A DNA stretch of 64,000 nucleotides, taken from a virus. Shown here piece by piece: positions 1 to 64,000 of this stretch. The position numbers and the translations under genes were made by a program. Under the pieces are notes generated by a model. The model was given only the letters and a program-made list of their open reading frames with translations, was not told the origin of the DNA and searched no databases. Numbering within the stretch: the first letter of the stretch is position 1; every line of letters starts with the position of its first letter. The stretch lies in IMG/VR virus record IMGVR_UViG_3300005253_000655, positions 3,683 through 67,682 of that record. One strand, 5' to 3'.

Positions 1-1288
1 CGCTAAATGTCAACTCATACACGAAGGAATAGAAACGCGAGGTCTCGAATTGTAAGGCCTGTACTGTAGCTTGCCTTGGGAATGTGATCCACCCACTGTT
101 TGCCATGCCAGATGTGTAGTCATTTTCAGTGCCCACATCCGCGAAGGCTGTCCCATTGAAATATTTGACAGCGGTCAAGGAAGTTGCGGCGGTGGTAGGA
201 TTAGCTCCTACGTCGATGTAAATTCCGTCAACAGGATCTGTACAGAATAATAGGATCTTGCGCCCAGAGGCTAGGGCATCAAGCTGTACAGATGCAGCCG
301 CATACACACTGTATTTGCTGGCAGCATCGGCCTCGACCCAGACTTCCACAGGGAAAATTGCAACACCGTCCCAGAGGTTGACAATGGGCTCCCAGGTGGA
401 ATCATACTTGATGGTGTTGACTTCCACTTCTGAATCCATTGCGCCGGAAAAATAGAAGAAATACCAGTAACCGGAGATCCCCCACATGTTGGTACCCATG
501 ATATCGGAGGGTGCGGTAAAGGACACGGTACCATCTACCCCCATTGTAGTATCGCCGCCTGTTTCCGTACCGTCACTGAGACCGGACACAGCGGTGAATG
601 TGTTGTCGTTCTTCCTGTACTTCACGGAGGATAAAGTGACAGTATTAGCATTGAGAGTCTGCAGATCGAAGGTGAAGGACTTGGCGGGTACAGGTGTCAT
701 TACTGCCAGAGTGTTGTTGGCATTGGTGCCGAGTGAGTCAAGTATCACCAGTTTGGTACTGTCATCCACGCCAACCTCTACACTGTAATCGTGACCCTTA
801 TCAGGTACATCTGTGAGCGCGGTAGTCTCGGCCCACACCACTGCCTTTGTCACATAGGAGGTATTGCCTCCATAGCTTATGTGCTGGTCCACGCCGTTGC
901 TATGGATCAGTATATCATTAATCACAGTCCAAGAGGCGGGGATCTGATTTGCTCCACCGCTATACACCTCGGAACCGAAGACGCCGGAAGTGACTGCAGG
1001 CGGATCGTTGGTAGCTTCAAGCACGTCACCGTCGCTCATCTGAGCATAGAAATGCTTCTCATCCACTTCAGACTTGCGAAACTGGTACATGTTCAGTACC
1101 TTATTTGTGCTGTCTGCTGTGGAATGCTGCTTGATCTGACCGGGGCGCTTGATGAAGCCGGGACGCAGGGGCCGAATGTTTTGGGCCTCCGAGTATGCGC
1201 CAAAGGGTAACAAGGCAGGATCAACATACGTGTTGACCCCGCCCTGGAAAGGTACGGTCTTAGCGTTTGTAAGTTCTCTTGTCGGCAT
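1..1288 (-). CDS. Tail tubular B / head-stabilisation (P22 gp10-like) protein, 3' end beyond window
   Basis: Manual translation from ATG 1288 (RBS AGGAG): MPTRELTNAKTVPFQGGVNTYVDPALLPFGAYSEAQNIRPLRPGFIKRPG..., the N-terminal pattern of podoviral tail nozzle proteins. Absent from the ORF track, consistent with no stop before the window edge. Confidence 0.65.
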   Translation of the reverse strand, partial: MPTRELTNAKTVPFQGGVNTYVDPALLPFGAYSEAQNIRPLRPGFIKRPGQIKQHSTADSTNKVLNMYQFRKSEVDEKHFYAQMSDGDVLEATNDPPAVTSGVFGSEVYSGGANQIPASWTVINDILIHSNGVDQHISYGGNTSYVTKAVVWAETTALTDVPDKGHDYSVEVGVDDSTKLVILDSLGTNANNTLAVMTPVPAKSFTFDLQTLNANTVTLSSVKYRKNDNTFTAVSGLSDGTETGGDTTMGVDGTVSFTAPSDIMGTNMWGISGYWYFFYFSGAMDSEVEVNTIKYDSTWEPIVNLWDGVAIFPVEVWVEADAASKYSVYAAASVQLDALASGRKILLFCTDPVDGIYIDVGANPTTAATSLTAVKYFNGTAFADVGTENDYTSGMANSGWITFPRQATVQALQFETSRFYSFVYELTFS

Positions 1289-1297
1289 TTATGTCTC

Positions 1298-2182
1298 CTA
1301 CCAAATAGTATAACCTTGATCAGGGATGGTGATCCCGTCAAGGGCAGACATACCAAAATCAGTCCAGATGTCTTCAGGGCTCTCATCTCCCATAGCACCG
1401 GCCCAGGCGTTGTAAGTATCAAAGACTTCGTTTATCCAATCCGCGACCTCATCCTTTGTCGGATTCTCCTGACTTGCAGGATGCTTGGCCTTGGCGGTCA
1501 TTGATGCTCGGGGTGCAATGAGGTGGTGAAAGGGCTCAGGTAGTTCAGGTACTAGTCCATACCAGTCATTCGCCGACGCTGTCTCAGTGATCGTGGCAAC
1601 TCGCGCAGCCGTATAATCGTCAATGACATCTACCCAAGCCTGTGTGCGGTTCTCAATGGTCATGCTGTTATAATAATCCGCGAGGAGTTTGCCGTCTGTT
1701 GCCAGAGTTATAGACAAAGCATCCCCTGCCGTGGCTTTTCCATGATGGATTTCTCTTGGCTTGGAGATGTACCATAGTGTGTAGGTTTTGTTGACGCCGG
1801 ACTTGTTGAGTACGAAGGTATTGCCTTTATGGTAATACATATTGTCTGTCCCTGTACCTCCTGAGACAGGCAGTATTTGAATGGAGGACGCTTCTACCTT
1901 GTAACCGTTCTCGTCCTTCAGCTCCTTCACGTATCCAAAGTTTCCGGGTAAAGTAATGACGGAGCTTGTCACAGCGACTGAACTGGACGTGAGAAACCAT
2001 TCAGGCTTGTACTTCATGAGCATGGAAGTGATGTATTTTTGTGCGGTGTTAATCTGCTGAAGGAGAAAGCTGTTTGAGTACAGACCGCTTGTGTCAGTTG
2101 ACTCGACATAAGCAGTGCTGTACTCATTCAAGTTCTCTCGGACATCAGACATAATTTGGTAGGCGTTATGATATGTGTCCAT
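1298..2182 (-). CDS. Head-tail adaptor / tail tubular A-like protein
   Basis: 294 aa; 'VRENLNE...INTAQ...LPGNF...ELPEPFHHLI' pattern; lies between capsid and nozzle genes. Confidence 0.6.
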   Translation of the reverse strand: MDTYHNAYQIMSDVRENLNEYSTAYVESTDTSGLYSNSFLLQQINTAQKYITSMLMKYKPEWFLTSSSVAVTSSVITLPGNFGYVKELKDENGYKVEASSIQILPVSGGTGTDNMYYHKGNTFVLNKSGVNKTYTLWYISKPREIHHGKATAGDALSITLATDGKLLADYYNSMTIENRTQAWVDVIDDYTAARVATITETASANDWYGLVPELPEPFHHLIAPRASMTAKAKHPASQENPTKDEVADWINEVFDTYNAWAGAMGDESPEDIWTDFGMSALDGITIPDQGYTIW

Positions 2183-2196
2183 AGATGGTTTTCCTT

Positions 2197-2883
2197 TTAG
2201 AATTCAAACGGGAGTTTGTCCTCTTTAAAGTGTGACTCCCACTTTGCGATAATCTCGTTCTGCATTTCAACGGGCCAATCTTTTTTGATTTCCTCTTGCT
2301 TATTCGTGTTCTTGACCCAGGCCTTGAAAGCTGCAGCACCCTTGTTCTTGAACTGTCGAAGGTAGACGTCGCGCTCTCCCACCTTGGTGTCAAACTCCTT
2401 GGTCATCTTGCCGATAAGGGTTTCCACCTGGTTCGTCAGGGTACCTACCTGCTCTTTGAAAGATCCTATCTCGTCTCTCAGTTTGTTATTGTCGGTCTTT
2501 AATTCCTCCATCTCTTTGCTACTGGAGGCCTTGGTCATTTTCCAGGGTCCGACCACTTCAAGTTCCAACTGCTTTGCATGAAACGCAAGTTCTGGAGAGA
2601 TATCCAAATAGGCCTTGTTCTCGTTCTTTCGCCTCTCATTTAACTGGTTGAAATTGACGATCTGCCTGACCCAGAAGTCCTCGTAAATGATCTTCGCATC
2701 TCGGGCTTTCTCTTTCTTGTCGTCATCGTATTGTAGTTGAACGAGCCCCCGTGACCCATACTTATTGAGTATGTGCTTTGCTCTGGGCTCAGCCATCTCG
2801 ACGATCTCACCAGGTTTGATCCTGCCTGTGACGCCGATGTGAGTCCATAAAATTGTATCGGGTGTGAAGTTTGCTACTATCAT
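2197..2883 (-). CDS. Hypothetical protein with coiled coil
   Basis: 228-aa ORF with RBS AAGGAG. Confidence 0.6.
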   Translation of the reverse strand: MIVANFTPDTILWTHIGVTGRIKPGEIVEMAEPRAKHILNKYGSRGLVQLQYDDDKKEKARDAKIIYEDFWVRQIVNFNQLNERRKNENKAYLDISPELAFHAKQLELEVVGPWKMTKASSSKEMEELKTDNNKLRDEIGSFKEQVGTLTNQVETLIGKMTKEFDTKVGERDVYLRQFKNKGAAAFKAWVKNTNKQEEIKKDWPVEMQNEIIAKWESHFKEDKLPFEF

Positions 2884-2926
2884 TGTTTTCTCCTTTGGGT
2901 TATTCTAAGGGTGATTGAATCACATC

Positions 2927-3472
2927 TTAGATAACTAGGTTTTTGTATACTTTGCCTTTGGCTTTCGGGGTCACCTGTCTGTATGCGGTAACTCCTTTGC
3001 CAGAATTCGATGCTCTGTTATATGTGTTGACAAGTTGGATCTTATCGTCTACGGTGCATTCCCGCAGCTCTTGTGCAACCTTGTCGTCGAAGTCGTCTTG
3101 AAAGCCCAACATGTATTCCTCGCCTTCAAGTATGCGCTGGTCCGCTGCCTTACGCTGGAAATCCGCCTCGTGCAGGACGCGCACGTCCCTCATGTCCGGT
3201 TGACGGAAGCCGGAGTTGTTGCAGTCCTCACCTTCCACCACTGCGGCCAGGGTGCGACCGCTCAAATTGCTTGGCTGAGTGATGATGAATTTGCCAAGTT
3301 GCCTGCTAAATTGCACTCGCAGGGTGGGGTCGAAATCCCGCAACTTGCGTACAAAACCCGTGTCGGGTGCCGGGGTGAGTCCGTTCCAGACTGCCCTGTG
3401 CTCGACTCTATCCTGCGGGGTGGAGAGCATTGCGTCTCTCTCGGAGTCTCGTGCATGCTGGTAGACAGACAT
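2927..3472 (-). CDS. Hypothetical protein
   Basis: 181-aa ORF coupled to upstream ORF. Confidence 0.6.
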   Translation of the reverse strand: MSVYQHARDSERDAMLSTPQDRVEHRAVWNGLTPAPDTGFVRKLRDFDPTLRVQFSRQLGKFIITQPSNLSGRTLAAVVEGEDCNNSGFRQPDMRDVRVLHEADFQRKAADQRILEGEEYMLGFQDDFDDKVAQELRECTVDDKIQLVNTYNRASNSGKGVTAYRQVTPKAKGKVYKNLVI

Positions 3473-3699
3473 TATAGAGCCCTCCTTTTGTGTGTGTCAT
3501 ATTTGCAAAGCTCTGTACAGGTTTCACAATCCTCGGGGTTACATCTCAATCTCAATTTCACAGGGCAATTAGCTTCTCCGCCCTCACAACCTATATTACA
3601 ATCACCCCCACAAAGGGGCTCAACAGTAAAGATAGCTTGATAGTTGTCACGATAGGTATTTGATACTCTACCGGGAAACCAATCTGTGGTATGAACCAT
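3472..3699 (-). CDS. Small Cys-rich protein
   Basis: 75 aa, 8 Cys, RBS GGAGG. Confidence 0.5.
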   Translation of the reverse strand: MVHTTDWFPGRVSNTYRDNYQAIFTVEPLCGGDCNIGCEGGEANCPVKLRLRCNPEDCETCTELCKYDTHKRRAL

Positions 3700-3709
3700 G
3701 TAGTACCTC

Positions 3710-4294
3710 CTAATTTTGTTTGATTTGTTCTACACGTGCCAGGTTGTTATTGAAAAAGACAAGGCCCGTGTTCGGAGTTCTGGCTTTAGAGTCCAGGGCT
3801 TTCACCATGTTGTCCACATCCAGATCGACAAAAACGAAGTCCCGGACCTGACTAGCCACGGTACGGGGGTATTTGATTACATCGTGGAATTGAATATCTA
3901 ACACTTGAATTGCACGATCCTGTAGTATCTGCCGCGCCTCTCTCACGCAGGTAATAGGGTCGTCTTCCCACACCACGTTCATCGCCATGAGAGATGTGAT
4001 TATTTCGTTTGGATCACGCAGCATGAATATGACTTTCGCGTTTATGTCTGCCGGGAGTCGAGGGATAAACGGGGCGACCACCTTTATGGCTTTGCCTTGT
4101 AAATCCTCATTAGTCATCTTGTCTAGTCGCGGACCAAGGTTGTTAAGCTCATAGTCACCGTGGGCATCAAACGCGCCTTGTGACTGCATGTTCTTCGCGT
4201 CTGCCACTACATCCAGGCCTCCCCTGTGTAGCATCTGCATCATCAGGGAGGTGCCTGTTCGCGGGAAGCCGCTGACTATTGTGGAAAAATTCAT
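3710..4294 (-). CDS. Sulfotransferase-family protein
   Basis: 5'-PSB loop IVSGFPRTGTSLMMQML; 3'-PB motif VIFMLRDPNEIITS. Confidence 0.8.
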   Translation of the reverse strand: MNFSTIVSGFPRTGTSLMMQMLHRGGLDVVADAKNMQSQGAFDAHGDYELNNLGPRLDKMTNEDLQGKAIKVVAPFIPRLPADINAKVIFMLRDPNEIITSLMAMNVVWEDDPITCVREARQILQDRAIQVLDIQFHDVIKYPRTVASQVRDFVFVDLDVDNMVKALDSKARTPNTGLVFFNNNLARVEQIKQN

Positions 4295-4315
4295 TCTTTA
4301 TTCCATTTACAAAAT

Positions 4316-4894
4316 TTATATTCTTTTATTAAGTTTGATACCCACTTGAACAACCTGATTTTCTTTGGGTATTTCAACAAAATCTAAAATGGCCTCTACA
4401 CCTGTTTTGCTGTTGAGGGCGTCTGTATCCCAGATTCTAAACTGTCCGGGATGTTTTTCTTGCAGTCTCTCAGATATTATATAGTAATCGTCCCACATTA
4501 ATCCAATAGCTGTTTTTCGATCTGTGTCGTAGCGAGGGTACATTCGATACCATTCTTTAATTGGATGTACGTTAAGGCCTCTCGAAAACGCCCACATTGA
4601 CTCAATAACTTCTTGACGCTTCCGTTTAAGACAGATAAATTTCGTGTTAGATGCAGCCTGTAACATACGTTCTACATGATTAAGCCAGTAATATCCAACA
4701 TCCCCTATTATGTCCGCATCCAGTTCAAGTAATTCCTCAATCCTTTGTTCCGCTACATCAGGCTCGTTATCCCAAGGTATAGGTAAGTTCTCGTGCGTAA
4801 CCTTAGAGTTCCCCTGGGAATTGAGCAAGCGTTGAAGGGACATTGTACCACATCTTCCAGAACCCAAACCTATAATCACTTTACGGTAAGGCAT
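4316..4894 (-). CDS. Sulfotransferase-family protein (second, divergent)
   Basis: IIGLGSGRCGTMSLQRLL P-loop; KFICLKR...ES motif; ATG 4894 overlaps the end of the upstream ORF. Confidence 0.75.
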   Translation of the reverse strand: MPYRKVIIGLGSGRCGTMSLQRLLNSQGNSKVTHENLPIPWDNEPDVAEQRIEELLELDADIIGDVGYYWLNHVERMLQAASNTKFICLKRKRQEVIESMWAFSRGLNVHPIKEWYRMYPRYDTDRKTAIGLMWDDYYIISERLQEKHPGQFRIWDTDALNSKTGVEAILDFVEIPKENQVVQVGIKLNKRI

Positions 4895-5156
4895 CAATTT
4901 TGTTCTCAATAACGTCTAAATGTGTGTCTAGGTTATTTAGTTGAGAATCCAGTGTATCCAGTTTACTCTCAATAGCGAGTATCCTAGAAAGCGCGTACTT
5001 AACAAAAAATTCTATCTGAGTGTGTGAGTGTTTTAATACAGGTATTTCACCTGTTCCCGCACAGTCCAGGTCAGGTTGCCCGTTAATTAATCCTGTACCA
5101 TTACATTGATCGTGTGGTTGTAATAGATCCGGCAACTCTTCCCACCATTTAGCCAT
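4881..5156 (-). CDS. Small protein with CxGTG repeats and C-terminal coiled coil
   Basis: QCNGTG / DCAGTG; heptads ILAIESKLDTLDSQLNNLDTHLDVIENKI. Confidence 0.55.
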   Translation of the reverse strand: MAKWWEELPDLLQPHDQCNGTGLINGQPDLDCAGTGEIPVLKHSHTQIEFFVKYALSRILAIESKLDTLDSQLNNLDTHLDVIENKIDALP

Positions 5157-5174
5157 ATTTATATCCTTCTTTTA

Positions 5175-5196
5175 TGAGGGGGCCGAAACCCCCTCA
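5175..5196 (-). terminator. GC-rich UUCG hairpin (weak terminator or stabiliser)
   Basis: Minus strand TGAGGGGGT-TTCG-GCCCCCTCA; no U-tract. Confidence 0.4.
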
Positions 5197-5220
5197 ATAC
5201 TATTATTAAAAGTTTAGAGA

Positions 5221-6222
5221 TTAGGGATTAGATCCAGTCTGTCGTTCAATCAAACCTGCAACAGTTCCATCATGAGCAGCAGTTAACGGGTGCCCACAAT
5301 AGGTAGCTGCTTGACTTGATCCGCCTGTGACAATCTTGTCGAAGCCTACAAACATACAGTTAGGATCGAAGAGAAGCTGCCCTGTACCTGCTTTGTTATT
5401 GTCATAAACTAAGGCAGTACACTGGTCAGCGTGTCCAGCATACCAAGCAGTAAACATACAATTCCTGAAAAACTGTGGCCCAGAAATATCAGACGAGCTT
5501 TTCCCACAATCTAGCATTCTTCCGCCTACAGCGTTCACAGACATGAAGAAAAGACAATCCTCAAATGTGCTTCTATAAGCACTTCCAGTCCACCCAACTT
5601 GTGCGGCACCAGACATGGTATTGTGGGCAGTTGTTCCAAAAATACAGCTCTTGAAGTAGTTTCCGCCCCCGTCGATCAACACATTGTTAACGTCTGTATC
5701 TTGCCCTTGAGTACCGTTAGTTGGACCTTCAAACCAACAGTTCTCGTAGTGGTTTCCGCTTCCCGTGTTTTTGATATTGTAATGCTGAGCAGCGTTAGAT
5801 CCCCCACTTTTAAAATGGATATTCTTGATCAAACAATCATTACCGGCAAACGTAAACCACGGACTTGTTGCTGTACTTGCCGAATGCTGAATGGTCACAT
5901 TGTTAGACCAGGGGGAGGCAGAATGCGAACCGATGATATGAGTATTATTCTTATCCCAATTCAGCAACGATGTAAACGTGTATGTTCCTGGCATCACTAC
6001 TACCACGTCATTTCGATAAGCCGTCAAAGAATTTTCAGCAAGAGCCGGTGTCGTGAAAATGCTTCCGCTCTTCACCCCATTGGACTCTAGCCAGCTTCTA
6101 TGCTGATTAGTGGCAGATGTGGCAGTAGCAACATACTTCACGTCACCCAAACCAGGCCCCATGCCTGCTTCACCCATAATCCAATTAATCAAACTTGGGT
6201 CTAAATTTCTTTTCTTAATCAT
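5221..6222 (-). CDS. Right-handed beta-helix (pectin-lyase-like) virion protein, probable capsid decoration
   Basis: VVVMPGTY; repeated xxNCxF/xxDCxF turns; directly downstream of the capsid gene. Confidence 0.7.
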   Translation of the reverse strand: MIKKRNLDPSLINWIMGEAGMGPGLGDVKYVATATSATNQHRSWLESNGVKSGSIFTTPALAENSLTAYRNDVVVVMPGTYTFTSLLNWDKNNTHIIGSHSASPWSNNVTIQHSASTATSPWFTFAGNDCLIKNIHFKSGGSNAAQHYNIKNTGSGNHYENCWFEGPTNGTQGQDTDVNNVLIDGGGNYFKSCIFGTTAHNTMSGAAQVGWTGSAYRSTFEDCLFFMSVNAVGGRMLDCGKSSSDISGPQFFRNCMFTAWYAGHADQCTALVYDNNKAGTGQLLFDPNCMFVGFDKIVTGGSSQAATYCGHPLTAAHDGTVAGLIERQTGSNP

Positions 6223-6339
6223 TTGTTATTTCTCCTTTAGGATAGTTAGCCCCTGGCAGGCGAGGAAAGAGACAAGAACAATTGTTATTACTCCGTCTTG
6301 TCTCGTACTCGCCTGCCAGGATACTAGGTTAAATTGTTT

Positions 6340-7665
6340 TTACCAAGGTGCGCTGGTAGGCTCGGTAAGGTCGTCAAGCAGAGTCAATGCTGTCCGCTTC
6401 TCGACACCGAGATTGGCATAGGTACGGAGGTACATGGTACCCTCATCGTAATCCTGCCGCCAGTGCATCCTGTTCGGATCAAACCCACCCCAACCAATCG
6501 GGGTCAGCTCGTATTTCTTGATCGCGTCATTGGGCTCGAAGTACATACGATTAGGCTGTGTATAAGGATCAACAACCATCTCAATCGCGCCGTTCTGAGA
6601 GAAGGTGAGCTTCTCGTATCCACCCTTATACTGTCCAGGTGCATACCGTACATCAGGCTCCAGGAGACCAAAATACTTTCGTCTCTGGCCGAGGCCCAGT
6701 CGAATCATTCCGACATCACTATCGGATCGCGCCGCACTGGTATCAATGGCTGAAAGCATAAGGTCCGTGGTCAGTTCCCTATTCACATCAGAGTTCCCCA
6801 GAATATTGGCCTTCCATTCCGCGTCCGTGGATACCGTGATACCTTCAAAAGCAGCGAGCAAGGTACCATCATCGAACATACCATTAAGGCCGGTAAGCTC
6901 GTAGGAAGCGTTCGTGGTTGCATGCACTGCAGCTCTGGAACCGTAACGAACCATCTCAGCCCCGGAAGCAATGGTAGCGGCAGAGACAGTGTAGGACTGC
7001 GCTGCTACCAAGGGATGCTTGGCTTTATACGTGCTCGCATTGGCCTCCATCGTGACAACCCTTGTGGAAGGATTAACACTGAAGACTCTGGATGCAACAG
7101 AACTCTGATCAAAAGCAGTAGACTCGAAGAAATCCACGATCATACCCTTACGTACATATCGGGTGCCGCGATCATTGTCCATTGTGACGGTCCAAGTCGT
7201 GGAAGTGCTAAGAGTGTCAGACGTGGTGCTCAAAGTCCCGAGCAAACCATACCCATCACCGTGACACTGCCTATTCAAGTCACTGATAAGCGCCTTGTAG
7301 GTATCCATGACAGCGTCCCCCTGAGCGTCAACGAACGCACCCAAGTTGCCTTTACCAGCTTCAATAGCAAGACCGGAAAGTCGCAGAACACCATAAAGCA
7401 ATTTCGGGGAAATAGTCCCCTGCACACCGTCACCAGTGATAGGCTCAGGCAAGAAAGTCCCTTCAGCTCTACCACCAACGGACTCGATGGCTCCCTGACG
7501 CACACTGAAAAAGTATCCAGCGCCTGCAGGTTTGACCTGGGCTTTTCGATTCGATTTGGAAAACAAATTATAAGTCATGGGCTGACGGTTAAACAGATCC
7601 GTGATTTTGTTCCCATAGACTCTTTTAAGCTGAAACGCAATAGCGCTTGTATCTAAAGTTGCCAC
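6340..7665 (-). CDS. Major capsid protein
   Basis: 441 aa; follows the scaffold; DLNRQCHGDG and ELTGL motifs typical of HK97-fold capsid proteins. Confidence 0.8.
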   Translation of the reverse strand: MATLDTSAIAFQLKRVYGNKITDLFNRQPMTYNLFSKSNRKAQVKPAGAGYFFSVRQGAIESVGGRAEGTFLPEPITGDGVQGTISPKLLYGVLRLSGLAIEAGKGNLGAFVDAQGDAVMDTYKALISDLNRQCHGDGYGLLGTLSTTSDTLSTSTTWTVTMDNDRGTRYVRKGMIVDFFESTAFDQSSVASRVFSVNPSTRVVTMEANASTYKAKHPLVAAQSYTVSAATIASGAEMVRYGSRAAVHATTNASYELTGLNGMFDDGTLLAAFEGITVSTDAEWKANILGNSDVNRELTTDLMLSAIDTSAARSDSDVGMIRLGLGQRRKYFGLLEPDVRYAPGQYKGGYEKLTFSQNGAIEMVVDPYTQPNRMYFEPNDAIKKYELTPIGWGGFDPNRMHWRQDYDEGTMYLRTYANLGVEKRTALTLLDDLTEPTSAPW

Positions 7666-7676
7666 TTTCTTTCTCC

Positions 7677-8696
7677 TTACATACCTTCATCAACGTTACT
7701 GGCAATCATCTCAAGCAGTTCTTTCTTACCTGCGTCGAACACATCTTCGACACTCGCATTGGGATCTGTCTTAGGCGTCTTGACCGACGTTACATCGGTG
7801 CCTACAGACTTTCCCATCGGGGTAATCTTTGACTGCCCTTTGGCATAACTGTCAATAGCTTCTTGTTTTATATTGTTTACGAATTCCTGGAACTTAGAAA
7901 CACTTCCGCTTGCCATTTTCTTGACATCGCCAATTTTCTCGATGTCAACTTCATTGGCAGGATTGTTGACTCCCAGTAACAAGGACATCATGGCTTTCTC
8001 TGTGTCGCTTGCACCTTCAACATTGTCAACCACATCTACGATGGTGGAGTTGTAATTGTCAAGAGCACGCATGTTGTCCTGTTGCTCTTGTCGCGCCAAG
8101 TCTTCCTGCGTATTACTATTCTGCAGGTCCAAATTGCGCTTCTCCAACCTATCAATTGTTTCTTCCGAGGTTTCGCCTTCTCTTGTTTTTTGTTCGTCTT
8201 GCGTAGCCCAGTAATCCTTGATTTCTTTCAACTGCTTGGATTCTGCAACCAGCTCATTCGCGTCCTTGTCACCTAACAACTGCTTTAATGACTGTCCGGT
8301 TTCAAGGGCCTCAGATAAATCTTCAGCAGATTCGTAGCCATGTTTAGCTAAAAGTTCTGTGAGGTTCTTTTCTGCAGCTCTTGCGGCCAGCCATTTCGGG
8401 TCTTGGTCGTAAGGTTTTTCGTCTGTGTTGTCGGTAGGGGAATCCGACTTTTGCCCCTTGTCTTCGGTTTTAACTGCGTCGCTGTCCTCGGCGGGTAACT
8501 CGTCACCAGTTTTCCCGTCTTCAGCGGCGCTTTTGGTATCATCGACAACGACTGTATCTTCAGTTGTTCCGTTGTCTACAAAAATTCCATCGGACCCTTC
8601 TAAGCTATCAACTATTTCGCTGGAGTCCAGGGATGTATTCGTATTGTCGCCTTCTGTCACATTGCCTGCCATAAAATCGTCATAAAAGTCTGCCAT
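7677..8696 (-). CDS. Capsid scaffolding protein
   Basis: Very acidic N-terminus, coiled coil, position between portal and capsid. Confidence 0.7.
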   Translation of the reverse strand: MADFYDDFMAGNVTEGDNTNTSLDSSEIVDSLEGSDGIFVDNGTTEDTVVVDDTKSAAEDGKTGDELPAEDSDAVKTEDKGQKSDSPTDNTDEKPYDQDPKWLAARAAEKNLTELLAKHGYESAEDLSEALETGQSLKQLLGDKDANELVAESKQLKEIKDYWATQDEQKTREGETSEETIDRLEKRNLDLQNSNTQEDLARQEQQDNMRALDNYNSTIVDVVDNVEGASDTEKAMMSLLLGVNNPANEVDIEKIGDVKKMASGSVSKFQEFVNNIKQEAIDSYAKGQSKITPMGKSVGTDVTSVKTPKTDPNASVEDVFDAGKKELLEMIASNVDEGM

Positions 8697-8761
8697 TTGT
8701 TCTCTCCTTTTTCACTAGCCTAAGTACACGTACAGTAGGATAGTGATCACTTTAATGATGT

Positions 8762-9184
8762 TTAGTATATTTTCCCGTGAGGGTTGCTTGGCATGCTCGG
8801 GTTTCCGTCACTGCCTGCGGCAATACCCATTCCGTCCCCAGAGGATTTCTTTCCCTTCATGGCGTCTTTCATTGTCTTTTTCTTACCCTTGCCCATTTCG
8901 AGATAGATGTCGGTAATCTGCATGGACACGTTCTCGTCCATGTGGTTACCCATACTCTCGGACATGCTGAGCCTTTCCACTTTGGCTGTGGCCTGCAGCA
9001 TGATTTCTCCGCCGACTTTGAAGTCCTCAGCTTTGTAACCGAGTTTCTTGAGCGAGTCGTAATTGAGACTGATGGAAAGACCATAAGGATACTTGTCATA
9101 TTCCGTTATCTTATCCGGCATCATATCGCTTTTGGCTTTCTTAGGGCTTTTCTTCATACTCGTCATTTTATAATACATAGGCAT
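8762..9184 (-). CDS. Capsid staple (Gp10-like) protein
   Basis: YPYGLSISL..LKKLG...VG..IMLQATAKV....MQITD motif. Confidence 0.6.
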   Translation of the reverse strand: MPMYYKMTSMKKSPKKAKSDMMPDKITEYDKYPYGLSISLNYDSLKKLGYKAEDFKVGGEIMLQATAKVERLSMSESMGNHMDENVSMQITDIYLEMGKGKKKTMKDAMKGKKSSGDGMGIAAGSDGNPSMPSNPHGKIY

Positions 9185-9198
9185 TGTCGAATTCTCCT

Positions 9199-9366
9199 TT
9201 ACCTCTTGTTTTGTCGCATATTTTCACGGTATCCACGGACACCCATAAGTGCGCTACTGACCTTCTTAGGTGCTTTGGTCACGCTGCCACTTCTTCCGCG
9301 TACGTTTTTCTTTATCATCTTCCACGCTTTAGTGGCAAGATCCAAGAGTTCATTTTTCTCAGGCAT
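9199..9366 (-). CDS. Small basic protein (55 aa)
   Basis: Manual translation MPEKNELLDLATKAWKMIKK...; start overlaps the portal stop. Confidence 0.45.
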   Translation of the reverse strand: MPEKNELLDLATKAWKMIKKNVRGRSGSVTKAPKKVSSALMGVRGYRENMRQNKR

Positions 9367-11522
9367 TACGCTACTCCTCCTCCCCCACCTGTTCCGAGCC
9401 CTTCGGGTATACCTTCAGGGCCAATGGACGGCCCAGGCTCTGTAGGTAGATCCTCTTCGCTGAGGCCAGGCTGAGGGCTCATTGCTTCGGCTTCTGCCGC
9501 TATTCCTTGCTCCAGCCGCATTTGATCCCGCAACTGTTCTTGGACCTGGATCTTCATCGCTTGCTCGTGCATGTCCCTGTGCGCTATGGCGTAGGTCTGT
9601 CTCTCCTCGGAGAATTTCAAGAACTCACGACTAAATATCAAAACATCCAACACCTGCATATGCACCGGGTGGTTGTCGAGCCGGAAGACAGGATCGAAGG
9701 AATCGGGGAACATAAGCATGTCCTCGCCGTCCTCATCCTGTACAACGGTTCCGTCAGCATCCTTTAGAGGCATGTTGGGTAGGGCGATATTTGTAACATT
9801 CCCTGCCGCAATTAAGCTGTTCTCGTACTCGGCCCTGTCCCTATGGATGTTCTCCACTTCAGGGAACCCGCTCATGCCCATTCGGCGAAGTAACTCTCTC
9901 CGGATCTCAGGATGCTCAGACATCTCCCCCCAAAATCCTTGCTCTATCAAGGTCATGAGGAACTGGTTACGTCCGGCATTGGTGGTTGAAGATCCGCTAT
10001 CCAGTTCCAACTTGACATCTGTGTTGTTGCGAAGGTCCGCCCCTTTGAAATTCCTAATGAGGATCTCATTCCCTTCACCTGGAATCTTGATAAGCTGTGT
10101 AACCTTGGTTATATCCTGTACAATTATCAACCGCTTCTTCTGCACCCTGTTCCAGGCGCGGTAAAAGCGCTTAATGTCCGGGGTATGGGACTGCTCGGCG
10201 GTCTCCCGTAGTATGTCCACCATGACACCGGATGCACCGGACCCAGGTGTTTGCCCCCGGAGCACGTTCTTAGGATCTCCTGCAGCTTCCTGAGCGACTT
10301 CCTTGTGGATTTTACGCTCATCCAGAATCTGCGAGGGATACGGGGTGCCAGGCTGCACTTCAGGTTTAGCGCCGCCTGCTGATCTATGATTATACTCCAG
10401 CGCCAGCAAAGCCTGACCTCTTGCTGAGATCCTCTTCAGTGAGAGAGCTGCAGGGGTCAGTACCCACGGACGGCCCAGGGAACGTCGATTGGTACTCATT
10501 GCCTGGTCAATCTCATTCACAGTGTTCTGAGGGCTTATTAGATCATCGACACCGCCAGTGCCCCAAAAGGAGCCCGGAGTGTTGTTGAACACAAAATGAG
10601 TAAGCGTGTAATACCAGGAGCCGTCTTTGGCCACGGGTATAGGCATTTCGGCTTTGTTTACAATGACTTGATCTCCCACGGTCACGGTGTAACGCCCCTT
10701 GGGATACTCCTTGGTGGGCTTGAATTCCATCTCTTTATACACCACCAGTTGCAAACTGTTGATTTCCAGGTTGGAGGTGTCGAATCCCCTACCTTTCCAA
10801 GGGCTTACATTACTGACCAGGGTCATGAGTTGTTTCTGGTATTCTACCTCGGCAAGACTTTCCGTGCCCTTCAACTCTATATCGTGTTTGGCCTCTACCC
10901 AAGCCTTCGACTTGAGGGATTTTATACCTATGTAAGCCTTATCCCGCAATAACAAGCCCAGGGAGTCCACTTCCACATTAAAAGGAATAACAACTTCAAT
11001 AGCGCACTCGGGAGGGGCAGGGATTATTTCGCCAGCATTTCCGATAACGTATTTTCCGGGGTCATTGTCAGGAAACACACGTACAAAGGCGTTACCACAA
11101 ATGGTACGCCAAAACTCCGTCAGTTCCTTTATGTCCTCGGCTTCATTATCATTTATCGTGTCGAGCCAGCGTATAACCAGCTCGGCCAATTTGGCTGCAT
11201 CCTTGTCAGACTGCTCTCGGCTGTTGGGCCATACCGTGGTGGCGAAATTCTTATTCGTAGTTAAAGCTACAGTGCTTTTGACATAATCCCTCACCATATT
11301 GCTGACAGGCGTGGGTATGTTCACGTTGATCTCGGAGCGCCTTCCAAATGTGTTCCGGGACTCGAACCAGGATAACCACTGTTCACCTAAGTAATACAGT
11401 ATGTTACGGAACCAGGTGCGCTCAAGGATAGTACGTACAGGGTCCACGAACGGTTTAAATACATCGTTCACGTCCAGCAATATAGCCGAATCCGTTGGTT
11501 TATGACTAGGGGAATATTTCAT
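9366..11522 (-). CDS. Portal protein
   Basis: 718 aa; YYLGEQW, DKDAAKLAE, DLISPQ..N, SG motifs; position after TerL. Confidence 0.85.
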   Translation of the reverse strand: MKYSPSHKPTDSAILLDVNDVFKPFVDPVRTILERTWFRNILYYLGEQWLSWFESRNTFGRRSEINVNIPTPVSNMVRDYVKSTVALTTNKNFATTVWPNSREQSDKDAAKLAELVIRWLDTINDNEAEDIKELTEFWRTICGNAFVRVFPDNDPGKYVIGNAGEIIPAPPECAIEVVIPFNVEVDSLGLLLRDKAYIGIKSLKSKAWVEAKHDIELKGTESLAEVEYQKQLMTLVSNVSPWKGRGFDTSNLEINSLQLVVYKEMEFKPTKEYPKGRYTVTVGDQVIVNKAEMPIPVAKDGSWYYTLTHFVFNNTPGSFWGTGGVDDLISPQNTVNEIDQAMSTNRRSLGRPWVLTPAALSLKRISARGQALLALEYNHRSAGGAKPEVQPGTPYPSQILDERKIHKEVAQEAAGDPKNVLRGQTPGSGASGVMVDILRETAEQSHTPDIKRFYRAWNRVQKKRLIIVQDITKVTQLIKIPGEGNEILIRNFKGADLRNNTDVKLELDSGSSTTNAGRNQFLMTLIEQGFWGEMSEHPEIRRELLRRMGMSGFPEVENIHRDRAEYENSLIAAGNVTNIALPNMPLKDADGTVVQDEDGEDMLMFPDSFDPVFRLDNHPVHMQVLDVLIFSREFLKFSEERQTYAIAHRDMHEQAMKIQVQEQLRDQMRLEQGIAAEAEAMSPQPGLSEEDLPTEPGPSIGPEGIPEGLGTGGGGGVA

Positions 11523-11530
11523 ATCTTCCT

Positions 11531-11788
11531 TTATGTGACGGGATAAACACCAGGAGTAGGCTCCTCATTAAAGGACTCAAGAGCCAGGGCCTTTTCTGCC
11601 AAAGCGGATTCGAGCTTCATATCCTTGCGCTCGTCTTTGGGTGAGTGATGAAGTTCCTTTACGTTGTTGGCAATAACAGCCTGTATTAACTTATCTTCTC
11701 GGGCGGAAGATCGCCTGCTTGCTACGATGTTGTTTAACCAAAGGACAACGTTAAGTCCCAGGAGTACAAGTATAATAATATCAGTCAT
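11531..11788 (-). CDS. Small protein with N-terminal membrane anchor
   Basis: Hydrophobic N-terminus IIILVLLGLNVVLWL. Confidence 0.55.
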   Translation of the reverse strand: MTDIIILVLLGLNVVLWLNNIVASRRSSAREDKLIQAVIANNVKELHHSPKDERKDMKLESALAEKALALESFNEEPTPGVYPVT

Positions 11789-12290
11789 CTAAAGCTCCTT
11801 TCATGAGGCAAAGACCTTGTTCCTTTTTATCGTGAACCCAGGCAGTGCTCCTATCAAAATGATATGCGATCTCAGCGAGGGTATCCCCATGAAAATAGTA
11901 GCGGTCCATAATGACGGCTGTCACCGTATCCACCTTCTCGGGGATAATCTCTCGCAATTGAGATAGAAGTACAACTTGTTCAATCTTCGCAACCGTTTCC
12001 TCGTCGTCTACAATATTGCCGCCCGTGTGGTGAACCACTTGCGGAATGAAAGGATCTTTCTTAAACTGATATCGGGTGAGCGGGGCCAGTCGTCGGAAGG
12101 AATCGAGCAGAGACAGGTACATATTGTGCCCTTTCAACCAGCCTTCCATGCAATCTTGCACGTAATCCTCTATCGTGACTGTGGGCATGAAATGGGTTTG
12201 ATGGAATACTCTAGCTTCTTTTCTGGCTCTGACATATGCTATTTCAATTTCCTTTTCGGTTAGATCCTTTATTTCTTCAGAATTAGTCAT
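11781..12290 (-). CDS. Sigma-70-family-like factor (region 2 and region 4 HTH)
   Basis: EDYVQD..EGW; YYFHGDTLAEIAYHFDRSTAWV helix-turn-helix; ATG 12290 with RBS GGAGG. Confidence 0.7.
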   Translation of the reverse strand: MTNSEEIKDLTEKEIEIAYVRARKEARVFHQTHFMPTVTIEDYVQDCMEGWLKGHNMYLSLLDSFRRLAPLTRYQFKKDPFIPQVVHHTGGNIVDDEETVAKIEQVVLLSQLREIIPEKVDTVTAVIMDRYYFHGDTLAEIAYHFDRSTAWVHDKKEQGLCLMKGALDD

Positions 12291-13848
12291 CGAAAAATAC
12301 CTCCTCCATGTTTGTGTTTTCCTCTTCTTCATCTTGCAGGTCGGATATGATCTTGTCAATTTCAAGTGCTGCTACCATAGAAGCACTGTCGAGAGCCGCC
12401 ATTTTCTCTTTCTTGACTTGTTCATCGTGGAATTTCTTCAGGGCATCTTCATCCGCACCCTGGGGTCTGTCCATGCAGACGTGACAGGCATCGTCAAAGG
12501 GGTGAAGCTCCTGTCCTTTCTCCAAATACTCCCCAGTTAACTCGTCTATACACAAATCGGGTATAATGCGGATGAATTGCTTACAAGTGTTGTAAACCAC
12601 CAGCATTGGCTTTTCCTTGGGATCGTCGGGGATACGCAGTCTGTTGCGAAACTGTCGTATTTTCAGTACCCTATTGGCATCTCCAGCGAAAAGCTCCAGC
12701 TTGGGATGGACAGCCTTAAACTCGTCCATCGTGGAATCCCCCTGCCCACCCCCCTTGTAATCCGGCTTCTTATTCTGGCAGGTAGGATCGGCCAACCTCC
12801 TGATATCTCTGTCCCAAATGCCCATTTCTTTTTCGCGCTGCATGACACCTTCCGCCACTTCAGCGTCCGTGAGTCGTAAGCCCACATTGGTCGTGACCTT
12901 GTCCCATCCATACCACTCGGCAAAGCGGTAGATCCGGTCGTCATTGTCAACCCACCACCAGCCGATGGAGAAGGGGGCACCATAGCCCCAGTCATATGTC
13001 ATGACAATGGGGGCATGCTCCGGGATGGGCCACACGGGTTCGACAATATGTCGCTCAGTGAAGTTGAAGGCTTGGCCCACGAATACATCCCAACGGCCAT
13101 CCAGCCATGCAGCCACGAGCGCAGGGTCGTTGATGGATCTCAGCCTCGCCTCGTACAACGGGTCCATATCCTTCAACACCAGGTTATCGGATAAAACAGA
13201 CTTGATGAAAACGCGAGTGAAAACAACCTCTGTCCCGTCGAATAGTGTGTGAAATATACGGTTTACCTGCCCTTCACCCACAGGTGCCTCGCCGCCATCA
13301 CATTCTGGAATGAACATCACCTTGATTTGGGATGCTCCAGGTCCACCTGGATTGCCGGAAAGTACCATTTGACATTTAATCCCATGCGGAGATCTAAGGC
13401 ACCCTTTGAGACGATCCATCAATTGGCCGATAAACGGGATCGACGGGGCCTCGTCGAGCGAAATTTCCACATACTGATGGCCCTGGAAATCATCGGCCTG
13501 AATAATAGCGTTGATCGCGGCCAAGGATACATTGGCACCATTGGCGAAACGAATATAGTTGATCTGATTCTCCCCGCCGACTCTCTCAGCCGGAAGACCC
13601 GCCATGATAAGCTCGTCCCAACGACGCCGTAGCTCCTTGAAATCCTTATACTTACGCCGAACCATCAGGCCATTCCACTGGATACCGTGGCGCAACGCCC
13701 CTTTGACTTGCCGCCCGATCAGGAGATCCGACTTGCCCCCGCCACGTGTCCCGCCGATGAAGATCTCGTCCACTGGACAGGTATAGGCCTCTGCCTGGGG
13801 TCCAGGCTGTGGGTACCAGTAATACTCTGACACTTTCTGGGTAATCAT
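12283..13848 (-). CDS. terL: Terminase large subunit
   Basis: PQPGPQ, Walker A GGTRGGGKS, Walker B ISLDE, SGNPGG, nuclease DWG and HPFDD. Confidence 0.95.
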   Translation of the reverse strand: MITQKVSEYYWYPQPGPQAEAYTCPVDEIFIGGTRGGGKSDLLIGRQVKGALRHGIQWNGLMVRRKYKDFKELRRRWDELIMAGLPAERVGGENQINYIRFANGANVSLAAINAIIQADDFQGHQYVEISLDEAPSIPFIGQLMDRLKGCLRSPHGIKCQMVLSGNPGGPGASQIKVMFIPECDGGEAPVGEGQVNRIFHTLFDGTEVVFTRVFIKSVLSDNLVLKDMDPLYEARLRSINDPALVAAWLDGRWDVFVGQAFNFTERHIVEPVWPIPEHAPIVMTYDWGYGAPFSIGWWWVDNDDRIYRFAEWYGWDKVTTNVGLRLTDAEVAEGVMQREKEMGIWDRDIRRLADPTCQNKKPDYKGGGQGDSTMDEFKAVHPKLELFAGDANRVLKIRQFRNRLRIPDDPKEKPMLVVYNTCKQFIRIIPDLCIDELTGEYLEKGQELHPFDDACHVCMDRPQGADEDALKKFHDEQVKKEKMAALDSASMVAALEIDKIISDLQDEEEENTNMEEVFFDD

Positions 13849-13849
13849 A

Positions 13850-14089
13850 TCACTCCTTCACGGCGAATTGAATCCACCGGCTGGTCATCTCAATAGCCAG
13901 CTCCACGCGCTCTTCTGGGGTTAAACGTTCCATTAACCAGGTCTCTTCTGGGTAATCTTTGCCCCGGAATACCATTTCCCCTGTGCAATCCTCATAAAGA
14001 TTCCCGTTTGCATCTATCCCAATTACGCCACAATATGGTTCCCAGGACCGACCAGAGTCAAACTGAAGATGATCTTTGAATGTTTTCAT
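13850..14089 (-). CDS. Hypothetical protein
   Basis: 79 aa with RBS GGAGG. Confidence 0.5.
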   Translation of the reverse strand: MKTFKDHLQFDSGRSWEPYCGVIGIDANGNLYEDCTGEMVFRGKDYPEETWLMERLTPEERVELAIEMTSRWIQFAVKE

Positions 14090-14181
14090 TGTATTACCTC
14101 CCCTTTAAACGAAAATCCACCAATTAAGGCCACTGTATACTGCAGCCCCAGTGATATATAAAACCATCTTAACTCTATCGC

Positions 14182-14640
14182 TCATTTCTTTTTCACCCTA
14201 GGAACCCTGCCCATCGTATGGAGCAGATCCCTGATTGACTTGTTATCCACCAGTACCTGATACAGCCCCTCGCTTACGGCGTCCAGAGCGTCCTCGTGAT
14301 CTATGAAGATATGGTGGCTGGACGTCTCGTCGATTGCGTGGAGCAGCTCATGCAGGAAGCAAATGAATGCGTAGGACTTGCTGATATACCTACCATCATG
14401 TGAAATACAGCCGATTCGGATCTGATTGGTCGCCTGGTCGTAATCCGCAATGGCTCCAGCGCCCTCCGGGAAGTCATAAGGGTGTATTATCTTTACCCTA
14501 TGTCCGCCAACCTTTAGGCTTTTTGGTAGATCCAATATCCTTTTAGGCTTCTTGTGCTTCTTGGCCAACGGCCTAGAAGCCGAAGATTTATCTGCAATTT
14601 CCTCTAATGCACTTTCCACATCTTCGATTGTCGCGCTCAT
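14182..14640 (-). CDS. Zincin-like metallopeptidase domain protein (HExxH)
   Basis: FLHELLHA...E; start ATG 14640 with RBS AAGGAGG (the longer 299-aa call runs into the repeat array). Confidence 0.65.
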   Translation of the reverse strand: MSATIEDVESALEEIADKSSASRPLAKKHKKPKRILDLPKSLKVGGHRVKIIHPYDFPEGAGAIADYDQATNQIRIGCISHDGRYISKSYAFICFLHELLHAIDETSSHHIFIDHEDALDAVSEGLYQVLVDNKSIRDLLHTMGRVPRVKKK

Positions 14641-14867
14641 TGTTTCCTCCTTAATTTCCGACCGATCTAACCAATCAGTCATTGACTGGACCCGTCTGTG
14701 GGTCAATTTTCCCCAAAAAATCTCAAAAAATTCAGCTCTGTTTTGGTACACTGGTACCATATGATGTATTTGACGACCCGCATCCGGGGTGGGGGGTACC
14801 CCCGGGGGGTGGGTGGCAGCGTTTAATGACGCGTCACGTAATACCACAGTGTAGTAGTTGTAGCAAC

Positions 14868-15381
14868 TGGCATGGTTGTTGCATGCGTGTACCACAGTGT
14901 GGTATGTGGCACGGTTGTTGCAGGGGGATAGTGGCATGATGCTTGCAGTAGTCATTTGGCATGATACGTGCATACAGGCCCACGTGACCAGTGACGGAAG
15001 CACGCGCGGTAGCATTGGCATGGTACTTGCAGGCAGTGTTGGCATGGTTGTTGCATGAGTAGTACTTGAAGCCATTGGCATGACTCTTGCATACCTTTAT
15101 TGGCACAGTACTTGCATATGAATAGTGGCATGGTACTTGCAGTAGTCACTTGGCACACTCCTTGCATGTACCACACGTACACGCGTGTTCCTCACACTTG
15201 GCTTGCGCACACGCTTGGCATGGTACTTGCATGTAATCCATTGGCACGATCTTTGCATGACACGTTGTGGCACGGCTTTTGCAGGAGAACTTTAGCGGTA
15301 ACACACACACTGTGTTGGCACGCTCCTTGCATACAAAGTTGACATAGTCCTTTGGTCTGTTGTATTGGCATGGTCCTTGCA
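14868..15381 (+). promoter_or_regulatory. Array of 15 sigma-54 (RpoN) -24/-12 consensus sites
   Basis: TGGCAY-R-N4-TTGCA (GG-N10-GC) starting at 14868, 14907, 14932, 14957, 15016, 15040, 15076, 15101, 15126, 15151, 15216, 15242, 15268, 15316, 15366. Confidence 0.85.
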
Positions 15382-15390
15382 TGTTGTCCG

Positions 15391-15819
15391 TCATTTCTTA
15401 CCCTCCTCTAGTAATCGTTGCGTTCGTGCTTCACCTACCTGCTTCTCCCAGTCCTCCAAACTCTCCGGCTCAGGTGGCAACACACCAACAACAGTCAAAG
15501 GGTTACCCTCCTGTCCTCCCACATTGACATCCACAGCAGTCCCATAACCCCTGTTCTTGGCATACGCTGCCAGGTAAGTCTTAATCGCCTGGAAGTCCAG
15601 CACATTAATCAAGTCCATCAACTTCCCTTCCACATGATCAATCAGCCCCTCCTTCACATCATGACACATACCCTTAAAATCCTCATCCTCAGCCCGCCAC
15701 AGGTAGTAACAGGCTCTACTTATATTCATAGCCTTACACGTATTCGCCACATGTCCTTGATTTGCTTCAAGTAATATGATAAACAGGTCCTTTTTGTCTT
15801 GCACCGTTAGCTCGTTCAT
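15391..15819 (-). CDS. terS: Terminase small subunit
   Basis: N-terminal HTH GHVANTCKAMNISRACYYLW..EDEDF; AIK.YL...KNRGY; upstream of terL. Confidence 0.75.
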   Translation of the reverse strand: MNELTVQDKKDLFIILLEANQGHVANTCKAMNISRACYYLWRAEDEDFKGMCHDVKEGLIDHVEGKLMDLINVLDFQAIKTYLAAYAKNRGYGTAVDVNVGGQEGNPLTVVGVLPPEPESLEDWEKQVGEARTQRLLEEGKK

Positions 15820-15933
15820 ACTGCTGCTGCCTCCTAAAAGTATACGATATCACTCATTCCTTAGAGATAGTTCAATGTTAAGCCACTTCATGTTGAGATT
15901 GTTTAACCACTTACAATCCTCAACCCTTACAAT

Positions 15934-15961
15934 AAGATAACCACTAATTGCCAGAAGTCAA
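15934..15961 (-). promoter_or_regulatory. Candidate sigma-70 promoter of terS/late operon
   Basis: TTGACT-N16-TATCTT. Confidence 0.4.
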
Positions 15962-15968
15962 CGCTCAA

Positions 15969-16054
15969 TGGCACATTTCTTGCAGGGAATATGGGCCGGA
16001 GGATGAATAGTCAATGATTGCGGTGCGTTGCATCACGTTGGCATGGAGCTTGCA
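15969..16054 (+). promoter_or_regulatory. Two further sigma-54 consensus sites
   Basis: TGGCACATTTCTTGCA at 15969 and TGGCATGGAGCTTGCA at 16039. Confidence 0.7.
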
Positions 16055-16385
16055 GGCGGACATATTGCCCGGGTAACTGTCCAGGTAATGGCATCATGAA
16101 TGCCTCAAATGCCTCATGTGTCGTGAACCATGTCACAAACGTGTCACAAGTGTAATCATTTCACTCATTAATGCACACGCACGCGTTCTACATACCCACG
16201 AGAAATCAAGGGTCGGTGACTGGTGACACTGTGACCAGTGACATGGTGACAAGATGTCATTGACGTGAATGTGGCATGTGTCAAGTCAAGCCTTGATGTG
16301 GCAGAATGTGGAGCGGTGAACCTCACGGTAAGTGGTTGACATTACATGGTATTCACGATAGTTATAAATAAAGCTTAAGTTTCCC

Positions 16386-16414
16386 TTGACAAGTACCGAA
16401 TAGATAATTAACAT
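16386..16414 (+). promoter_or_regulatory. Sigma-70 early promoter
   Basis: TTGACA-N17-TAACAT at the start of the plus-strand region. Confidence 0.65.
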
Positions 16415-16443
16415 TAGGACAGTTGAAACAGGAAAGGGGGCAC

Positions 16444-17108
16444 GCACAGCACGACATACAAATAGGTGGATGACTGGTTCCAGGTACTTCCCGCCTTATA
16501 ACGACTCCGGTCAGATAGTAGGGAAGGACGGGCATGAGGCATGTTGGGCCTCAGAGACGGACCTGCAGATCTTAGGGAGAAACAGGGTGCGGTCCTGGTG
16601 AAATGAACCGCAGATTACAATCATCTGTTATCATAACAGAGAGGGAAGTCGTCGAAAAAAGGGTTGTGTATTGGCTAGTAAGTGCTTTGACAGACTGTCC
16701 ATTACCCTTACACTTAAGAGTTCGTTGCTCGCCTTGCATCAATTATACAATGATGCAAACTTCCCTTTCTGGTATGCTAATAGGTGATTGTAGCTTCGCT
16801 TGGAAGTTACAAGCAGATTATTACACGTGATGGGGATAGACAGACTATAAATTAAGTCTATTGCCAATGGAGCTAGCATTTACACTTCCGACTGAGACCG
16901 GGAGAGGCTATGGGGTTCAACTCCCCTGTGTATATCTCAGATCTGTTTGTACTTCCAAGTGAGGCTTGTGTTAAATACTTACCGGGGAGAGGTTACAATG
17001 GGAAGTGGCCAGCGTTAGGATAGCTTCCAAAACGTAAAGACTGCATGACATGCACCCGGAGACGTTCGGCTGTATTGGCAGCTACCGTCAACCTCCCCAC
17101 GGTAAGTA
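16444..17108 (+). ncRNA. Cluster of three candidate structured ncRNAs
   Basis: No credible ORF; closing stems at 16444-16669, 16792-16966 and 16976-17108. Confidence 0.5.
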
Positions 17109-17135
17109 TTTAAACGGATAAAGGAGGACAACATC

Positions 17136-17279
17136 ATGTACGGTTTAAAAGAATACGAGAGAATGAATAGAGAGGAAAAAGAGGAGCACGACAAGAAAGT
17201 GCGTAATGCTCGGTTCAATTGGAAGACCAAAATAAGGATAACTGTTAAACTTCTATTGAATAAGCTTTGGGGAGGCTAA
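17136..17279 (+). CDS. Small early protein (47 aa)
   Basis: RBS AAGGAGG; MYGLKEYERMNREE... Confidence 0.5.
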   Translation: MYGLKEYERMNREEKEEHDKKVRNARFNWKTKIRITVKLLLNKLWGG

Positions 17280-17283
17280 TAAC

Positions 17284-17628
17284 ATGAATTATTTAGTCAA
17301 GGCAGTATGGAAGAAAGGCGACGGACATGCATGGGTAGTGGAGGACTTGAAATCAACCCCTGATGCAGAGGGTATTATGCATGAGGACAGTGTATTATAT
17401 ACGATAGGAATGTATAATGTTTGCGACACGGTAAGGGGAGTCAAAGACGCTATACACGCAGCATTGTATGATGAACGCCAGGGCAATGGCAACCTTAAAG
17501 AGGGGGATGAATTTCACGTGCGTGCGGCAACAGTCAATAAATATCTTGGCTGTGATAGTTGGAAGGGTAGACTGAGAATTCCTGCAATGAAATTTAAGTG
17601 CGTAGGGGTTCACGTAACCAAAGTGTAA
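17284..17628 (+). CDS. Hypothetical early protein
   Basis: 114 aa, RBS GGAGG. Confidence 0.6.
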   Translation: MNYLVKAVWKKGDGHAWVVEDLKSTPDAEGIMHEDSVLYTIGMYNVCDTVRGVKDAIHAALYDERQGNGNLKEGDEFHVRAATVNKYLGCDSWKGRLRIPAMKFKCVGVHVTKV

Positions 17629-17641
17629 GGGAGGGGACAAC

Positions 17642-17812
17642 ATGACAAATAGACGAATAGATATCAAGGCAATACTGAATGACCCTCATGCACGACGGGA
17701 ACTGTTCGTAAACACTATCATAGCAGCACAAGCACGGGAAGGTATCACGACGACTCGTGAGCAGGCAGAGAGTGCATATGATCAAGTTCAAAGAGAGAAG
17801 GAGGATAAATAG
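17642..17812 (+). CDS. Small early protein (56 aa)
   Basis: MTNRRIDIKAILNDPHARRELF...; RBS GGAGG. Confidence 0.55.
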   Translation: MTNRRIDIKAILNDPHARRELFVNTIIAAQAREGITTTREQAESAYDQVQREKEDK

Positions 17813-17813
17813 T

Positions 17814-18107
17814 ATGGACACAACAAAGAAAGCTACTGCAAAAGTAGGTGATAGCGTGCAAGGGGATCTTTGGTCTTGGTATGCAACTCTCGGGGAGTCG
17901 GATGGTTTCTCTGACAGTTCTTTTCCTGGTTGCCAGTTTCGTTTAAAAGAACATGGTACTCTTGATAATTATGCTGTCAACATCAAAGTCACAGGAAAAC
18001 CAGTGTGGAGCGGTTTTTCCTATCACAGCCGATGTGTCCTTGAGATTGTCGGGGACGGTGAACCTTCCACATTTTTTGGCGGTCAATTGTATCATAAGGC
18101 AACTTAA
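17814..18107 (+). CDS. Hypothetical early protein
   Basis: RBS AAGGAGG before MDTTKK. Confidence 0.55.
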   Translation: MDTTKKATAKVGDSVQGDLWSWYATLGESDGFSDSSFPGCQFRLKEHGTLDNYAVNIKVTGKPVWSGFSYHSRCVLEIVGDGEPSTFFGGQLYHKAT

Positions 18108-18121
18108 AGGGAGGATGAGAA

Positions 18122-18289
18122 ATGCCTATAATAGATAAGATCTTGAATTTCGAGGCTGGCGAAATGGAAGAAGAGGAGATGGTGGAATTCTTCCAAGAGT
18201 TGATTGACAATGGCATGGCTTGGACCTTGCAGGGTAGCTATGGGAGGATGGCAAGTAGCTTGATTGACGCAGGACATTGCTCTGCATAA
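18122..18289 (+). CDS. Small conserved phage protein
   Basis: E.GE..EEE.VEFFQELIDNGMAWTLQGSYGR.A motif seen in phage early genes. Confidence 0.6.
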   Translation: MPIIDKILNFEAGEMEEEEMVEFFQELIDNGMAWTLQGSYGRMASSLIDAGHCSA

Positions 18290-18356
18290 GCCGAAACTGG
18301 GGAGGGGCATTCCCCAGTCTGTCAAGGATTGATACCTTGGCACTGATGAGGCAATC
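18290..18356 (+). ncRNA. Type II hammerhead ribozyme 1
   Basis: GCC-GAAA-[CTGGGGA/TCCCCAG]-TC^-[TGTCAAGG/CCTTGGCA]-CTGATGA-GGC; GATTG pairs with 3' CAATC. Confidence 0.9.
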
Positions 18357-18378
18357 AAAATAACAGGGAGGAAAAACC

Positions 18379-18639
18379 ATGAACTTTACCTAGGAGGAAA
18401 TTGCAAAGATTACTGATGACCTGGAAGGTATCGCCAATGTTAGGGCCATAAACAAGATTTATAGACGACAAGATTGCTCTAACCTATGGCCTGTAGCAGG
18501 AAAATTCAATGTCATAAACAGAGCAATCCGACACGCACAAAAATGGCAGAGAGAATCGGGAGTGTCTTTGCAAGGATTAGAGTATTGTTATTTTTTAAGC
18601 AATGAAATAAGGAGTATTGTCAACAACCCAAATATTTAA
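18379..18639 (+). pseudogene. 86-codon ORF interrupted by amber codon at position 5
   Basis: RBS GGAGG, ATG AAC TTT ACC TAG GAG..., frame open to TAA 18639. Confidence 0.5.
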
Positions 18640-19234
18640 GACAAGGAGGGAACAGCATGAAAAAGATATTAGGGATAATTTGGCTTGTCAGTAGTGTTAT
18701 ATTGCTGTTAGGTTTTATATTTACAGTGTAATACCTAGTGCCTGTCCCCAAAACAATGGGACCTTCACACCGGGCGGGAGAGTAACGGACATAAGGCAGG
18801 ACATAGTCAAGGGGTGGATACGAGGCCACTGTGGGCCGACAACTGATTTCAAACTATGCTTGGGCTCCTCCTGACACCTTGCAGCGTGCTCCCGCCAGAC
18901 ACTAATAAATAATGGAGGGAATACAATGAAAAAGAAACATAAGGTCTCGAATTTTGTGGTGAACTGCTGCATGTTCATATTAGTTTTATGTGGTATTGTT
19001 ATCGTAGTAGGAATGTTACAAGCAATATTTTAAAGGGGGACATCATGATAGACGACTTCAAAAGGTTCAAGATTTTCGAGGACCATGACGAGTTGGGCGC
19101 TAAGACCTACGCACTTTACAATGACGAAGTCTTCGTTAGCTCATACCTTCCCGACGACGAGTACATCAAACACTTGCTATTAACTGGGGTCAAGATTCAT
19201 CCTGGCCTAGACTGCTCACCGAAAGGGGTGTGAT

Positions 19235-19456
19235 ATGGAATTTAGAAATATTAAACCTGGAAGGATATTCTACATAGGTAACCGTGCCTTTGCAAAACTT
19301 CGCAAGCCTCATGGGGAAAGGCCTACAGAGGCATGCTGCAAGGGAAGAAGTTGTACTGTGTCTTGGAATGCTACAAATTTTGCCAATGACGTACATATTT
19401 GTCCTTCCACCTGGGTGGAACACACCCAGTATTATTATGAAGAGAAGGAGGACTAA
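19235..19456 (+). CDS. Hypothetical early protein
   Basis: 73 aa; stop abuts hammerhead 2. Confidence 0.5.
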   Translation: MEFRNIKPGRIFYIGNRAFAKLRKPHGERPTEACCKGRSCTVSWNATNFANDVHICPSTWVEHTQYYYEEKED

Positions 19457-19521
19457 GTCGAAACGGGGCGTGAGCCTCGTCTGACCGGGGATGGCTACCT
19501 GGCACTGATGAGACAGGCCAT
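19457..19521 (+). ncRNA. Type II hammerhead ribozyme 2
   Basis: GTC-GAAA-[CGGGGC GTGA GCCTCG]-TC^-[TGACCGGG/CCTGGCA]-CTGATGA-GAC; loop ATGGC pairs with 3' GCCAT. Confidence 0.9.
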
Positions 19522-19713
19522 AAGGAGGGGATATGATGGGAGAGGAGAAGACAGAAAAAGTCATATGTATGTTGTGCGTACACGAATGGCCAACTAACGA
19601 GATTGATGTTAGATCTATTAGTCGTGATGTTTGTACTGGACGTGAAATATTAACTTTTAAGTGCCCGAACTGTCATCGTATAAAACAATCTTTAACTTGG
19701 GAGGGATAAAATC

Positions 19714-20665
19714 ATGTCAAATATACCCATTGAGTCTTTGGAAAACATCAATAATTCTTGCAGGAACATGCTTGACAATCTGGGAGACGTTAGACCTTAT
19801 AGCGTAGATCATGAGGATGTGGAAAACTTCTGTTTGGATCTTGAGGATGACGTAAAATCAATAGAGCATCATATCTCTGTTATCCGGCAAATGAATGACA
19901 AGTATAATAAATAAGGGGGTGAGCACTATGGACATAGAAACCTGGAGGAGGAATTTTTCCGCAGCACCGGCCTACAAGAGATACACATTGTTCCGGGCGC
20001 TGCAAACTCTGAATGAATGGGGACCGTTCCGTAAAGAGTTCGAGCCGGAAGGGCTTGTAAGGTTACAAGAGATTTTTCGGGAGGAGCTGGACTGTAAGGC
20101 TCGGAGCTTCATTTTGAGCAAGGAGGATGATCATGGCTAAACATAGCAACCATTACAGGCTGTGGGACTGGTGCTCACACCATCCAGAGAAGAGAAAAGA
20201 GGACTGGCCGGGATGGGCTAGCGTAGACAAACTAATAAATTCTTGCTTCCTATGCAGGATGGCTAAAGGGGATTGTGACAACTGCCTGGGTACTTGGGGA
20301 CCGGATGACTATGCCTACAGCGATGCAGGAGGTCGTGACACCTGTGAATCTATTTATACTAAGGATGGGTGGAGGTCACACGGCCTTTATACCCTGTGGT
20401 TATTTGCATGGGATAATAAAAATTGGGGGGAGCGAATACGACTTGCACAATTAATACGTGATATCGTAAAGGAGGATTAATCATGAGCAATAAAAAGAGG
20501 GAAAAAGAGAAGGAAAAGCAGGGATGGGAGAAGGAAAAGCTGGAATGGGATTGGGTACAGGAAGAGCTTGAGCAGTTGTGGGAACGTTATGGGAAAAAGT
20601 TCGAGCACCCAATTCAAGCTAAATCCAATTTACATTACATGCTTTCCAACTGCTTGGAAGTTTAG
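19714..20665 (+). CDS. Run of four small early ORFs (19714-19914, ~19928-20140, ~20133-20480, 20483-20665)
   Basis: Tightly packed ORFs each with a purine-rich RBS; no recognisable family. Confidence 0.5.
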
Positions 20666-20766
20666 GCGCAGGGTGAAGAGTAAGACGGGGGAAGGGTGCC
20701 ATTGTCTTGTGGGCAACCAGGGGCAGTGGTTAGCCGCCCTCGCCACTCTGCACAACTGTTGGTAAC

Positions 20767-20910
20767 CATACACGAGGAGGAGGTTGGAGGCATAGCTGCC
20801 TCTCTGAGACGGACGGAGTGCCACAGAACACAGGCTGACGAGTCACAGTGGACGGGCATTACTCTAGGCGGTCGAATTGCACTAGTCTGGTGTGAACCTC
20901 CTCGTGTATG
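20767..20910 (+). ncRNA. Candidate structured RNA with RNase P S-domain-like double T-loop
   Basis: 14-bp perfect closing stem CATACACGAGGAGG/CCTCCTCGTGTATG; AGTGCCACAGAA...AGTGGACGG inside. Confidence 0.5.
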
Positions 20911-20928
20911 TTTATCAGCATAATTAAT

Positions 20929-21009
20929 GGGGTGGAATTGGTTTCGACGGGTGCGAGTCCATCAATCGGGCGCATTCGGAGCGGGGTTCGATCCCCCGCC
21001 ACTCCACCA
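20929..21009 (+). ncRNA. Minimal tmRNA-like RNA (tRNA-like domain only)
   Basis: GGGGTGG...GGTTTCGACGGG 5' end, G3-U70 pair, T-arm CGGGG-TTCGATC-CCCCG, ACCA end; no tag ORF. Confidence 0.8.
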
Positions 21010-21032
21010 AAATTAACTCACAAGGAGGTAGC

Positions 21033-21368
21033 ATGAAGTATAAGTATACAAAGGTAAAACTGCCAAACGGCAAAACAGTGGATAGACATAGATTGATCAT
21101 GGAGGAATATTTGGGACGCCTGCTTGAACCTGAAGAGGAAGTGCATCATTGCAATGAAAATAAAAAAGATGACACGCTTGAGAATCTGGAACTGGTATTG
21201 AAAGTAGTACATAGACAGGAGCACTTCCGCACAGGAATATTCTTGCCTTGTGGCTTTTGTTCAACAGAGGTATATTGTAGTCCAGGAAGAATGCGGCAAT
21301 CAAAACTCAAGATATTCTTTTGCGATAGACACTGTAGGAATAATTATCAAGGGGCAAAAGGTTGGTAA
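21033..21368 (+). CDS. HNH homing endonuclease with C-terminal Zn finger
   Basis: HRLIME..LGR.L.PEEEVHHCNENKKDD..ENL. Confidence 0.85.
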   Translation: MKYKYTKVKLPNGKTVDRHRLIMEEYLGRLLEPEEEVHHCNENKKDDTLENLELVLKVVHRQEHFRTGIFLPCGFCSTEVYCSPGRMRQSKLKIFFCDRHCRNNYQGAKGW

Positions 21369-21386
21369 TCCCCACGCTCCACCATT

Positions 21387-21476
21387 GGAGAGTTGGCCGA
21401 GCCAGGTAAGGCACCAGGTTGCTACCCTGGAATCAAGGTTACACTTGCACAGGTTCAAATCCTGTACTCTCCGCCA
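21387..21476 (+). tRNA. tRNA-Ser(GCT)
   Basis: Cloverleaf with long variable arm, anticodon loop TTGCTAC, G73 + CCA. Confidence 0.9.
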
Positions 21477-21566
21477 TTCAAAGGGATGTAGCTACGAAGG
21501 GCATGCTTTAAGTAGGGTTCGACTCCCTACCATCCAACTCATTTAACCTAAAAAGGAGGAGACAAC

Positions 21567-23067
21567 ATGAACGATTCAACACAGGAGTTGGGGATAAATT
21601 TGACAGGTGTCATCAAGAGTATTGTCCTGGATGTGATACATGAGCAATCCAAAATAAAGGCGGACGTGGAGGAGCTAAGCCGGGCAGGTTCCAAGTGGTC
21701 AACCACAGAGATAAACAAGCTACGGTCAGAGTACGCCACTGCAATCGCAATCATCGCACAGTTGCATTCCCGGTCACCAGGAGGGATTCACTCACAATTG
21801 GCGCACATGGACGACCTACGTTACTAAAAAAGGAGGGAATTGACAATGTACACTGACGGGGAACGTATCCAAAATCTCAAGAAAAAGATCCGAGAAATTG
21901 AATTCGATGTAGAAGTATGTTGGGGAGGATGAGGGACAGTGGCACCGGGTCTCTATGTTTTGGGAATGCACAGAGTCCCCTGTGGACTATTGTGTTTATA
22001 CCAAGTGGGAAGACCCCCTTTCTGACAACTGTATCTACTGTCATCAACCCCATGAAAGGGGATAACAAGGGAGGAATTGACCATGACAAAAATACAGACT
22101 GCAATGCTTACAGGCGCAGGTTTCGGTTTTAGCCTGGGAGTTGCCTGGGCAATTTTTTGTAGATTTATCGTTGATAAAATCATGAACAGAAAGGAGGAAC
22201 AGCATGGAAAAGAAAATGAAATGGATGAGACACCTACCATCCCACATGATCCGCACGGCCCTACATTTTGACCCAGAAATGGTCGTGAGAGTCGTACACT
22301 TCGCACCAAAATACACAGAAGTTCGATTATACTGTACGGATGGCAAGTACGCTCAAGGGATTTCAATCTGTAGCACGCTGGACGAGTGGGACTATAAAAC
22401 AGGTAAATGCCTTGCATTCTCAAGAGCTATTACGGCATTGTTAACAGAAGAGAGGACTGGGCGTATACGCAAGACCGTTACACGGAAGTGGAAGCCTGCA
22501 CAAGACAGGCGCGTCCGGAATGTAGTATACAGGTTCAAGAGTTTCTTTAGGGAATGCAATCTAAGGGGGTACACAACATGAGACACAACGATTACATGGT
22601 CATCAAAAATTGTAAGTTATGCGGCAAGCCTGTCCTGCGCCCTATATTTTGGGCGGGACTGAAGTCGCCTATGACAGGCAAGGCGAGCGTCACACCGACA
22701 TACCCTATGTGCAAACATATCAAAGGCAACAGGAGGTAGGTTATGCGAAAATTAATAATGGGAGACTGGGAATACTCCTGCACTGTCCTGCGGCGCTGTT
22801 TCGTAATCGGAATAGTGCTGATCATCCTGGCAGTGGTAAACAATTGGAGGTGACATGAAATTCAAAATTGAGTTCACTGTGAACGATGCGGATCTTAAGA
22901 GATTGGATAAAAATGTGCTCACACAATCCAGGGGAGGTGAAACATCCTACCAATACATAGTGCGCGGCATTAATTTTTTCCTCGGAAAGATCGGCTTACG
23001 CCACAGCACAATCAGCCTATACACACAAGAGAGTGTGATAAAATCCGCCGAGGAGGTTAAGAGATGA
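21567..23067 (+). CDS. Run of small hypothetical ORFs (21567-21827, 22204-22581, 22855-23067 and shorter ones)
   Basis: Each preceded by GGAGG-type RBS. Confidence 0.5.
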
Positions 23068-23627
23068 TAAAGGAGAAATGGCAACTACAACAAGAGGAGG
23101 AAAAGATACGGGAGAAGTGGGGACTAAAGGACTTCTTAGCCATCGCTATTATCTTAGGGGGTTTTGTCTACTTCCTTTACACGATACAACCGGATTACAA
23201 GAAGGAGTATAAAGAGCATAAGGCTTCCTGGGCATGGACACAAAAGGAAATGAAATCACATGTCGCACTTAAACCTACAGTAGAGCTTATTCCGGGTTCG
23301 GAGTTGTTCCGTAAATACGTTACATTCGTGATACGGAACAAGAAGGAAACTGATACTGTCCCCGTGTCCATACTGCGGGGGCTATCCGGCCAAAGAGGAA
23401 TGTACAGCCCCTTACTGGACCCTCATACAGTATATATCTGCGACGACTGTGGCCTGGACCCTGTAGTCCTAGAGGGTGTCATTGTACATGAAATGGTACA
23501 CTACATTCAGTGGAGCACGGAGGGACGGTGCTTTGATGACCCTTATTCCCCCTGTATGGATTTCCGGGAAATGCAGGGATACGCGATACAGGAAAAATAC
23601 ATAAAGGAGGTGTTGGGGGATGAATAG
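23064..23627 (+). CDS. Membrane-anchored HExxH metallopeptidase-like protein
   Basis: TM FLAIAIILGGFVYFLY; IVHEMVHYIQ...E. Confidence 0.6.
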   Translation: MIKEKWQLQQEEEKIREKWGLKDFLAIAIILGGFVYFLYTIQPDYKKEYKEHKASWAWTQKEMKSHVALKPTVELIPGSELFRKYVTFVIRNKKETDTVPVSILRGLSGQRGMYSPLLDPHTVYICDDCGLDPVVLEGVIVHEMVHYIQWSTEGRCFDDPYSPCMDFREMQGYAIQEKYIKEVLGDE

Positions 23628-25827
23628 AATGTTTATCAAAGTCTCGACGGATTATTGCCTAATTGGTTGCACAAAAGAAAGCCCTTCCTTTGACTCCTGG
23701 TTCTGGACACAAGAAGACTTGGAAAGCAACGATGTCAAGATATACGATGTCCCTGTATTTCACGAAGAGGATGTACGTAGATTCCTCGACTTTGGCACCT
23801 CGAACCAGGTACATGCAGACGGCTACGAAGCTTGGGCGGACCTTTTGAAAATGACGGGGGGATTTTTAAAGGAGGAAACTTGGTTATGATAGTTAAAAAC
23901 GTAAAGTTCATAACACACAAGGACGGCAAGAGAATTGTCTGTTTGTCAAAGTGTCAAATACTCTCAGGCAGGGAATCCGGCATAGGCTGTGAGATTTACA
24001 AGGTTAAGATCCTGTCCCACATTGACAATGCTGACCTGCAGCCGAAAGTCGGGACAATTCATTCCGCACTGTCAAGCCAATTGACAGAACCTATTTTACA
24101 GGGGGAAATGTACTGATGAAGAAAATGAAACCAGGAGATTTTGATCGTGCATTAATGGCGAGTTTTATATTTCTTATCTTCAGCATTGGGAGTATATTTT
24201 TCGCCATTGCTTATGTACTTATCACAAGGGGGATATACTGATGAAACAATACCATAAAGATAATATACAAATAGCTGTAGTCGCTTTGGCTATAAGTACG
24301 ATATCAGTATTCATTGCCTATTTTCTTTTCTCAAAGGGGGGATGCTAACATGCCGGCAAGAACACCGCTCAACCTGCTTCTCAAGAAGCAACGTAAGCTG
24401 GAAAGGGCCTATGATCTGGCCAAAGACACGCCCATCACATGGGCGCGTATACTGAAGTCTGCGGAGTCTGTTGAGCGCAAGCTTGCAGCGTTCAAAGGAG
24501 GTGACTAATGTTAGGATTACATGAGATGATTGCAGTGAACAAGAAAAAAAGCGAGGAACACATAGCTGCCCTGGCGCTAGAAGCCGGCCAGGATGTAACT
24601 GACGCAGAGCCTCTCCTGGTGGACAAGAGCAAAGAAACCAAAGAGGAGTATATGAAAAGGATTAAACTGCAGCGGGAAGCAAAGCACGTTCCAACGGAGG
24701 CCGACGAGATCAATGAGCCGCTCCTAGTGGAGGTCGAAATTCCCCTTCGCAATAAGTACCTAGAATACCACTGCCACCAGTGTAAAATGTTAAACAGAGT
24801 AAGTCTTGACGATGTTATAGGCGTCAAGCTCTTGGTCAAGGCCCATGCCAAAACCGTCTAACATGATACGTTGCGGCTGCAAGTTGGTCCCCAAGGCGGC
24901 ATGTATGGTCAAAAGCACTCGGGATGGTCATGAGTGCTTTGGCTGCATGGAATGGGAATGCTCCGATGACAACACGCCACTGAAAGAGCTTATGAATAGG
25001 ACATCTTCTCCCTTACACACCTACAAACCTCCCGCAGAGGTACCAGAGGATGAAACGGAGGGGGGTCTTATTATAGGCTACACTGCGCGTATGGACGATC
25101 CCGGAGCTTTGGGTGCCTGGCTGGATAAACTCACCCTGCCAGGCTTGTCACGGCTTTGCAAGGCCCTGGACTTCAAGACACCTATCGGGGCGAGCAAGGT
25201 CGTGCTGATTTCAATCATTTTACAAGAGGAGGAATAGCATTATGTTTTTTAAAGAAGAGTATGATATCGTATTGGGCACAAGAAACAAGAAAGTCCGTAG
25301 CAAATTGGAAGCAGCTTTCAAACTACGTCGAGAGGCCAAGGATTTGGGAGAGTTCGCCAAGCACGCTAAGGAGGTTGCCAATGCTGCCTTGGCTGAGGCC
25401 CTGGAAGCATCCAACATGGACAAGGTAGAGTCTATGGAGTGCGAAGTTGCACAGTTCAAAACCAAGAAAACTACAACCCTGGACAAGGACGGGGCACAGA
25501 AATATCTGATCGGCAAAGGTGTATCACCTGTGGTAGCCAGAAACGCCTTCAGTAAAAACACCACAGTCAAGGAGTCCGCAAAGTACATCGACTTCCGGGT
25601 GCCGAAAGGGGGAAAGTAATATGCATATTACAAAAGAAAAGCATGAACGCCAAGAAGTAACAATCAGGGCTTATTCGCTTTTTACCTTTAAACTTACTCA
25701 AAAGGAAAAAGATGCCTTGTTCAAATTGCTAGATAAAACCAATTTGAATCAGGAAGCAAGTATCTTTACAATGGGTGAGTGTGAAATTCTTTACGAGCTA
25801 TACAGGCAACTCGCCGAAAAGTCATAA
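23620..25827 (+). CDS. Run of hypothetical ORFs (23620-23889, 24508-24861, 24845-25237, 25242-25619, 25621-25827 and others)
   Basis: Coupled ORFs with RBSs. Confidence 0.5.
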
Positions 25828-25828
25828 T

Positions 25829-25878
25829 AAAAAAGCCCCGGCAAGATCTCCATGATCTTGACCGGGGCTTTTTCTTTT
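25829..25878. terminator. Bidirectional rho-independent terminator
   Basis: AAAAAGCCCCGG-CAAGATC-tccat-GATCTTG-ACCGGGGCTTTTT between convergent units. Confidence 0.85.
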
Positions 25879-25890
25879 GGGAGGGACTGT

Positions 25891-26583
25891 CTACAGTGGG
25901 GAATAATTATCAGGTACCCACTTTTCTTGTCCTACATCATAAAACTGTTTTGCACCGCAAGCACAACCTCTGCGTTTATGCGGGAGTTTAATCCATACAT
26001 GATCATGGTTTATGTATAAGCAAGCTTTGTCATCGCATGTATCACACGGCGCTTCACAGGGTCCAGAGCTTTTCCCCCAGAGACTAAGGGCTTTCAGTGA
26101 TCGCCTGTACTCTCCCGGGATAGGGACGTTATCCGGCTCCGGCGGGTCAAGAATATTGTCCAACTTTTCCTGCGTTTCCTTCGTCAAGGGCTCAACAACC
26201 TTACACAAGAAACGCGGTGTATCATCAAGACTTTCCGGCAACACTCCCCGCCGTATCCGTTCCCGAGTCTCAACTGCGCAGGCGATATTCCAAAAGGCAG
26301 AAATCAAGTGATCCTCTTTATCAAACAACCCTTCTCCCGCCAGCTCTGCAAAAAGGTGACGCAGGCCGGAGTCAATGTAGCTGGACGCTATGGGCATGCC
26401 CTTCTCCCAATTACGATCCCCGTGGGCCTCAGCCCCCTTCTCGAAGTGTTCCGCCAGCTTCCTCATGGCCAGGGGAGGGAGACAGTGGAAATGCCCCTTG
26501 CCTCCTTTATGGTCCCGCTTCGCCCCGGTGTCAAATGTCACATCCTTCCCGCTTTTTCCTATCTTGTAATCTTCTCCTGCCAT
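25891..26583 (-). CDS. dATP/dGTP diphosphohydrolase domain protein (DUF5664-type)
   Basis: FDTGAKRD..GKG...LPP.A...LA..F.KGA..G.RNWEKG...RH...EDHL. Confidence 0.8.
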   Translation of the reverse strand: MAGEDYKIGKSGKDVTFDTGAKRDHKGGKGHFHCLPPLAMRKLAEHFEKGAEAHGDRNWEKGMPIASSYIDSGLRHLFAELAGEGLFDKEDHLISAFWNIACAVETRERIRRGVLPESLDDTPRFLCKVVEPLTKETQEKLDNILDPPEPDNVPIPGEYRRSLKALSLWGKSSGPCEAPCDTCDDKACLYINHDHVWIKLPHKRRGCACGAKQFYDVGQEKWVPDNYSPL

Positions 26584-26705
26584 ACGCTCTTCCTCCTTTT
26601 TATTTGCCATCTTACCCCAGAATTCCATTGTGTCCCTGTCTATCTGGGCACGTGTTGCGTCACTTCCGAGAATATCCCCTATGAGCCCTGTTGATATCTC
26701 CACCA

Positions 26706-27590
26706 TTAGCACAGCACCTTCTCAATTCCCGTAATCTTCCGGTCCCGGACCTTGGTTATCGTGAATCCTAATTCAACCGGGTCATACTCAGCACGCTCAG
26801 CATACCCGGAGTGGATCTTGAACGCCGCAGCCTCATCCATGTTTGCATACAGCTTCAGCATAGACCCTGTGTTGATATAGAACCTGTTGTCCGGGTGGAT
26901 GTACCCAGAGCTTGTCGCGTCTCCCACCCGGGTATACTGATGGTTGATTTCAACCCCGTCATCGGCCAGGAACAACTCTGGCTCCGGCAGGCATACGATG
27001 AGCTTGTGAGTGTGGCCTTTGGTCATTAATAGACAGTCCCCATGCTTCCTCATGAGCTGCTTCTTAAGGGACAACTTCATGTTGGCGTTTCGCCTTTGGG
27101 GATCATCCGCCACTGACGTAATCTGTTTGGTCCCGTGGATATGAAACGACTTGAACATCAAAGAGTTATCTTTAGTCACCCAAGAAATCTTGCAAGACCA
27201 TGTCCCATAATGACATTTCAATTCATCTGCTGCAAGCGCGGTCAAGTTCCCAAACTTCTCATAACGCAGCGGATGGTTGCCATCAAGTAACACTTTCAGG
27301 TATTCCTTGAACGGCTCTCTTGCCTTGATTGCCATCTTATTCTGTTCCAGTGGTTGCGGTTCCGTACAGGTCTTAGGGTCATAGTACGGATGACTGATAT
27401 CCGTCCCTTCAATGTGGTCCCCAGAGTCAATAGCTACATTGCATGTAACCGGCAATCCATCGACACTGGTATTCAGCCTATTCGCCAGCGTCTCCATGCC
27501 ACTTTCGCTCGCCATAGCATTGCCTTCGTGTGTGTCCCCGTAGTTGAAAATGTTGAAATTATCCGGCATCACTGCTTTTAATAATCTCAT
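26706..27590 (-). CDS. Calcineurin-like metallophosphoesterase
   Basis: GDTHEG, GDHIE, GNH, HG, GHTH motifs. Confidence 0.8.
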   Translation of the reverse strand: MRLLKAVMPDNFNIFNYGDTHEGNAMASESGMETLANRLNTSVDGLPVTCNVAIDSGDHIEGTDISHPYYDPKTCTEPQPLEQNKMAIKAREPFKEYLKVLLDGNHPLRYEKFGNLTALAADELKCHYGTWSCKISWVTKDNSLMFKSFHIHGTKQITSVADDPQRRNANMKLSLKKQLMRKHGDCLLMTKGHTHKLIVCLPEPELFLADDGVEINHQYTRVGDATSSGYIHPDNRFYINTGSMLKLYANMDEAAAFKIHSGYAERAEYDPVELGFTITKVRDRKITGIEKVLC

Positions 27591-27918
27591 AAGTTAAACC
27601 CTCCTGTGGGTACTTCCAATTTTTCGGTGAATGTAAATTCTGTCTGCAGTTCATGCATGTTATACGGTCAGCATCTGCCTCTTGGTGTAACCTGTGTCCA
27701 CACGTTGTACACTGCCCGTTCTCCTTTCTTTCCCTTTTCTGTTTGACACTCCTTTCCTGTTCTGCTATCCAGTTCTTTTTATGGTACTCCTTTCTTTTGG
27801 TGGAGGCTTTAAACAGGCATGCCGTGCACTTTACAAATGGGGGTTGCAAAGGCTTTGGGCATTCCCTGCATAACCCCGCAGCCTTTCTATTTCTCCTATT
27901 TTGCTCCACGCTATACAT
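27559..27918 (-). CDS. Cys-rich Zn-finger protein
   Basis: Four CxxC pairs. Confidence 0.55.
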   Translation of the reverse strand: MYSVEQNRRNRKAAGLCRECPKPLQPPFVKCTACLFKASTKRKEYHKKNWIAEQERSVKQKRERKENGQCTTCGHRLHQEADADRITCMNCRQNLHSPKNWKYPQEGLTYEIIKSSDAG

Positions 27919-30900
27919 TCCACTTATCCATCGTACCCCAGTCCTTCCCGGTCTTAGGGTCCACGGGTGTCGGCACTTTCAATGTCACAGCGTTCTCCAT
28001 CACATCCACTATTCTCGGGACCGCAATAGGCAACAAGTGATCATCTATCTCGAACAGGATATCATCATGAATCTGTATCAGCGGTCTACAAATTCCCATC
28101 TCACTCAGATCCTTCAGCACAGGTACCAGGTCACCCATCGCCTGCTTGATCACACCTTGCGCCCCCATCTGTATCGGAGCGTTTCCAGCTTTACGCAGCG
28201 CTTCCAGCTTCACCCACATGTTGTGAGCTTTAACACCTGGGACATACATTATCCTTCCCCACATGTCACGTACAAACCCGTGCCGCTTGGCATGAGTCTT
28301 CGTGTCCTGCATGAACTGAGCAATGCCGCTGTACACCCTGAACCAGGCTTCAATCATTTCCTCACATTCCTGCAGTGTGGATGTAGCGCCTTGGGAAAGC
28401 ATCTGTTCCAACAACCCTTTCCCTGTGATATCGTACAGAATTCCGAACCCGATTCTCTTGGCCGGATACCTGTGTTGCAGCTCGTCCACATCCTCTACTG
28501 CCAGCCCCCACATCTTGGCTGCAGTCATCGTGTGGATGTCCTGACTCTTGTTAAAGATCTCTATCATATTTGTGTCGTCGCCTTCATGTGCCGCTACCCT
28601 CATTTCGATCTGGCTGTTAGAATGAATAAGACCGTTCTGCGACACATAGGTATGTGTATTGTCTACTGTTATCTGATAAATATCACGTAAACCTACAAGA
28701 TCAATACTTTTTATTTTATGGTTCTGCGTCTTAAACATAATATAACACTTATGGGAACAATAGATTGCCTTTCTACATTTTGGCTGTACAAACTCTTTAC
28801 CACAACAAGGGCAAGTTAAATAATCCCTCTTGAATTTTGCGTAATTAGGATTTTCCTTTCCTTTATATGTGCGGCGACTCTTTAATCCTTCACGTAAAGC
28901 CTCCAACCTTTTTTCATCCGAGCGTTCACCATTTTTCACTGCCCTCCAGTAACGCCTTCCACCTTGTGCCCTGTTTTCTGTTATAGGTAGATATTGAATA
29001 TTGTCTGAGTGCCAATTCACAGCATTACCATTCTTATGATCCACTTCAAAGCCTTCGGGACAATCACCATATTTGTATTTTGCAATTAAGCGGTGTTTAT
29101 AAAAAGAGTTATGATAATTTCTTAGGTACCATGTTGAATACTTCTGTGGCCCTGCATAACTTTCCTTCACATGTGCTAACCTGTCTCCCACACGCAAGTT
29201 TTTTAGTTCTACACACTCCCCCTCATACGTCATTAACTTATGGTCTGCAGTACACTTGATGCTTGTACCGTCCTCCAGCCTTAACTTATAAACAGGCGCT
29301 CTACCTACTTTAGCCGCAGCTATCACTTTTTCAAACTGTAAGGATATACCCTCCTTGGAGGACAGCACGCCTGTGCCTACCTTAATGTCCTTAATTGGTT
29401 GTTCACCATACTCCGTGATTATCTTCTCATCCCCCGTAAGACAATAGTCACAAGAGAGGAAACTGCAGCCTTCAGCCGCAACGAAACCCTTCCGAACCAT
29501 TTTGCCTTCTTTCGAACGAGTCGGCTGTGCCATGAGATTGGGATTACTCGCACTAAGCCTCCCCGTGATAACCCTTGTGATTCTGAAAGTGGTATGTATA
29601 CGCCCGTCTTGTTGTACCTTTTTTGGTAATTGTCTGGTGTACGTGTTGAGTAGCTTATCATAACCCCTCCATTCTCTTATCAGCGGTATGATTGGATGCT
29701 TGTCTACCAGCCTTGATAGCACCTTGTCATCCGTACTGTTGCCCCGGATTTGAGGCAGTCCCAAATCAACAAAAAGCTTCTTAGACACTTGCAACGGGGA
29801 GGCCAGATTGAAACTCGATTTCGCCTTCCTCATGATCATGTTCTCCAGTACATCCGCCTTACCCTGCAGGTACCCGGACAACTCTTCAAAATGCGCCAAG
29901 TCCACTTCAATCCCTGCCGCCATCATGTCAACTACCATCAACATGGCATGCATATCCCGCCAGAACACTTCCTGTAAGCCCCGTGTCTCGATCATTCCCC
30001 ACAGGATAGGCCAGAGTCGCAATGTGGCATCCGCATCTCTTGCAGCGTAGTCCACGGCGTCGTCATGGTCTATGTCACTCAGGTCGCCTTCCGGCATTTC
30101 GCCATACACAGCTTCCACTTGACCCCGGCCCTCATTCAGTTTAATCTTCTTCCAGCGGTCAGCAGGGTCAGCGCCTTTGTTGGCTGTGTCATTCAGGATA
30201 CGCAGGGATTTCTTTGCTATATTTTGTGGTTGCTTGACCCTGGCAGCGTCCTTCTCCCATACCAGAAACGGTTCCGGCGCAAGCCAGTCTTGCATAAGAA
30301 CCTGATTCAGGTAGTCAATGGCCTTGTTCTTAGTGGCCTCACCTACCATGTCTTTATAAGCGTTCATCACCATGCCAAGGTGTCTGAATGCCAGAGGTTT
30401 CAGTCCTTGGGGCTCGCTCTGCAAAAGATACGCAATCACCATTGTGTCTGCAAACCGGGCCGGAACAATCCCCACACTTGACAAGACTGGAAGATCATAC
30501 AGGGCATTGTGATTGAGGGTCAGGACGTGCGGCTTAGCCACATGCTTAGCAACCTCTTCCAAGGCCTCATGCCGGTCCTCCATGACAACGATGGACTCCC
30601 CTGGCACCACACTGAACGACAAGCACCAAAACTTATTCTTCGCCCACTCTGTATCAATTGCTACCACATCGTGGCCTTCCAATATATTACGTATGGACAA
30701 GCCTGTGCGCATCTCTGAATAGAATTCCCTATCCTTGAATACATCCTCTAAATGAACCGGCTCCCGCTGCATACTCAACACCTCATACAGCGTCCTGAAG
30801 TCTTGCTGACACCACAACAAGGCCTGCGAGTCAACTACGCCTGCACTCGGGTCGTATAGCGGGACCACTGTGCGCATAGAATTACCAACCATCACCCGGA

Positions 30901-31309
30901 AAGGTATACCGTGGACCCTGTCCATGCTGACATTGCCCAGGATCTGCTTTGTTGCCACAGCCCCTACAGTCCCGATGACGGAAGGATTTACAATGTCCAG
31001 TTCTCTATGTAGAAACTTCCGGCGACACGTGTCCAGGTGAACGGCCTTTGACTTCTTCACAATGCATTTCACACATTTAGTGACATAGATGTCTTCGCGG
31101 TCAATGTAATTGGCACGCAAGAGGTTGGTGAATTCCTCGCCACCTTTAGACCCCCCGTGGAAAGGAATACCGAATCTGTCTTCCCAGAATCCGGGGGAGT
31201 CTCCGAGAATGAGGAGCCTGGACGACAAATTACCCGTACCCCAAACGATCTGGGTACGAGTTTCGTGTAGTTCACAGGCTGTGCATGTGTGTGCTAGTTC
31301 ATTTTTCAT
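27911..31309 (-). CDS. polA: Family A DNA polymerase with N-terminal family-4 UDG-like domain and 3'-5' exonuclease, intein-containing
   Basis: CTACEL..GDSPG..VKC; Exo DTE/HNALYD/YAARD; TGRLS..NPNL; motif A DY|SQIEMR; HDD motif C. Confidence 0.92.
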   Translation of the reverse strand: MKNELAHTCTACELHETRTQIVWGTGNLSSRLLILGDSPGFWEDRFGIPFHGGSKGGEEFTNLLRANYIDREDIYVTKCVKCIVKKSKAVHLDTCRRKFLHRELDIVNPSVIGTVGAVATKQILGNVSMDRVHGIPFRVMVGNSMRTVVPLYDPSAGVVDSQALLWCQQDFRTLYEVLSMQREPVHLEDVFKDREFYSEMRTGLSIRNILEGHDVVAIDTEWAKNKFWCLSFSVVPGESIVVMEDRHEALEEVAKHVAKPHVLTLNHNALYDLPVLSSVGIVPARFADTMVIAYLLQSEPQGLKPLAFRHLGMVMNAYKDMVGEATKNKAIDYLNQVLMQDWLAPEPFLVWEKDAARVKQPQNIAKKSLRILNDTANKGADPADRWKKIKLNEGRGQVEAVYGEMPEGDLSDIDHDDAVDYAARDADATLRLWPILWGMIETRGLQEVFWRDMHAMLMVVDMMAAGIEVDLAHFEELSGYLQGKADVLENMIMRKAKSSFNLASPLQVSKKLFVDLGLPQIRGNSTDDKVLSRLVDKHPIIPLIREWRGYDKLLNTYTRQLPKKVQQDGRIHTTFRITRVITGRLSASNPNLMAQPTRSKEGKMVRKGFVAAEGCSFLSCDYCLTGDEKIITEYGEQPIKDIKVGTGVLSSKEGISLQFEKVIAAAKVGRAPVYKLRLEDGTSIKCTADHKLMTYEGECVELKNLRVGDRLAHVKESYAGPQKYSTWYLRNYHNSFYKHRLIAKYKYGDCPEGFEVDHKNGNAVNWHSDNIQYLPITENRAQGGRRYWRAVKNGERSDEKRLEALREGLKSRRTYKGKENPNYAKFKRDYLTCPCCGKEFVQPKCRKAIYCSHKCYIMFKTQNHKIKSIDLVGLRDIYQITVDNTHTYVSQNGLIHSNSQIEMRVAAHEGDDTNMIEIFNKSQDIHTMTAAKMWGLAVEDVDELQHRYPAKRIGFGILYDITGKGLLEQMLSQGATSTLQECEEMIEAWFRVYSGIAQFMQDTKTHAKRHGFVRDMWGRIMYVPGVKAHNMWVKLEALRKAGNAPIQMGAQGVIKQAMGDLVPVLKDLSEMGICRPLIQIHDDILFEIDDHLLPIAVPRIVDVMENAVTLKVPTPVDPKTGKDWGTMDKWNV
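28616..29443 (-). mobile_element. Intein (276 aa) with HNH endonuclease in PolA motif A
   Basis: CLTGDEKI start, block B TADHK, HNH EVDHKNGN...N, end IHSN then Ser. Confidence 0.88.
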
Positions 31310-31314
31310 AGGCT

Positions 31315-31344
31315 ATTATACCTCAATTCAGGGTCAAATGTCAA
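31315..31344 (-). promoter_or_regulatory. Sigma-70 promoter (probably leaderless polA mRNA)
   Basis: TTGACA-N18-TATAAT, 5 nt before ATG 31309. Confidence 0.7.
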
Positions 31345-31570
31345 GCTATTTCCAAGGCAGATTCTTATACTCCCAATGTGTAAAAAAGAAAGGTTTTCCT
31401 ATCCACTCTCTCTTTCTTTCTATTCTACATAACCAATACCAAACCTCCTTCACCTTTATAGGATACCATGCGTACCAGGGGTGCCAATTTTCTATATAGT
31501 CTACCTTACTTTGTGCTTTTCTCTTGGCTGCTATCCTGTCCCATCGCATGAGTGTCCTCCTAATAAAATG

Positions 31571-31645
31571 TGGGGTGACCGGCGGGAGTCGAACCCGCTA
31601 AAAACAGATTCACAGTCTGCTGCCTCACCGTTTGGCTCCAGCCAC
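31571..31645 (-). tRNA. tRNA-His(GTG)
   Basis: Anticodon loop CTGTGAA, C73, CCA. Confidence 0.85.
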
Positions 31646-31653
31646 ATCAAAAT

Positions 31654-31968
31654 TTATTTAATATGCTCAATTACTCCTTCCGAGTCTTCATGCTCTTTAT
31701 TCCAAACTCTCCCCTTGTTCCGTTCAAGCGTATACTCTCCAGCACCTAACATGTCTATCCTATTTTGATAACAATAATGGGATAATAAACAAAGTACATC
31801 CCCGACCTCTTCAAACTTTTGCCCTTGTGTACCTTTTTCGGTCGCCTCCCTTAACTCCTCGACTTCTCTTTTCATGTGATTTACTATTCCTATGGATCTA
31901 TTTTTACCAAAGGTTTTATCCGCCCATTCACCTTGCTTTCTTACAAACCTTTCTAAACGATCAAGCAT
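31654..31968 (-). CDS. MazG-like dATP/dGTP pyrophosphohydrolase (DUF550-type)
   Basis: WADKTFG...HMKREVEE...EEVGD...N..R.W. Confidence 0.75.
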   Translation of the reverse strand: MLDRLERFVRKQGEWADKTFGKNRSIGIVNHMKREVEELREATEKGTQGQKFEEVGDVLCLLSHYCYQNRIDMLGAGEYTLERNKGRVWNKEHEDSEGVIEHIK

Positions 31969-32367
31969 TTTATTTATTCCCCCTCTCCTTAAGTATATCC
32001 ACTACTGCATGAATCCTGTAACAATCTTCAGGTGTTTCACCGCAGTCTGAATCAAGTCCGCAAGCCGGACAAACATGCTCACTTATTTCCTGTATTGTTT
32101 TAATATCTTCCTTGTCCATAATACATCCTCCAAATTAACTCTTTCTAGGCTTGATTTGTTTCTTCTGACCAGCACGCTCTTTCTTTTTAACCTCTGACCA
32201 CCATACAGGCTTGACCGGACCTCTGCTTACAATCGGGCACCAACCCTGTTTGTTTCGGTACAGCATACCTTCAGGGGTGTACGTAATGCACTCCCCATCT
32301 GAATCCGTCTTCTCACAGCCCTCGCATATCTCCAACTCATTCTTTGGCTCTCCCATTGTCCCCTCCT

Positions 32368-32814
32368 TTATACATATGTATACCAACCATCTTCATCATC
32401 TCCAAATCTCCATCCAAGTTTCTCTAATTCTTCTTTATCCTTATTCGTTACCTCCTTGTCAAGGTCCGGGCCATAAAGAACGTCAAGGCCTCCTGTGCAG
32501 AGCCAAGCTTTATCACCGTCGTCTACATATTTCTTGAAAATTAACAGTCCATCAATTATATCATTCAGCATTACTTAGTCCTCCCATATAACACTCTGTC
32601 TCTTCCATTGTCCCCTCCTCTATACATGTTTTTGCCAAACATCATCCATGTAAAACCAGCCCAGGGAATCTAGCCTCTTACCATCCTCTTCTGATACTCT
32701 CCTGTCAAGGTCCGGGGCATAGATCAAGTCATGCTCTGCGCTTATCCAAGCAGCATTCAAATCCTCAATGTACCTCTCAAAAATCAATAACCCTTTGATT
32801 ACATCCGTTATCAT
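32368..32814 (-). CDS. Tandem paralogous small ORFs (32368-32571, 32620-32814)
   Basis: M..D.I.GLLIF..Y..D...AW......D..Y.PDLD..V..ED...L..LGW shared. Confidence 0.65.
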
Positions 32815-33542
32815 TACTTAGTCCTCCCATATAACAACTCATTCCAAATTGAATCCGCCAGCGTCTTCCCGATCCCTTCCACCTCCATCAGCTCTTCCTT
32901 CTTAGCGCACAACAGTTTAAACATTGTGGGAAATTTCTCCAAGAGTTTCACACTTTTCCCCCAACCAACCCCGGACAGTTCCTTGATCATCTTGTGTGTG
33001 ACCGAAGGCTTGTGCATCATGGCTTGGGGAGGAGTCGTAACGTGAAACGCATTCAACCCCTTGTGCTTGTCCCAGTCCTTTTGCCACCACCTATAAAGCT
33101 GTGTCAACCACCTGCCACTATGTCCCAGATCCGGCGAATACCATATCTTCACTCCACATTTAGCTGCAATGGTATTGAGAAAACCTGTGAGATAACTGCC
33201 CATAAACTGTCTCGTTCCAAGGGTAAAAGGAAACCACCTACTGTGCTTAAAATGCATCAACAACCCCGTGTGTAGATCCTCCTCCCATTTGCCTTCCAAC
33301 AGGAGATACACCTGCTCGTAGCTGTTGCATAGGCCTACCAGTTGGTGCCCCGCAAGTCGCCCGGAGTCAATAGAAGATATCATGTCTCCCAGTGTCTTAC
33401 GCTCCACACCAATGGTCGTGGGACCGTCTGGGCCGTTGCCCATGAAAGCCGCATCTGCAAATTGCAACGTGACCAGCTTGCAAGGCGCGGTAACAATAGG
33501 CTCCAGCTCTTTGGACCCGACTCTGTTGTCTATGGATATCAT
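32814..33542 (-). CDS. ERCC4-type nuclease with HhH motifs
   Basis: IDNR, GVERKT..D..SS..SGRL..Q, EGIGKTLA. Confidence 0.85.
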   Translation of the reverse strand: MISIDNRVGSKELEPIVTAPCKLVTLQFADAAFMGNGPDGPTTIGVERKTLGDMISSIDSGRLAGHQLVGLCNSYEQVYLLLEGKWEEDLHTGLLMHFKHSRWFPFTLGTRQFMGSYLTGFLNTIAAKCGVKIWYSPDLGHSGRWLTQLYRWWQKDWDKHKGLNAFHVTTPPQAMMHKPSVTHKMIKELSGVGWGKSVKLLEKFPTMFKLLCAKKEELMEVEGIGKTLADSIWNELLYGRTK

Positions 33543-33994
33543 TCGTTGAAGTCCAAATCATCAAGAGCGCGTTCAAGCTCCACAATGTAGGCATTTCCCG
33601 TGAAACCTACTTGATTTATGCCCTCCCGTAATTGACTGCGTATTACCATCCATACAGAGTTTGTAGCTGTTATTTCCACAACGTGTACCACTTCTTTTGT
33701 CTTTGTTGCTGTTACATTTTCTCCCATCACCTACCCTCCTTTAATGTATAGTTTTTTGCAGCTTACTTCTTCGATCAATTTTTACAGCGTATTCCACAGC
33801 ATCAATCTTGTCTGGAAACAGTCCCATAATCTTCAACCCCTTGGACATGCCCTCCTCGGTGTTTTCGACAACCTCCATCACCGGCCAGAAGTCCCCGGCC
33901 TCCCGTACCCTTGCCACTACTATATCCCCCAGGTCCAGGCGCTCCAGACCTTTGAAGACCTTATCAAAGTCGTCATCGTCGTAGATGAAGTGCA

Positions 33995-34552
33995 TTAGTC
34001 ACCTCCTTCAGTGTTCTCGTCTTCGTTATCATAAACGCAACCAGATTGGTCCGCCATTGAACACGCTACCTTGCTGCTACTGATATCTACACCCTTAGCA
34101 CAATGCGTCATCTCGAACACTGTAGGGTAGTGCTCACACCTTTTCTCTAGATAAGCATCTACAAAATGATCCTTATTGGTTTCTCCCCGCGCATCAAATA
34201 TAACATCGGGAAGGCTTTCCATGTACTTATTCCTGAAGCTCCTGAAAACATACACACGTTGAGGCTTGTTCTCTATGGGGTCGAGCCTTTTCATTTTCTC
34301 AATGGCGTGTTTATTGGCAGCGAATTCGTTCCTATCAAGCGCGACAATTACATTAAACTCTATGCCCCCGACATTGAAATAAAAGCCGTTATAATCAACC
34401 CGTTCTTGGTCTCTTGAAAGCCGTATGTATATGCCTTGCAAGATAAGCTTCGCCTCAAAATCTGCGACATCTTCCTGCATGACAACCATGTCAACATCAC
34501 TCGCGTCCGTTGCTCCACCAAACACCCTAGACCCTGATAATAGCATCTTCAT
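33995..34552 (-). CDS. Nucleotidyltransferase-fold protein
   Basis: GSRVFG....SDVD motif. Confidence 0.65.
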   Translation of the reverse strand: MKMLLSGSRVFGGATDASDVDMVVMQEDVADFEAKLILQGIYIRLSRDQERVDYNGFYFNVGGIEFNVIVALDRNEFAANKHAIEKMKRLDPIENKPQRVYVFRSFRNKYMESLPDVIFDARGETNKDHFVDAYLEKRCEHYPTVFEMTHCAKGVDISSSKVACSMADQSGCVYDNEDENTEGGD

Positions 34553-34736
34553 AATTCATCCCCTCCTTAATATGCGCCACATTTTAAAAGTCGGATCAGC
34601 GCGTTCAAATCCTCCGGCGTGTCTATGACAAGGTTCCCATTCACATACAGCTCTGTTATAATGCCAAACTGTTCCTCTTTCTGCATGAACCGTATAGGCA
34701 CACCCTTCTTTGTATTAATTTCCAGTATCTTATCCA

Positions 34737-35450
34737 TTATTCCCAGTCCTCCACTGTGGTACCTTTCACAATCAACACCGCCATCTGTTTGAAATCGCAC
34801 ATCGGTCCAGGCAAAACTTCCCCGTCCAGCTCCGGGTCGTGACGGCAGTCTACGATTTCCATGCAAAACATACCCTCATCTTTATACAGCTCCAGAGTGA
34901 CCTGCACTAGTCCCAAAACTCCACTATATCCCATAGGCACCATCTCTTTCTGCATTACGTTGTTGATGTAACTATTCTTCATCTTGCGGATCAGGATCAA
35001 GTTGGTACGGGCATCGTAAGCCGACTTGATCATTTTGGAATACTCACTGTTCACCGGACCATACTGCAATGGCATGACTTGCGTGACTTTGCCAAACCTA
35101 GCCATACGTATCAGCTCCCACATCTCCGTCTCTGTATCCCATACAACGGTACGTATGGAGCTGTCAGCCAAAGACTCATAGTATGCAATCTTGAACGCTT
35201 CCCACTCTACGGTAGCCTCAACCTTCTCCGTGGGCACTTTAACATCATATTGGTATATTATCTTCTGGTCCGCAAACTTATGCACCACACCTTCCAGGCC
35301 CACATCCACGTTGAAGAACGCCGTGTCACCGGGAGCGGTCAGAGACTGGTGTGTCTTACCGCACTTTTGCCTTGCTTGCATAGCGACTATCAGCCTGGGA
35401 TAGATCTCGGCATCGGCCACTTTGAATCCTGTTTTTTTATCCAGCGTCAT
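34737..35450 (-). CDS. AAA ATPase (Sak4-like recombination protein)
   Basis: ARQKCGKT Walker A, TVVWD Walker B; near a PD-(D/E)xK exonuclease. Confidence 0.65.
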   Translation of the reverse strand: MTLDKKTGFKVADAEIYPRLIVAMQARQKCGKTHQSLTAPGDTAFFNVDVGLEGVVHKFADQKIIYQYDVKVPTEKVEATVEWEAFKIAYYESLADSSIRTVVWDTETEMWELIRMARFGKVTQVMPLQYGPVNSEYSKMIKSAYDARTNLILIRKMKNSYINNVMQKEMVPMGYSGVLGLVQVTLELYKDEGMFCMEIVDCRHDPELDGEVLPGPMCDFKQMAVLIVKGTTVEDWE

Positions 35451-35938
35451 GTTTGTATCCCTCCTTTAACATTTGTTGCAGATGGAGCATAAGAGCGTCC
35501 GTTATGGCTGCAAGATCCCTCGGGGCGATAAGAACTTCCCGAGACAGATTCGCAGAAACTGTTGAGGTGTCACTACTTTCTTCTCCACCAAACACACCAG
35601 TAATCTCTATCCTTGCGTTGATTATCGCCATAACTCACACCCCCAAATTTTTCATTGTATTCAGAATGTTATTAGCATCTTTGTACGTTTTCGCTGTTCC
35701 AATGCGCAGCAATCTTTCACATAGCTTCCGGACTTTCAACAACATTTTTGTCATCTCTGGGACTGTGTTGGAACGTTTTTCCTTCTCTTTGTTTATCCAG
35801 GCAGTAATAACCTCCCCTAGAACCTCTTTCTCGAAATCCAAAATTATAGGGAAGCTTACTTTGTATTCATCCAATTGATTGAACTGATCCCTTACCACAT
35901 CTATAAGATCCAACAACTCTCGTATATTATCCATCATA

Positions 35939-36523
35939 TTATTTATCCTCCTGTCCCCAACCATCAACCAACATTCTGTCCCGTTGCTTCAATATCATGT
36001 TCCAGTTCTCCCGCAGCTCAGCGTCGGTGAACACAATGCGATAAACTTTATATTCTGGCCCACCACCTTTGTAGTTGCCCATGATGTGGATGATTCTCAT
36101 GATAACTATATTTAAATCCATCATAAAGCAGTACGACTTAACTTGTGTCATGTATCGCCAATTATCTACTGGCAATTGTCTACTTGATTTCCAAGTGAAT
36201 TTCAGTTCAGTGAGTATTAATCCTGCTTCTCCTCTAGGGTCCGGCTCCATACCATCAGGACTACCTACAATATCATCCTTCCACACTTCGCCAGGTCGAA
36301 CACACTCGCGTTCTTTCAAGGTCTCTTCTAGTACGTCTTCCCAGACAAAACCTAGATTCATCGTTAACTGCGCTTCACCCCAGTGTCCACGATATTCCCA
36401 CCCCATTGCCTTCTCTAGGGAATAAATGACATCAGTAAGGTGGATAACACCGCCGCCCATTGTTCTGTCTTCTCCTGAACCTGTCTTTGGTATGAAAGGT
36501 TGATCTAGCAATTCCCATTCCAT
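35939..36523 (-). CDS. PD-(D/E)xK exonuclease (Cas4/RecB-like)
   Basis: GSPDG...ELK...Q..SY. Confidence 0.75.
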   Translation of the reverse strand: MEWELLDQPFIPKTGSGEDRTMGGGVIHLTDVIYSLEKAMGWEYRGHWGEAQLTMNLGFVWEDVLEETLKERECVRPGEVWKDDIVGSPDGMEPDPRGEAGLILTELKFTWKSSRQLPVDNWRYMTQVKSYCFMMDLNIVIMRIIHIMGNYKGGGPEYKVYRIVFTDAELRENWNMILKQRDRMLVDGWGQEDK

Positions 36524-37020
36524 TATGACCTCCTGTTATGTCGTTGCTCAAGCGGCGTAGACCACTTGCAGTTATCTGGTCCGTAGTTTCCGTAGGGGTC
36601 AATGCGGTCAAGGGTTTTACCTCCAGGACGCTCGCCCATGTCTTCGAGAAAGTTTCTAAAATCCTTCCACCTGTCACAATGTGTGACATCTTTGTAATGC
36701 GAATAATCCTTGTGTTCAGGATTTATTTTACAACGACTCCGCATGCCCATCCAGCTATAATATGTAGGAGAAATAGCGCCTTTGGAAGTATGCTTGTGTT
36801 TTGCTGCATCTCTGTTTCTCTGCGCTGTTGTTTCTCGCATGAGACATCCACAAGACCTAACCTTTTCTCGCACTAAATCGGGGCCAAAGACAAGCGTTTC
36901 ATTACCGCACTCGCACAAGCAGGGCCACTTCATTCCTCCATTCTTATTCCGGTGTCCGGCATCTTCCAATACTAACAATCGGCCAAACACTTGCCCCGCT
37001 AATTTGAGTTTCTCTGTCAT
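36523..37020 (-). CDS. HNH homing endonuclease
   Basis: GQVFGRL.V, CLCECG, SCGC, W..MR.RC, TLDRID..GNY.P.NC.W. Confidence 0.85.
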   Translation of the reverse strand: MTEKLKLAGQVFGRLLVLEDAGHRNKNGGMKWPCLCECGNETLVFGPDLVREKVRSCGCLMRETTAQRNRDAAKHKHTSKGAISPTYYSWMGMRSRCKINPEHKDYSHYKDVTHCDRWKDFRNFLEDMGERPGGKTLDRIDPYGNYGPDNCKWSTPLEQRHNRRS

Positions 37021-37021
37021 C

Positions 37022-37615
37022 CTAAGTACACCACCAATTTTTACAAGCCATGATGCAGCGGAAAAATGACAGCTCCACGTGGCTCTGTGACAAGCAACGT
37101 ATTTCGAGATCTTTCATCCTGGCATACTCCAAGGATTCCAATATCTCATTGGAGCCTGCAGTTTGATACGGCTCTTGGGGGAACAATTGCTCGCGTTCTA
37201 GTTGACATATCACCTTATCCGCAAGCTTCACCTCATCAGGGAAGGGATAAACAAGACCGAAGATTGCTGAAATATCTGACATTATTTGATTTTCATAGAT
37301 TTTGAGCTGCGGTAACAGAGTTTTAAAAGGCTTATTGACATCCCCGGTATATGCTTCATGTGCATCATGCATCAAGGCCGTAAGCTTATTTTTATCCGAC
37401 ACCATGTCCGACACCAACATGCTATGCTCTGCCACAGAGTAGAAGGTTTCGGTATGTCCGACAAATCGGGTCTGTTGGGATAGGGAATGGACAATATCCG
37501 TCAAGCTTATTTCTTGCTCAGGATAGCGATGTTCCAGATCGAAATGGAATTTCCTCCCTGTGTAAGTTTGAATCCATGCACCCTCTTCAGGATCTATCAT
37601 GTTTTTTACCTCCAT
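37022..37615 (-). CDS. HD-domain 5'-deoxynucleotidase (YfbR-like)
   Basis: RFVGH..YSVAEHS, LMHDAHEAYTGD, AD. Confidence 0.85.
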   Translation of the reverse strand: MEVKNMIDPEEGAWIQTYTGRKFHFDLEHRYPEQEISLTDIVHSLSQQTRFVGHTETFYSVAEHSMLVSDMVSDKNKLTALMHDAHEAYTGDVNKPFKTLLPQLKIYENQIMSDISAIFGLVYPFPDEVKLADKVICQLEREQLFPQEPYQTAGSNEILESLEYARMKDLEIRCLSQSHVELSFFRCIMACKNWWCT

Positions 37616-37804
37616 TTGGCTCGCCCTTCCTCTTTATTGCCTCCGCAAGTTTGTCCAATGTTAGCTCTAATGCCAACACAGCACTAGCAACCATTGCACC
37701 CTTAAGGATCGGATCATCATCCAACATTCGTAAAGGCAATGCTATTGTCTCGTAATAAGATTCATTATCATAATGCCCACTGATTGTTACTGTAAGCGTT
37801 CGCT

Positions 37805-38182
37805 TCATTTTACACCTCCACCTTTGTCCGCTGCTTGGCCATCCGGCCCGAGAATCGTGTCACTCTCATCGATTATATGTTGCAACACAGCACTGAATCT
37901 CAGCTTCCCTTCATTAACATATGTGACTGCGTAGACCAGTGGCCCTATTGCAAACACATAGCCTAACGGGGGAAGAAGTGTTTTCTTCACGCTGTTCGGT
38001 GCTTTGCGTACAGCTTCCATTGTCGGGGGGACGGGGTTGATTGCTGCTACTGTTGGATTTCCGCCGCGCAGAACATTAACCTTGCCACCTTCTTCATTTA
38101 CTGTTACGAGCAGATTGTCCATATCTGTTTGAGATTTTGCATCTCCAACCACTTGAATCAATTTATCCATATCCATGTCCAT
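37805..38182 (-). CDS. Hypothetical protein
   Basis: RBS AAGGAGG before MDMDMDK. Confidence 0.5.
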   Translation of the reverse strand: MDMDMDKLIQVVGDAKSQTDMDNLLVTVNEEGGKVNVLRGGNPTVAAINPVPPTMEAVRKAPNSVKKTLLPPLGYVFAIGPLVYAVTYVNEGKLRFSAVLQHIIDESDTILGPDGQAADKGGGVK

Positions 38183-38364
38183 TATAACCCTCCTTTCTTT
38201 TTTATTAGGATCAAAAGTGAGCAGGGCCAGGAGACTTTGACCCTGCACACTTTCGGAGGAGCGTGGGATTGTAGGACAAGTCAGGCAGCTCCACCTCTCG
38301 GCACATTTGCATACCCTTGACCTATCACCTCCAACACTTGCCTACTTACCCACTGGGTTAAACT

Positions 38365-39204
38365 TTACTCGTCGGTGCTCAGCGCAGTCAAAACACCGCC
38401 TTCTAAATTCCAGGGTCCAGCGGAAAGATACTCGTCACCGTTGGTGATCTGGATTATGGCGTTACGATTCGGATCATCCTGAAGGTCTGTGAAGATATGA
38501 CGGGGCAGATCTTTCTTTGTCACGCCGTCATCACCAGCTTTCTCAAGCAGACCGAGGATGTAAATCGTCGCCTCAGCTTCAGCCTCCCCGCTAGCAGCTT
38601 TCTTTGTGGAGGCTTTCTTCCCTGCGGCTTTCTTTGCGGGGGCTTTCTTTCCCTTCTTCCCCGCAGCTTTCTTGGGGGTTTCTCCCTCTTCTGCATCCCA
38701 AGGCAGAACCTTGATTTCCTCTATCACGAGGATTGTCTTGGGGAATTTCTTGGTACCGTCGTCATTGGTTTTGGCCTCATCAAGACCCTTTCTGACGGGG
38801 GCCGGTTGCCTGACAACGTGCGCTTCCATACCTGCCAACACACTGATAGGGCCGTCGAGCTTGTCCATCGGAAACCCTGCGTTGGCCAGGGAAGTCATAA
38901 AGATCCCACAATTGCTGCTGGTTTTGATCGTGGCATTTTGACCAGGGCTGATATCGGTAAGCCTTTCGCCTTCATCATCCGGTACCCAGGTATTTTTATC
39001 ACCACACGACTGGTAGTCATCGAACGTGGCGTTATCCTCCAACACCCGATAACTCACTTTGAGGACAGGGACGGGGATGGGCTGTGATCCGTTGTAATCG
39101 TACATCTCGAATGCCGCGCCGGTAATCTCGACATCCACGTCGTCGATTAACCCTCCTTGCGTCATGTCCTCGGGACTAAAACTCGCGTACTTCTTGTCTG
39201 CCAT
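38365..39204 (-). CDS. Probable ssDNA-binding protein with Lys/Ala-rich segment
   Basis: Own promoter, replication-module context, KKAAGKKGKKAPAKKAAGKK. Confidence 0.45.
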   Translation of the reverse strand: MADKKYASFSPEDMTQGGLIDDVDVEITGAAFEMYDYNGSQPIPVPVLKVSYRVLEDNATFDDYQSCGDKNTWVPDDEGERLTDISPGQNATIKTSSNCGIFMTSLANAGFPMDKLDGPISVLAGMEAHVVRQPAPVRKGLDEAKTNDDGTKKFPKTILVIEEIKVLPWDAEEGETPKKAAGKKGKKAPAKKAAGKKASTKKAASGEAEAEATIYILGLLEKAGDDGVTKKDLPRHIFTDLQDDPNRNAIIQITNGDEYLSAGPWNLEGGVLTALSTDE

Positions 39205-39263
39205 GTTTACTACCTCCTTTAAATTGTGAACGGTTGCGAACGTCTCTCTAAACATTAAGGCAC

Positions 39264-39293
39264 ATTATACCATAATGATTTGCCATTTGTCAA
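39264..39293 (-). promoter_or_regulatory. Sigma-70 promoter
   Basis: TTGACA-N18-TATAAT with TG extension. Confidence 0.75.
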
Positions 39294-39805
39294 GCTTTTT
39301 CTTCCTTGCCGAAAATATATTTCTTGAGTCGCGTTAATACACTGTTGTCAAGAGGACGCTGCTGCCTAGCCTGATAAGCTCGCTGCCTGCAGCGGTCACA
39401 ATCCGTCAACGTGTGGCATGCGGCACAAAGCACGCAGCCACACTCCAAGCACGTGAAAAACCTCTCATAGGAAGCTATGCAGATGTTTACCTTGCAATCC
39501 ACACACCCTTCCATAGTCAAAAGGTTACCCCCCAGGTCTTCGCACATTAGATTCAACATAGTTATTTCCCCTCCTTAAGGTAGGATCTTATCCCAAAGTT
39601 TTTTTATCCAGCTTTGTTCCTGGTAAGCTTGCTGAATGCACTCATCACACTTTTCTTCGTAATAGCAAGTTGAGCAAAGTGTGGCGTGACAATCCCTACA
39701 ACGAAAGAAATCCTCACTGTACAATATGCAGATATTTACACCGCAATCTTTGCACTTCTCTACTTGCATCTCTGTCCCTCTCCAATTCTCATATTCTTCT
39801 AGCAT
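39290..39805 (-). CDS. Two paralogous Zn-finger proteins (39290-39559, 39575-39805)
   Basis: C.DC.VNICI....FF.C..C...LC..C....CD.C.Q.AYQ shared. Confidence 0.65.
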
Positions 39806-40013
39806 AATTATTTCTCCCCTCCCTTAGTAGGTACTGTTATCCTCTGCGCCCTGTTCATATCCAGCCTTATAACCTATCTCGAAAATCTTAATAGGACCCA
39901 ACTCTTTAAAGTCTATCAGTTTAGAAATTTCCTCGAACGCTTCCATCATTCCCTTACAATCATAACAAATCTCCTTATCCTCCCTTACGAAGTACATCTT
40001 TGTACCGCAAATT

Positions 40014-41624
40014 TTACATATTATCGTCATGATATTCCCCCTTATATAAAGTTGCAGGCGGCGGTATCGCCCCCTTAGCCACAAATGCTTCATTAAACCA
40101 GTCTGGGGCAAAGCTACTGTATCGTTCCATGAACCACCCTATGTTGTCGTCGATAATGAAGTTCTCACACAGATCATCCGCCGCCCTACACCCTCTTCCG
40201 CACGCTTGCACCAGTTGCTGCATGGCGATATATGGCGCATAATCTCTATCATCCTTGGCCCGTGCCGCCGTGATCTTGTTACGTGTATCAGGATAACAGA
40301 GTTTGCCTATTATCTGATACCTGCACTCGTCGTAGGGGAAATCAAACCCTGTAGTCACTGACGGGCTCACAAGTGTTGAAGGCGGCATGCTGTCCTTGAA
40401 TTCTAACACTCTGCGCTCCGTGTCTGCCCGTTGATGTGTGATCATACTAGACTTAAACTTACTATTGTTCAAGATCAGATCCCGCCGTATATAACTGCCA
40501 GTATGCATTATCCCCTTTCGATCCAACCTTGGCCGGATAATCTGATCCACCCTCCGCTGCCATACCCGCATTTCCTCCGGGGTAGTGCGAAAATTGAGGC
40601 GTATGGTTGGTATGTGAATCAACAACCTTCTATCTACGGGGAACATATGTGGGTACTCGCTCATAATAAGCTCCTCCCCGGCGATACCCAAATACTCCAT
40701 CGTCTTCGCTCTCACAGACGCAGAGGTCAACAACACCTTTTCAATGTCCTGAAATAGATACTTCTCACAATATGCCTTGGGCCAGATGGGACAAAACGTG
40801 GCGCTGAACTTATCCACATCCAACACCCAATCGTCCTCATCTGCCTTTGCCAATGTCTCAAGATCCTGCAACAAGGATCTCAGCCTGGACAGCTTCCACC
40901 TATCGTTTTGATCCCCTCCCCCACCTTTAATGTAATCCACCAGGGCATCCACTTCAACCCCCACCCCCTTGCCACGATCCCAGGCCCAGGCCTTCCACAT
41001 CGGCATCGTCATCTGATAGATCTCGTTATTGGAGGGAAGTATGGGCTTTATCAAGGGATCTGTGCGACTCAGCTTGACAGTCAAAAAACTGCTCACTGTG
41101 TCCGGGGTATCATGCGCCTCATCACACACCATGAAGTTGAATTTCCCCAGGCCGTCTCCGTAGGCGTTCGATGTCATCCAGTAGGCATAGTTGGAAATAA
41201 CAAGAGGAGCTTTCAACGCCTCCTTTACCTTGTCAAAATATGAGCACCCGCTATCCCGCAACTTACATCGTATCCCGGCATTGCACGGACCAGTATCGCA
41301 CCGGCTCCCGTCATTCAGCAATAAACAAGGATATGCATTGCGCCCCCGGATATCCACGGCACCCATTGATTTAAAGTCGAATATTAATTGTGATTGTAAA
41401 CCTTTGGTGGAGGTTAGGATAATCCCACGTCCCCTCTGCAGGGTTGCGGCGGCTACGTAGGTCAAGGACTTGCCAAATCCAGTTGGACAGACTTGGGTTA
41501 TAAATCTCTTATCAGTGTCAACGATCTCCAATATAGCTAAGTCTTGGAAAGGTCTCCACTCTGTATATCTCTCCGGCATATTAAAAGCCTGCGGAGGCGG
41601 TAATTCAAAAGGTTTGTGCAGCAT
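40014..41624 (-). CDS. DinG/Rad3-like SF2 helicase
   Basis: PTGFGKS, GRNAY.C with Fe-S Cys, DEAH, LTSAS, GFDFP, QACGRG.R. Confidence 0.88.
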   Translation of the reverse strand: MLHKPFELPPPQAFNMPERYTEWRPFQDLAILEIVDTDKRFITQVCPTGFGKSLTYVAAATLQRGRGIILTSTKGLQSQLIFDFKSMGAVDIRGRNAYPCLLLNDGSRCDTGPCNAGIRCKLRDSGCSYFDKVKEALKAPLVISNYAYWMTSNAYGDGLGKFNFMVCDEAHDTPDTVSSFLTVKLSRTDPLIKPILPSNNEIYQMTMPMWKAWAWDRGKGVGVEVDALVDYIKGGGGDQNDRWKLSRLRSLLQDLETLAKADEDDWVLDVDKFSATFCPIWPKAYCEKYLFQDIEKVLLTSASVRAKTMEYLGIAGEELIMSEYPHMFPVDRRLLIHIPTIRLNFRTTPEEMRVWQRRVDQIIRPRLDRKGIMHTGSYIRRDLILNNSKFKSSMITHQRADTERRVLEFKDSMPPSTLVSPSVTTGFDFPYDECRYQIIGKLCYPDTRNKITAARAKDDRDYAPYIAMQQLVQACGRGCRAADDLCENFIIDDNIGWFMERYSSFAPDWFNEAFVAKGAIPPPATLYKGEYHDDNM

Positions 41625-42154
41625 AACTTAATCCTCCCACTTTAAAAGTGATCCAAAGATGTAATGTGTAAAGCCTCTCAGCGGCCTGAGAATCGTCGTG
41701 AGGGCAAAATGCGGCCCCTTTCTTGGGTTTGGGGGTGTTCATGGCTCCTGCGTATCAGGATGGAAGCCTGAGCGGGCTACATGTCCATATCTAGGTCCGC
41801 CAAAGACTTTATGTCCTGCATTTCTACTGCGGGGGATTCCCACAAGTGCAAATGGTCTGGTATCCAGAAATCAAACCCGTCAAACTTCAGGAGCCTGGGA
41901 ATATCGGCATGCCTCCCTACGTCATCGTCGTGAATTATGCGCTCAATCATTGTCGCTCACCACATTTAACACACTTTACACTAGAGGTGCGAAAATCTAT
42001 GTCCCAGAAGTGTTCACACTCTATCTCATTCAAGCGTTCCAGCAGAGCCTTACAATCTGCATAAGTTTCCACACTCCTCGCTTGCCCTGTTTCAACTTTT
42101 TTAATGAATTTCTCACACAGTTCTCTTGCTTGTTGTATGATTTCTTCGTACATT

Positions 42155-42724
42155 TTATTCATCCTCCTCCATGTTTGTGAATAACGCCTTGGGGGTTTTA
42201 TCCATCAATTCCCCGTACTTATCACGCAGTTCCTTTGCATATTCATCCTTCCAATAACCCGCTGGCATCTCTTCCAGTGCCTTCTGGACATCCAACACCA
42301 CCCTCACAGCCTGCCCCCGCGCTCCTCTGCCTATGAAATAAGCGACTCTGGCAGCGAGCCCGTCGAGGTTTTCTTGAAACTTGGAAGCCAAATCATCGTC
42401 GTACATAATCCGCCTAATCACTTCCGCCTGAGCCAGGTTGGTATAGAAAGACCCGGGCTCCACGTCCTGCATCCATTTGAAATGATTTATCAAAGCGTGC
42501 CTCACCAGCTCCCCACTTGACCTGTACGGGAACTTCTTAGCTTGTATTATCTCATCCACCTGGGCAGGGAATTGATTAGGGCAACGGAACTGCATTCGTG
42601 TGGAGTGCCCTTTTGCATCCACGCTCTTGATGTGAAATAGTGACTCATCCACACCGTGGGATTGTTGCTTTGTATTCGTGTCCTCCATATCCTTCCCGGT
42701 GTTAATATCTTTCACGTTTGTCAT
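42155..42724 (-). CDS. Ribbon-helix-helix transcription regulator
   Basis: RMQFRCP....QVDEII....FPYRSSGELVRHAL. Confidence 0.6.
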   Translation of the reverse strand: MTNVKDINTGKDMEDTNTKQQSHGVDESLFHIKSVDAKGHSTRMQFRCPNQFPAQVDEIIQAKKFPYRSSGELVRHALINHFKWMQDVEPGSFYTNLAQAEVIRRIMYDDDLASKFQENLDGLAARVAYFIGRGARGQAVRVVLDVQKALEEMPAGYWKDEYAKELRDKYGELMDKTPKALFTNMEEDE

Positions 42725-43412
42725 ACGGAACCTCCATACCTTGTGCTCTTTTCTCTGCATCTTGCTGTTTGAACGAATCTAACAGCACCTTTTCTTTCTG
42801 CGTAAGAAACCCTTGCTTACGTCCCACTGCCCGGAACCAGGGGCTAGGATGATAGATATGATTGTGCAACATCTTCCAGCGTTGGTTTAAATAGTTGTTA
42901 TCAGTGTACTGCACATTTTCCAAGTCCTTAATATGATTTATAAGATCAAATTCCCTTTTCAAAGCAGTCAAATCACTGGAGGCATATTTTCCTATAGAAA
43001 CATCCAGCTTATATTCATCTAGTTCAGGTATACTTCCATATTTTGGCTTTCCTTTGTTCGCTTTCAACTTCTCATTTTTCTCCTCCAAGCTCCTCTTGCT
43101 AAGCACCTTTTCCGTATGAACTCCTTTAATGGAAATATCTAACCTACGATTGATATTCTCATACCGTTTTGCGTAAAATCCCTGTGTACTCTTTTTCGCA
43201 AATCTCGGGTCAGTGTAATTCTGAAGTCGAAATCTGCAAATCAACATTTCTTCTTCATAAATTATCTCTTCATTGTAATGTCGAAATTCCCCGTTTCTAA
43301 TTTTACGTTTGTACTCTCGGAATTTTTCCCAGTCAAAAGGACCCGTTTCACAGAAAGTGCGAATGCGGTCCCCAACACGCTTTCCCGGTTCCCTCCTTGA
43401 AAGATTTTCCAT
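42702..43412 (-). CDS. Basic hypothetical protein
   Basis: RBS GGAGG before MENLS; AT-rich; repeats and palindromes upstream. Confidence 0.55.
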   Translation of the reverse strand: MENLSRREPGKRVGDRIRTFCETGPFDWEKFREYKRKIRNGEFRHYNEEIIYEEEMLICRFRLQNYTDPRFAKKSTQGFYAKRYENINRRLDISIKGVHTEKVLSKRSLEEKNEKLKANKGKPKYGSIPELDEYKLDVSIGKYASSDLTALKREFDLINHIKDLENVQYTDNNYLNQRWKMLHNHIYHPSPWFRAVGRKQGFLTQKEKVLLDSFKQQDAEKRAQGMEVPYDKRERY

Positions 43413-43479
43413 TTTCCCTCCAAATTTTTTTCTTATAAAGAAATATGATGGGTAATACTCCCCCAAAAATTTGTACATG

Positions 43480-43565
43480 GTGACCAGTGACACAGTGACC
43501 AGTGACACAGTGACAAACCCTATAACTACCACAATGTGGTACAATAAGTATACCACAAAGTGATA
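43480..43565. repeat. Direct repeats (GTGACCAGTGACACA x2.4) and two TACCACA-N-TGTGGTA-type palindromes
   Basis: Read directly at 43480-43515, 43527-43541, 43551-43565. Confidence 0.75.
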
Positions 43566-43873
43566 GTTATTAATTTCTCTACACCAGTTTCAAGAGACCT
43601 TTGATCGTAATATCCTCACCGATTTCCATTGTAGCTTTGGACTCACAAAGAACCGCAGTACCATCTTTGACACCTTCCACAGGTATGATCTGTGTTCCTG
43701 CAAGAGTAGAAATAGACTGTATCTCCTTCTCTTCATCGTTTGTTCCCTTTTCTTTCTCTTGAGTGTCTTTAACTTCTGTTAGAATCGCCTTGAATTGCTT
43801 GTGTGAAACTAAAATAACTTTATTGTTCATGTTTGTTCCTCCTTTTAATTGAATAGCAACAACAATATCCCCC

Positions 43874-43903
43874 ATTATACAACATCGGGGACAGAGTTGT
43901 CAA
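43874..43903 (-). promoter_or_regulatory. Sigma-70 promoter
   Basis: TTGACA-N18-TATAAT upstream of ORF 43579-43830. Confidence 0.7.
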
Positions 43904-43914
43904 GGCAAAAGCGC

Positions 43915-44451
43915 TTATGTGAATAAGTTCAGGATACTACCGAGGCTCCCGGTCTTTGCTATCTTCTCTTTGCCGCGAGTGTAGGCCGTAACGCCAAGCA
44001 CCGTAGACCACAGGAGATACACAGGCATGGGGACATGAGAAATGTCCATATCTATTTTAAAGGCGGCGGTCAGGACTTGAAATAGGAAGTAATCACACCA
44101 AATAGTGAGACCAAAAAGGAACCCATTAAACGGCCTCCAGGCTCGTTGCATCCATGATCCGCTCATCGACTCGGATTGCATGGTTGCGTTGACTACGGCC
44201 AGTCTTTTGGAATCCTCCTGGGCCATTTGAAGTGTGAGGGTGTTTGTCGCTTCTTGAAATCGGAGAGTGTTTTCAGGGCTGAGGTTTAGGTTGGCTACCA
44301 GCTTGGAGGGATCTCCTTCGCCGGTTATGGCGGACGCAAGGTCTACCACTTTTTCTGCAGTGTCTTCCGCTTTACTTCCAAAAAGCTTGCCAAGGATCAT
44401 TGGAGCGAATTTCGCAGCCAAGGATATGGCAATGGGAATGAGTGGTAACAT
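43915..44451 (-). CDS. Holin (3-TM, GTA-holin-like)
   Basis: E..S.SW.Q..WRP..G...LG....R..EK motif. Confidence 0.75.
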   Translation of the reverse strand: MLPLIPIAISLAAKFAPMILGKLFGSKAEDTAEKVVDLASAITGEGDPSKLVANLNLSPENTLRFQEATNTLTLQMAQEDSKRLAVVNATMQSESMSGSWMQRAWRPFNGFLFGLTIWCDYFLFQVLTAAFKIDMDISHVPMPVYLLWSTVLGVTAYTRGKEKIAKTGSLGSILNLFT

Positions 44452-44594
44452 AAATTATTTCCTCCTTTTAGATACAGTTTTCTTGCCAGATTATCCAAGA
44501 GCGCCACATTCCCATCTGACCCCAGGAAACGTAGAATGAGTAATAACAATTTTTGGTTGTAATGTAAGGCATATGTATCCTCCTTTTTATGTTG

Positions 44595-44669
44595 TGGAGC
44601 GGGAGGCCGGAATCGAACCCGCGACATCAGGGATCAAAACCCCGCGCTCTACCACTGAGCTACACCCTC
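44595..44669 (-). tRNA. tRNA-Gln(TTG), degenerate
   Basis: Anticodon loop TTTTGAT; two acceptor-stem and one T-stem mismatch. Confidence 0.6.
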
Positions 44670-44678
44670 AGGAATAAT

Positions 44679-44752
44679 TGGAGCCACATGTAGGAATCGG
44701 ACCCACTTCATCTGATTACAAAACAGAGGTTCTACCAATGAACAAATGTGGC
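44679..44752 (-). tRNA. tRNA-Thr(TGT)
   Basis: Loop TTTGTAA, T-loop TCCGATT, CCA. Confidence 0.75.
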
Positions 44753-44753
44753 T

Positions 44754-44828
44754 TGGTCCGAACGAGGGGATTTGAACCCCTGACCTCACGCTTATCAAGC
44801 ATGTGCTCTACCACTGAGCTACGTCCAG
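44754..44828 (-). tRNA. tRNA-Ile(GAT)
   Basis: Loop TTGATAA, A73, CCA. Confidence 0.9.
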
Positions 44829-44834
44829 ATATTG

Positions 44835-44910
44835 TGGCAGTCTGTACGGGATTTGAACCCGTGATCTTCGCCGTGACAGGGCGACGTCTTGACCGCTAGA
44901 CCAACAGACT
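44835..44910 (-). tRNA. tRNA-Asp(GTC)
   Basis: Loop CTGTCAC, G73, CCA. Confidence 0.9.
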
Positions 44911-44911
44911 G

Positions 44912-44988
44912 TGGTTGCGGAGGAGGGAATCGAACCCTCGTTGAATCAGGGACATGAACCCTGTCAGGTTACCAACAACCTCTCCGCT
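44912..44988 (-). tRNA. tRNA-Met(CAT), initiator-like
   Basis: GGG/CCC anticodon stem, unpaired 1:72. Confidence 0.8.
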
Positions 44989-44997
44989 ACATTAAAA

Positions 44998-45083
44998 TGG
45001 TGGGTGAGGGAGGATTCGAACCTCCTGAGTCAATGACACGAGATTTACAGTCTCGACCGCTACCAATTACGGGTTACTCGCCC
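44998..45083 (-). tRNA. tRNA-Tyr(GTA)
   Basis: Loop CTGTAAA, long variable arm, CCA. Confidence 0.9.
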
Positions 45084-45301
45084 TTGATGAAATTATTGTA
45101 TATCCCTTGGCCCCAAGCATAAGCGTAAAATAATGTCAAAGCCAGAATGCCCCATTGTTCTTTGCTGATGGTCTCATAGACCCAGAAGGGTTCAGACAAT
45201 AAGCCGAAAACAAACCCCCATCGACTCCACGATTCCTTGCGTCCCACGAACCACACTGAAAGAACTCCGAATACAACTATCCCTATCTGTGCTAGTAGCA
45301 T
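45074..45301 (-). CDS. Small 3-TM membrane protein (PnuC/SemiSWEET-like)
   Basis: RWGF.FGLL..PFW....QWG......Y....G.Y. Confidence 0.55.
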   Translation of the reverse strand: MLLAQIGIVVFGVLSVWFVGRKESWSRWGFVFGLLSEPFWVYETISKEQWGILALTLFYAYAWGQGIYNNFIKGE

Positions 45302-45302
45302 A

Positions 45303-45992
45303 TTACTGAATTAGATCTACTAAGCCCCACTCCTTAGCTTGCTTGGCACTGAACCACGTGGTGGTACGCTCTCTCTCTATCCACTCTTCCACGGATAGGT
45401 TTGAACGGTCGGCTAGAACAGCAATGTAGCGTTCTTGAAGTAAACCCATCAAACGATTCTGAGACCGTATATCGGAAGCTGTTTCTCTGCCGGGCCATTT
45501 CCATAAGGATGCTTCGTGTACCATAAATATAGTACCTGGTGCGGCTATACGGGTATCTGCGACTGCGAAGATCGGAACTGCGGCGCTAGCTACAAGACCG
45601 GATGCACTGGCTGTAACTGTAAATCCTAGGCGTTGGGCGCGTTTGATCTGATCAGCTAAGGCCAAACCGGAAAAGGCATCGCCACCCGGAGAAGATATAA
45701 ACAGGTTTATTTTGATACGTTCAGGATTAGCGTCCCTCCGAGCGTACAATATGGAGAGATCTTTTTGCATATTGGTTAGGTCACCAACCGTGATGGAGGA
45801 ATAGAGCTGCATGTAGATCTCATTGCCCTCCACAAAGGTGGTGCGGGACAACTCCCCCCTCTTGTCCTTGGAAGGATCGGAACCCTCTTGGATTACAATA
45901 GTGGTGCTGGCAGCTTCAACGCCTCCCGCCCCTCCACCAAACAATAAAACAGCAAACAAGATACCTACTCCTACTCCTCTAAATGTTTTCAT
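45303..45992 (-). CDS. ClpP-like serine protease with N-terminal signal/anchor
   Basis: SSPGGD, GLVASAA (Ser), FMVH (His), TWFSAKQAKEWGLVD. Confidence 0.85.
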   Translation of the reverse strand: MKTFRGVGVGILFAVLLFGGGAGGVEAASTTIVIQEGSDPSKDKRGELSRTTFVEGNEIYMQLYSSITVGDLTNMQKDLSILYARRDANPERIKINLFISSPGGDAFSGLALADQIKRAQRLGFTVTASASGLVASAAVPIFAVADTRIAAPGTIFMVHEASLWKWPGRETASDIRSQNRLMGLLQERYIAVLADRSNLSVEEWIERERTTTWFSAKQAKEWGLVDLIQ

Positions 45993-46034
45993 AATACTAC
46001 CTCCTTTAAAGTTGTTTAGATTCTTCGGGGTATA

Positions 46035-46964
46035 TTATCCTATGCTCCCGAAGGCCTTATACACAAGGCTTGTGATTTGCAATAAATGCGCACCGACAAA
46101 CCCCCTGTGCCACCATTTTTGCACGGTCTCAACACGTGCGGTACGAGATATCAATCCTCTTCTCCCATCTACTTTGCCCTCCAAGGTTGTGATTTTCTTA
46201 GTACTGTTGTGAGAATTCCCCTCCAGTGCCACTACTCGTGCACTAAGACCTCCAGTTCCTTCAGACCCAAATAAGGATGACTGAAGCTTTGCGTGGTCAG
46301 CCTCATTTGCAGCCGTGCTTTTTTCGTAAGCCTGCTTTAGGTAATCAATCTTTTGGTTAAATAGTGCAAGAGCACTCAACACTTCCTCTTTATTGTTTGT
46401 CTTTTTATCGAACATGGTTAAGTTCCTTATAAAGTGGAACGCCCCGGGTGCCATTGAGGGGGTAAGCACCCGGAACGTAGGAGGAAAGAGCCATTATAAC
46501 ATAGCGGCCCGAAGAAGTCAAGGTAATTATCCAATGCTGCCAAGAGCCAAGGCACAAAAGGCTATGGCCTGCACAACAAAGGCTACAATGGTACCGATAC
46601 GGGATCTGCGTTGCCGGATTTCAATCTTGGTGATCGCTGCAGAGGTATAGGTGGTGAGACTTTGAAAGCGTTTCTCAATGGCTTCGAGTCTCGTGTTGAT
46701 GCCCCCAATGCCTTCGGACCCGGTGAGAGTCTTGAGGAGCTTGGAGTAGGAAACGTCGCTCTGGTCAGAGAGTTTGTTTATGCGGTCATAAATGCTTTGA
46801 GTTTTTGCGTCTATATTTTCGCTTGAGTGATTAACGGTTGTAATGACCTGGTCGTCAAACTTGTGCTCCATGTTGTCAGTTATATCTTGAACCCTATCCT
46901 TGAGAGATTTGATTTCAATAAGCAATTCGTGAACGCTGCCGAGTACCATGTCTTCTAAAGCCAT
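46035..46964 (-). CDS. Two paralogous coiled-coil proteins with C-terminal hydrophobic segment (46035-46415, 46527-46964)
   Basis: Both carry GSEG.GG..R..A.E and end in GSIG. Confidence 0.6.
46493..46521 (-). promoter_or_regulatory. Sigma-70 promoter
   Basis: TTGACT-N17-TATAAT with TG extension. Confidence 0.75.
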
Positions 46965-46969
46965 GTGAG

Positions 46970-47335
46970 TTACTCCTTAAAGTTGGGGATTTCTATATCC
47001 ATAAATTCCTGCACTGTCATATATTTGTTGGGTATGAAATCATACTGTGGCGCTTCAACAACTTCTCCGTCAATGAAGGAGATCCACACCCAACGGCGGT
47101 ACTCATTGAAGTATTGCGCTTGGGCGTGGCGGATGAACAGGCCTTTGTAAGGGCCAGTTTCGTGGCGGCGTGGAGTGGGTCCAACAGCAATGCGCACGGG
47201 GTAGTGTTCCCCGAACGTCAAGGCCGAGAGTACCGAAGTGTGACGGCACACGGGCCTGAATGTTCGTAAAGGAGTGGGGAGCGTGGAGCAGGCCACAAAG
47301 AGTAGAAGTAGCAGGGAGTAGAAGGTTGATTTCAT
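46970..47335 (-). CDS. Lipoprotein with possible transglutaminase-like Cys/His
   Basis: Lipobox LFVAC; CRH ... HAQA ... W. Confidence 0.5.
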   Translation of the reverse strand: MKSTFYSLLLLLFVACSTLPTPLRTFRPVCRHTSVLSALTFGEHYPVRIAVGPTPRRHETGPYKGLFIRHAQAQYFNEYRRWVWISFIDGEVVEAPQYDFIPNKYMTVQEFMDIEIPNFKE

Positions 47336-47341
47336 AGGATG

Positions 47342-47370
47342 ATTATACTCTCCAATCAGTAAGGAGTCAA
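47342..47370 (-). promoter_or_regulatory. Sigma-70 promoter (leaderless)
   Basis: TTGACT-N17-TATAAT, 6 nt before ATG 47335. Confidence 0.7.
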
Positions 47371-47378
47371 AGATATTG

Positions 47379-48653
47379 TTATCCTCTATCTTGCCACACC
47401 TTAATGTAATCTACGGTCACAGCGCGTTGAATAGCACCTCCAGTGAGATTTTGTACCATAATATATGGGGATACGGTAATACCAGCTTGGACAGTTCCAT
47501 TAATACTTGCTATACCAACTTCAGAATCGTTAATCCATACACGAGGTTTTTCTGTATCAGTTAGATCTATCTTAATTTTGATGTAAGTACCATTAGCAGC
47601 TACCACACCCATGTCATCATAGTTTACACCTCCTCCATTATCATTATCGAGAGAAACTATTTGGGTAGCACCAAAACCGTGAGCATTATCAGAATCAATA
47701 CCTACTACAAAAATATCATCATCAGGGGTGGTTTTATCCACAAATGATCCTTCCACGAAGCCAACACAGAAAAAAGCTGTGGATATGTCATCTATTTTGA
47801 TACGAGCCTCTAATACAGGATTAGAGTCTATTGCGATATTAGCCAATCCTGTTATAATCACACTATCATTATCTGCGGCTGCACACTTGGCTTCTAATGT
47901 TCCACCGATTCCAGCAGTGTATGTAACATTGCCTGACGCATAATTGGTACCGGCTGTAACCCAAGCATCTGCTTGTAATCCAGACTCGAATTCTACAGCA
48001 GCAGCTTCGTAGTCGAAATCTTCGCACCAAAAATAGGATCGTTGGTTAATGTTACCCGCTACATCTAAAATGTAGGATGGAAGACTGGTTTTAATACCTA
48101 TGTCGCCTTTGGAACTTATTCTCATGTGTTCTACAAGGTCCAATGTAGATGCAGCCTTAGTAGAGAATACTAAACCACCAGTACCACCGTTTGTTATGTC
48201 TCCACTCCAAGCTTCAACAACTCCGCTTATTTGAGCTGTAGGATATACTAAAGCTCCATTACCATTATAAGATGCGTGCTTAAACAATATACCATTAGAA
48301 TGCTCACTCACTCCACTGGTATCTGCTTTGGTGATTGTCAGCATGTTAAGGTGAGCATCATTATTGGTAATCTTCAATTCTACAAGAGTAGAAGGGGTAT
48401 TAGTGCCAAAACCAGTAAAACCATCACTACCTTGTACAAAAAGAGCATTTACGTTCCCTACTCCTTCCACCCGAAAATCTACATCAGCGCCAGCTTCATT
48501 GAATATAACTGCACCTGTAGTTTTCAGAGTTGTGAACGTCCCTGCAGCAGGCGTAGTCCCACCTATCACAGTGCCGTCAATTGTCCCCCCGGTGATTATG
48601 GCGTTAGAAGTTACAGCCTCATCTTGTAATTTCCCGTCAATTATTTCCATCAT
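47379..48653 (-). CDS. Tail fibre / receptor-binding protein
   Basis: GGTIDGTVIGGTTPAAG.FTT, GFGTNTP / GI.TSLP fibre repeats, lectin-like C-terminus. Confidence 0.7.
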   Translation of the reverse strand: MMEIIDGKLQDEAVTSNAIITGGTIDGTVIGGTTPAAGTFTTLKTTGAVIFNEAGADVDFRVEGVGNVNALFVQGSDGFTGFGTNTPSTLVELKITNNDAHLNMLTITKADTSGVSEHSNGILFKHASYNGNGALVYPTAQISGVVEAWSGDITNGGTGGLVFSTKAASTLDLVEHMRISSKGDIGIKTSLPSYILDVAGNINQRSYFWCEDFDYEAAAVEFESGLQADAWVTAGTNYASGNVTYTAGIGGTLEAKCAAADNDSVIITGLANIAIDSNPVLEARIKIDDISTAFFCVGFVEGSFVDKTTPDDDIFVVGIDSDNAHGFGATQIVSLDNDNGGGVNYDDMGVVAANGTYIKIKIDLTDTEKPRVWINDSEVGIASINGTVQAGITVSPYIMVQNLTGGAIQRAVTVDYIKVWQDRG

Positions 48654-48672
48654 ATGTCTCCTCTTTATATTG

Positions 48673-49908
48673 TTATAATTCGAGCCAGTTAGGGCCATGC
48701 TTCATGAACACTAAATGTTGTTTAGTCGTAGCCATGTAAGCAAAGTTGGGTGCTGTGTGTACTCCGAAATGTATATCCATACTTTCAACTGATTTGTTTG
48801 CACCAGTTGTGACCTCTAAGACCACGCCTTCTGTGGTGTTACCTGCTACATCTGTGTTTAAATCAATTCTTTTATAGGCGAAGGACTCTCCATTAATTAA
48901 GTCCTGTTCTGTGCTGTAGTCTGTACTCATGTTAGCTAATACTGTACCCCCAGGTACAAAACCTGATTCTGCATAAGTCCAATCTGCCGTGCTGTGATGG
49001 AATAGTCTTAAATTAAATCCTGTGTCAGAAGCACCAGCACGTCCAACGCATTCCAGTACAGTTATGGAGAAAGCTTGGTTTCCGAAATCCTCGTACTTAG
49101 AGCAACCATAGTTAAAGTCTAGGTTGTAGGTGACAGGGGTGCCACTGGCAACCGCTAAAGCTATCGTGACTTGACCTATCCACTTCTCAACGGTTTCTAC
49201 ATACTGGTTCGTAGCTAAGGTGGTTATGTCTGCTACAAGATCAATCGTCTGGGATGTCGCTCTATTGCCTTCATCATCTATTGTCGTACCAGAGACTGTA
49301 AGTTTAATCACTCCAGTATTTACAGAGCCTACTCCCCCGGCAACTATACCTATGTGACAGGCAGAGGCTGAATTGGCAGCACTGTGTGTTACTGATAATG
49401 CACCTTGATTGAGATTAGCGTCAAGAGCTTCCCAATTATAATAACCGCCAGAATAAAATACGCCTGAAGAACCGCTTGGGGATGAGAAGTTGAAGGACTT
49501 AGATTCTACTTGATGTTTCGTATAGATATTATCTACACCATTACGTATGCGTACTGTCTGGTCGTCTTCTGAAGGGAGAATATATATAATTTCTCCTGAA
49601 CTGCCCCCGTTGATTGTATCAAGGTCGTCATCAGAAGCGCCACCTTCATTAGCTATTTTATGATGGGACTTAGTGACTGTCACAGCACCTGCATTTATGG
49701 TTAATTCTGTAGCTGAGGTATAGTGTAAACCATCGACGGCAGTGATGACATTGCCGTTCATATCTAATGTGTCATTAGCGTTGATAGTAGTGAACGAGCC
49801 AGCGGCAGGGGTGGTACCACCTATCACAGTATTGTCGATAGTACCACCATCTATGTCGGCTTCAGCAGTTACTGCGCCGTCTTGCTCCACCCCATTAATG
49901 ATTTCCAT
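48673..49908 (-). CDS. Tail fibre-like protein (shared N-terminus with neighbour)
   Basis: GGTIDNTVIGGTTPAAGSFTT; DDLDTING motif. Confidence 0.65.
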   Translation of the reverse strand: MEIINGVEQDGAVTAEADIDGGTIDNTVIGGTTPAAGSFTTINANDTLDMNGNVITAVDGLHYTSATELTINAGAVTVTKSHHKIANEGGASDDDLDTINGGSSGEIIYILPSEDDQTVRIRNGVDNIYTKHQVESKSFNFSSPSGSSGVFYSGGYYNWEALDANLNQGALSVTHSAANSASACHIGIVAGGVGSVNTGVIKLTVSGTTIDDEGNRATSQTIDLVADITTLATNQYVETVEKWIGQVTIALAVASGTPVTYNLDFNYGCSKYEDFGNQAFSITVLECVGRAGASDTGFNLRLFHHSTADWTYAESGFVPGGTVLANMSTDYSTEQDLINGESFAYKRIDLNTDVAGNTTEGVVLEVTTGANKSVESMDIHFGVHTAPNFAYMATTKQHLVFMKHGPNWLEL

Positions 49909-50007
49909 AGCTGCTTTAGTGACTCCCTAACCTGCGGTGTTTTTGGTTTGGCTATAACACTCACTCTAATGCGTCGCGTCTTCTTGCCATTTATTATGGC
50001 AGGCATT

Positions 50008-50580
50008 CTAGTTTACCTGTCGGGACTTGACTTTGAGACCGAACAATTCTCCATTGGTATTGGTCCACGCAAATTTGAGAATGTCAGCAGCGGCCATTGG
50101 GATCTCTTTCTCAGGGTAGTAGAGTAAATCCTGTACGGTGTTCATGTCCTGGGAATAAACCAGTACGTCCCAAGCAGCTCCGAGGCCGGAGTCAATGGTG
50201 ACTGTGAGATTCTCCGAGGTAGCACTGGCGGAATTGAGGTGGATCTCAAAGCCAACAAACTTCCAATCGTTTTCCTGTTGCAGCCAAACATTGGCCGTGG
50301 CGGAAGACGTGGTTTCTGCAGTGAATGGAGCCACGATGTCGAAGGAACTGGCAGCTTTTGCAGCGACTCTCTTTAAGCCATCGTAATTGGTGGTGTTGTC
50401 AATGAATACATTAGAGTCAACCACCATAGGAGTGGAGGTGTCTGTAAACCTGACACGTCTTTCACTCTTGCCGGTGTTAATACTCTGGTCCGTCAGTGCA
50501 GCATTATCTATAGCGAAACTGAATGCTCCATTCCCGCCAAAGTGGAAGGTGTCTATTCTATTTTCTATTCTTCCTGCCAT
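50008..50580 (-). CDS. Virion structural protein
   Basis: 190 aa, beta-rich; RBS AGGAG. Confidence 0.5.
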   Translation of the reverse strand: MAGRIENRIDTFHFGGNGAFSFAIDNAALTDQSINTGKSERRVRFTDTSTPMVVDSNVFIDNTTNYDGLKRVAAKAASSFDIVAPFTAETTSSATANVWLQQENDWKFVGFEIHLNSASATSENLTVTIDSGLGAAWDVLVYSQDMNTVQDLLYYPEKEIPMAAADILKFAWTNTNGELFGLKVKSRQVN

Positions 50581-50616
50581 GATTTATCTCCTATTGAGCT
50601 ATTAATAAGTTTTCAG

Positions 50617-53600
50617 CTATCTTATTTCAAGTACCTTTTCGGTTATTTTGTCGATTTTTTCATTCATTCTTTTGTAGATCTTTTGGTAGCGTATCCTTAT
50701 CTTGTCCTGCGAGGAGCCGGAGCGCATTAACTTCTTGTAATCGCTACGGAACTCTCTCTTGATATCCAAGATCAGGTATTTAAAGCTCCGGAGCCTGTTC
50801 GCCCTTTCCACGCTGTAATCAATGGAGCGGATCTTGAGACCCAGGAACACGTCGAATATAGCCTCAGTGAGGCTCCTTTCACGCCCTGCGAAGTCCTTAT
50901 CCCCTGTGGCGGCGGATATGAGCTTATTGAACCCGAAGGAACCTGGGGCCAAGCCTGGAGCTGCCTGACGCCATAATTCCATAGCCAGCTTCTTCATGTA
51001 TTCCCCTCCCTCATCCACGTCCTTGATCGTGAGATCTTGGCCGGTGAAAAGGACTTCGTTGAAAGCCACCTCTGCAGCGTACACATAGACAGGGTGGTTG
51101 GGCAAGAAGGGACGGAAGGCTATGCGGGATTGTCCCCACTGTTCCGCCACGTCACCCCAAGGCAGGATGTAGGAGAGATCCAGCCACTTTGTTGACCTGC
51201 CATCGTCGCTTTTGTAAGGAAGCTTCATGTGGGAAAACTGTCCAGGGAACACGCTCTTGCGCATATAAGCAGGTAAGACCTTCTTTTCCCTCTCCGCTTC
51301 CTCCTCACTCTCACCGTTGACGCGCCGGGAAATTCCCTCGGCAGCGAGCATCAACATCCAGATTGCCGCAACCCTCCAAGGTGTGCGTATTGCCATGCGT
51401 GCCATACGAGGCATAGCCTTGTAACTAAACGTGATAAAGGGCGCATACCAACGCTTGGCCCAACGGATAGCAGGGGGTAGCTTGCTGTAATTGAACAGGC
51501 CTTCCTCAGCTTTCTTGGCTGCAGCCTTGATGGATGCACCGCTCTTTCGGGCATTAATGAACACGGCAAGCTTGAAGAACTGCTCTATTGCCTGGTACGA
51601 TTGCCCTGGCTTGTCCGCGAGTTTACGCACGAGGCTACTGGACTTGGCCAGGAAGTTTCCGCCTTTGATCGCGGCAGCATCGGTCAGGAACTTAGTTACC
51701 TCTACCCCAGACCATTCATTTCCAAGCAGCGGTGTCGTCATGGCCTCTTTCCAATAACCGTCCTTGTTATACATATCTATAGCAGCTCTTGCATAGATAT
51801 CCCCACGCCAGGGCGCTAAGTCCTCAGCCCAGGCCAGGATAGTATTTGACATTATATTACGTGCCTGAGCCGCAGGGTTGTAAACAACCTTCCCCGTTTT
51901 CCACAGTCGCAACGTGGCATCCCAACTCTTAGTCAAGACATTCACTTGCTTAACTGCTTCATTCAAGTCATCATGGATGAATTTGTCCACCATCATGCCG
52001 GACAATGCGCCAAGCTTGTCTGTGACGGGCAGCGGTAGCCATCCTTTCACGTTTTCAAACACAGGCTCTCCGCGCAATTTCATTTCATTCCATGCCTTGG
52101 CGTCCATTGACCAGGACTGGTTTTCAGCTATGGTGTTGAACATGCGGATCAGTTCCATGTCATGGGTCTCTTGGCTTATGCCTTTCATGACGAGGAACGG
52201 AGCCTTGGTGATTTCTCCCAGTGTCTTGCGGTACTCGGCGTTCAGGTTCTTTCTTTGCTTGGTGAAGTTCTGCGAAGCTCTGGGACGACCCCGTAGCCAG
52301 CCAGTAAGACGGTTCATAAAGGTCTTCTCCACCTCAATGGTCTCATAGGCCCTGAGCAGGTAGTGCTTGCCGGACATTGTGTAGTGAGTTTGAATGCGAC
52401 TTAGGATCTCCCTGCGCTTCTTCAGCTCTTCCTTCATCTTTTTCTTTATAGCAGCTCTACCTTTGCGGAGCACGGCAGGGTGGAAAGACTTAATTGTGTT
52501 CATCTTTTCCAACATGGTCGTAATCATATGCTTTTGAAACTTCTTAGTGATGAATACTGTATCCCCGGTCTCACCTTCGAGAGCTGAAACGGAATCCTTT
52601 ATGGCGGAAATCATAAGGTCTGCCTCGCCAGTTGTAAAGCCACGAGACATGAGAGCCTCATGCACTCGACCTTCATTGGCTTGGGTTAGCTTGTTCACTT
52701 TTGTGCGATACTTGCCCTTTTCAACTTCTTCCGTGGCGGATAAAAGTTCATTTTCCAATACTTTAGTTACGGATTTCACAACCTTCTCGGTCTTGACAGT
52801 GGGCAGCAGGCGTTTCTCCATCTTCTTGACTTCCGCATCAATCGCATCAATCTCACGGAATTTGTCCGCAATGGCTTTACGTGTGAGCTGCTTGAACCTA
52901 TTGTCCGCGCCCAAGATACCCAGACCCGTCAGCTCTGATTCCAGGCGCTGAAATACCCTTGCAGCTTCGAGAGCGTGCTTGTACTTGTCATGCTGTGTGG
53001 TGATGGAGCCCTGGATAATCTGTGAGGCTCGCACCTGTTCTGCCGGGGTCAGGGCGTTGATTGCAATCGCAAGCTCTTCAGCCTTGGCCCGGTATTGGGT
53101 TATTTTGAAGTTGGTATCATCGCGCAGTGCAATGAATTGGGAAGACTTCCCGTAATCGGTGATGATACCCTTGTTGACAGCTTCCACAAACCTAGACTTT
53201 TTTCCTAGGTTGAGGGGCAGGTCATGGCTTGCCCACTTCCAGACGGGGTCACCAACGTGCTTTACCCAGAGGTCTTTGAGAGGTCCCGTGATGCCTTGCT
53301 GCTTGATGTAGGTGTCTATTTCATGGCCTTGATGTTGAGCCAGCACCGTGGAGCCTGGACGCACAGAGTACAGTGTGTCGCCTTGTTCTGACGTGGAGCC
53401 CGGAGCGCTTTGCTCTGCGTAAGCGACATCCTGTACAGAAGGCCGGAAACGAATTATCAAGTCATCTGTGGAAATTCCCCCTTGGAAACTATTGAGTGCT
53501 TTTCTCTGGTAGACGTCGAAAGCTTCTCGGGCAGAAACAGACCGAGCTTCTCCCTCGCCCAATAATTTCTGGTACTCCTGAAAGGGCTCGAAAACCTGCT

Positions 53601-56600
53601 TCATCATGTAGCGCAGCCTTGCAGGATCACCTTGGTGCTGTTTGGCGAGCCGTTGCACATTGGGAGTTGCAAATTTCTTATTTGCGATAAAAATCTCCTC
53701 TAAAGAGAATCCTGTCCGGGTAGCGGCGTCTATGAAATTTAAGGCTGTAAAAGCGTTTTCAGGGTTATCTCCATGCTCCAGCATGCCTTCAACACTACCG
53801 CCGCGAGCAAAGCCTTCAATTGCTTGTATTGCATGCTGAATCTCGTGGAGCAAGGTTCCGTAATTCCCGTCGAACTGTATGACGCTCCCACCAAAGGCTC
53901 CTCCGCGTTTCAGGTTTTTAAATACAGGGATATTAGCCAGTTCCGGGTAGGCCTTGAATAAAGTAGGATGATTCAAAACCTTGCGCAATATATTATGGGT
54001 GAATGTTTTCTTACTTCCCAATTTTTTCCTTTTCCATGTTAATCCCTTCGTCATAGAGCCAGAACTATCGTCGATTTCATACTTCCACTTGCCATCAGGA
54101 GATAACCACCATCCTGTCCGTTGCCGAATGCCCTCAGCGTCCGCACCTTCAATGGCGTTAAATCTTCTGGCTTGTTCCAACTTGCTGCCTGCCAGGAATT
54201 CCTTCTGTGCAAGCTCCGACTGCTCACCCATGATGGTGTAGTATGTGCCATCCCATTCTTTCTGACGTATGGGGAACGCGCCGACTTTGATTTGTCCAAA
54301 GTAATCCGCAGCCCGAGAAAAACCTTTCCCTTCCAGACCGTTTTTCGTGATGTTCAGGAGGCGCAACATCTTTTTCCAGAGGGTCTTGAGCCAGTTGGGT
54401 TTGTACTGGGCGTTTTTACTATCCACAATATAGTCAGCAAAAGCGTTTGCCTCGGCCTCTTCTGAGCCGAACAGTGCAGTCATCTTTGTGTGCCATTCGG
54501 CAGGTATCATCAGCATGCGCTTGTAGGCATGGTAGAGCTCATGGTATAGAGCACGCTCCATGTGTGCGATGTCGTCCACGTTATTGGACAGTTCTATCTG
54601 GGCGTAGATACCGTTGAAGGTGGTCTTGCCTAGGATGTCCTCGGCGGTTAGGGGTCTGCCCAAGGTCTTCTCATGGTCCACTATGCTCTTGGCCGCTTGC
54701 TTAGGGTCCAGGGTCAGTACGTCCAGACCTTCCACTGTGACCCGGTCCTGCAACTCTGCGCCGAAGCCAGCGTTCTTGAACCATTGGGGCAGGTTCTTCA
54801 TCAGTTCGGAGATTTCTACAACTTGCTTCGGCGTGACCTTGCCTTTGAACACGCGGCGTAATGCGAATTTGGCAGACCCCAGGAACCCTTTATCTCTGAA
54901 AACGGATTTGATTTGTTCAGGTTTAAAAGCAATAAAGGATTGCCTGATTTCATCTGTAGTTCCTATAGCCTCAAATTCTGTAATGTATAGAATTCCATCA
55001 TACCCCTTTTTCAGCATTGCTTTACGCACATCGTTGGAGTCTTTAAACTTTGAGAATTCGGAAGCAGTGAAAGGGCCTTCGTTAGTCGGTCCAAGATGCT
55101 CCTCTAGCATACCCATGTCATTCCAATCTCCAATATCAGTAACAAGATTGTAGGGGTTTTGTAAACTGAGATATGCAGGTATTACACTCTCACCTGTCGG
55201 TTTTTTCCCAATGTCTACTCTGTCTGAGGCCACTGCGGAAGAACCAAAGTGCATTCCCAGTTCGCTTATCTCAGGGTCAAAGGTATCAAATACAACATCT
55301 GTTCCATGATACACTACGAGAGGTTTACCTTTGGAATCTACTACTTTAGACTTCTTAAACCATTTCTTAAACTCCGTGCTATCTATAACTCTTTTCGGCC
55401 CTGTTCCTTTGCGTGACGGGGCGAGGGGAACACTAACACCTTTACTTGGCCCGGCTTTGCTTTCTCTTCCTTGAAGCCCAGTTCTTCCATAAGCTGCATC
55501 AACGGCTTGTTGGTAGGTTGCTTCGTGGACTTCTCCTTCTCTGACTGCTTCGGCATAAGTTGCTTCTCCTTTTGTTTTGCCTTCATAGGCTGTAATGTGT
55601 TTTTTGTAATTCTTACGGGACTCTTCTGTGCCCTCCCAACTACCAAGCACTTCTGCATGCATAGGGGTAAAAGTTTCAGAACCCTGGACACTAACTGACT
55701 GCAGACCCTTAAGGACAGCTTTTGCCTTCTCCAGCGTTTCCTTGGTCATCCCTTTCAAAGGAATGAAATGCTCCAGAGTGATGCCAGTCGAAGTGACGAC
55801 TCTGTTATACTCCTTCACGCCTAATTCTGTCAACTTATCATGGAGCTGCTCAGATGTAAATTTGGGATCTACTTTCATCTTCACGTAAATACCATTAGGG
55901 TTAGCATCCGTGTGCAGGATGATCACACCATTTTGTTTCTTGCTCAGGCCTACCAGTTCTGCCATCGCAGCACGCACAGCAGGTAGTGGACCTTTCAACG
56001 TAACGGACAGACCGTGCTCCAATTGCCCGCTTGTGTAGTTATCGAATTTTGCCAAAGTAGGTCTGGTCTCGACAATGTCCACAGGGTACACACTTAACCG
56101 CTTGCGCAGGTCGGTCACGAGGTCCGGCAACAATTGTGAGGCAACAGCCTCCAATGCTTCCACATCCTCGGGCAAGGCCTTTGTGACATCCACAACGTCA
56201 CTAAGCGCGACCATAGCTTCAGTGGTAAACGTCTCCACCTTGACCTCATCAAACATGAAGAAGATGGGTCCGTTGGGAGTGGGCAGTGTGAAGCCTTTGT
56301 ATGCTTGTGAGTTCTGTATCAGTCCGGCGATTGCGTTCATTTTCACCTGGTTGAGAGTGAGCTGCCCGGACAGGACACGAGGGTCCAGTAGTGCTTTTTG
56401 TATGCCTGCACCAATGTAACCCAGGACATCGTTGTCGCCGTCATAGACCTCGTTCTCGTACACAGTGGTCATGTTGGGGACTTTGCCGCGAAAGAAGGTC
56501 TCACGTCTAGTCTTGCCGCTGTACCAGTAGCTCATTTGGACGTAAGGGTTGTCTGCAGTGCTGGATTCCATGCGCTTTAGCACGTCATTCCTTGACCAAG

Positions 56601-59600
56601 GATGTGGCTTGTCGCCTTCCGCAGCGGTTGAGAGGTCTGTGAGTTCCTTAATTTCCAGCCCGGTTAAGGGTGTAATGAAACTGGAAGACTTGTCGCGCAA
56701 TGCCAACATGCGTCTTTTGTCCTTGCTCGTCAGCTTTCGCGGTGCCCGTGCTCCCCTGATCACGAAACGATTTTCGCGTGCGAAGTGGACAATTTTCTGT
56801 CCCTTTTCTTCCGCTGTCAGGCCTAGCATCTTGCGCCCCAGACGTTTCACGGGGTCCACAAGTATGGCATGGTTGAATTCGGTTATTTGAGATGTACCTG
56901 CGCGGGGGATCTCAACCCCTGCCGCATACCATAGAGCTGCCTGGACATCGGAGTTAGTGATGCCTGGGTGTTTGCCAATTAAATCTTCGCGTGCCTGTAT
57001 GATGTCGCTTATGATTTCATTGCTCGCAGCCGTGGTGACTTTAAACCCGCCTGCAACATCCTGGGGGGTCCAGGTGAAATTGTATCCCCAGAGTCGTCCC
57101 ATGTGTCGGTCAATCACGATGGACTCACCGGACTCATCTAGGACAGAGTGAACCATTGCCCCGATCTTGCGTCCGTAATAACTGATACGGTCCTCCATCG
57201 TGACACGTGTTTCTTTACCTTCCCAAATCTCCCGAGCCTTTTTAGTTGCGGCTTCGCTCATACCTCCTAGATTGCCTTCTTTTCCTGCTTCCAGATCTCT
57301 AACAGCACCGGCAGCTATAGTTGCGGCAGAAGGTACGTTCCTGTTTGCGGTACTGATTGCTTGGATCTTAATGTTCTTAACAATGTCTTCCCGCGACATA
57401 CCAGCTTTCTCGAACTTGATCATGTCATCGTGCCACTTCTTATACCAACTCAACGCTGAAAGGTTCTTCTCCACCAGAGCGTTAATCATCTTACGCCGCA
57501 GCGCAGGGTCTCGGGGAAGTATAGGGGCGTTAATGATGAGAAAGTTCACGCCATCAATTGTTACACGCTTTTCCTTAATCACGGACTCACCGCGAATAGG
57601 GTGTTTCAAGACTCTGTCTGTTTCCACTACCTTGTGGCCAGCGGCTTTGAGTAGGGAGACAGGGCCTTGTATAATTCCGGCTTTCTTCTCCGCGTCGTAT
57701 GTGATGACGAAGGGGTTCTCGTGCGCCGTTGCGTGTAGGGATAATTTGCTCCCATGCTTGGCTATATGCTTGTCGTACAGTTTACCGAAGGCGAGATTTC
57801 CCGTTTTGACGTAGCCAGTCATGACGCGCTTTAAATCTGCGGGAATCTTGCGAGCTGCAAACACCATTTCACTTTCAAAGTTGCCTTGACTGACCTCGTC
57901 GAATGCAGTCTGATAACGGCCAGAGACTTTCTGTACCTTTGTTCTGGCTTGCGCCTTGGTCATGCCAGCATCCCGATACTTCTTGTATAAGCGAGGGAGC
58001 ATTTTGGAAGGGGACAAGGAGTCCACAACCACTTCTGTACGTTTGCTCTTCGTGTCATAGTCTTCCAGTGCCTTTTGCATGACACGCTTCATCTCGGGTA
58101 TCTTGCGGGTCTCCATAGCGACCATGACGTCGGCGTGACTGGTACTGGGGGACAATTTATCCGCACCCGCAGCGGGTACGCCTTTTTCAATCTTAGTCTT
58201 TACATCTGAAACCTCCTTAAACACGGGAGTCTTATCCAGCATCTCACTACCGAACGCCAGCACCTTTGTGTAGAATCCCTCGTGTAATTTCTTATCCTTG
58301 AGGTAGGACCGGGATATAATGTTTTCATCTACGTCAGTCTCAGTGGCTTCTGATATCTGCTCTCCTATGGAGGTACCAGCGTACACGGCCATGTTGTATA
58401 TGTTAACGTGAGAGATTATGTCCTTGTTCTTTTTAAGGAAGTCCAGAGTGTTCTGATAGGTCTCTGTGGTCTCCGTCCATATCTTTCCATCCTTGGTCTT
58501 CCCCGCCAAACCGCTCATTATGTTGGGGATGAAGGCGATTCCGTCTTCACGTAGTTTGGCCACGGCCTTGTCAATGAGTTTCCTGTTTGCGGGCTTCTTA
58601 AGTCGTCTCAGGATATCGTCATTGTAGGACTCCACGCCTAATTCCACGTACTTGACCCCGGCTTTCTTTAAGAATTCGGGGTCTAACTTAAGGTATTGCG
58701 GGGCAGTTGTCTGTATAATGAAACCTTGAAATTTGGGATTTTGTTTCTTAAGCTTCTTGTATAGCTCCTCCAGGTAAGTGTAATTGGGAGCCTGCCCAAA
58801 GGTCTTATCATCCATGTAGACAAGGGTGAAGTCTAAATCTTTAAACGTCTCTACCTGTTTGTCGATATTGGTCTGGGTGAGTGGCTCCACATTTGATCCT
58901 ACAGTACAGAACGCACAGCTATGCGCACACCCTTTGGCAGAACACAGTCTGGGTACAGTTTTAGTGCCTTTGAAGTGTCGGTTGTCAACACCTCGTTTAT
59001 ATGGTATACCTTCAGCTTTAGCGGCATTTTGGAGGGATAATCGAAACTCCACGTTGGGCAGATCTTTAAAATAACCCTTGTCAACATAGCCACCTACAAT
59101 AATTTTGCCTTTATAAATTTTGGCTATCTCACGTATAGACTCCTTATTAGCATCCATTGCGCTGAACATGACAAGCTTGTATCCGGCTTCGTTAAGTTGT
59201 TCAGCTAGTTTTTTGGGATCTCGGGCAATGATTACATCGGAGTTAGGGAATGTGGCAGCTCCTTCAGATATCCATGTAGGAATCTCCCAGAAATCTTCGG
59301 ACTTGTTGTATCCTTCCCTTTTAGAGTAGAGTTTGTCAAAGTAAGGATCGGCTTGATCCGTCTCTGCTCTGGTGGCTTTGAAGTCGATCTGCACCATTGC
59401 AATACGCTCAGATCTAGGAACTACATCTTTCGCCCTGGGGTCCGGTATGGTCAGGTTTTGTTTTCCTTTGGCAAGGGCGACGGTTATAGCTTTCTGATAG
59501 GTGGGCGCTATCACCTGATCCCTAGATATAACTGCCCCTTCCCGTTTGATTTTTTTCTTGGTGGCATAGTCCTGCAGGTTAGTGACTATATCTTTTGTTG

Positions 59601-61644
59601 TGATCTTGTCAAGAGGTAGTGAGAAAGTTGCACCATCGAAGTCGGTATCCTTGGCCCTAGAAGTGAAAGTCTGTAGCCCCATCATAGGCTTGGCATCCTT
59701 CTCCAGCTTGGCCTCGGGGAGTTCTTTGGTGACAACCTCAACAGCTTGGTCTGCGGTGACAAACTCCTCCTTGGTCTCCGCTATTTTGGTCTCAGCTTTC
59801 GCTAGCTTGGCCAGGGGACTTGGGCCTTCTTCGCCTCCAGTTTCAACAACCTCTTCATCTGCCAGTATCTCGTCCAGAGTGGCTGTCGGAGTGGGCGGAG
59901 CAGGTTCAAGCGCACCTATAGCGGGGTCTAATACATGTGTGATGTTGTCATAAGGCTTGTCGCCTTCCTTGACTGTACCACCGAACCTCACGTCATCTAC
60001 GGTAAGATTGTAATTGTCGGCTAATTCCCTTAGATCCGCATTGACTCCTTCATATATTTTACCCTTACCGTCTACAAGGAAGCTATTACCCTTCTTCCCT
60101 GGCTCAGTACCACTTGTTACTTTATAACGTCTTGTTTGATGTGCAAGACTAACCCCACCTATAAAAGCTGCCATTACTGCAGCCACATTGCCTTCCTGTA
60201 TTCCTTGAGACTTGATCTTATTCAAAGTCTCCTTGCTGAACATATTGGCAAAATGCTCTGACAGTGTGTCATCCTTGTTGAGTCCAATTAACTCCGTCCA
60301 TACCTCTGGGATTACTTGCAGGAATTCTACTCCCCACTCTGTACCCATAGTTTCCAGCATGGTTTTAATTCGTTGACCGACCAAACGCTTAGGGGCCACC
60401 GCTCTTAAGGCAAAACCTATGCCCCAAGCCTCCATAGACGCCTGTAGAACACCGTTAACTAAACCCGCTGTCAAAGCACGCTGAGGCTCCACGCCCTGTG
60501 CTAGGAGCTTCTCATAGGTACCTCCCACAATCAAAGGAAGTATTGCCGCACGTGCAACATCTGCGCCTGCTTTACGGGAGAGTTTACTGGCCTCCTTTTT
60601 TGTGAGCACACCAGCGCCTTTCTTTAACGCAAGTGAGCCGATAGCCTTACGAGTTAGTGTACCTGCCGCTTTAGCAGAGAGCGCCCCTGTACCAAAAGAA
60701 AGGAGAGAAAGGCCAACCATAGGCATCATGCCGACAAAGTCTTCCCAGAAACCTGAAGACGGACCCTTGAACTCTGGAGAGCTTTCCAGTGCTTTAATAA
60801 TTCTATGTGCATCTGCTGTTCTTGCTTCATCTTCCGGCTTAATTCCGAACGTATCCAACGTAGCAGCAAATCCAGGTATAGATCTGTAAAGAGCTTCTCT
60901 GACACCGCCGTCCTCCAGGCCCAGATCTTTACGCACTTGACCAAGGCCTAGCATAGTCTGCAAGTATTCCCTCCCCATCCTCTTGGTTCCTTCAATTAAG
61001 GCACCTAAAGCACGTTGAGGGTTCCAATCGGGTTTCTTCATACTCTCGGAGTCGAGAGGTCCAAGCTCTTCATCTATGGCTTGTAAGCGTAAGGCTTCTT
61101 TATCCCACATATTTGACAAGGCTTCCTGGGACGTAAGCTGACCAGTCTTGGCCTTGAAATCTGCAAGCTGGTCCTCGTACTCCCCGCCTACAGAGAGGTA
61201 GAAGTCTTCTATTTCCCCTGACTTCACCTTAGCATCGAACCCACTGGCTACGGCGTTGAAGTCGTTGTTCTCGTCCCACAGGCTCCGTATGGCAGCATCA
61301 GCCTTCGGACCCATAGAATCGGACTCCAACACAGCGCCTTGGATACGGGACATCTTGATCTCCGGCTCCATAGCGGACCATCTCTTGACGTAACCGGGGC
61401 TTAGTTCCTGTCCACCCATCTTTCGTGGCTCGTGTAGGAAGTATTCATCCTGATCTTCAAACTTATACACACCGGCCATCTCGTCCGGGCGAGTAGTCTG
61501 GGAGAGGGCATAGCTAGGCGCGGGTGCGGGTGCATCCTCGAAGCCAAAGTCAAACCCTTCATAGCTTAGCGCGGAGTCTTCCTTCATGTCGAAACCAAAG
61601 TCAAACCCTTCGTAATCGTTATCTGTCTTCTGGGACGTAGCCAT
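50617..61644 (-). CDS. Giant polyvalent (ejection-type) protein: radical SAM, glycosylase-like, ART-PolyVal, two zincin HExxH, LPD23
   Basis: GCAHSCAFC; VIDRH..VQAALW; VYHGT..YL..NP..GYDG..QIKS; HELYH; TGW..PDGKWKYEIDD; HEIQH. Confidence 0.85.
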   Translation of the reverse strand: MATSQKTDNDYEGFDFGFDMKEDSALSYEGFDFGFEDAPAPAPSYALSQTTRPDEMAGVYKFEDQDEYFLHEPRKMGGQELSPGYVKRWSAMEPEIKMSRIQGAVLESDSMGPKADAAIRSLWDENNDFNAVASGFDAKVKSGEIEDFYLSVGGEYEDQLADFKAKTGQLTSQEALSNMWDKEALRLQAIDEELGPLDSESMKKPDWNPQRALGALIEGTKRMGREYLQTMLGLGQVRKDLGLEDGGVREALYRSIPGFAATLDTFGIKPEDEARTADAHRIIKALESSPEFKGPSSGFWEDFVGMMPMVGLSLLSFGTGALSAKAAGTLTRKAIGSLALKKGAGVLTKKEASKLSRKAGADVARAAILPLIVGGTYEKLLAQGVEPQRALTAGLVNGVLQASMEAWGIGFALRAVAPKRLVGQRIKTMLETMGTEWGVEFLQVIPEVWTELIGLNKDDTLSEHFANMFSKETLNKIKSQGIQEGNVAAVMAAFIGGVSLAHQTRRYKVTSGTEPGKKGNSFLVDGKGKIYEGVNADLRELADNYNLTVDDVRFGGTVKEGDKPYDNITHVLDPAIGALEPAPPTPTATLDEILADEEVVETGGEEGPSPLAKLAKAETKIAETKEEFVTADQAVEVVTKELPEAKLEKDAKPMMGLQTFTSRAKDTDFDGATFSLPLDKITTKDIVTNLQDYATKKKIKREGAVISRDQVIAPTYQKAITVALAKGKQNLTIPDPRAKDVVPRSERIAMVQIDFKATRAETDQADPYFDKLYSKREGYNKSEDFWEIPTWISEGAATFPNSDVIIARDPKKLAEQLNEAGYKLVMFSAMDANKESIREIAKIYKGKIIVGGYVDKGYFKDLPNVEFRLSLQNAAKAEGIPYKRGVDNRHFKGTKTVPRLCSAKGCAHSCAFCTVGSNVEPLTQTNIDKQVETFKDLDFTLVYMDDKTFGQAPNYTYLEELYKKLKKQNPKFQGFIIQTTAPQYLKLDPEFLKKAGVKYVELGVESYNDDILRRLKKPANRKLIDKAVAKLREDGIAFIPNIMSGLAGKTKDGKIWTETTETYQNTLDFLKKNKDIISHVNIYNMAVYAGTSIGEQISEATETDVDENIISRSYLKDKKLHEGFYTKVLAFGSEMLDKTPVFKEVSDVKTKIEKGVPAAGADKLSPSTSHADVMVAMETRKIPEMKRVMQKALEDYDTKSKRTEVVVDSLSPSKMLPRLYKKYRDAGMTKAQARTKVQKVSGRYQTAFDEVSQGNFESEMVFAARKIPADLKRVMTGYVKTGNLAFGKLYDKHIAKHGSKLSLHATAHENPFVITYDAEKKAGIIQGPVSLLKAAGHKVVETDRVLKHPIRGESVIKEKRVTIDGVNFLIINAPILPRDPALRRKMINALVEKNLSALSWYKKWHDDMIKFEKAGMSREDIVKNIKIQAISTANRNVPSAATIAAGAVRDLEAGKEGNLGGMSEAATKKAREIWEGKETRVTMEDRISYYGRKIGAMVHSVLDESGESIVIDRHMGRLWGYNFTWTPQDVAGGFKVTTAASNEIISDIIQAREDLIGKHPGITNSDVQAALWYAAGVEIPRAGTSQITEFNHAILVDPVKRLGRKMLGLTAEEKGQKIVHFARENRFVIRGARAPRKLTSKDKRRMLALRDKSSSFITPLTGLEIKELTDLSTAAEGDKPHPWSRNDVLKRMESSTADNPYVQMSYWYSGKTRRETFFRGKVPNMTTVYENEVYDGDNDVLGYIGAGIQKALLDPRVLSGQLTLNQVKMNAIAGLIQNSQAYKGFTLPTPNGPIFFMFDEVKVETFTTEAMVALSDVVDVTKALPEDVEALEAVASQLLPDLVTDLRKRLSVYPVDIVETRPTLAKFDNYTSGQLEHGLSVTLKGPLPAVRAAMAELVGLSKKQNGVIILHTDANPNGIYVKMKVDPKFTSEQLHDKLTELGVKEYNRVVTSTGITLEHFIPLKGMTKETLEKAKAVLKGLQSVSVQGSETFTPMHAEVLGSWEGTEESRKNYKKHITAYEGKTKGEATYAEAVREGEVHEATYQQAVDAAYGRTGLQGRESKAGPSKGVSVPLAPSRKGTGPKRVIDSTEFKKWFKKSKVVDSKGKPLVVYHGTDVVFDTFDPEISELGMHFGSSAVASDRVDIGKKPTGESVIPAYLSLQNPYNLVTDIGDWNDMGMLEEHLGPTNEGPFTASEFSKFKDSNDVRKAMLKKGYDGILYITEFEAIGTTDEIRQSFIAFKPEQIKSVFRDKGFLGSAKFALRRVFKGKVTPKQVVEISELMKNLPQWFKNAGFGAELQDRVTVEGLDVLTLDPKQAAKSIVDHEKTLGRPLTAEDILGKTTFNGIYAQIELSNNVDDIAHMERALYHELYHAYKRMLMIPAEWHTKMTALFGSEEAEANAFADYIVDSKNAQYKPNWLKTLWKKMLRLLNITKNGLEGKGFSRAADYFGQIKVGAFPIRQKEWDGTYYTIMGEQSELAQKEFLAGSKLEQARRFNAIEGADAEGIRQRTGWWLSPDGKWKYEIDDSSGSMTKGLTWKRKKLGSKKTFTHNILRKVLNHPTLFKAYPELANIPVFKNLKRGGAFGGSVIQFDGNYGTLLHEIQHAIQAIEGFARGGSVEGMLEHGDNPENAFTALNFIDAATRTGFSLEEIFIANKKFATPNVQRLAKQHQGDPARLRYMMKQVFEPFQEYQKLLGEGEARSVSAREAFDVYQRKALNSFQGGISTDDLIIRFRPSVQDVAYAEQSAPGSTSEQGDTLYSVRPGSTVLAQHQGHEIDTYIKQQGITGPLKDLWVKHVGDPVWKWASHDLPLNLGKKSRFVEAVNKGIITDYGKSSQFIALRDDTNFKITQYRAKAEELAIAINALTPAEQVRASQIIQGSITTQHDKYKHALEAARVFQRLESELTGLGILGADNRFKQLTRKAIADKFREIDAIDAEVKKMEKRLLPTVKTEKVVKSVTKVLENELLSATEEVEKGKYRTKVNKLTQANEGRVHEALMSRGFTTGEADLMISAIKDSVSALEGETGDTVFITKKFQKHMITTMLEKMNTIKSFHPAVLRKGRAAIKKKMKEELKKRREILSRIQTHYTMSGKHYLLRAYETIEVEKTFMNRLTGWLRGRPRASQNFTKQRKNLNAEYRKTLGEITKAPFLVMKGISQETHDMELIRMFNTIAENQSWSMDAKAWNEMKLRGEPVFENVKGWLPLPVTDKLGALSGMMVDKFIHDDLNEAVKQVNVLTKSWDATLRLWKTGKVVYNPAAQARNIMSNTILAWAEDLAPWRGDIYARAAIDMYNKDGYWKEAMTTPLLGNEWSGVEVTKFLTDAAAIKGGNFLAKSSSLVRKLADKPGQSYQAIEQFFKLAVFINARKSGASIKAAAKKAEEGLFNYSKLPPAIRWAKRWYAPFITFSYKAMPRMARMAIRTPWRVAAIWMLMLAAEGISRRVNGESEEEAEREKKVLPAYMRKSVFPGQFSHMKLPYKSDDGRSTKWLDLSYILPWGDVAEQWGQSRIAFRPFLPNHPVYVYAAEVAFNEVLFTGQDLTIKDVDEGGEYMKKLAMELWRQAAPGLAPGSFGFNKLISAATGDKDFAGRERSLTEAIFDVFLGLKIRSIDYSVERANRLRSFKYLILDIKREFRSDYKKLMRSGSSQDKIRIRYQKIYKRMNEKIDKITEKVLEIR

Positions 61645-62956
61645 ATGTGCTCCTGAAATCTTCATCTAATTTTTTAATGTCAGCGCCTTTCTTGGCCTTG
61701 TTCTCTTTTAACACCTTTTCCACATGTTCCAATGCGCCACGTATCTTGGTGTTCAGAGTGGATAAATCTGCGTCGGGGTGTTTTTGTCTCATGCTTTCCA
61801 GCATGGTCTTGGCATGATTGAATCTTGCAATATGCCATTTTGGAGTCTCTCCTGTTATACCATTTCTAGTAACCAGGCTTTTCTCCAGGCTTTTATGCGC
61901 TTGAGGAACTGTCTGTGTCTGTTTCAATTCCTTCTTTGACTCTTCGCTCTTCATTGCGGCCTCTTCTTTAGCTGTGCTTTTCTTCTCTGCCGCAGCCGCA
62001 GTGACGCGTCTTTTCATCAACTCCTGAAACTCCTTGGATTTGCGATCCCACTGTGCCATAGCTCTTTCCACGGCCTTTATCTTGACTTCTTTATTCTCTT
62101 CAATTCTTTTGGAGGATTGTGCGCGAAAGGCTTTCTGTGCGTCTTCCCATCTTCGCTCTTCTTCCTTGTTAAGCCTACCTCTATCCCGCCACAGAATGCC
62201 CTTGCCGAAAACAGCGTCAAAGAGTTTCGGGTATAGGGCACTACTCTTTTCCACTTCATCCGCCACATTGATTGCATAGGGATTGCCTCCCATTCCGTTG
62301 AAGACATTCTGCTCAAAGCTTTTCCTTCCCCTTGCAGTGAAGTCCGGTAGTCGTGCTTGCTCCGGGACACGCTCTTTTGCTGCATCAATGATGGGCTGTG
62401 GCTTTCCTGTCTCTCCTGCTTTGCGTATGCGTGCTATTTGCTTATCTGTAAAGCCCTCTGCTTTAAGGGCTTCCTCGTCAATACCAAGGGCTGTACGGAA
62501 ATCATCCTGAGTCATTCCACCTTGAAGCTTCTTTGTGGGCAGGGTTATCTCCGCTCCAGTGGTCTCGTCCACGAACGTAGGCTTATCACCGAACGTGCCT
62601 GCAGGAGCTTGACCACCTTCGTAGATGCCTTGTTCAGGGCCGAAGCCTGGTACGGAAATAATGGCACCTTCAGCGTTCCGAGTGTTGCCATCCTCATCTA
62701 GCCAATTTCCCTGTCCCGGACCTACGGGTTGTATTTCAAAGGGAGCTTCAGGGTTATCCGGTCCACGTAGTTCTGAGGGACCAAAAAACTCTCCTGTATC
62801 AGAGGCAATTGGAGTGACCTGTTGAGGAGGTCTACTCTGTATGGAGGAGGCACCGGGCACAGCATTTGCTTTACTTTGAAAATCGTCCCAAAATTGAGAC
62901 CTGGCCCCGAAGTTATTGTCTGGATTTACTTCTGTACCTGTTTTTGATCTAGCCAT
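61619..62956 (-). CDS. Probable internal virion/ejection protein
   Basis: 445 aa, Pro/Gly-rich N-terminus and helical C-terminus, upstream of the giant gene. Confidence 0.5.
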   Translation of the reverse strand: MARSKTGTEVNPDNNFGARSQFWDDFQSKANAVPGASSIQSRPPQQVTPIASDTGEFFGPSELRGPDNPEAPFEIQPVGPGQGNWLDEDGNTRNAEGAIISVPGFGPEQGIYEGGQAPAGTFGDKPTFVDETTGAEITLPTKKLQGGMTQDDFRTALGIDEEALKAEGFTDKQIARIRKAGETGKPQPIIDAAKERVPEQARLPDFTARGRKSFEQNVFNGMGGNPYAINVADEVEKSSALYPKLFDAVFGKGILWRDRGRLNKEEERRWEDAQKAFRAQSSKRIEENKEVKIKAVERAMAQWDRKSKEFQELMKRRVTAAAAEKKSTAKEEAAMKSEESKKELKQTQTVPQAHKSLEKSLVTRNGITGETPKWHIARFNHAKTMLESMRQKHPDADLSTLNTKIRGALEHVEKVLKENKAKKGADIKKLDEDFRSTYGYVPEDR

Positions 62957-62968
62957 GTTAAACTCCTC

Positions 62969-63817
62969 TTACTTTTCATATACGGCTGTGGTTGTTGTTT
63001 CTGTAGTTCCGCTCTTCATCCAAGAATCCCACGCTGTTTGAAACTGTGTGGCAGCTACTTGGGCTTCCCGCTGGTAGTTAATATTCGCTTCATTCTGTAA
63101 CTGCGCGTATTCTTGCTCATACAGAGTTCGTGCCTGGGTATCTGCACCAGACATCACACTCTCCAGGCCCATACCGTAACCAGCCAAGGCATCACGAATT
63201 GCAATACGCCGCATGTTCGGGTTGGAGTAACTCCGGGTCAACGCCTGCTGTGTGGCATGACGTAGCTTACGTATGCCAGGGGCCGCTGCTGTCCTGCGAA
63301 GGGAGCTGATACGTCCCTTGTCGCGTGCAGGGGCTTCAAAAGTTGGGCCTTTATACGTTGGCACAGGGTCGGAAGGCGGTAAATATCTGCTCGTGGTCAA
63401 TGTCCCTATCTGTCTCTTTTCTGTTGGTTGAGCCAAACCAAAGGAGGCGCGGACCCGTGCTGAAAGTGTGCGCGGAGGATTCATTGTAATAGTGCCCCCT
63501 CTGCTGGTACTTCTAATACCGCCAGAACTGCTTCTTCCTACAGCGGTGGGAGAAACATCCCTTCTACCGAGAGAGTCGATGTATGCAATATTGGGCGCAG
63601 AGCGAACGTCCCCTCTAGCTGTGGAAGACCCGTCTTGCGTAGTCTCAGGGCGTTCCACCACAGTGTTAGGCAGGGGTATACCCTGATTTTTCTTTACAGG
63701 AACCCTATTCTTCGGGGTACGTTTGAAGTCCTTGGGCTGAGGCTTTTGTCCTCCATAAGAACCCACCCCGGAGAATCCTTGTCCTAAGTATCTACTTACT
63801 CCTACTTCTATTCCCAT
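62969..63817 (-). CDS. Probable internal virion protein
   Basis: 282 aa, Gln/Ala-rich helical C-terminus. Confidence 0.45.
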   Translation of the reverse strand: MGIEVGVSRYLGQGFSGVGSYGGQKPQPKDFKRTPKNRVPVKKNQGIPLPNTVVERPETTQDGSSTARGDVRSAPNIAYIDSLGRRDVSPTAVGRSSSGGIRSTSRGGTITMNPPRTLSARVRASFGLAQPTEKRQIGTLTTSRYLPPSDPVPTYKGPTFEAPARDKGRISSLRRTAAAPGIRKLRHATQQALTRSYSNPNMRRIAIRDALAGYGMGLESVMSGADTQARTLYEQEYAQLQNEANINYQREAQVAATQFQTAWDSWMKSGTTETTTTAVYEK

Positions 63818-63828
63818 GTCATGTCTCC

Positions 63829-64000
63829 TTATACTTTACCAAATTCATCGTACTCACATTTTGGGCATATGTATTGTACGTTGTAATTTCCCTCAACCTG
63901 CGTACAGCGTGTGTGATTTACCTGGAAAGATTGTAACTGACTTGAGCAGTTGGGGCACTTCTTAAGTGGAAGGCGTTTAGCTTTTCCCAAAGCCTTTTTG
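63829..64000 (-). CDS. Zn-ribbon protein, 5' end beyond window
   Basis: Manual translation ...KKCPNCSS...YICPKCEYDEFGKV*. Confidence 0.5.
   Translation of the reverse strand, partial: KKALGKAKRLPLKKCPNCSSQLQSFQVNHTRCTQVEGNYNVQYICPKCEYDEFGKV

What the first reader, a model, noticed from the sequence alone, without database searches (positions are those of the whole stretch)
14868..15381. Tandem array of 15 sigma-54 (RpoN) promoter consensus sites: candidate sigma-54 sponge or roadblock
Seen: 15 co-oriented 16-mers with invariant TGGCA and TGCA ends, exact GG-N10-GC spacing and a variable middle (e.g. TGGCACGATCTTTGCA, TGGCACGGCTTTTGCA, TGGCATGGTACTTGCA). Eight of 14 spacings are 24-26 bp and linkers are unrelated, so selection appears to act on the motif rather than on a recent duplication. 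Known: this is the sigma-54 -24/-12 consensus (TGGCACG-N4-TTGCW), and sigma-54 holoenzyme forms stable closed complexes that cannot fire without an AAA+ enhancer-binding protein; none is recognisable in this window. The array lies between terS and terL, antisense to them, with no plus-strand gene to drive. Inference: (a) a DNA decoy that titrates host sigma-54/RNAP as genomes replicate, damping sigma-54 regulons such as Psp, flagella/pili or nitrogen genes; (b) a roadblock or antisense timer gating terL, portal and capsid expression on host state; or (c) a landing pad at the genome end. I know of no description of such an array in a phage.
Basis: partly seen in the sequence, partly recalled or inferred. 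Interest (0 to 1): 0.95.

Follow-up and report, generated by a model that had tools for sequence, protein, structure and literature searches.

The report
Sigma-54 docking-site array in phage
An uncultured 68-kb phage carries fifteen near-perfect landing sites for the bacterial sigma-54 RNA polymerase packed between two of its DNA-packaging genes, a kind of array common in phages but apparently undescribed, and what it does is still untested.

Summary
There are 15 co-oriented TGGCAYG-N4-TTGCA sites at 14868-15381 and 2 more at 15969 and 16039. That is 17 matches against 0.81 expected, with none elsewhere in the 67.7-kb genome. Sequence information is confined to the motif; the linkers carry almost none.

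The sites most likely bind host sigma-54 RNA polymerase (my odds about 0.8):
- Tandem pairs of this motif occur in at least 120 viral contigs forming 59 sequence groups. A reversed-motif control found 1, and 596 Gb of prokaryote genomes held 30.
- No protein is shared with these loci apart from generic TerL.
- Two relatives carry 3 and 2 single sites. Each has enhancer-like dyads 70-109 nt upstream and a ribosome site plus ATG downstream.

The array is a lineage-specific insertion. In relatives terS abuts terL, and 0 of 81 relatives has an array, which argues against a packaging site.

The function is unproven. I favour a non-firing sink for sigma-54 polymerase over an antisense promoter bank. 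No activator gene is present and the host is unknown.

This scan had already noted similar arrays in other phage genomes. Seven literature searches found no description.

The parts
14868..15381 (+). Array of 15 co-oriented sigma-54-type -24/-12 sites (TGGCAYG-N4-TTGCA), base period about 25 bp
15969..15984 (+). Outlying sigma-54-type site in the divergent terS/early control region
16039..16054 (+). Outlying sigma-54-type site facing the early region
13850..15390 (.). Lineage-specific insertion between terS and terL: the array, a G/C palindrome and two ORFs. In relatives the TerS homologue ends 120-385 nt before TerL
14843..14903 (.). Two dyads ACCACA-N-TGTGGT (14843-14855 and 14891-14903) bracketing the first site. 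The same dyad occurs at 43528 and 43552, and near the array of phage record G004
14784..14815 (.). G/C-rich overlapping palindromes (four G-runs) just upstream of the array
   Evidence: G/C runs are enriched beside arrays in other phages
14984..14995 (+). GTGACCAGTGAC in an array gap; it recurs at 16216-16242 in the early control region
   Evidence: family D7
15391..15819 (-). Small terminase subunit (HTH). Homologues at 34-41% identity sit next to TerL in relatives
14182..14643 (-). 153-aa small zincin (invariant HExxH), weakly SprT/Wss1-like, part of the insertion
13850..14089 (-). 79-aa ORF of unknown function, part of the insertion
12283..13848 (-). Large terminase subunit

Best explanation
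The 15 sites are genuine high-affinity docking sites for the host's sigma-54 RNA polymerase holoenzyme. They arrived, or were amplified, as part of a 1.5-kb insertion between terS and terL. Phages of this family use single sigma-54 promoters, each with its own upstream enhancer, to drive early gene cassettes. The array has the promoter cores but none of those enhancers, no gene to drive, and sites packed every 25 bp. I therefore infer that it works mainly as a non-firing sink. It holds sigma-54 polymerase in closed complexes. As phage genomes multiply, 17 sites per copy draw sigma-54 away from the phage's own two sigma-54 sites at 15969 and 16039 and from host sigma-54 regulons. Any occasional firing would give RNA antisense to terS.
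Shown: the motif, its statistics, the insertion, the enhancer-promoter modules in relatives, and the spread in phages.
Inferred: sigma-54 binding (my odds about 0.8) and the sink mechanism (about 0.4).
For: Motif and statistics:
- 17 sites against 0.81 expected, all on one strand, none elsewhere in the genome.
- Information is confined to the motif.
- 12 of 15 sites fit the strict consensus. By my reading, 1 of the 29 intergenic Salmonella sigma-54 sites printed in PMC3844500 does.
- Site 14907 matches the first 15 nt of the Salmonella rpoH site.

A host factor rather than a phage protein:
A reversed-motif control gave 1, and 596 Gb of prokaryote genomes gave 30.
- The 120 loci form 59 nucleotide-level groups.
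- They share no protein with the window apart from TerL, one portal hit and the replication genes of L006.
- phmmer and jackhmmer runs with TerS and the two insertion ORFs returned only the window's own proteins.

Family usage:
- Relative G051 has exactly 3 sites and G052 has 2. All lie on the early-gene strand.
- Each has a ribosome site and ATG 29-75 nt downstream.
- GTGGY-N6-RCCAC dyads lie 70-109 nt upstream and essentially nowhere else in those genomes.

Sink rather than promoter:
- The array has no dyad of that type.
- The next gene downstream is antisense terS.
- The 25-bp packing puts each predicted transcription start inside the next site.
- Across 59 groups, arrays point with the next gene in about 28 and against it in about 20, and some arrays mix strands.
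- No activator AAA+ domain was found in this genome, in 0 of 50 array-bearing records or in 0 of 5 relatives.
Against: - No binding, transcription or titration data exist, and no RNA run was listed.
- The host is unknown, so presence of rpoN is only inferred.
- All 17 sites point toward the early region. Two dyads at the array's upstream edge could be an enhancer, which would favour a promoter bank.
- The same-strand orientation could simply reflect tandem duplication (D4).
- The ORF calling behind the orientation tally is crude.
- A sink needs site numbers to matter relative to cellular sigma-54, which I could not measure.
- Why a phage that uses sigma-54 promoters would deplete sigma-54 is explained only by a timer model that I inferred.
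Confidence: 0.4

Rival explanations
1. Antisense promoter bank. The sites are working enhancer-dependent promoters, fired by a host activator that binds the ACCACA-N-TGTGGT dyads or acts from solution. They make rightward RNA that is antisense to terS and reads on into the early region, tying the early/late balance to host physiology.
For: All 17 sites point toward the plus-strand early genes. Two dyads sit at the upstream edge of the array, and a similar dyad lies 186 nt upstream of the array in record G004. Relatives use the same core as real promoters. Sigma-54 transcripts with long leaders and antisense orientation are discussed for E. coli in PMC4591121 (passages).
Against: One promoter would be enough. 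25-bp packing puts each start site inside the next site. The family's enhancer dyad is absent. The ACCACA dyad also occurs at 43528 and 43552 with no sigma-54 site nearby, so it may be an ordinary operator. The first early gene is about 1.75 kb away.
Confidence: 0.3
2. Roadblock. Closed complexes on the array stop or slow leftward transcription from terS into terL, portal and capsid genes until sigma-54 is diluted or removed.
For: The array sits inside the terS-terL operon, head-on to it. It is absent from relatives where terS abuts terL.
Against: In E. coli, single intragenic sigma-54 sites gave no roadblock effect: 3 of 85 genes were down-regulated, p = 0.47 (PMC4591121, passages read). Fifteen sites in a row were not tested there.
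Confidence: 0.1
3. Binding repeats for a phage protein (TerS pac/cos recognition, iterons or a partition-like site) that only resemble the sigma-54 consensus.
For: The array abuts terS. TerL lies within 4 kb of arrays in 72 loci, 55 of which may belong to one phage group. In record G004 the array is within 1 kb of the contig end and of the packaging genes. G/C-rich runs accompany arrays.
Against: 0 of 81 TerL relatives has an array, although 16 carry a TerS homologue. Searches with TerS and the two insertion ORFs returned only the window's own proteins among about 150 array-bearing loci. The same 12-position motif in 59 unrelated groups is hard to explain by phage-specific proteins. In relatives the motif sits in promoter context.
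Confidence: 0.1
4. Functionless expansion of a duplicated promoter core.
For: One three-site block is duplicated at 78% identity.
Against: The linkers have decayed to near-zero information while 15 motif copies stay near-perfect. That pattern implies selection on each copy.
Confidence: 0.05

Closest known systems
Bacterial enhancer-dependent sigma-54 (RpoN) promoters, for example the Salmonella rpoH, rsr, glnA and pspA sites listed in PMC3844500
   Same: Same -24 GG / -12 GC core with exact spacing. Site 14907 equals the first 15 nt of the printed rpoH site. Relatives G051 and G052 have the full layout of upstream dyads, core, then ribosome site and ATG.
   Different: There are fifteen cores in a row at 25-bp spacing. 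None has the family's enhancer dyad or a gene to drive, and the array is antisense inside a packaging operon.
Intragenic and antisense sigma-54 binding sites of E. coli and Salmonella (PMC4591121, PMC3844500; passages read)
   Same: Sigma-54 sites that are not classical promoters, some antisense to genes, with function debated.
   Different: Those are single, weaker sites scattered in a chromosome. Here there is a dense array of near-consensus sites in a phage.
Sigma-54 site arrays noted earlier by this scan in other uncultured phages
   Same: Tandem or mirror-image near-consensus sites in control regions of unrelated phages. My own scan found at least 120 such contigs.
   Different: This array is the largest I saw: 15 sites against at most 9 in the other 59 groups. 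It lies inside the terS-terL operon, not ahead of early genes.
6S RNA, a sponge for the sigma-70 holoenzyme (recalled, from no call)
   Same: It would work alike: a nucleic-acid mimic that sequesters one holoenzyme form.
   Different: 6S is an RNA that mimics an open promoter and is host-encoded. This would be phage double-stranded DNA acting on sigma-54. Not tested.
Terminase recognition repeats such as lambda cosB R sites (recalled, from no call)
   Same: Repeated short sites next to terS.
   Different: The array is not conserved in relatives with homologous TerS. The motif is shared by phages without that TerS.

Membership tests
Sigma-54 (-24/-12) promoter | TGGCAC-N5-TTGCW core with GG and GC exactly ten bases apart | tested here: met
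   15 of 15 array sites and both outliers. 12 of 15 fit the strict TGGCAYG-N4-TTGCA.
Sigma-54 (-24/-12) promoter | Enhancer (activator binding dyads) about 80-150 bp upstream | tested here: inconclusive
   The dyad type used by relatives is absent (0 matches). Two different dyads lie at 14843 and 14891. In relatives G051 and G052 the feature is met for 5 of 5 sites.
Sigma-54 (-24/-12) promoter | A co-directional transcription unit downstream | tested here: not met
   The next gene after the array is terS on the opposite strand. The first plus-strand gene starts near 17136. For the outliers at 15969 and 16039 the early region does lie downstream.
Sigma-54 (-24/-12) promoter | Binding by sigma-54 holoenzyme and activator-dependent initiation | not testable with these tools
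   No RNA run was listed. No bench data.
Sigma-54 (-24/-12) promoter | Host encodes rpoN and an activator | not testable with these tools
   The host is unknown. The phage encodes neither. 5 of 5 bacterial genomes with tandem pairs that I tested have the sigma-54 DNA-binding domain, but these are not the host.
Terminase pac/cos recognition repeats | Conserved with the cognate TerS across relatives | tested here: not met
   0 of 81 relatives has an array. TerS homologues are present in 16 of them and, in the five best hits, end 120-385 nt before TerL.
Replication-origin iterons | Repeats next to an initiator gene and an AT-rich unwinding region | tested here: not met
   The array lies in the packaging module. 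Neighbours are TerS, a zincin and TerL. GC is 0.476 in the 2-kb window 14001-16000, close to the rest of the record.

The most novel reading that the evidence does not exclude
The array is a DNA sponge that counts genome copies. Each new phage genome adds 17 top-affinity sites, so sigma-54 holoenzyme is progressively soaked up. That would switch off the phage's own sigma-54-driven early transcription and the host's sigma-54 stress regulons at a set replication level. A bolder extension: the SprT/Wss1-like zincin encoded in the same insertion is a DNA-dependent protease that clips the trapped sigma-54 or polymerase. The spread of such arrays over dozens of unrelated phage groups would then mark a general, undescribed phage strategy against or through sigma-54.
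Probability: 0.25. Interest if true: 0.9.

Novelty: new variant of a known kind. Interest (0 to 1): 0.78.

Why it matters
Sigma-54 transcription is treated as a host stress and nutrient circuit, and phage textbooks do not include it. Near-consensus sigma-54 sites are stacked in many unrelated phages, and relatives of this phage carry complete enhancer-promoter modules. Together these suggest that phages routinely use or capture this polymerase form. This window holds the largest and most oddly placed array I saw. It is therefore a good test object for asking whether such arrays fire, block or soak up sigma-54. If they soak it up, it would be the first DNA sponge for a sigma factor.

Tried and rejected
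Searches that gave nothing useful:
- Nucleotide searches of cultured phages with the region, with a big-group locus and with the array gave no match or only chance-level short hits.
- The short hits led to single or paired sites in Vibrio phage Ceto and Pseudomonas phage Lana, but no arrays.
- Close relatives carrying the array were not found. The first TerL scans gave 2 viral loci and 1 metagenome locus at 52-53% identity. The profile scan gave 80 loci at 47-65% identity, none with an array.
- No RNA holder was listed for 13800-17800, so expression could not be examined.
- Rfam found no known RNA in 14600-17135.

Host identification failed:
- Cluster look-up gave only one MAG label on a phage-sized contig.
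- A GTA-type holin is at most a weak hint.
- A search for the relatives' dyad-plus-core module in 401 + 401 proteobacterial genomes gave 0 and 2 single hits, which is uninformative.

Other checks:
- Pfam scans of 20 further proteins found no regulator or activator.
- Rejected as tied to the array: the 3,682-aa protein is a polyvalent protein, not an N4-type virion RNA polymerase.
- The long ORF 14182-15081 that would run over part of the array is an artefact of an upstream ATG. The PHROG match starts at residue 38 of the 153-aa form, and the 25-bp period is not a multiple of three.
- The paper on Pectobacterium phages (PMC7693777, passages) and the Htm preprint (passages) mention sigma-54-like or activator-like phage proteins but no site arrays.
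- Supplementary tables of PMC3844500 and PMC4591121 were not seen and may list further sites.

Full report
WHAT IS THERE. The window is bases 3683-67682 of a 67,682-bp IMG/VR virus record. The record is classed linear and rated 100% complete by CheckV. The phage is tailed. Identified genes:
- TerL at 12283-13848(-), portal at 9366-11522(-) and major head protein at 6340-7665(-).
- A family-A DNA polymerase with a fused uracil-DNA glycosylase and an intein.
- A 3,682-aa polyvalent protein carrying radical-SAM, ART-PolyVal and LPD23 domains.
Genes at 1-15819 and 26000-64000 run on the minus strand. Small early-type genes at 17136-26000 run on the plus strand.

THE OBSERVATION. At 14868-15381 there are 15 plus-strand 16-mers, TGGCA-N7-TGCA, with two more at 15969 and 16039.
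- The total of 17 compares with 0.81 expected.
- There are none on the other strand and none elsewhere in the whole record.
- Twelve of the 15 fit the stricter TGGCAYG-N4-TTGCA.
- Eight of 14 spacings are 24-26 bp, and several larger gaps are near multiples of 25.
- Information content is high only from one base before the motif to two bases after it. It is at most 0.35 bits in the flanking linkers. Selection therefore acts on the motif copies.
- One three-site block is duplicated at 78% identity, so the array grew partly by segmental duplication.

IS IT THE SIGMA-54 SITE? The motif matches the conserved positions of experimentally bound sigma-54 sites printed in PMC3844500 (Salmonella) and PMC4591121 (E. 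coli). I read only the passages shown. Site 14907 equals the first 15 nt of the Salmonella rpoH site. By my reading, only 1 of the 29 intergenic Salmonella sites fits the strict pattern that 12 of 15 array sites fit. The phage sites are therefore unusually close to consensus.

A HOST FACTOR OR A PHAGE PROTEIN?
- The same motif read backwards gave 1 locus.
- 596 Gb of prokaryote genomes gave 30 loci.
- The 120 viral loci form 59 nucleotide-level groups, one of which holds 55 loci.
- Apart from TerL, one portal hit and the replication genes of L006, they share no protein with the window at E 1e-5.
- phmmer and jackhmmer runs with TerS and the two neighbouring ORFs returned only the window's own proteins among ORFs within 4 kb of arrays.
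A 12-position motif shared by unrelated phages is best explained by a conserved host protein, and sigma-54 is the one known to read it.
- None of 50 array-bearing records (13 of them at least 90% complete), none of 5 relatives, and not this genome encodes the activator AAA+ domain PF00158.
- 5 of 5 bacterial genomes with tandem pairs that I tested have the sigma-54 DNA-binding domain.

THE FAMILY CONTEXT. TerL has many relatives at 47-65% identity, several on contigs of 59-68 kb.
- None of the 81 loci (80 viral, 1 metagenome) has an array.
- TerS homologues at 34-41% identity were found in 16 of them. In the five best hits they end 120-385 nt before TerL.
- In the window, 1,542 nt separate terS from terL.
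- The two ORFs in that spacer have no homologue in the relatives.
The array, a G/C-rich palindrome, a 153-aa zincin and a 79-aa ORF therefore form a lineage-specific insertion. This argues against an essential packaging role.

THE MOST INFORMATIVE RESULT. Two complete relatives carry a few single sites.
- G051 has exactly 3 sites and G052 has 2. All lie on the strand of the early genes next to the terS side. G053 and G055 have none, and G054 has one weak match.
- Each of the five sites lies in an intergenic gap, with a Shine-Dalgarno sequence and ATG 29-75 nt downstream.
- Upstream there are one or two dyads of the form GTGGY-N6-RCCAC.
- In G051 this dyad occurs at five places only, all 86-109 nt upstream of the three sites. 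The reversed control gave 0.
- In G052 three dyads lie 70-102 nt upstream of the two sites, plus one one-strand match elsewhere.
This is the textbook enhancer-dependent promoter layout. The family therefore uses host sigma-54 with some activator for early cassettes. By extension the host of this family has sigma-54; that step is inference.

WHAT THE ARRAY DOES. The array lacks the family's dyad.
- Two different dyads, ACCACA-N-TGTGGT, bracket the first site. The same dyad also stands at 43528 and 43552, where no sigma-54 site is near.
- A similar dyad lies 186 nt upstream of the eight-site array of record G004, a phage sharing replication genes with this one.
- The sites point at antisense terS and then at the early control region. 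The first early gene is about 1.75 kb away.
- With 25-bp packing, the predicted start of each site falls inside the next site.
- Across the 59 groups, arrays point with the next gene in about 28 cases and against it in about 20. About 11 are antisense to both neighbours, and some arrays mix strands or form back-to-back pairs. My ORF calling for this tally was crude.
This pattern fits binding for its own sake better than simple promoter function. I therefore favour a non-firing sink for sigma-54 polymerase (0.4) over an antisense promoter bank (0.3).
- A roadblock (0.1) is weakened by the negative result for single intragenic sites in E. coli: 3 of 85 genes, p = 0.47 (PMC4591121).
- A phage-protein binding site (0.1) and neutral expansion (0.05) are less likely, for the reasons given above.
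The Salmonella study counts about 70 sigma-54 sites per chromosome. One phage genome would add 17 strong sites, and a replicating pool would add many times the host's own number. The idea that this could serve as a copy-number timer is my inference.

COMPARISON AND NOVELTY. The sites belong to the known sigma-54 promoter core by sequence. As promoters they fail the tests of a downstream gene and of the family's enhancer. I therefore file the array as a new variant, not as ordinary promoters. Seven full-text searches found no paper describing sigma-54 site arrays in phages. Earlier notes of this scan report similar arrays in other phage genomes, and my own scan agrees with them independently. 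Among the loci I examined, this array is the largest: 15 sites against at most 9. It is also the only one I saw inside a terS-terL operon.

LIMITS.
- The host is unknown and no expression data exist.
- Supplements of the two sigma-54 papers were not seen.

Noticed in passing
L161 (record G051) and L168 (record G052): Complete enhancer-promoter modules in two relatives. One or two GTGGY-N6-RCCAC dyads lie 70-109 nt upstream of each of 5 sigma-54-type sites, often with a G/C hairpin between dyads and core, and a ribosome site plus ATG downstream. The dyads occur essentially nowhere else in those genomes.
   Followed up: yes
window 14843-14903 and 43528-43564; G004 position 42723: The dyad TACCACA-N-TGTGGTA occurs twice at the array edge and twice upstream of ORF 42702-43412. 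A near-copy lies 186 nt upstream of the sigma-54 array of a phage that shares replication genes. It may be the operator of a shared regulator.
   Followed up: partly
window 14182-14643 (-): A 153-aa protein with an invariant HExxH motif. It belongs to a family of about 332 representatives, mostly 100-120 aa, some tandem-doubled. There are weak likenesses to SprT, Wss1 and PBCV P4 (Atlas 0.94-0.95; PDB profile E 0.007-0.6).
   Followed up: partly
59 groups of array-bearing viral loci: Runs of five or more G or C are enriched within 200 bp of arrays: 86 against 31 expected, and 40 of 59 groups against 20.3. The test was not corrected for coding versus non-coding composition.
   Followed up: partly
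window 14984-14995, 16216-16242: GTGACCAGTGAC occurs in a gap of the array and twice in the early control region. This hints that the array was copied from that region.
   Followed up: no
L144 and L130 (one 383-kb Chitinophagales MAG contig): About 21 relaxed sigma-54-type sites lie in 8 kb. Most are in pairs 26-70 nt apart and about 80-110 nt upstream of small plus-strand ORFs. It looks like a bacterial or prophage cassette array run on doubled sigma-54 promoters.
   Followed up: partly
G004 42650-43080 (L158): Eight sites are arranged as back-to-back (mirror-image) pairs within 1 kb of the contig end. They are preceded by five copies of an ATCGGAAYTCGCAGTTC repeat.
   Followed up: no
Vibrio phage Ceto NC_042094.1 487-749 and 120427-120689; Pseudomonas phage Lana NC_048166.1 81769: Cultured phages with sigma-54-type sites: a divergent pair in each terminal repeat of Ceto, and one perfect intergenic site in Lana. 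They are possible bench models.
   Followed up: partly
window 18289-18360, 19456-19522, 20929-21009: Rfam finds two type II hammerhead ribozymes in the early operon and an 81-nt match to tmRNA.
   Followed up: no
window 15820-17135: A 1.3-kb gene-free early control region with sigma-70-like boxes near 16386 and 16687 and long inverted repeats (16616/16759 and 16971/17090). No Rfam family matches it.
   Followed up: no
window 27911-31309 (-), 43915-44451 (-), 45303-45992 (-): A family-A DNA polymerase fused to a uracil-DNA glycosylase domain and split by an HNH intein; a GTA-type three-helix holin; and a ClpP-like protease.
   Followed up: no

What the first reader, a model, noticed from the sequence alone, without database searches (positions are those of the whole stretch)
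20929..21009. 81-nt tmRNA with only the tRNA-like domain
Seen: tmRNA-type 5' end (GGGGTGGAATTGGTTTCGACGGG, stemless D-loop), helix GGGTGCG/CGCATTC capped by about 15 nt, T-arm, acceptor stem with the G3-U70 alanine determinant, A73 and encoded CCA. Known: bacterial tmRNA carries a tag reading frame and pseudoknots here, SmpB binds this domain, and tag-less forms are described from jakobid mitochondria. Inference: a phage RNA that can be alanylated and bind SmpB but cannot tag. It could sequester SmpB and block trans-translation, or release stalled peptides without a degradation tag, which might matter for ribozyme-cut or nuclease-cut mRNAs.
Basis: partly seen in the sequence, partly recalled or inferred. 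Interest (0 to 1): 0.85.

Follow-up and report, generated by a model that had tools for sequence, protein, structure and literature searches.

The report
Phage tag-less mini-tmRNA gene
This uncultured marine-sediment phage carries a real 81-base gene for only the alanine-accepting, tRNA-like end of the bacterial ribosome-rescue RNA (tmRNA); the kind is already known from mycobacteriophage DS6A, is common in phage sequences, and probably interferes with the host's rescue-and-tagging system.

Summary
Observation confirmed. At 20929-21009 (+) Rfam's tmRNA model matches end to end (63.7 bits, cut-off 47, E 1.6e-22), with 13 nt where the model has 306 positions for tag frame and pseudoknots. All listed parts are there: a 7-bp acceptor stem with G3-U70, A73, encoded CCA, T arm, stemless D-loop and an 8-bp helix 2a capped by 15 nt.

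It is not new in kind. Mycobacteriophage DS6A has a published "TLD only" tmRNA, reported to inhibit E. coli tmRNA (PMC4131195 and PMC11915505, passages read). My model finds the DS6A gene at 28478-28560 (49.5 bits).

Two pattern scans of IMG/VR gave at least 120 further loci by covariance model, with strong covariation. ARAGORN called none of the 99 first-scan loci.

This scan has reported the same family on other DNA at least eight times.

No SmpB, integrase, full tmRNA or tag-coding half was found in this phage. ARAGORN's 489-nt call here looks forced.

Most likely function: a chargeable SmpB-binding competitor of host tmRNA. This is untested here. No close relatives were found, so a recent deletion cannot be checked.

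The parts
20929..21009 (+). Whole mini-tmRNA gene (tRNA-like domain only), 81 nt
   Evidence: RF00023 at 63.7 bits, E 1.6e-22. Own model R1 gives 81.1 bits, but this sequence was in R1's training set.
20929..20935 (+). Acceptor stem, 5' strand GGGGUGG. G3 is the alanine identity base.
   Evidence: Pairs 7 of 7 with 20999-21005. G1-C, G2-C and G3-U are invariant in 23 of 23 and 67 of 67 distinct family members.
20936..20947 (+). D-loop analogue without a D stem (AAUUGGUUUCGA). The final G-A can form the tandem G-A pairs with G51-A52.
   Evidence: Aligns to the tmRNA consensus GAucuGGaUUCGAC. That these are tandem G-A pairs is read from the Rfam structure line and from recalled knowledge.
20948..20955 (+). 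Helix 2a, 5' strand (CGGGUGCG)
   Evidence: 8 pairs with 20971-20978. In the family, 6 of the 7 modelled pairs of this helix show changes on both sides.
20956..20970 (+). 15-nt cap that stands where standard tmRNA has the pseudoknots and tag frame. It can form 4 pairs (GUCC/GGGC) around a 7-nt loop.
   Evidence: 13 nt replace 306 model positions. Fold. Too short for any tag frame.
20971..20981 (+). Helix 2a, 3' strand (CGCAUUCG), followed by GAG
   Evidence: The GGA here is invariant in the 23 sequences of set 1 and was not forced by the search pattern.
20982..20998 (+). T arm: 5-bp stem CGGGG/CCCCG with loop UUCGAUC
   Evidence: The T stem is 100% paired in the family, and 3 of its 5 pairs show changes on both sides.
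20999..21009 (+). Acceptor stem 3' strand CCACUCC (U at the G3 partner), discriminator A, and encoded CCA
   Evidence: The discriminator is A in all 22 unique genes of set 1, where the pattern did not force it.

Best explanation
Positions 20929-21009 encode a tag-less mini-tmRNA of the DS6A type: the tRNA-like domain of tmRNA, closed by a short hairpin.

Inferred steps, none tested here:
1. It is transcribed as part of the plus-strand operon of small genes.
2. It is cut out by the host's tRNA-processing enzymes (RNase P at G1). The CCA is already encoded.
3. It is recognised by host alanyl-tRNA synthetase through G3-U70 and A73.
4. It is bound by host SmpB.
5. Because it has no resume codon or tag frame, it cannot add the ssrA degradation tag.
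6. The most likely net effect is competition with host tmRNA for SmpB, and probably for EF-Tu and stalled ribosomes. Tagging of proteins made in the infected cell would then be reduced or blocked.

Shown here: the gene, its anatomy, its family and the selection on its structure. Inferred: processing, charging, SmpB binding and the effect on the host.
For: Identity.
- RF00023 matches end to end at 63.7 bits against a cut-off of 47.

Family, first scan.
- 46 of the 97 IMG/VR loci searched, plus L102, carry a full-length short form at 52 bits or more under model R1.

Family, second scan.
- 73 of the 99 loci searched carry a short form at 40 bits or more, and none of them was used to build R1.

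Selection on structure.
- Set 1: 94.2% of cells paired against 72.0% in shuffles, and covariation 0.555 against 0.163. 0 of 500 shuffles reach either value.
- Set 2: 96.2% against 65.6%, and covariation 0.734 against 0.138. 0 of 500 shuffles reach either value. Slid controls give 41-54% paired.

Alanine identity.
- G1-C, G2-C and G3-U are invariant in 23 of 23 and 67 of 67 distinct rows.
- Pairs 4 to 7 of the same stem covary.
- The discriminator is A in 22 of 22 unique genes where the pattern did not force it.
- Keeping these elements suggests that charging matters.

Precedent.
- R1 finds the published DS6A gene at JN698994.1 28478-28560 (49.5 bits, E 3.5e-12).
- That type of molecule is reported to inhibit E. 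coli tmRNA strongly, perhaps by titrating SmpB (PMC4131195 and PMC11915505, passages).
- A crystallised SmpB complex used an engineered fragment of similar design: 25 residues from the 5' end and 34 from the 3' end, joined by a UUCG loop (PMC3985003, figure legend read).

Dependence on the host.
- No SmpB in this record, which CheckV rates 100% complete.
- No SmpB in 4 other records that carry short forms.

No tag part.
- No second tmRNA-type match over the cut-off in the record.
- No match resembling the message half in the window at E up to 5.

Not an attachment-site relic.
- The full 5' half is present.
- No tyrosine integrase was found.

Bacterial control.
- 69 of 76 bacterial loci with the same 5' motif hold a tmRNA of 343-396 nt with an ALAA-type tag.
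- None holds a short form.
Against: - No experiment or RNA data exist for this RNA.
- The host is unknown.
- My family sets were drawn with patterns that force parts of the D-loop and T-loop motifs, and in the second set also U70, C71, C72 and A73. Those positions are not independent evidence.
- The alignments were fitted to the model.
- G3-U70 could be kept simply through descent from host tmRNA. However, the covariation at neighbouring pairs argues for long divergence.
- According to the cited report, the DS6A-type inhibitor worked whether or not it could be charged. Conserved alanine identity is therefore not explained by simple titration of SmpB and fits the tag-less-rescue rival at least as well.
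- In other phages the gene sits in head-gene modules, so early expression is not general.
- No relatives of this phage were found, so a recent internal deletion of a full tmRNA cannot be excluded for this copy.
Confidence: 0.55

Rival explanations
1. Tag-less rescuer. The charged RNA enters stalled ribosomes with SmpB and EF-Tu and accepts the nascent chain on its alanine. The ribosome is then freed by drop-off, peptidyl-tRNA hydrolase, ArfB-type factors or further rounds. Ribosomes are recycled, but the protein gets no degradation tag.
For: - The alanine identity elements are kept across the family while the rest of the acceptor stem covaries. A pure SmpB sponge would not need this.
- Mitochondrial and some plastid tmRNAs without a tag frame are thought still to help with incomplete mRNAs (PMC11915505, passage).
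- The review PMC3985003 (passages) describes Ala-TLD with SmpB as the part that accepts the peptide.
Against: - No mechanism is known for resolving a peptidyl-TLD ribosome that has no template.
- The only reported test of the type, on DS6A, showed inhibition rather than rescue (as cited in PMC4131195).
- No release factor, hydrolase or ArfB-type gene appears among the recurrent neighbours.
Confidence: 0.25
2. Processing signal or decaying relic. The tRNA-like fold serves only as an RNase P and 3'-end processing mark that punctuates the polycistronic early transcript, or it is a leftover of a captured host tmRNA. In either case it has no role in trans-translation.
For: - No sigma-70-like promoter on the plus strand between 19537 and 21083, and no terminator-like site until 21974.
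- The same operon holds two hammerhead ribozymes, a long-stemmed structured RNA and tRNA-Ser.
- No relatives are available to show conservation of this particular copy.
Against: - A plain processing mark would not need the tmRNA-specific D-loop motif, helix 2a, G3-U70 or A73. All of these are kept in a family with strong covariation.
- Most members stand alone: only 6 of 47 have a tRNA within 1 kb.
- The helix is closed exactly and pairs 8 of 8, which is not what decay would leave.
Confidence: 0.08
3. Decoy for something other than SmpB. Possible targets are a host nuclease or defence system that senses or cuts tRNA or tmRNA, or RNase R, which is regulated through tmRNA-SmpB.
For: - Phage tRNA-like RNAs and t(m)RNA fragments can act on host nucleases. 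AcrIIIA1-bound t(m)RNA fragments bind RNase R (PMC11662646, passages).
- A second tRNA-like element without an anticodon arm lies at 21483-21539.
Against: - No defence or counter-defence gene is linked to the family.
- The conserved features are exactly those of the SmpB- and AlaRS-facing part of tmRNA.
Confidence: 0.07
4. Split tmRNA. The structured 260 nt upstream (20666-20928), where ARAGORN places a tag ALATLHNCW*, supplies a tag template that works with the stand-alone tRNA-like domain.
For: - ARAGORN joins the two into one 489-nt call.
- The upstream stretch folds far better than shuffles: z -4.36, with 0 of 200 shuffles as good.
Against: - ARAGORN's 5' end lies inside ORF 20483-20665, which has its own ribosome-binding site, and pairs only 6 of 7.
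- No Rfam tmRNA or permuted-tmRNA match to the upstream stretch at E up to 5.
- The tag does not end in the ALAA type seen in the bacterial tmRNAs that ARAGORN called with the same 5' motif, judged from the calls printed.
- Its stop codon lies inside a stem of about 24 bp.
- The only complementarity to the tRNA-like domain is a 7-nt word.
- No motif is shared with the upstream regions of 96 other family members.
Confidence: 0.03

Closest known systems
'TLD only' (standard form, no CDS) tmRNA of Mycobacterium phage DS6A (JN698994.1, 28478-28560)
   Same: - Phage-encoded and about 80 nt (83 against 81).
- Same parts: acceptor stem with G3-U70, discriminator A, T arm, stemless D-loop, and helix 2a closed by a short hairpin.
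- No tag frame.
- Found by my family model at 49.5 bits.
- Unannotated in its GenBank record, as here.
   Different: - DS6A does not encode CCA (its end reads CUA), and its D-loop and helix letters differ.
- Different host world: an actinobacterial temperate phage with an integrase, against an uncultured marine-sediment phage with no integrase found.
- DS6A-type RNA has a reported functional test. This RNA has none.
Standard one-piece bacterial tmRNA (SsrA, Rfam RF00023)
   Same: - The two ends align to the model's tRNA-like domain over the gathering score.
- Bacterial tmRNAs with the 5' motif GGGGNNNAATTGGTTTCGACGGG occur in Ignavibacteria, Clostridia, Desulfobacteraceae and others.
   Different: - It lacks the 306 model positions that hold pseudoknot 1, the resume codon, the tag frame and pseudoknots 2 to 4.
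- The bacterial genes are 343-396 nt with ALAA-type tags.
CDS-less organellar tmRNAs (jakobid and oomycete mitochondria; about 65-bp forms in Mallomonadaceae plastids)
   Same: A tRNA-like domain without a tag frame, thought to act with SmpB encoded elsewhere (PMC11915505, passage).
   Different: - Those are the organelle's only tmRNA. Here the RNA is an extra copy brought into a cell that presumably has a full tmRNA, so competition is the expected outcome.
- The mitochondrial genes are usually permuted. This one is not.
Engineered tRNA-like-domain fragments used to crystallise SmpB complexes (for example PDB 2CZJ)
   Same: Same design: the 5' and 3' ends of tmRNA joined through helix 2a by a small loop. 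The fragment binds the SmpB globular domain (PMC3985003, figure legend).
   Different: That fragment is a laboratory construct without the CCA end. Here the design is natural, has an encoded CCA and carries a 15-nt cap.

Membership tests
tmRNA, tRNA-like domain (Rfam RF00023) | Match to the covariance model at or above the curated gathering score | tested here: met
   63.7 bits against 47, E 1.6e-22, model positions 1-374
tmRNA, tRNA-like domain (Rfam RF00023) | 7-bp acceptor stem with G3-U70, discriminator A73, and a CCA end | tested here: met
   GGGGUGG pairs with CCACUCC 7 of 7, with G3-U. Then A and CCA, all encoded.
tmRNA, tRNA-like domain (Rfam RF00023) | T arm with a TPsiC-type loop, a D-loop analogue without a D stem, and helix 2a leaving where a variable arm would | tested here: met
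   CGGGG-UUCGAUC-CCCCG, AAUUGGUUUCGA, and 8-bp CGGGUGCG/CGCAUUCG. Helix 2a covaries in the family.
Full (tagging) tmRNA | Resume codon, tag reading frame with stop codon, and pseudoknots between the strands of helix 2 | tested here: not met
   Only 13-15 nt lie between the helix strands. No match resembling the message half elsewhere in the window or record.
Phage TLD-only tmRNA (DS6A type; 'standard, no CDS') | Complete tRNA-like domain of about 65-100 nt closed by a short hairpin, in a phage genome | tested here: met
   81 nt. The record has portal, large terminase, major head protein and DNA polymerase. Family lengths are 65-98 nt with a mode of 81-82. R1 finds DS6A.
Phage TLD-only tmRNA (DS6A type; 'standard, no CDS') | Inhibits host trans-translation when expressed | not testable with these tools
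   Reported for the DS6A type only, through citations of Mao et al. 2009 in PMC4131195 and PMC11915505. The 2009 paper is not held.
tmRNA function | Charged by alanyl-tRNA synthetase and bound by SmpB | not testable with these tools
   Only the sequence determinants are seen. No SmpB is encoded by the phage.
Two-piece (permuted) tmRNA (RF04321, RF01849-51) | Acceptor piece upstream of the coding piece, with the gene circularly permuted | tested here: not met
   The only match is a weak partial one over the T arm and 3' end (18.6 bits against 47, E 0.93). The domain here is contiguous and closed.
Mitochondrial tmRNA (RF02544) | Match to the specialised model | tested here: inconclusive
   Not listed. 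Lower-scoring overlapping matches of the same clan are hidden by the tool, so a weaker match cannot be excluded.

The most novel reading that the evidence does not exclude
The mini-tmRNA does not act alone. The unusually stable 260-nt RNA that ends 8 nt before it would be its partner, either as a tag template or as a tRNA-elbow-binding RNA. That RNA has a stem of about 24 bp around a three-way junction. The 57-nt tRNA-like element without an anticodon arm that follows tRNA-Ser could also take part. Together they would form a phage-built device that reprogrammes rescue of stalled ribosomes rather than just blocking it.
Probability: 0.04. Interest if true: 0.85.

Novelty: new member of a known kind. 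Interest (0 to 1): 0.35.

Why it matters
Trans-translation is the universal bacterial system that frees stalled ribosomes and marks their products for destruction.

A phage-encoded RNA that keeps only the chargeable, SmpB-facing end of tmRNA is a natural competitor of that system. This window adds a marine-sediment member.

The supporting survey is the more useful result:
- At least 120 IMG/VR loci by model, and 96 distinct sequences by pattern and pairing rule.
- Strong covariation and kept alanine identity.
- No ARAGORN call in any of the 99 first-scan loci.
- By contrast, the 2025 tmRNA database lists only 9 "standard, no CDS" sequences among 97,179 and names one phage case (PMC11915505, passages).

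The open question is whether these RNAs block rescue, give tag-less rescue or do something else. Ordinary assays can answer it, and the kept G3-U70 gives a clean mutant to test.

For this scan the result is a repeat: the same family has already been reported on other genomes.

Tried and rejected
1. ARAGORN's 489-nt tmRNA (20521-21009, tag ALATLHNCW*): rejected.
- Its 5' end lies in ORF 20483-20665 and pairs 6 of 7.
- It lacks the D-loop motif.
- The start at 20929 pairs 7 of 7 and is the one Rfam aligns.

2. A tag-coding half upstream or elsewhere: no Rfam match. Only a 7-nt complementarity to the tRNA-like domain.

3. The stretch is strongly structured. What it is stays open.

4. Kinship of that RNA with 16440-16680 (note e1-6208967): the alignment is unconvincing and that stretch folds no better than shuffles (z -0.54).

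5. HNH gene flanked by two copies of the tmRNA 3' end: the second copy (21351-21384) scores no better than other places in the window. Dropped.

6. Attachment-site relic: no tyrosine integrase. Serine recombinases were not searched.

7. Relatives of this phage.
- No blastn match in GenBank phages. With the 81 nt alone, 31 records gave partial matches, none covering 80%.
- No relative found through the 117-aa neighbour.
- Two relatives at 53% large-terminase identity, both fragments (65% and 8% complete), have no tmRNA match.
- Exact 5' words gave 0 hits in genome contigs and in metagenome contigs.

8. Expression: no RNA holder listed. Only DNA contigs were laid.

9. A conserved protein partner: the recurrent neighbours are prohead protease, portal, terminase, capsid and WhiB.

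10. A shared upstream RNA.
- Flanks of family members are structured more often than a control stretch: z of -2.5 or below in 26 of 92 upstream and 16 of 94 downstream, against 5 of 80 controls.
- They share no motif with this window.

11. Host assignment: the best bacterial matches reach only 50 of 68 compared positions. My script resolved the 3' end in only 7 of the 76 loci. No claim is made.

12. Complex prediction, structure prediction and the protein database searches were not used.

13. Supplementary files of papers were not opened. Supplementary tables of PMC11915505 may list further phage no-CDS entries that I could not see.

Full report
**What is there.**
The window is bases 3683-67682 of a 67,682-bp IMG/VR virus record that CheckV rates 100% complete. 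PHROGs names a portal, large terminase, major head protein, DNA polymerase and helicase, so it is a tailed phage. The DNA occurs in three runs of one marine-sediment study.

At 20929-21009 (+) cmscan reports RF00023 tmRNA at 63.7 bits (gathering score 47, E 1.6e-22). The model's two ends are aligned, and 13 nt stand where the model has 306 positions.

- a 7-of-7 acceptor stem with G3-U70;
- discriminator A and an encoded CCA;
- a 5-bp T stem with loop UUCGAUC;
- a D-loop analogue with no stem;
- an 8-bp helix 2a capped by 15 nt.

Contigs assembled run by run cover 20400-21600 without a difference. They may come from the sample that gave the window.

**The ARAGORN call.**
ARAGORN reports a 489-nt tmRNA from 20521 with tag ALATLHNCW*. 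I reject it for three reasons:
- its 5' end lies inside ORF 20483-20665, which has its own ribosome-binding site;
- it pairs 6 of 7 with the 3' strand;
- it has no D-loop motif.

ARAGORN needs a tag to call a tmRNA. It made no tmRNA call in any of the 99 viral loci of my first scan, although 47 hold a short form.

**Is it one of a kind?**
No. A pattern scan of IMG/VR for a tmRNA D-loop motif within 15-45 nt of a T-loop motif gave 99 loci.
- I built a covariance model, R1, from 23 distinct short forms including the window's.
- R1 scores 46 of the 97 loci searched at 52 bits or more, and L102 as well.

- 73 of the 99 new loci searched score 40 bits or more, and none was used to build R1.
- By pattern and pairing rule, 133 loci hold 96 distinct sequences.
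- Lengths run from 65 to 98 nt, with a mode of 81-82.

**Selection on the structure.**
- First set: 94.2% of pair cells are standard pairs against 72.0% in shuffles. The covariation score is 0.555 against 0.163. 0 of 500 shuffles reach either value.
- Independent set: 96.2% against 65.6%, and 0.734 against 0.138. Again 0 of 500. Slid controls give 41-54% paired. 6 of the 7 pairs of helix 2a change on both sides.
- G1-C, G2-C and G3-U never vary (23 of 23 and 67 of 67 distinct rows), while pairs 4 to 7 covary.

Caveats:
- the patterns force part of the D-loop and T-loop letters;
- in the second set they also force U70, C71, C72 and A73;
- my first list was filtered for G3-U70;
- both alignments are fitted to the model.

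Each identity element is unforced in one set. A73 is unforced in set 1, where it is A in 22 of 22 unique genes. G3 is unforced in set 2, where it is G in all 74 unique genes. The other registers listed are one-base slips of the same genes.

**Controls in bacteria.**
The window's exact 23-nt 5' end occurs in no genome contig. A looser form occurs in 76 loci of Ignavibacteria, Clostridia, Desulfobacteraceae and others.
- ARAGORN calls a tmRNA of 343-396 nt with an ALAA-type tag in 69 of them.
- Of the other 7, five are cut by the end of the DNA held, one is interrupted in the T loop and one is a chance match.
- R1 finds no short form in those 7.

**What is known.**
- Hudson, Lau and Williams 2014 (PMC4131195, passages read) list mycobacteriophage DS6A as "TLD only". 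They say a similar molecule, chargeable or not, strongly inhibits tmRNA, perhaps by titrating SmpB, citing Mao et al. 2009.
- The 2025 database paper (PMC11915505, passages read) repeats this. It counts 79 phage sequences and 9 "standard, no CDS" sequences among 97,179, and describes CDS-less mitochondrial and plastid forms.
- Mao et al. 2009 is not held.
- I fetched DS6A. R1 finds the gene at 28478-28560 at 49.5 bits, between gp33 and gp34, where the record annotates nothing.
- My paper searches turned up no paper describing a large phage family of such RNAs. I judged most of them from listings only.
- This scan has already reported the family on other genomes at least eight times.

**Context in this phage.**
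- The gene lies in a plus-strand run of small ORFs. There is no sigma-70-like promoter on that strand between 19537 and 21083, and no terminator-like site before 21974.
- Upstream are two type II hammerheads and a very stable RNA. The stretch 20660-20930 folds at z -4.36. A stem of about 24 bp joins 20757-20780 to 20897-20920 and ends 8 nt before G1.
- Downstream are an HNH endonuclease gene, tRNA-Ser and a 57-nt tRNA-like element.
- The record has no SmpB, no tyrosine integrase, no second tmRNA-type match over the cut-off and no match resembling the message half.
- Four other records with short forms also lack SmpB (a fifth was not held).
- In the three records with short forms that I searched with RF00023, no full-length tmRNA appeared.

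**How it most likely works.**
Shown: a conserved, structurally selected gene for the tmRNA tRNA-like domain, with alanine identity elements and no tag template.

Inferred: excision by tRNA-processing enzymes, charging by host AlaRS, and binding by host SmpB. The net result would be competition with host tmRNA, which lowers or blocks ssrA tagging (0.55).

The kept alanine identity fits entry into stalled ribosomes and tag-less transfer at least as well, and I rate that rival at 0.25. Lesser rivals are a mere processing mark or relic (0.08), a decoy for another host factor (0.07) and a split tmRNA with the upstream RNA (0.03).

**Limits.**
- No close relative of this phage was found. The nearest family member is 80% identical, mostly in the conserved core. 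Whether this copy is old, or a recent deletion of a full tmRNA, cannot be told.
- No RNA data exist.

**Verdict.**
A true and tidy finding, but a further member of a published kind that this scan has met many times. Interest 0.35.

Noticed in passing
window 20666-20928 (+), core 20757-20920: A very stable non-coding RNA lies directly upstream of the mini-tmRNA. A stem of about 24 bp (88% complementary) encloses a three-way junction. The fold z-score is -4.36 for 20660-20930 and -2.95 for 20765-20915. No Rfam family matches at E up to 5, including RNase P. No motif is shared with the upstream regions of 96 other mini-tmRNA loci.
   Followed up: partly
window 21483-21539 (+): A 57-nt tRNA-like element lies 6 nt after tRNA-Ser. 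It has a 5-bp acceptor-like stem, a D-like stretch and a 6-bp T arm with loop UUCGACU, but no anticodon arm, no G3-U70 and no CCA. It scores 24.9 bits with my mini-tmRNA model (E 1e-5 on 11 kb). ARAGORN does not call it.
   Followed up: partly
IMG/VR loci L005-L103 and L192-L308: The 150 nt upstream of mini-tmRNA genes fold unusually well more often than a control stretch 1.2 kb away: z of -2.5 or below in 26 of 92 against 5 of 80, and in 16 of 94 downstream. Several are long perfect hairpins that end a few bases before G1. Some are plain terminators of the preceding gene.
   Followed up: partly
IMG/VR loci, e.g. L230 (protease 20-1657, RNA 1884-1966) and L268 (RNA 547-628, capsid 727-1920): In one subfamily the mini-tmRNA gene sits inside the head module, between the prohead protease and the major capsid gene. 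The top neighbour clusters are prohead protease (11 of 96 loci) and portal (10 of 96). WhiB genes nearby suggest actinobacterial hosts.
   Followed up: partly
window 18289-18360 and 19456-19522 (+): Two type II hammerhead ribozymes (42.3 and 40.2 bits, cut-off 37) lie in the same plus-strand operon as the mini-tmRNA.
   Followed up: no
window 21033-21368 (+): A free-standing HNH endonuclease gene starts 24 nt after the CCA of the mini-tmRNA and ends 18 nt before tRNA-Ser. Its last bases and the spacer resemble a tRNA-type 3' end (..CTCCACCA), but no more than other places in the window do.
   Followed up: yes
window 27911-31309 (-): The 1132-aa DNA polymerase ORF has HNH endonuclease matches in its middle (about residues 696-864), between the polymerase matches. 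This suggests an inserted homing endonuclease domain or an intein-like element.
   Followed up: no
window 50617-61665 (-): A single ORF of 3682 aa, very large for a 68-kb phage. Not examined.
   Followed up: no
JN698994.1 (L182) 28478-28560: The published DS6A TLD-only tmRNA is not annotated in the GenBank record held here. The record also encodes an RtcB-like RNA ligase (gp76).
   Followed up: partly
L139 (Tissierellia MAG contig): A bacterial tmRNA gene that breaks off in the T loop, as expected where a genomic island has integrated.
   Followed up: no

Follow-up and report, generated by a model that had tools for sequence, protein, structure and literature searches.

A radical SAM module recurs within giant, cysteine-poor polyvalent proteins of uncultured phages

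Radical SAM enzymes are regarded as fragile cytoplasmic catalysts. Their recurrence as cargo of giant phage proteins raises the question of how an oxygen-sensitive metalloenzyme could function in a protein that is probably borne in the virion. We analysed a window of 64,000 nt (IMGVR_UViG_3300005253_000655:3683-67682) from the genome of an uncultured phage, in which a B12-type radical SAM enzyme had been predicted inside a giant virion protein.

The giant protein and its radical SAM module

The open reading frame and the two domains by which its class is recognized are as follows:

50617..61665, minus strand: giant polyvalent-protein ORF, 3,682 aa counted from the first ATG
54889..55338, minus strand: ART-PolyVal ADP-ribosyltransferase domain, aa 2110-2259 (Pfam)
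54055..54186, minus strand: LPD23 polyvalent-protein-associated domain, aa ~2494-2537

The second methionine, at codon 8, gives the 3,675 aa of the original prediction. A Pfam search of the 3,682-aa ORF returned ART-PolyVal (61.8 bits) and LPD23 (49.4 bits), which identify it as a polyvalent protein, as had been proposed. HExxH motifs are located near LPD23 (aa 2375 and aa 2607). The Pfam search detected no MuF domain, and no membrane segments were predicted in the giant protein by Kyte-Doolittle analysis (window 19, threshold 1.5). Among PHROGs, the only matches to the giant protein were phrog_21376 and phrog_13543, neither with an assigned function, which cover the ART and LPD23 regions; the module had none. 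PF26092 is present among the precomputed domain annotations.

Giant size and a multi-domain layout with ART-PolyVal and LPD domains are shared with the polyvalent proteins surveyed by Iyer et al. (2017, PMC5512222). The main text of that survey, in contrast to the protein described here, is without radical SAM: the terms radical, Fe-S, iron-sulfur, B12 and 4Fe-4S have zero occurrences in it. The same is true of LPD23, so the domain lists may sit in the supplements. That radical SAM is unfamiliar among polyvalent-protein domains, as the original prediction remarked, is in line with the literature searched (for the 2017 survey, its main text), where we found no description of a radical SAM domain fused to a polyvalent or ejection protein; the paper on phage N4 names radical SAM solely in the context of the HExxH fold.

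The radical SAM portion of the giant protein comprises the following features:

58216-59403, minus strand: two-domain radical SAM module, with a Rossmann-like domain ahead of a CxxxCxxC barrel
58996..59403, minus strand: N-terminal Rossmann-like (flavodoxin-like) domain, aa ~755-890 (AlphaFold2 model and family alignment)
58216..58953, minus strand: radical SAM barrel and C-terminal helix, aa ~905-1150 (Pfam, AlphaFold2, Foldseek)
58906..58929, minus strand: predicted CxxxCxxC [4Fe-4S] ligand motif, aa 913-920

Every motif string on which the prediction was built occurs in the translation, including YMDDKTF, VELGVESYNDDILRRLKK, NIMSGLAG and ETTETYQNTLDF, with KIIVGG at aa 854 and KGCAHSCAFC at aa 911-920; the span it gave (58240-59400) corresponds to aa ~755-1141. 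The profile and structure searches it had suggested bear out the radical SAM domain. Pfam PF04055 (Radical_SAM; gathering cut-off 29.5 bits) scored 49.6 bits on the whole protein and 56.1 bits (E 6.6e-15) on the excised piece, well above what chance would give; this is the single PF04055 match in the whole 67,682-bp genome, and all 44 family members match the model. The AlphaFold2 model of aa 755-1180 (mean pLDDT 90.3, pTM 0.86) contains a five-stranded alpha/beta N-terminal domain, with strands alternating with helices over residues 1-130, followed by the barrel, so the Rossmann-like segment expected ahead of the barrel is seen there. Across the 44 aligned sequences (29-47% identity), 30 columns are invariant, and C913, C917 and C920 are retained in every sequence. 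Further invariant residues are P..W of EIPTW, a Ser and the GG of a GGY motif (here KIIVGGY) in the N-domain, and the motifs YxxDKTFGQ, QTT, ExGxE, KP and PN in the barrel.

Foldseek returned 107 PDB matches at E<=0.001, and the best 50 of these 107 are radical SAM enzymes. Matches extending over two domains (E 2e-16 to 7e-11) are MtaB, AprD4, MgmA, RimO, TsrM, OxsB, TokK, CysS and MiaB. The top TM-score (0.61, both domains) belongs to AprD4 (PDB 6fd2), a diol dehydratase of the radical SAM type whose N-domain is Rossmann-like, although this aminoglycoside biosynthesis enzyme is just 16% identical to the module. The methylthiotransferases MiaB, RimO and MtaB have a similar two-domain fold but carry a three-cysteine auxiliary cluster in the N-domain and a C-terminal TRAM domain, whereas aa 755-907 of the giant protein are without cysteine, making an auxiliary cluster impossible in the module, and no TRAM domain was detected by Pfam or in the model. 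In sequence searches of the PDB, the module alone matched only Elp3 (E 0.05), and the family profile matched RimO best (E 4e-10), neither of which decides the radical SAM subclass. The nearest viral folds in BFVD are other two-domain phage radical SAM proteins with 11-15% identity; none of these nearest matches belongs to the module's family. The radical SAM domain is genuine, and so is the polyvalent protein in which it lies.

Relation to cobalamin-dependent enzymes

Of the original B12-type assignment, the class-B-like architecture stands; cobalamin dependence was not established, the Pfam B12-binding model PF02310 remaining below its cut-off. Class B radical SAM enzymes are the best family-level neighbours of the module by both sequence and fold: like it, TsrM, OxsB, TokK, CysS, MgmA and the PhpK family have a Rossmann-like domain at the N terminus and, after it, a CxxxCxxC barrel of the Elp3/MiaB/B12 clade. 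They differ in several respects, since in the module no B12-binding model is matched above cut-off, no specific family cut-off is approached and extra C-terminal domains are lacking, leaving a unit of ~400 aa, which moreover forms part of a giant virion-type protein and has been purged of non-ligand cysteines.

In the form closest to the original prediction, the module would be a class B radical SAM methyltransferase that depends on cobalamin and acts on DNA, RNA or protein upon entry, a reading that we regard as unlikely. It draws on the Rossmann-like domain ahead of the barrel in the AlphaFold2 model, on the five class B enzymes among the top folds and on NCBIfam, where the best rows are class B families, namely PhpK (TIGR04479, 54.5 bits, E 6e-15), HpnJ and the ladderane B12 family. 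All of these score about tenfold below their cut-offs (600 bits for PhpK), which counts against it. PF02310 gives weak matches to the module (18.7 bits against a cut-off of 32.1) and to the Aliirhizobium homologue (24.1 bits), but no family member exceeds the threshold, and E<=0.01 is attained by just 2 of 44. Third-nearest in the ESM Atlas is a cluster annotated as B12-binding domain-containing radical SAM (score 0.97), a set to which 11 of 30 hits belong, and one cellular homologue has a cobalamin adenosyltransferase gene in its operon. The Ser...GG spacing of the N-domain also resembles what we take to be a B12-binding signature. Against this, the N-domain profile retrieved no B12 protein from the PDB at E<=10, and in Foldseek AprD4, which is not known to use cobalamin, and the methylthiotransferases fit the fold as well as cobalamin enzymes do, with AprD4 ahead by TM-score. 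A packaged enzyme would also need cobalamin supplied by the host, and cobalamin is absent from many bacteria. The N-domain resembles a B12-binding domain and might bind the cofactor; whether the enzyme uses cobalamin is a point on which we incline towards doubt.

Recurrence and cassette polymorphism

The search for the same fusion in other phages, which the prediction had called for, found the module in all 102 other giant proteins listed (2,041-5,531 aa, 40-58% identity). In BLASTP with the whole protein, aa ~750-1150 were the only part common to nearly all giants. Family members were found at 73 IMG/VR loci, and the motifs are present at 69 of them: 45 lie in ORFs of 1,113-4,989 aa, closed ORFs of 369-562 aa account for 21, and contig ends truncate the remaining 3. 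No member of the module family was detected by tblastn among GenBank phages (INPHARED). In the tree, all 89 giant-borne modules fall into one group of 104 rows (SH-aLRT 93), which under midpoint rooting only is nested among free-standing phage forms. The arrangement of module and giant protein recurs in more than 100 uncultured phages and is undescribed in the literature searched.

Two isolates, Halovulum marinum and Aliirhizobium smilacinae, contain cellular family members (~31% identity to the module), which adjoin a class II aldolase and a PNP_UDP_1 phosphorylase; one of these two loci also includes an aldehyde dehydrogenase and an ABC transporter besides the cobalamin adenosyltransferase. 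At Saccharimonadales loci, the homologue is flanked by an APH-family kinase and an inositol-monophosphatase-like gene. Phage-type copies were found in genome bins labelled Polyangiaceae and Neptuniibacter.

A natural indel sets the boundaries of the unit:

58165..59598, minus strand: radical SAM cassette, codons 690-1167, 1,434 nt

In a co-occurring variant contig (run X1), codons 690-1167 are replaced in frame by 93 nt (31 codons), with the joint at 58164->59599. The comparison of cassette-plus and cassette-minus forms was made on contigs. The module is polymorphic within one natural population, and the existence of a cassette-less strain implies that it is dispensable for particle production. 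No convincing direct repeats that could serve as recombination sites were found at the junctions; the one repeat pair nearby (27 nt, 78% identity) lies ~30-120 nt outside. Misassembly, which had been named as a way in which the prediction could fail, does not account for the fusion: contigs from three runs and two samples extend through the module and across both borders without a single difference, and the module is found in the 102 other giants.

Cysteine depletion

The giant protein contains only 4 Cys in 3,682 aa (0.11%), C908, C913, C917 and C920, all at the cluster motif, compared with an average of 1.77% in the other ORFs of the genome. Its immediate neighbours are also cysteine-free. 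Across 103 giants, the parts outside the module contain 66 Cys in 281,130 residues (0.023%), with none at all in 71 of the 103. Within the module, 63 of 89 complete giant-borne copies have exactly 3 Cys (median 3), against a median of 9.5 in 40 free-standing phage forms. The 12 giants without the module that were found through the anchor described below have 0-6 Cys, and six of them, including proteins of 4,671 and 6,408 aa, have zero.

This pattern is a natural experiment that marks three ligands as indispensable: under extreme selection against cysteine in the class, the three cluster ligands have been kept, which implies that the enzyme needs its iron-sulfur cluster. Their retention in a cysteine-free background is indirect support for cluster binding and SAM cleavage, and we consider it very likely that the enzyme binds its cluster and is active. 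The purging of non-ligand cysteines from the module itself inside giants suggests that it shares the fate of the giant protein. The pattern also marks the whole protein class as being under an oxidizing or translocation constraint.

A glycosylase-like partner domain

The prediction mentioned an adjacent glycosylase-like domain. There is such a domain downstream, although it is not adjacent and starts ~250 aa past the end of the module:

56920..57477, minus strand: divergent DUF7178-like domain, aa 1397-1582, predicted HhH-GPD (Ogg-type) glycosylase-like

The Pfam model of DUF7178 (PF23802) has no match in the giant protein or the genome, even at E<=1, and the assignment rests on a purpose-built iterated HMM (E 1.2e-18, positions 15-183) and on hhalign (probability 79%, E 1.6e-5, covering half the domain). 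All six family-invariant residues of DUF7178 are present in aa 1397-1582, including Lys1500 and Asp1519, at the positions of the Lys and Asp that are invariant in 86 sequences of the DUF7178 alignment. When compared with the PDB, the DUF7178 profile aligned through the HhH-GPD Lys/Asp motif with two N-glycosylase/DNA lyases of the Ogg type, 3fhf and 3knt (E 0.007-0.008), and matches to Ogg-type enzymes were weak overall (E 0.007-0.03). In Foldseek, MUTYH, OGG1 or MutY made up the majority of the 25 best matches to the domain model, again weakly (probability up to 0.97, E 0.1-1, TM 0.35-0.42); the queuosine-salvage enzyme DUF2419 is also among the weak matches. Alignment on the K...D region and the folds point to the superfamily of the Ogg2/AGOG-type HhH-GPD 8-oxoguanine glycosylase/lyases (3fhf, 3knt, 9o00), yet the scores are weak (E 0.007 for sequence, >0.1 for fold) and Pfam files DUF7178 as a DUF. 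The domain looks like an Ogg-type HhH-GPD glycosylase, as a prediction, and the literature searched makes no mention of DUF7178.

DUF7178 is the commonest partner of the module. It occurs in 61 of 103 module-bearing giants, and none of the 12 giants that share the anchor but lack the module has it (Fisher p 5.6e-5), these 12 controls being mostly kin of one another; the precomputed PF23802 annotation is found on 25 of 102 module-bearing giants. Its placement varies: it follows the module in 51 giants and stands ahead of it in 10, and the gap ranges from -738 to +1,770 aa. Of 25 free-standing loci, 9 have DUF7178 genes no more than 6 ORFs away, which are directly downstream at 3 of these loci and overlap the stop codon at one. 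The DUF7178 family, with 11,738 representative clusters, greatly outnumbers the module, and just one of seven large DUF7178 proteins carries the module, so the link could partly reflect shared residence in polyvalent proteins. A complex prediction for the module and the DUF7178 domain scored 0.00, which weighs neither way.

Virion association, genome context and host

A further part of the giant protein was delimited by sequence comparison:

50620..53418, minus strand: conserved C-terminal anchor (~930 aa), aa ~2750-3682

It is common, at 46-51% identity, to 8 giants that have no radical SAM domain and carry GGDEF, SLT, RadC and ART cargo, the SLT being PF01464 (lysozyme-like). Among GenBank phages (INPHARED, tblastn), the anchor matched one giant protein of an uncultured podovirus (24.8% identity), and aa 1150-2750 matched 69 records; in the best 25 of these 69, the matches lie solely in the ART and LPD23 regions. 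Relatives of aa 1150-2750 include F116 and a 5,145-aa 'structural protein' of phage 8P. Three neighbouring ORFs had no match in that search. An N4-like virion RNA polymerase was also considered and dropped, no similarity to the N4 type appearing among the GenBank phages.

The giant gene is on the same strand as the TerL, portal and major capsid genes, and its cysteine depletion is shared with the capsid, portal and neighbouring genes. A ClpP-like protease gene (45303-45992) lies downstream in the same-strand block. LPD38 is found in 19 of 102 module-bearing giants, and this domain is shared with gp47 of phi24B, a 2,811-aa polyvalent protein that proteomics places in virions (bioRxiv 10.64898/2026.04.10.717836). 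These features, together with the SLT domains of the anchor relatives, are indirect support for a giant protein that is probably packed in the particle, and its delivery by ejection is plausible; delivery of the enzyme in the virion is somewhat favoured.

The genome encodes a UDG-PolA fusion, which, together with a published study (PMC13697223), brought thymidine hypermodification into consideration. This candidate was dropped as unsupported, as the genome has no ThyA or ThyX homologue and consequently no 5-hmdU pathway.

The original prediction of an anaerobic host found no support. Cellular members occur in Halovulum marinum and Aliirhizobium smilacinae, isolates that we take to be aerobes, and phage-type copies in the Polyangiaceae and Neptuniibacter bins. 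All three runs containing this DNA carry the label marine sediment metagenome, which is compatible with anoxia and uninformative on the host; no RNA datasets are among the runs listed as holding it.

Proposed role and alternative explanations

Starting from the observed domain identity, recurrence in giants, cysteine pattern, cassette polymorphism and co-occurrence with DUF7178, we favour, by a small measure, a functional radical SAM cargo cassette in a modular, probably ejected, giant protein of a ~68-kb tailed phage. Codons 690-1167 would form a self-contained cassette, in which the Rossmann-like domain and the [4Fe-4S]/SAM barrel make up a functional enzyme. The giant protein would be a string of variable effector domains ahead of the conserved ~930-aa C-terminal anchor, here radical SAM, the DUF7178/HhH-GPD glycosylase-like domain, the ADP-ribosyltransferase and the zincin-like/LPD23 regions, and would most likely be carried in the capsid and ejected along with the DNA when the host is infected. 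We infer that the module may travel without a stable cluster, or partly unfolded, and may gain or regain the cluster in the reducing host cytoplasm; a 5'-deoxyadenosyl radical could then act on a nucleic-acid substrate together with the glycosylase-like domain. Against this reading, passing an oxygen-labile cluster through the tail channel is mechanistically awkward, and the module is dispensable for particle production; delivery as an apo-protein is pure inference. A nucleic-acid target is only tentatively proposed. The full sequence of events, in which a capsid-borne, cysteine-stripped apo-enzyme enters with the DNA, is loaded with iron-sulfur (perhaps also cobalamin) by the host and carries out radical DNA chemistry with the Ogg-like domain, we hold to be improbable as a whole.

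It is similarly improbable, in our estimation, that the enzyme acts in the producing cell, on phage DNA or virion proteins late in infection, or that a phage protease cuts the radical SAM piece off before packaging. Cluster loading would be normal in that cytoplasm, the ClpP-like protease gene is at hand downstream, and 21 phage loci have an ordinary free-standing gene with normal cysteine content. A precedent is reported for phage M6, whose gp53, a radical SAM isomerase, acts on DNA post-replication and is encoded next to HhH glycosylase-like aGPT-Pplases (PMC8989533). The likeness lies in a phage radical SAM enzyme paired with a DNA-glycosylase-like helical protein, but gp53 is spore photoproduct lyase-like, has no Rossmann domain and is a free cytoplasmic enzyme. 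The hypermodification route of M6 also needs ThyA/ThyX homologues for 5-hmdU, which are absent from the present genome. The purging of non-ligand cysteines from giant-borne modules and the absence of known cleavage sites further argue against action in the producing cell.

An action on a nucleoside or other small molecule, such as the cellular homologues may have, for example to consume or make a metabolite that blunts host defence, with DUF7178 cleaving a nucleoside and not DNA, is quite unlikely. The aldolase, phosphorylase, dehydrogenase and adenosyltransferase genes beside the isolate homologues hint at nucleoside or small-molecule chemistry and not at DNA, and the kinase and phosphatase-like genes at the Saccharimonadales loci, as well as the DUF2419 fold match, point the same way. 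These neighbours presumably resemble 5'-deoxyadenosine or 5-deoxyribose salvage. Such salvage genes, however, may merely clear the 5'-deoxyadenosine by-product; the cellular homologues are ~31% identical to the module, a distance at which substrates often differ; and the best sequence matches of DUF7178 are DNA glycosylase/lyases, with the catalytic Lys and Asp positions kept.

A decayed, non-catalytic remnant or an assembly chimera, which has no specific evidence in its favour, is contradicted by the retention of three ligand cysteines against a background of 0.023% Cys, the 30 invariant columns across 44 sequences, the presence of the module in 102 independent giants and the contigs that cross both borders without differences, and is very improbable.

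Implications

Returning to the cargo-cassette reading, the family offers compact (~400 aa), naturally cysteine-minimal radical SAM scaffolds for enzymology. The link to the module is the first functional lead for the DUF7178 family and points to unexplored DNA chemistry at the onset of infection. If the enzyme is indeed injected, it could repair damage that the packaged genome acquired outside the cell, or could alter or remove base marks ahead of their detection by host defences. It would then be the first radical enzyme known to pass between organisms and would represent a new class of entry-stage counter-defence or repair.

The phage genome and its giant polyvalent protein

The virus record is 67,682 bp long, with an estimated completeness of 100% (CheckV). 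The phage is tailed, with terminase, portal, major capsid, protease, helicase, polymerase and tRNA genes.

Table. Features of the phage genome and giant protein (window coordinates; aa, residues of the giant protein).
6340-7665, major capsid protein
9366-11522, portal
12283-13848, large terminase
20521-21009 (+), putative tmRNA, 489 nt, tag ALATLHNCW (ARAGORN call)
21387-21476 (+), single tRNA
27911-31309 (-), A-family DNA polymerase with an N-terminal UDG domain and a 3'-5' exonuclease
31571-31645 (-), single tRNA
44595-45083 (-), array of six tRNAs
45303-45992 (-), ClpP-like/head-maturation protease
50617..61665 (-), giant ORF, 3,682 aa (3,675 aa from the second Met)
aa 911-1056, Radical_SAM (Pfam)
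aa 2110-2259, ART-PolyVal (Pfam)
aa 2495-2537, LPD23 (Pfam)
54529-54543 (-), HExxH motif 1, aa 2375, inside a weak SprT-like match (E 0.037)
53833-53847 (-), HExxH motif 2, aa 2607

There are eight tRNA genes, and the polymerase domain of the A-family enzyme is interrupted by an intein with an HNH endonuclease. The ClpP-like gene is encoded downstream of the giant gene and on its strand, distant from the capsid gene; its product could process the giant protein. Searched whole, the latter has three Pfam domains above the cut-off; its two HExxH motifs suggest zincin-like peptidase domains. The acidic N-terminus carries YEGFDFGF twice at a 17-residue distance (aa 18-42; 61540-61614, -).

A radical SAM module that recurs in giant phage proteins

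The motifs quoted in the original prediction were all found in the giant ORF translation, each where it had been placed, and both kinds assigned there were right: a radical SAM domain (PF04055) in a polyvalent protein (ART-PolyVal, LPD23). The excised piece aa 755-1180 matched PF04055 at 56.1 bits (cut-off 29.5). An AlphaFold2 model of the module, built from an alignment of the query and 43 short relatives, reached a pLDDT of 90.3 and a pTM of 0.86; it predicts an alpha/beta domain with five strands, followed by the barrel and a long C-terminal helix. The best Foldseek PDB matches of this predicted structure all have the two-domain layout too (E 2e-16 to 7e-11). Across the 44 aligned sequences (29-47% identity to the query), 30 columns are invariant, including the three cluster cysteines, EIPTW, Ser81, the GG of GGY, YxxDKTFGQ, QTT, ExGxE, KP and PN.

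The same fusion recurs in other phages. Searching with aa 790-1130 retrieved 102 proteins of 2,041-5,531 aa at 40-58% identity, all annotated with PF04055 and some with ART-PolyVal (28), DUF7178 (25) or LPD38 (19). When the whole giant protein was compared by BLASTP, aa ~750-1150 was the sole region common to nearly all of these giants; each remaining region was common to at most 15, and the last 930 aa were found in none. The module lies anywhere from the N-terminus to 80% along the protein. Among proteins of 234-746 aa, 69 matched at E<=0.001; since 68 of them had E<=2e-24 and the next (E 2e-4) was a generic B12 radical SAM protein, the family appears sharply bounded. IMG/VR held 73 family loci on contigs of 8.7-373 kb, 69 of which keep the motifs: 45 in ORFs of 1,113-4,989 aa, 21 in closed ORFs of 369-562 aa and 3 cut by contig ends. 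No member was found in GenBank phages. To the original prediction, radical SAM was not known among described polyvalent-protein domains, and our search of main-text literature likewise found no paper that describes a polyvalent or ejection protein with such a domain.

We built a tree of 141 complete modules. The 89 from giants all fell into one group of 104 rows (SH-aLRT 93), nested among free-standing phage forms; with rooting at the midpoint only, the topology is consistent with a single main capture and later shuffling. Twelve mid-sized rows and three of ~455-460 aa inside the group may be fragments.

Class-B-like layout and the cobalamin question

Methylthiotransferases (MtaB, RimO and MiaB) were among the best Foldseek PDB matches, as were AprD4 and the cobalamin enzymes MgmA, TsrM, OxsB, TokK and CysS. 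In contrast to methylthiotransferases, the N-domain of the module has no cysteines, so an auxiliary cluster of their type is impossible. The architecture fits class B, the "B12-type" of the original prediction: class B families were the best NCBIfam rows (PhpK first, 54.5 bits), although all scored about tenfold below the family cut-offs, and B12-binding radical SAM clusters were among the nearest neighbours in the ESM Atlas. Against it, the Pfam B12-binding model gave 18.7 bits on the module (cut-off 32.1) and only 2 of 44 family members at E<=0.01, and an N-domain-only profile (34 sequences) had no relevant match in the PDB at E<=10. Because these tests fail, we describe the predicted layout as class-B-like and consider cobalamin binding possible but rather less likely than not.

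Cysteine depletion

Four cysteines occur in the giant protein, every one of them at aa 908-920 (0.11%, versus 1.77% for the remaining predicted ORFs in this genome); C908, the fourth, is unconserved in the 44-sequence alignment. Cysteine is also absent, or nearly so, from the capsid protein, the portal and the ORFs on either side of the giant gene. Two small ORFs (15146-15394 and 39290-39559, both -) contrast with this cysteine-free structural block: they are extremely rich in cysteine, which makes up 12 of 82 and 11 of 89 residues, respectively.

Outside the module, 103 module-bearing giants have 66 cysteines among 281,130 residues (0.023%), and 71 giants have none there; total cysteines number exactly three in 47 and four in 42. 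Exactly three are found in 63 of 89 complete giant-borne modules, and free-standing forms (n=40) have a median of 9.5 per module. Three IMG/VR giants, with 12, 14 and 63 cysteines, are exceptions. As a control we used 12 giants found through the conserved C-terminal ~930 aa (the anchor), none with the module; they have 1, 0, 2, 0, 6, 0, 0, 3, 5, 1, 0 and 0 cysteines. Given the cysteine-poor controls and the richer free-standing modules, this protein class has been purged of cysteine, and the module was likewise purged on joining. The survival of the three cluster ligands is strong indirect evidence that the module needs its cluster.

The module as an optional cassette

Three runs (X1-X3) contain window DNA; they belong to a single study, cover two of its samples and carry the label marine sediment metagenome. 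Contigs 1,734 and 1,750 nt long match 57988-59721/59737 without a difference and so run across the module and both its borders; together with the 102 independent fusions, they exclude the chimera or misassembly at domain borders that was named as a risk.

A 3,964-nt contig (X1, record 6) joins 58164 to 59599, skipping 1,434 nt and carrying 93 other letters instead. The skipped stretch (58165-59598) is exactly codons 690-1167, the whole radical SAM cassette, for which 31 codons substitute in frame; the flanks differ from the window at 23/177 positions on one side and 21/902 on the other. The module is therefore an optional cassette in the natural population. By contig depth, a coarse measure, the two forms are alike in X1 (9.9 and 11.8), and in X2 the module contig has a depth of 74 versus 113-194 for its flanks; the cassette-less contig was reported in neither X2 nor X3. 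The two flanks of the cassette (58048-58062 and 59557-59571, -) carry similar peptides, LQDYATKKK before it and LEDYDTKSK after it, encoded by a 27-nt direct repeat with 78% identity, which may be chance, a linker or a recombination motif.

A glycosylase-like partner domain

When the neighbours of 25 free-standing loci were clustered, a single family recurred, in nine loci, identified by Pfam as DUF7178. An HMM built from the nine proteins and iterated once detected a DUF7178-like domain at aa 1397-1582 of the giant protein (E 1.2e-18) and in 61/103 module-bearing giants versus 0/12 module-less anchor giants (Fisher p 5.6e-5, with a small control set of interrelated members). Pfam's own model had no match in the giant protein; hhalign gave 79% (E 1.6e-5) over the C-terminal half only, and all six family-invariant residues are present. 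The order and spacing of domain and module vary, DUF7178 is far commoner than the module, and only one of seven large DUF7178 proteins carries both. Our search of main-text literature found no paper mentioning DUF7178.

A DUF7178 profile of 86 sequences matched the Ogg-type N-glycosylase/DNA lyases 3fhf, 3knt and 9o00 (E 0.007-0.03), the alignment spanning the HhH-GPD lysine/aspartate region. The domain model is all-helical (pLDDT 76.9), and its Foldseek rows are mostly MUTYH, OGG1 and MutY, with weak scores. These matches bear out the earlier impression of a glycosylase-like neighbour, which is the main reason why nucleic acid is favoured as the putative substrate. Phage M6 offers a precedent: its gp53 is a radical SAM isomerase acting on DNA, encoded beside HhH glycosylase-like aGPT-Pplases (PMC8989533). 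However, the M6 pathway needs 5-hmdU, and no ThyA or ThyX homologue was found in our phage genome.

Hosts and cellular homologues

Genome bins and isolates yielded eight strong family matches. Giant forms occur in bins labelled Dehalococcoidia and Polyangiaceae (L002, L003), and free-standing forms in Neptuniibacter- and Saccharimonadales-labelled bins and in two isolates, Halovulum marinum and Aliirhizobium smilacinae. L004 (labelled Planctomycetia) is a tblastn match without the exact motif used for ORF sizing. In the two alphaproteobacterial isolates the gene is cellular (~31% identity to the module; L009:7344-14809, L008:3730-6663) and adjoins a class II aldolase and a PNP_UDP_1 phosphorylase; Aliirhizobium (L009) neighbours also include an aldehyde dehydrogenase, an amino-acid-type ABC transporter and a PduO-type cobalamin adenosyltransferase. 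In its composition this gene set resembles a metabolic operon that may be linked to the disposal of 5'-deoxyadenosine. The anaerobic host of the original prediction is unsupported, as bins, isolates and their neighbour genes point to no anaerobes.

Relationship to virion ejection proteins

By indirect evidence the giant protein is a candidate virion protein; its injection, as in the original prediction, stays a hypothesis. The giant gene lies on the head-gene strand, within a block of cysteine-poor ORFs. Its anchor is 46-51% identical to the C-termini of eight giants with different cargo, in alignments that cover 71-100% of the query (for seven of the eight, 95-100%). This cargo comprises GGDEF, RadC, ART and, in four of the eight, an SLT lytic transglycosylase domain, a domain typically seen in the ejection proteins of podoviruses, T7 gp16 among them. 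LPD38, found in 19/102 module-bearing giants, also occurs in phi24B gp47, a 2,811-aa polyvalent protein that proteomics found in virions and that has been proposed as an ejection protein (bioRxiv 10.64898/2026.04.10.717836).

In the anchor relatives (P0324-P0331), GGDEF diguanylate-cyclase domains occur together with SLT and RadC. Their presence there would mean that c-di-GMP synthesis is among the cargo that phages deliver.
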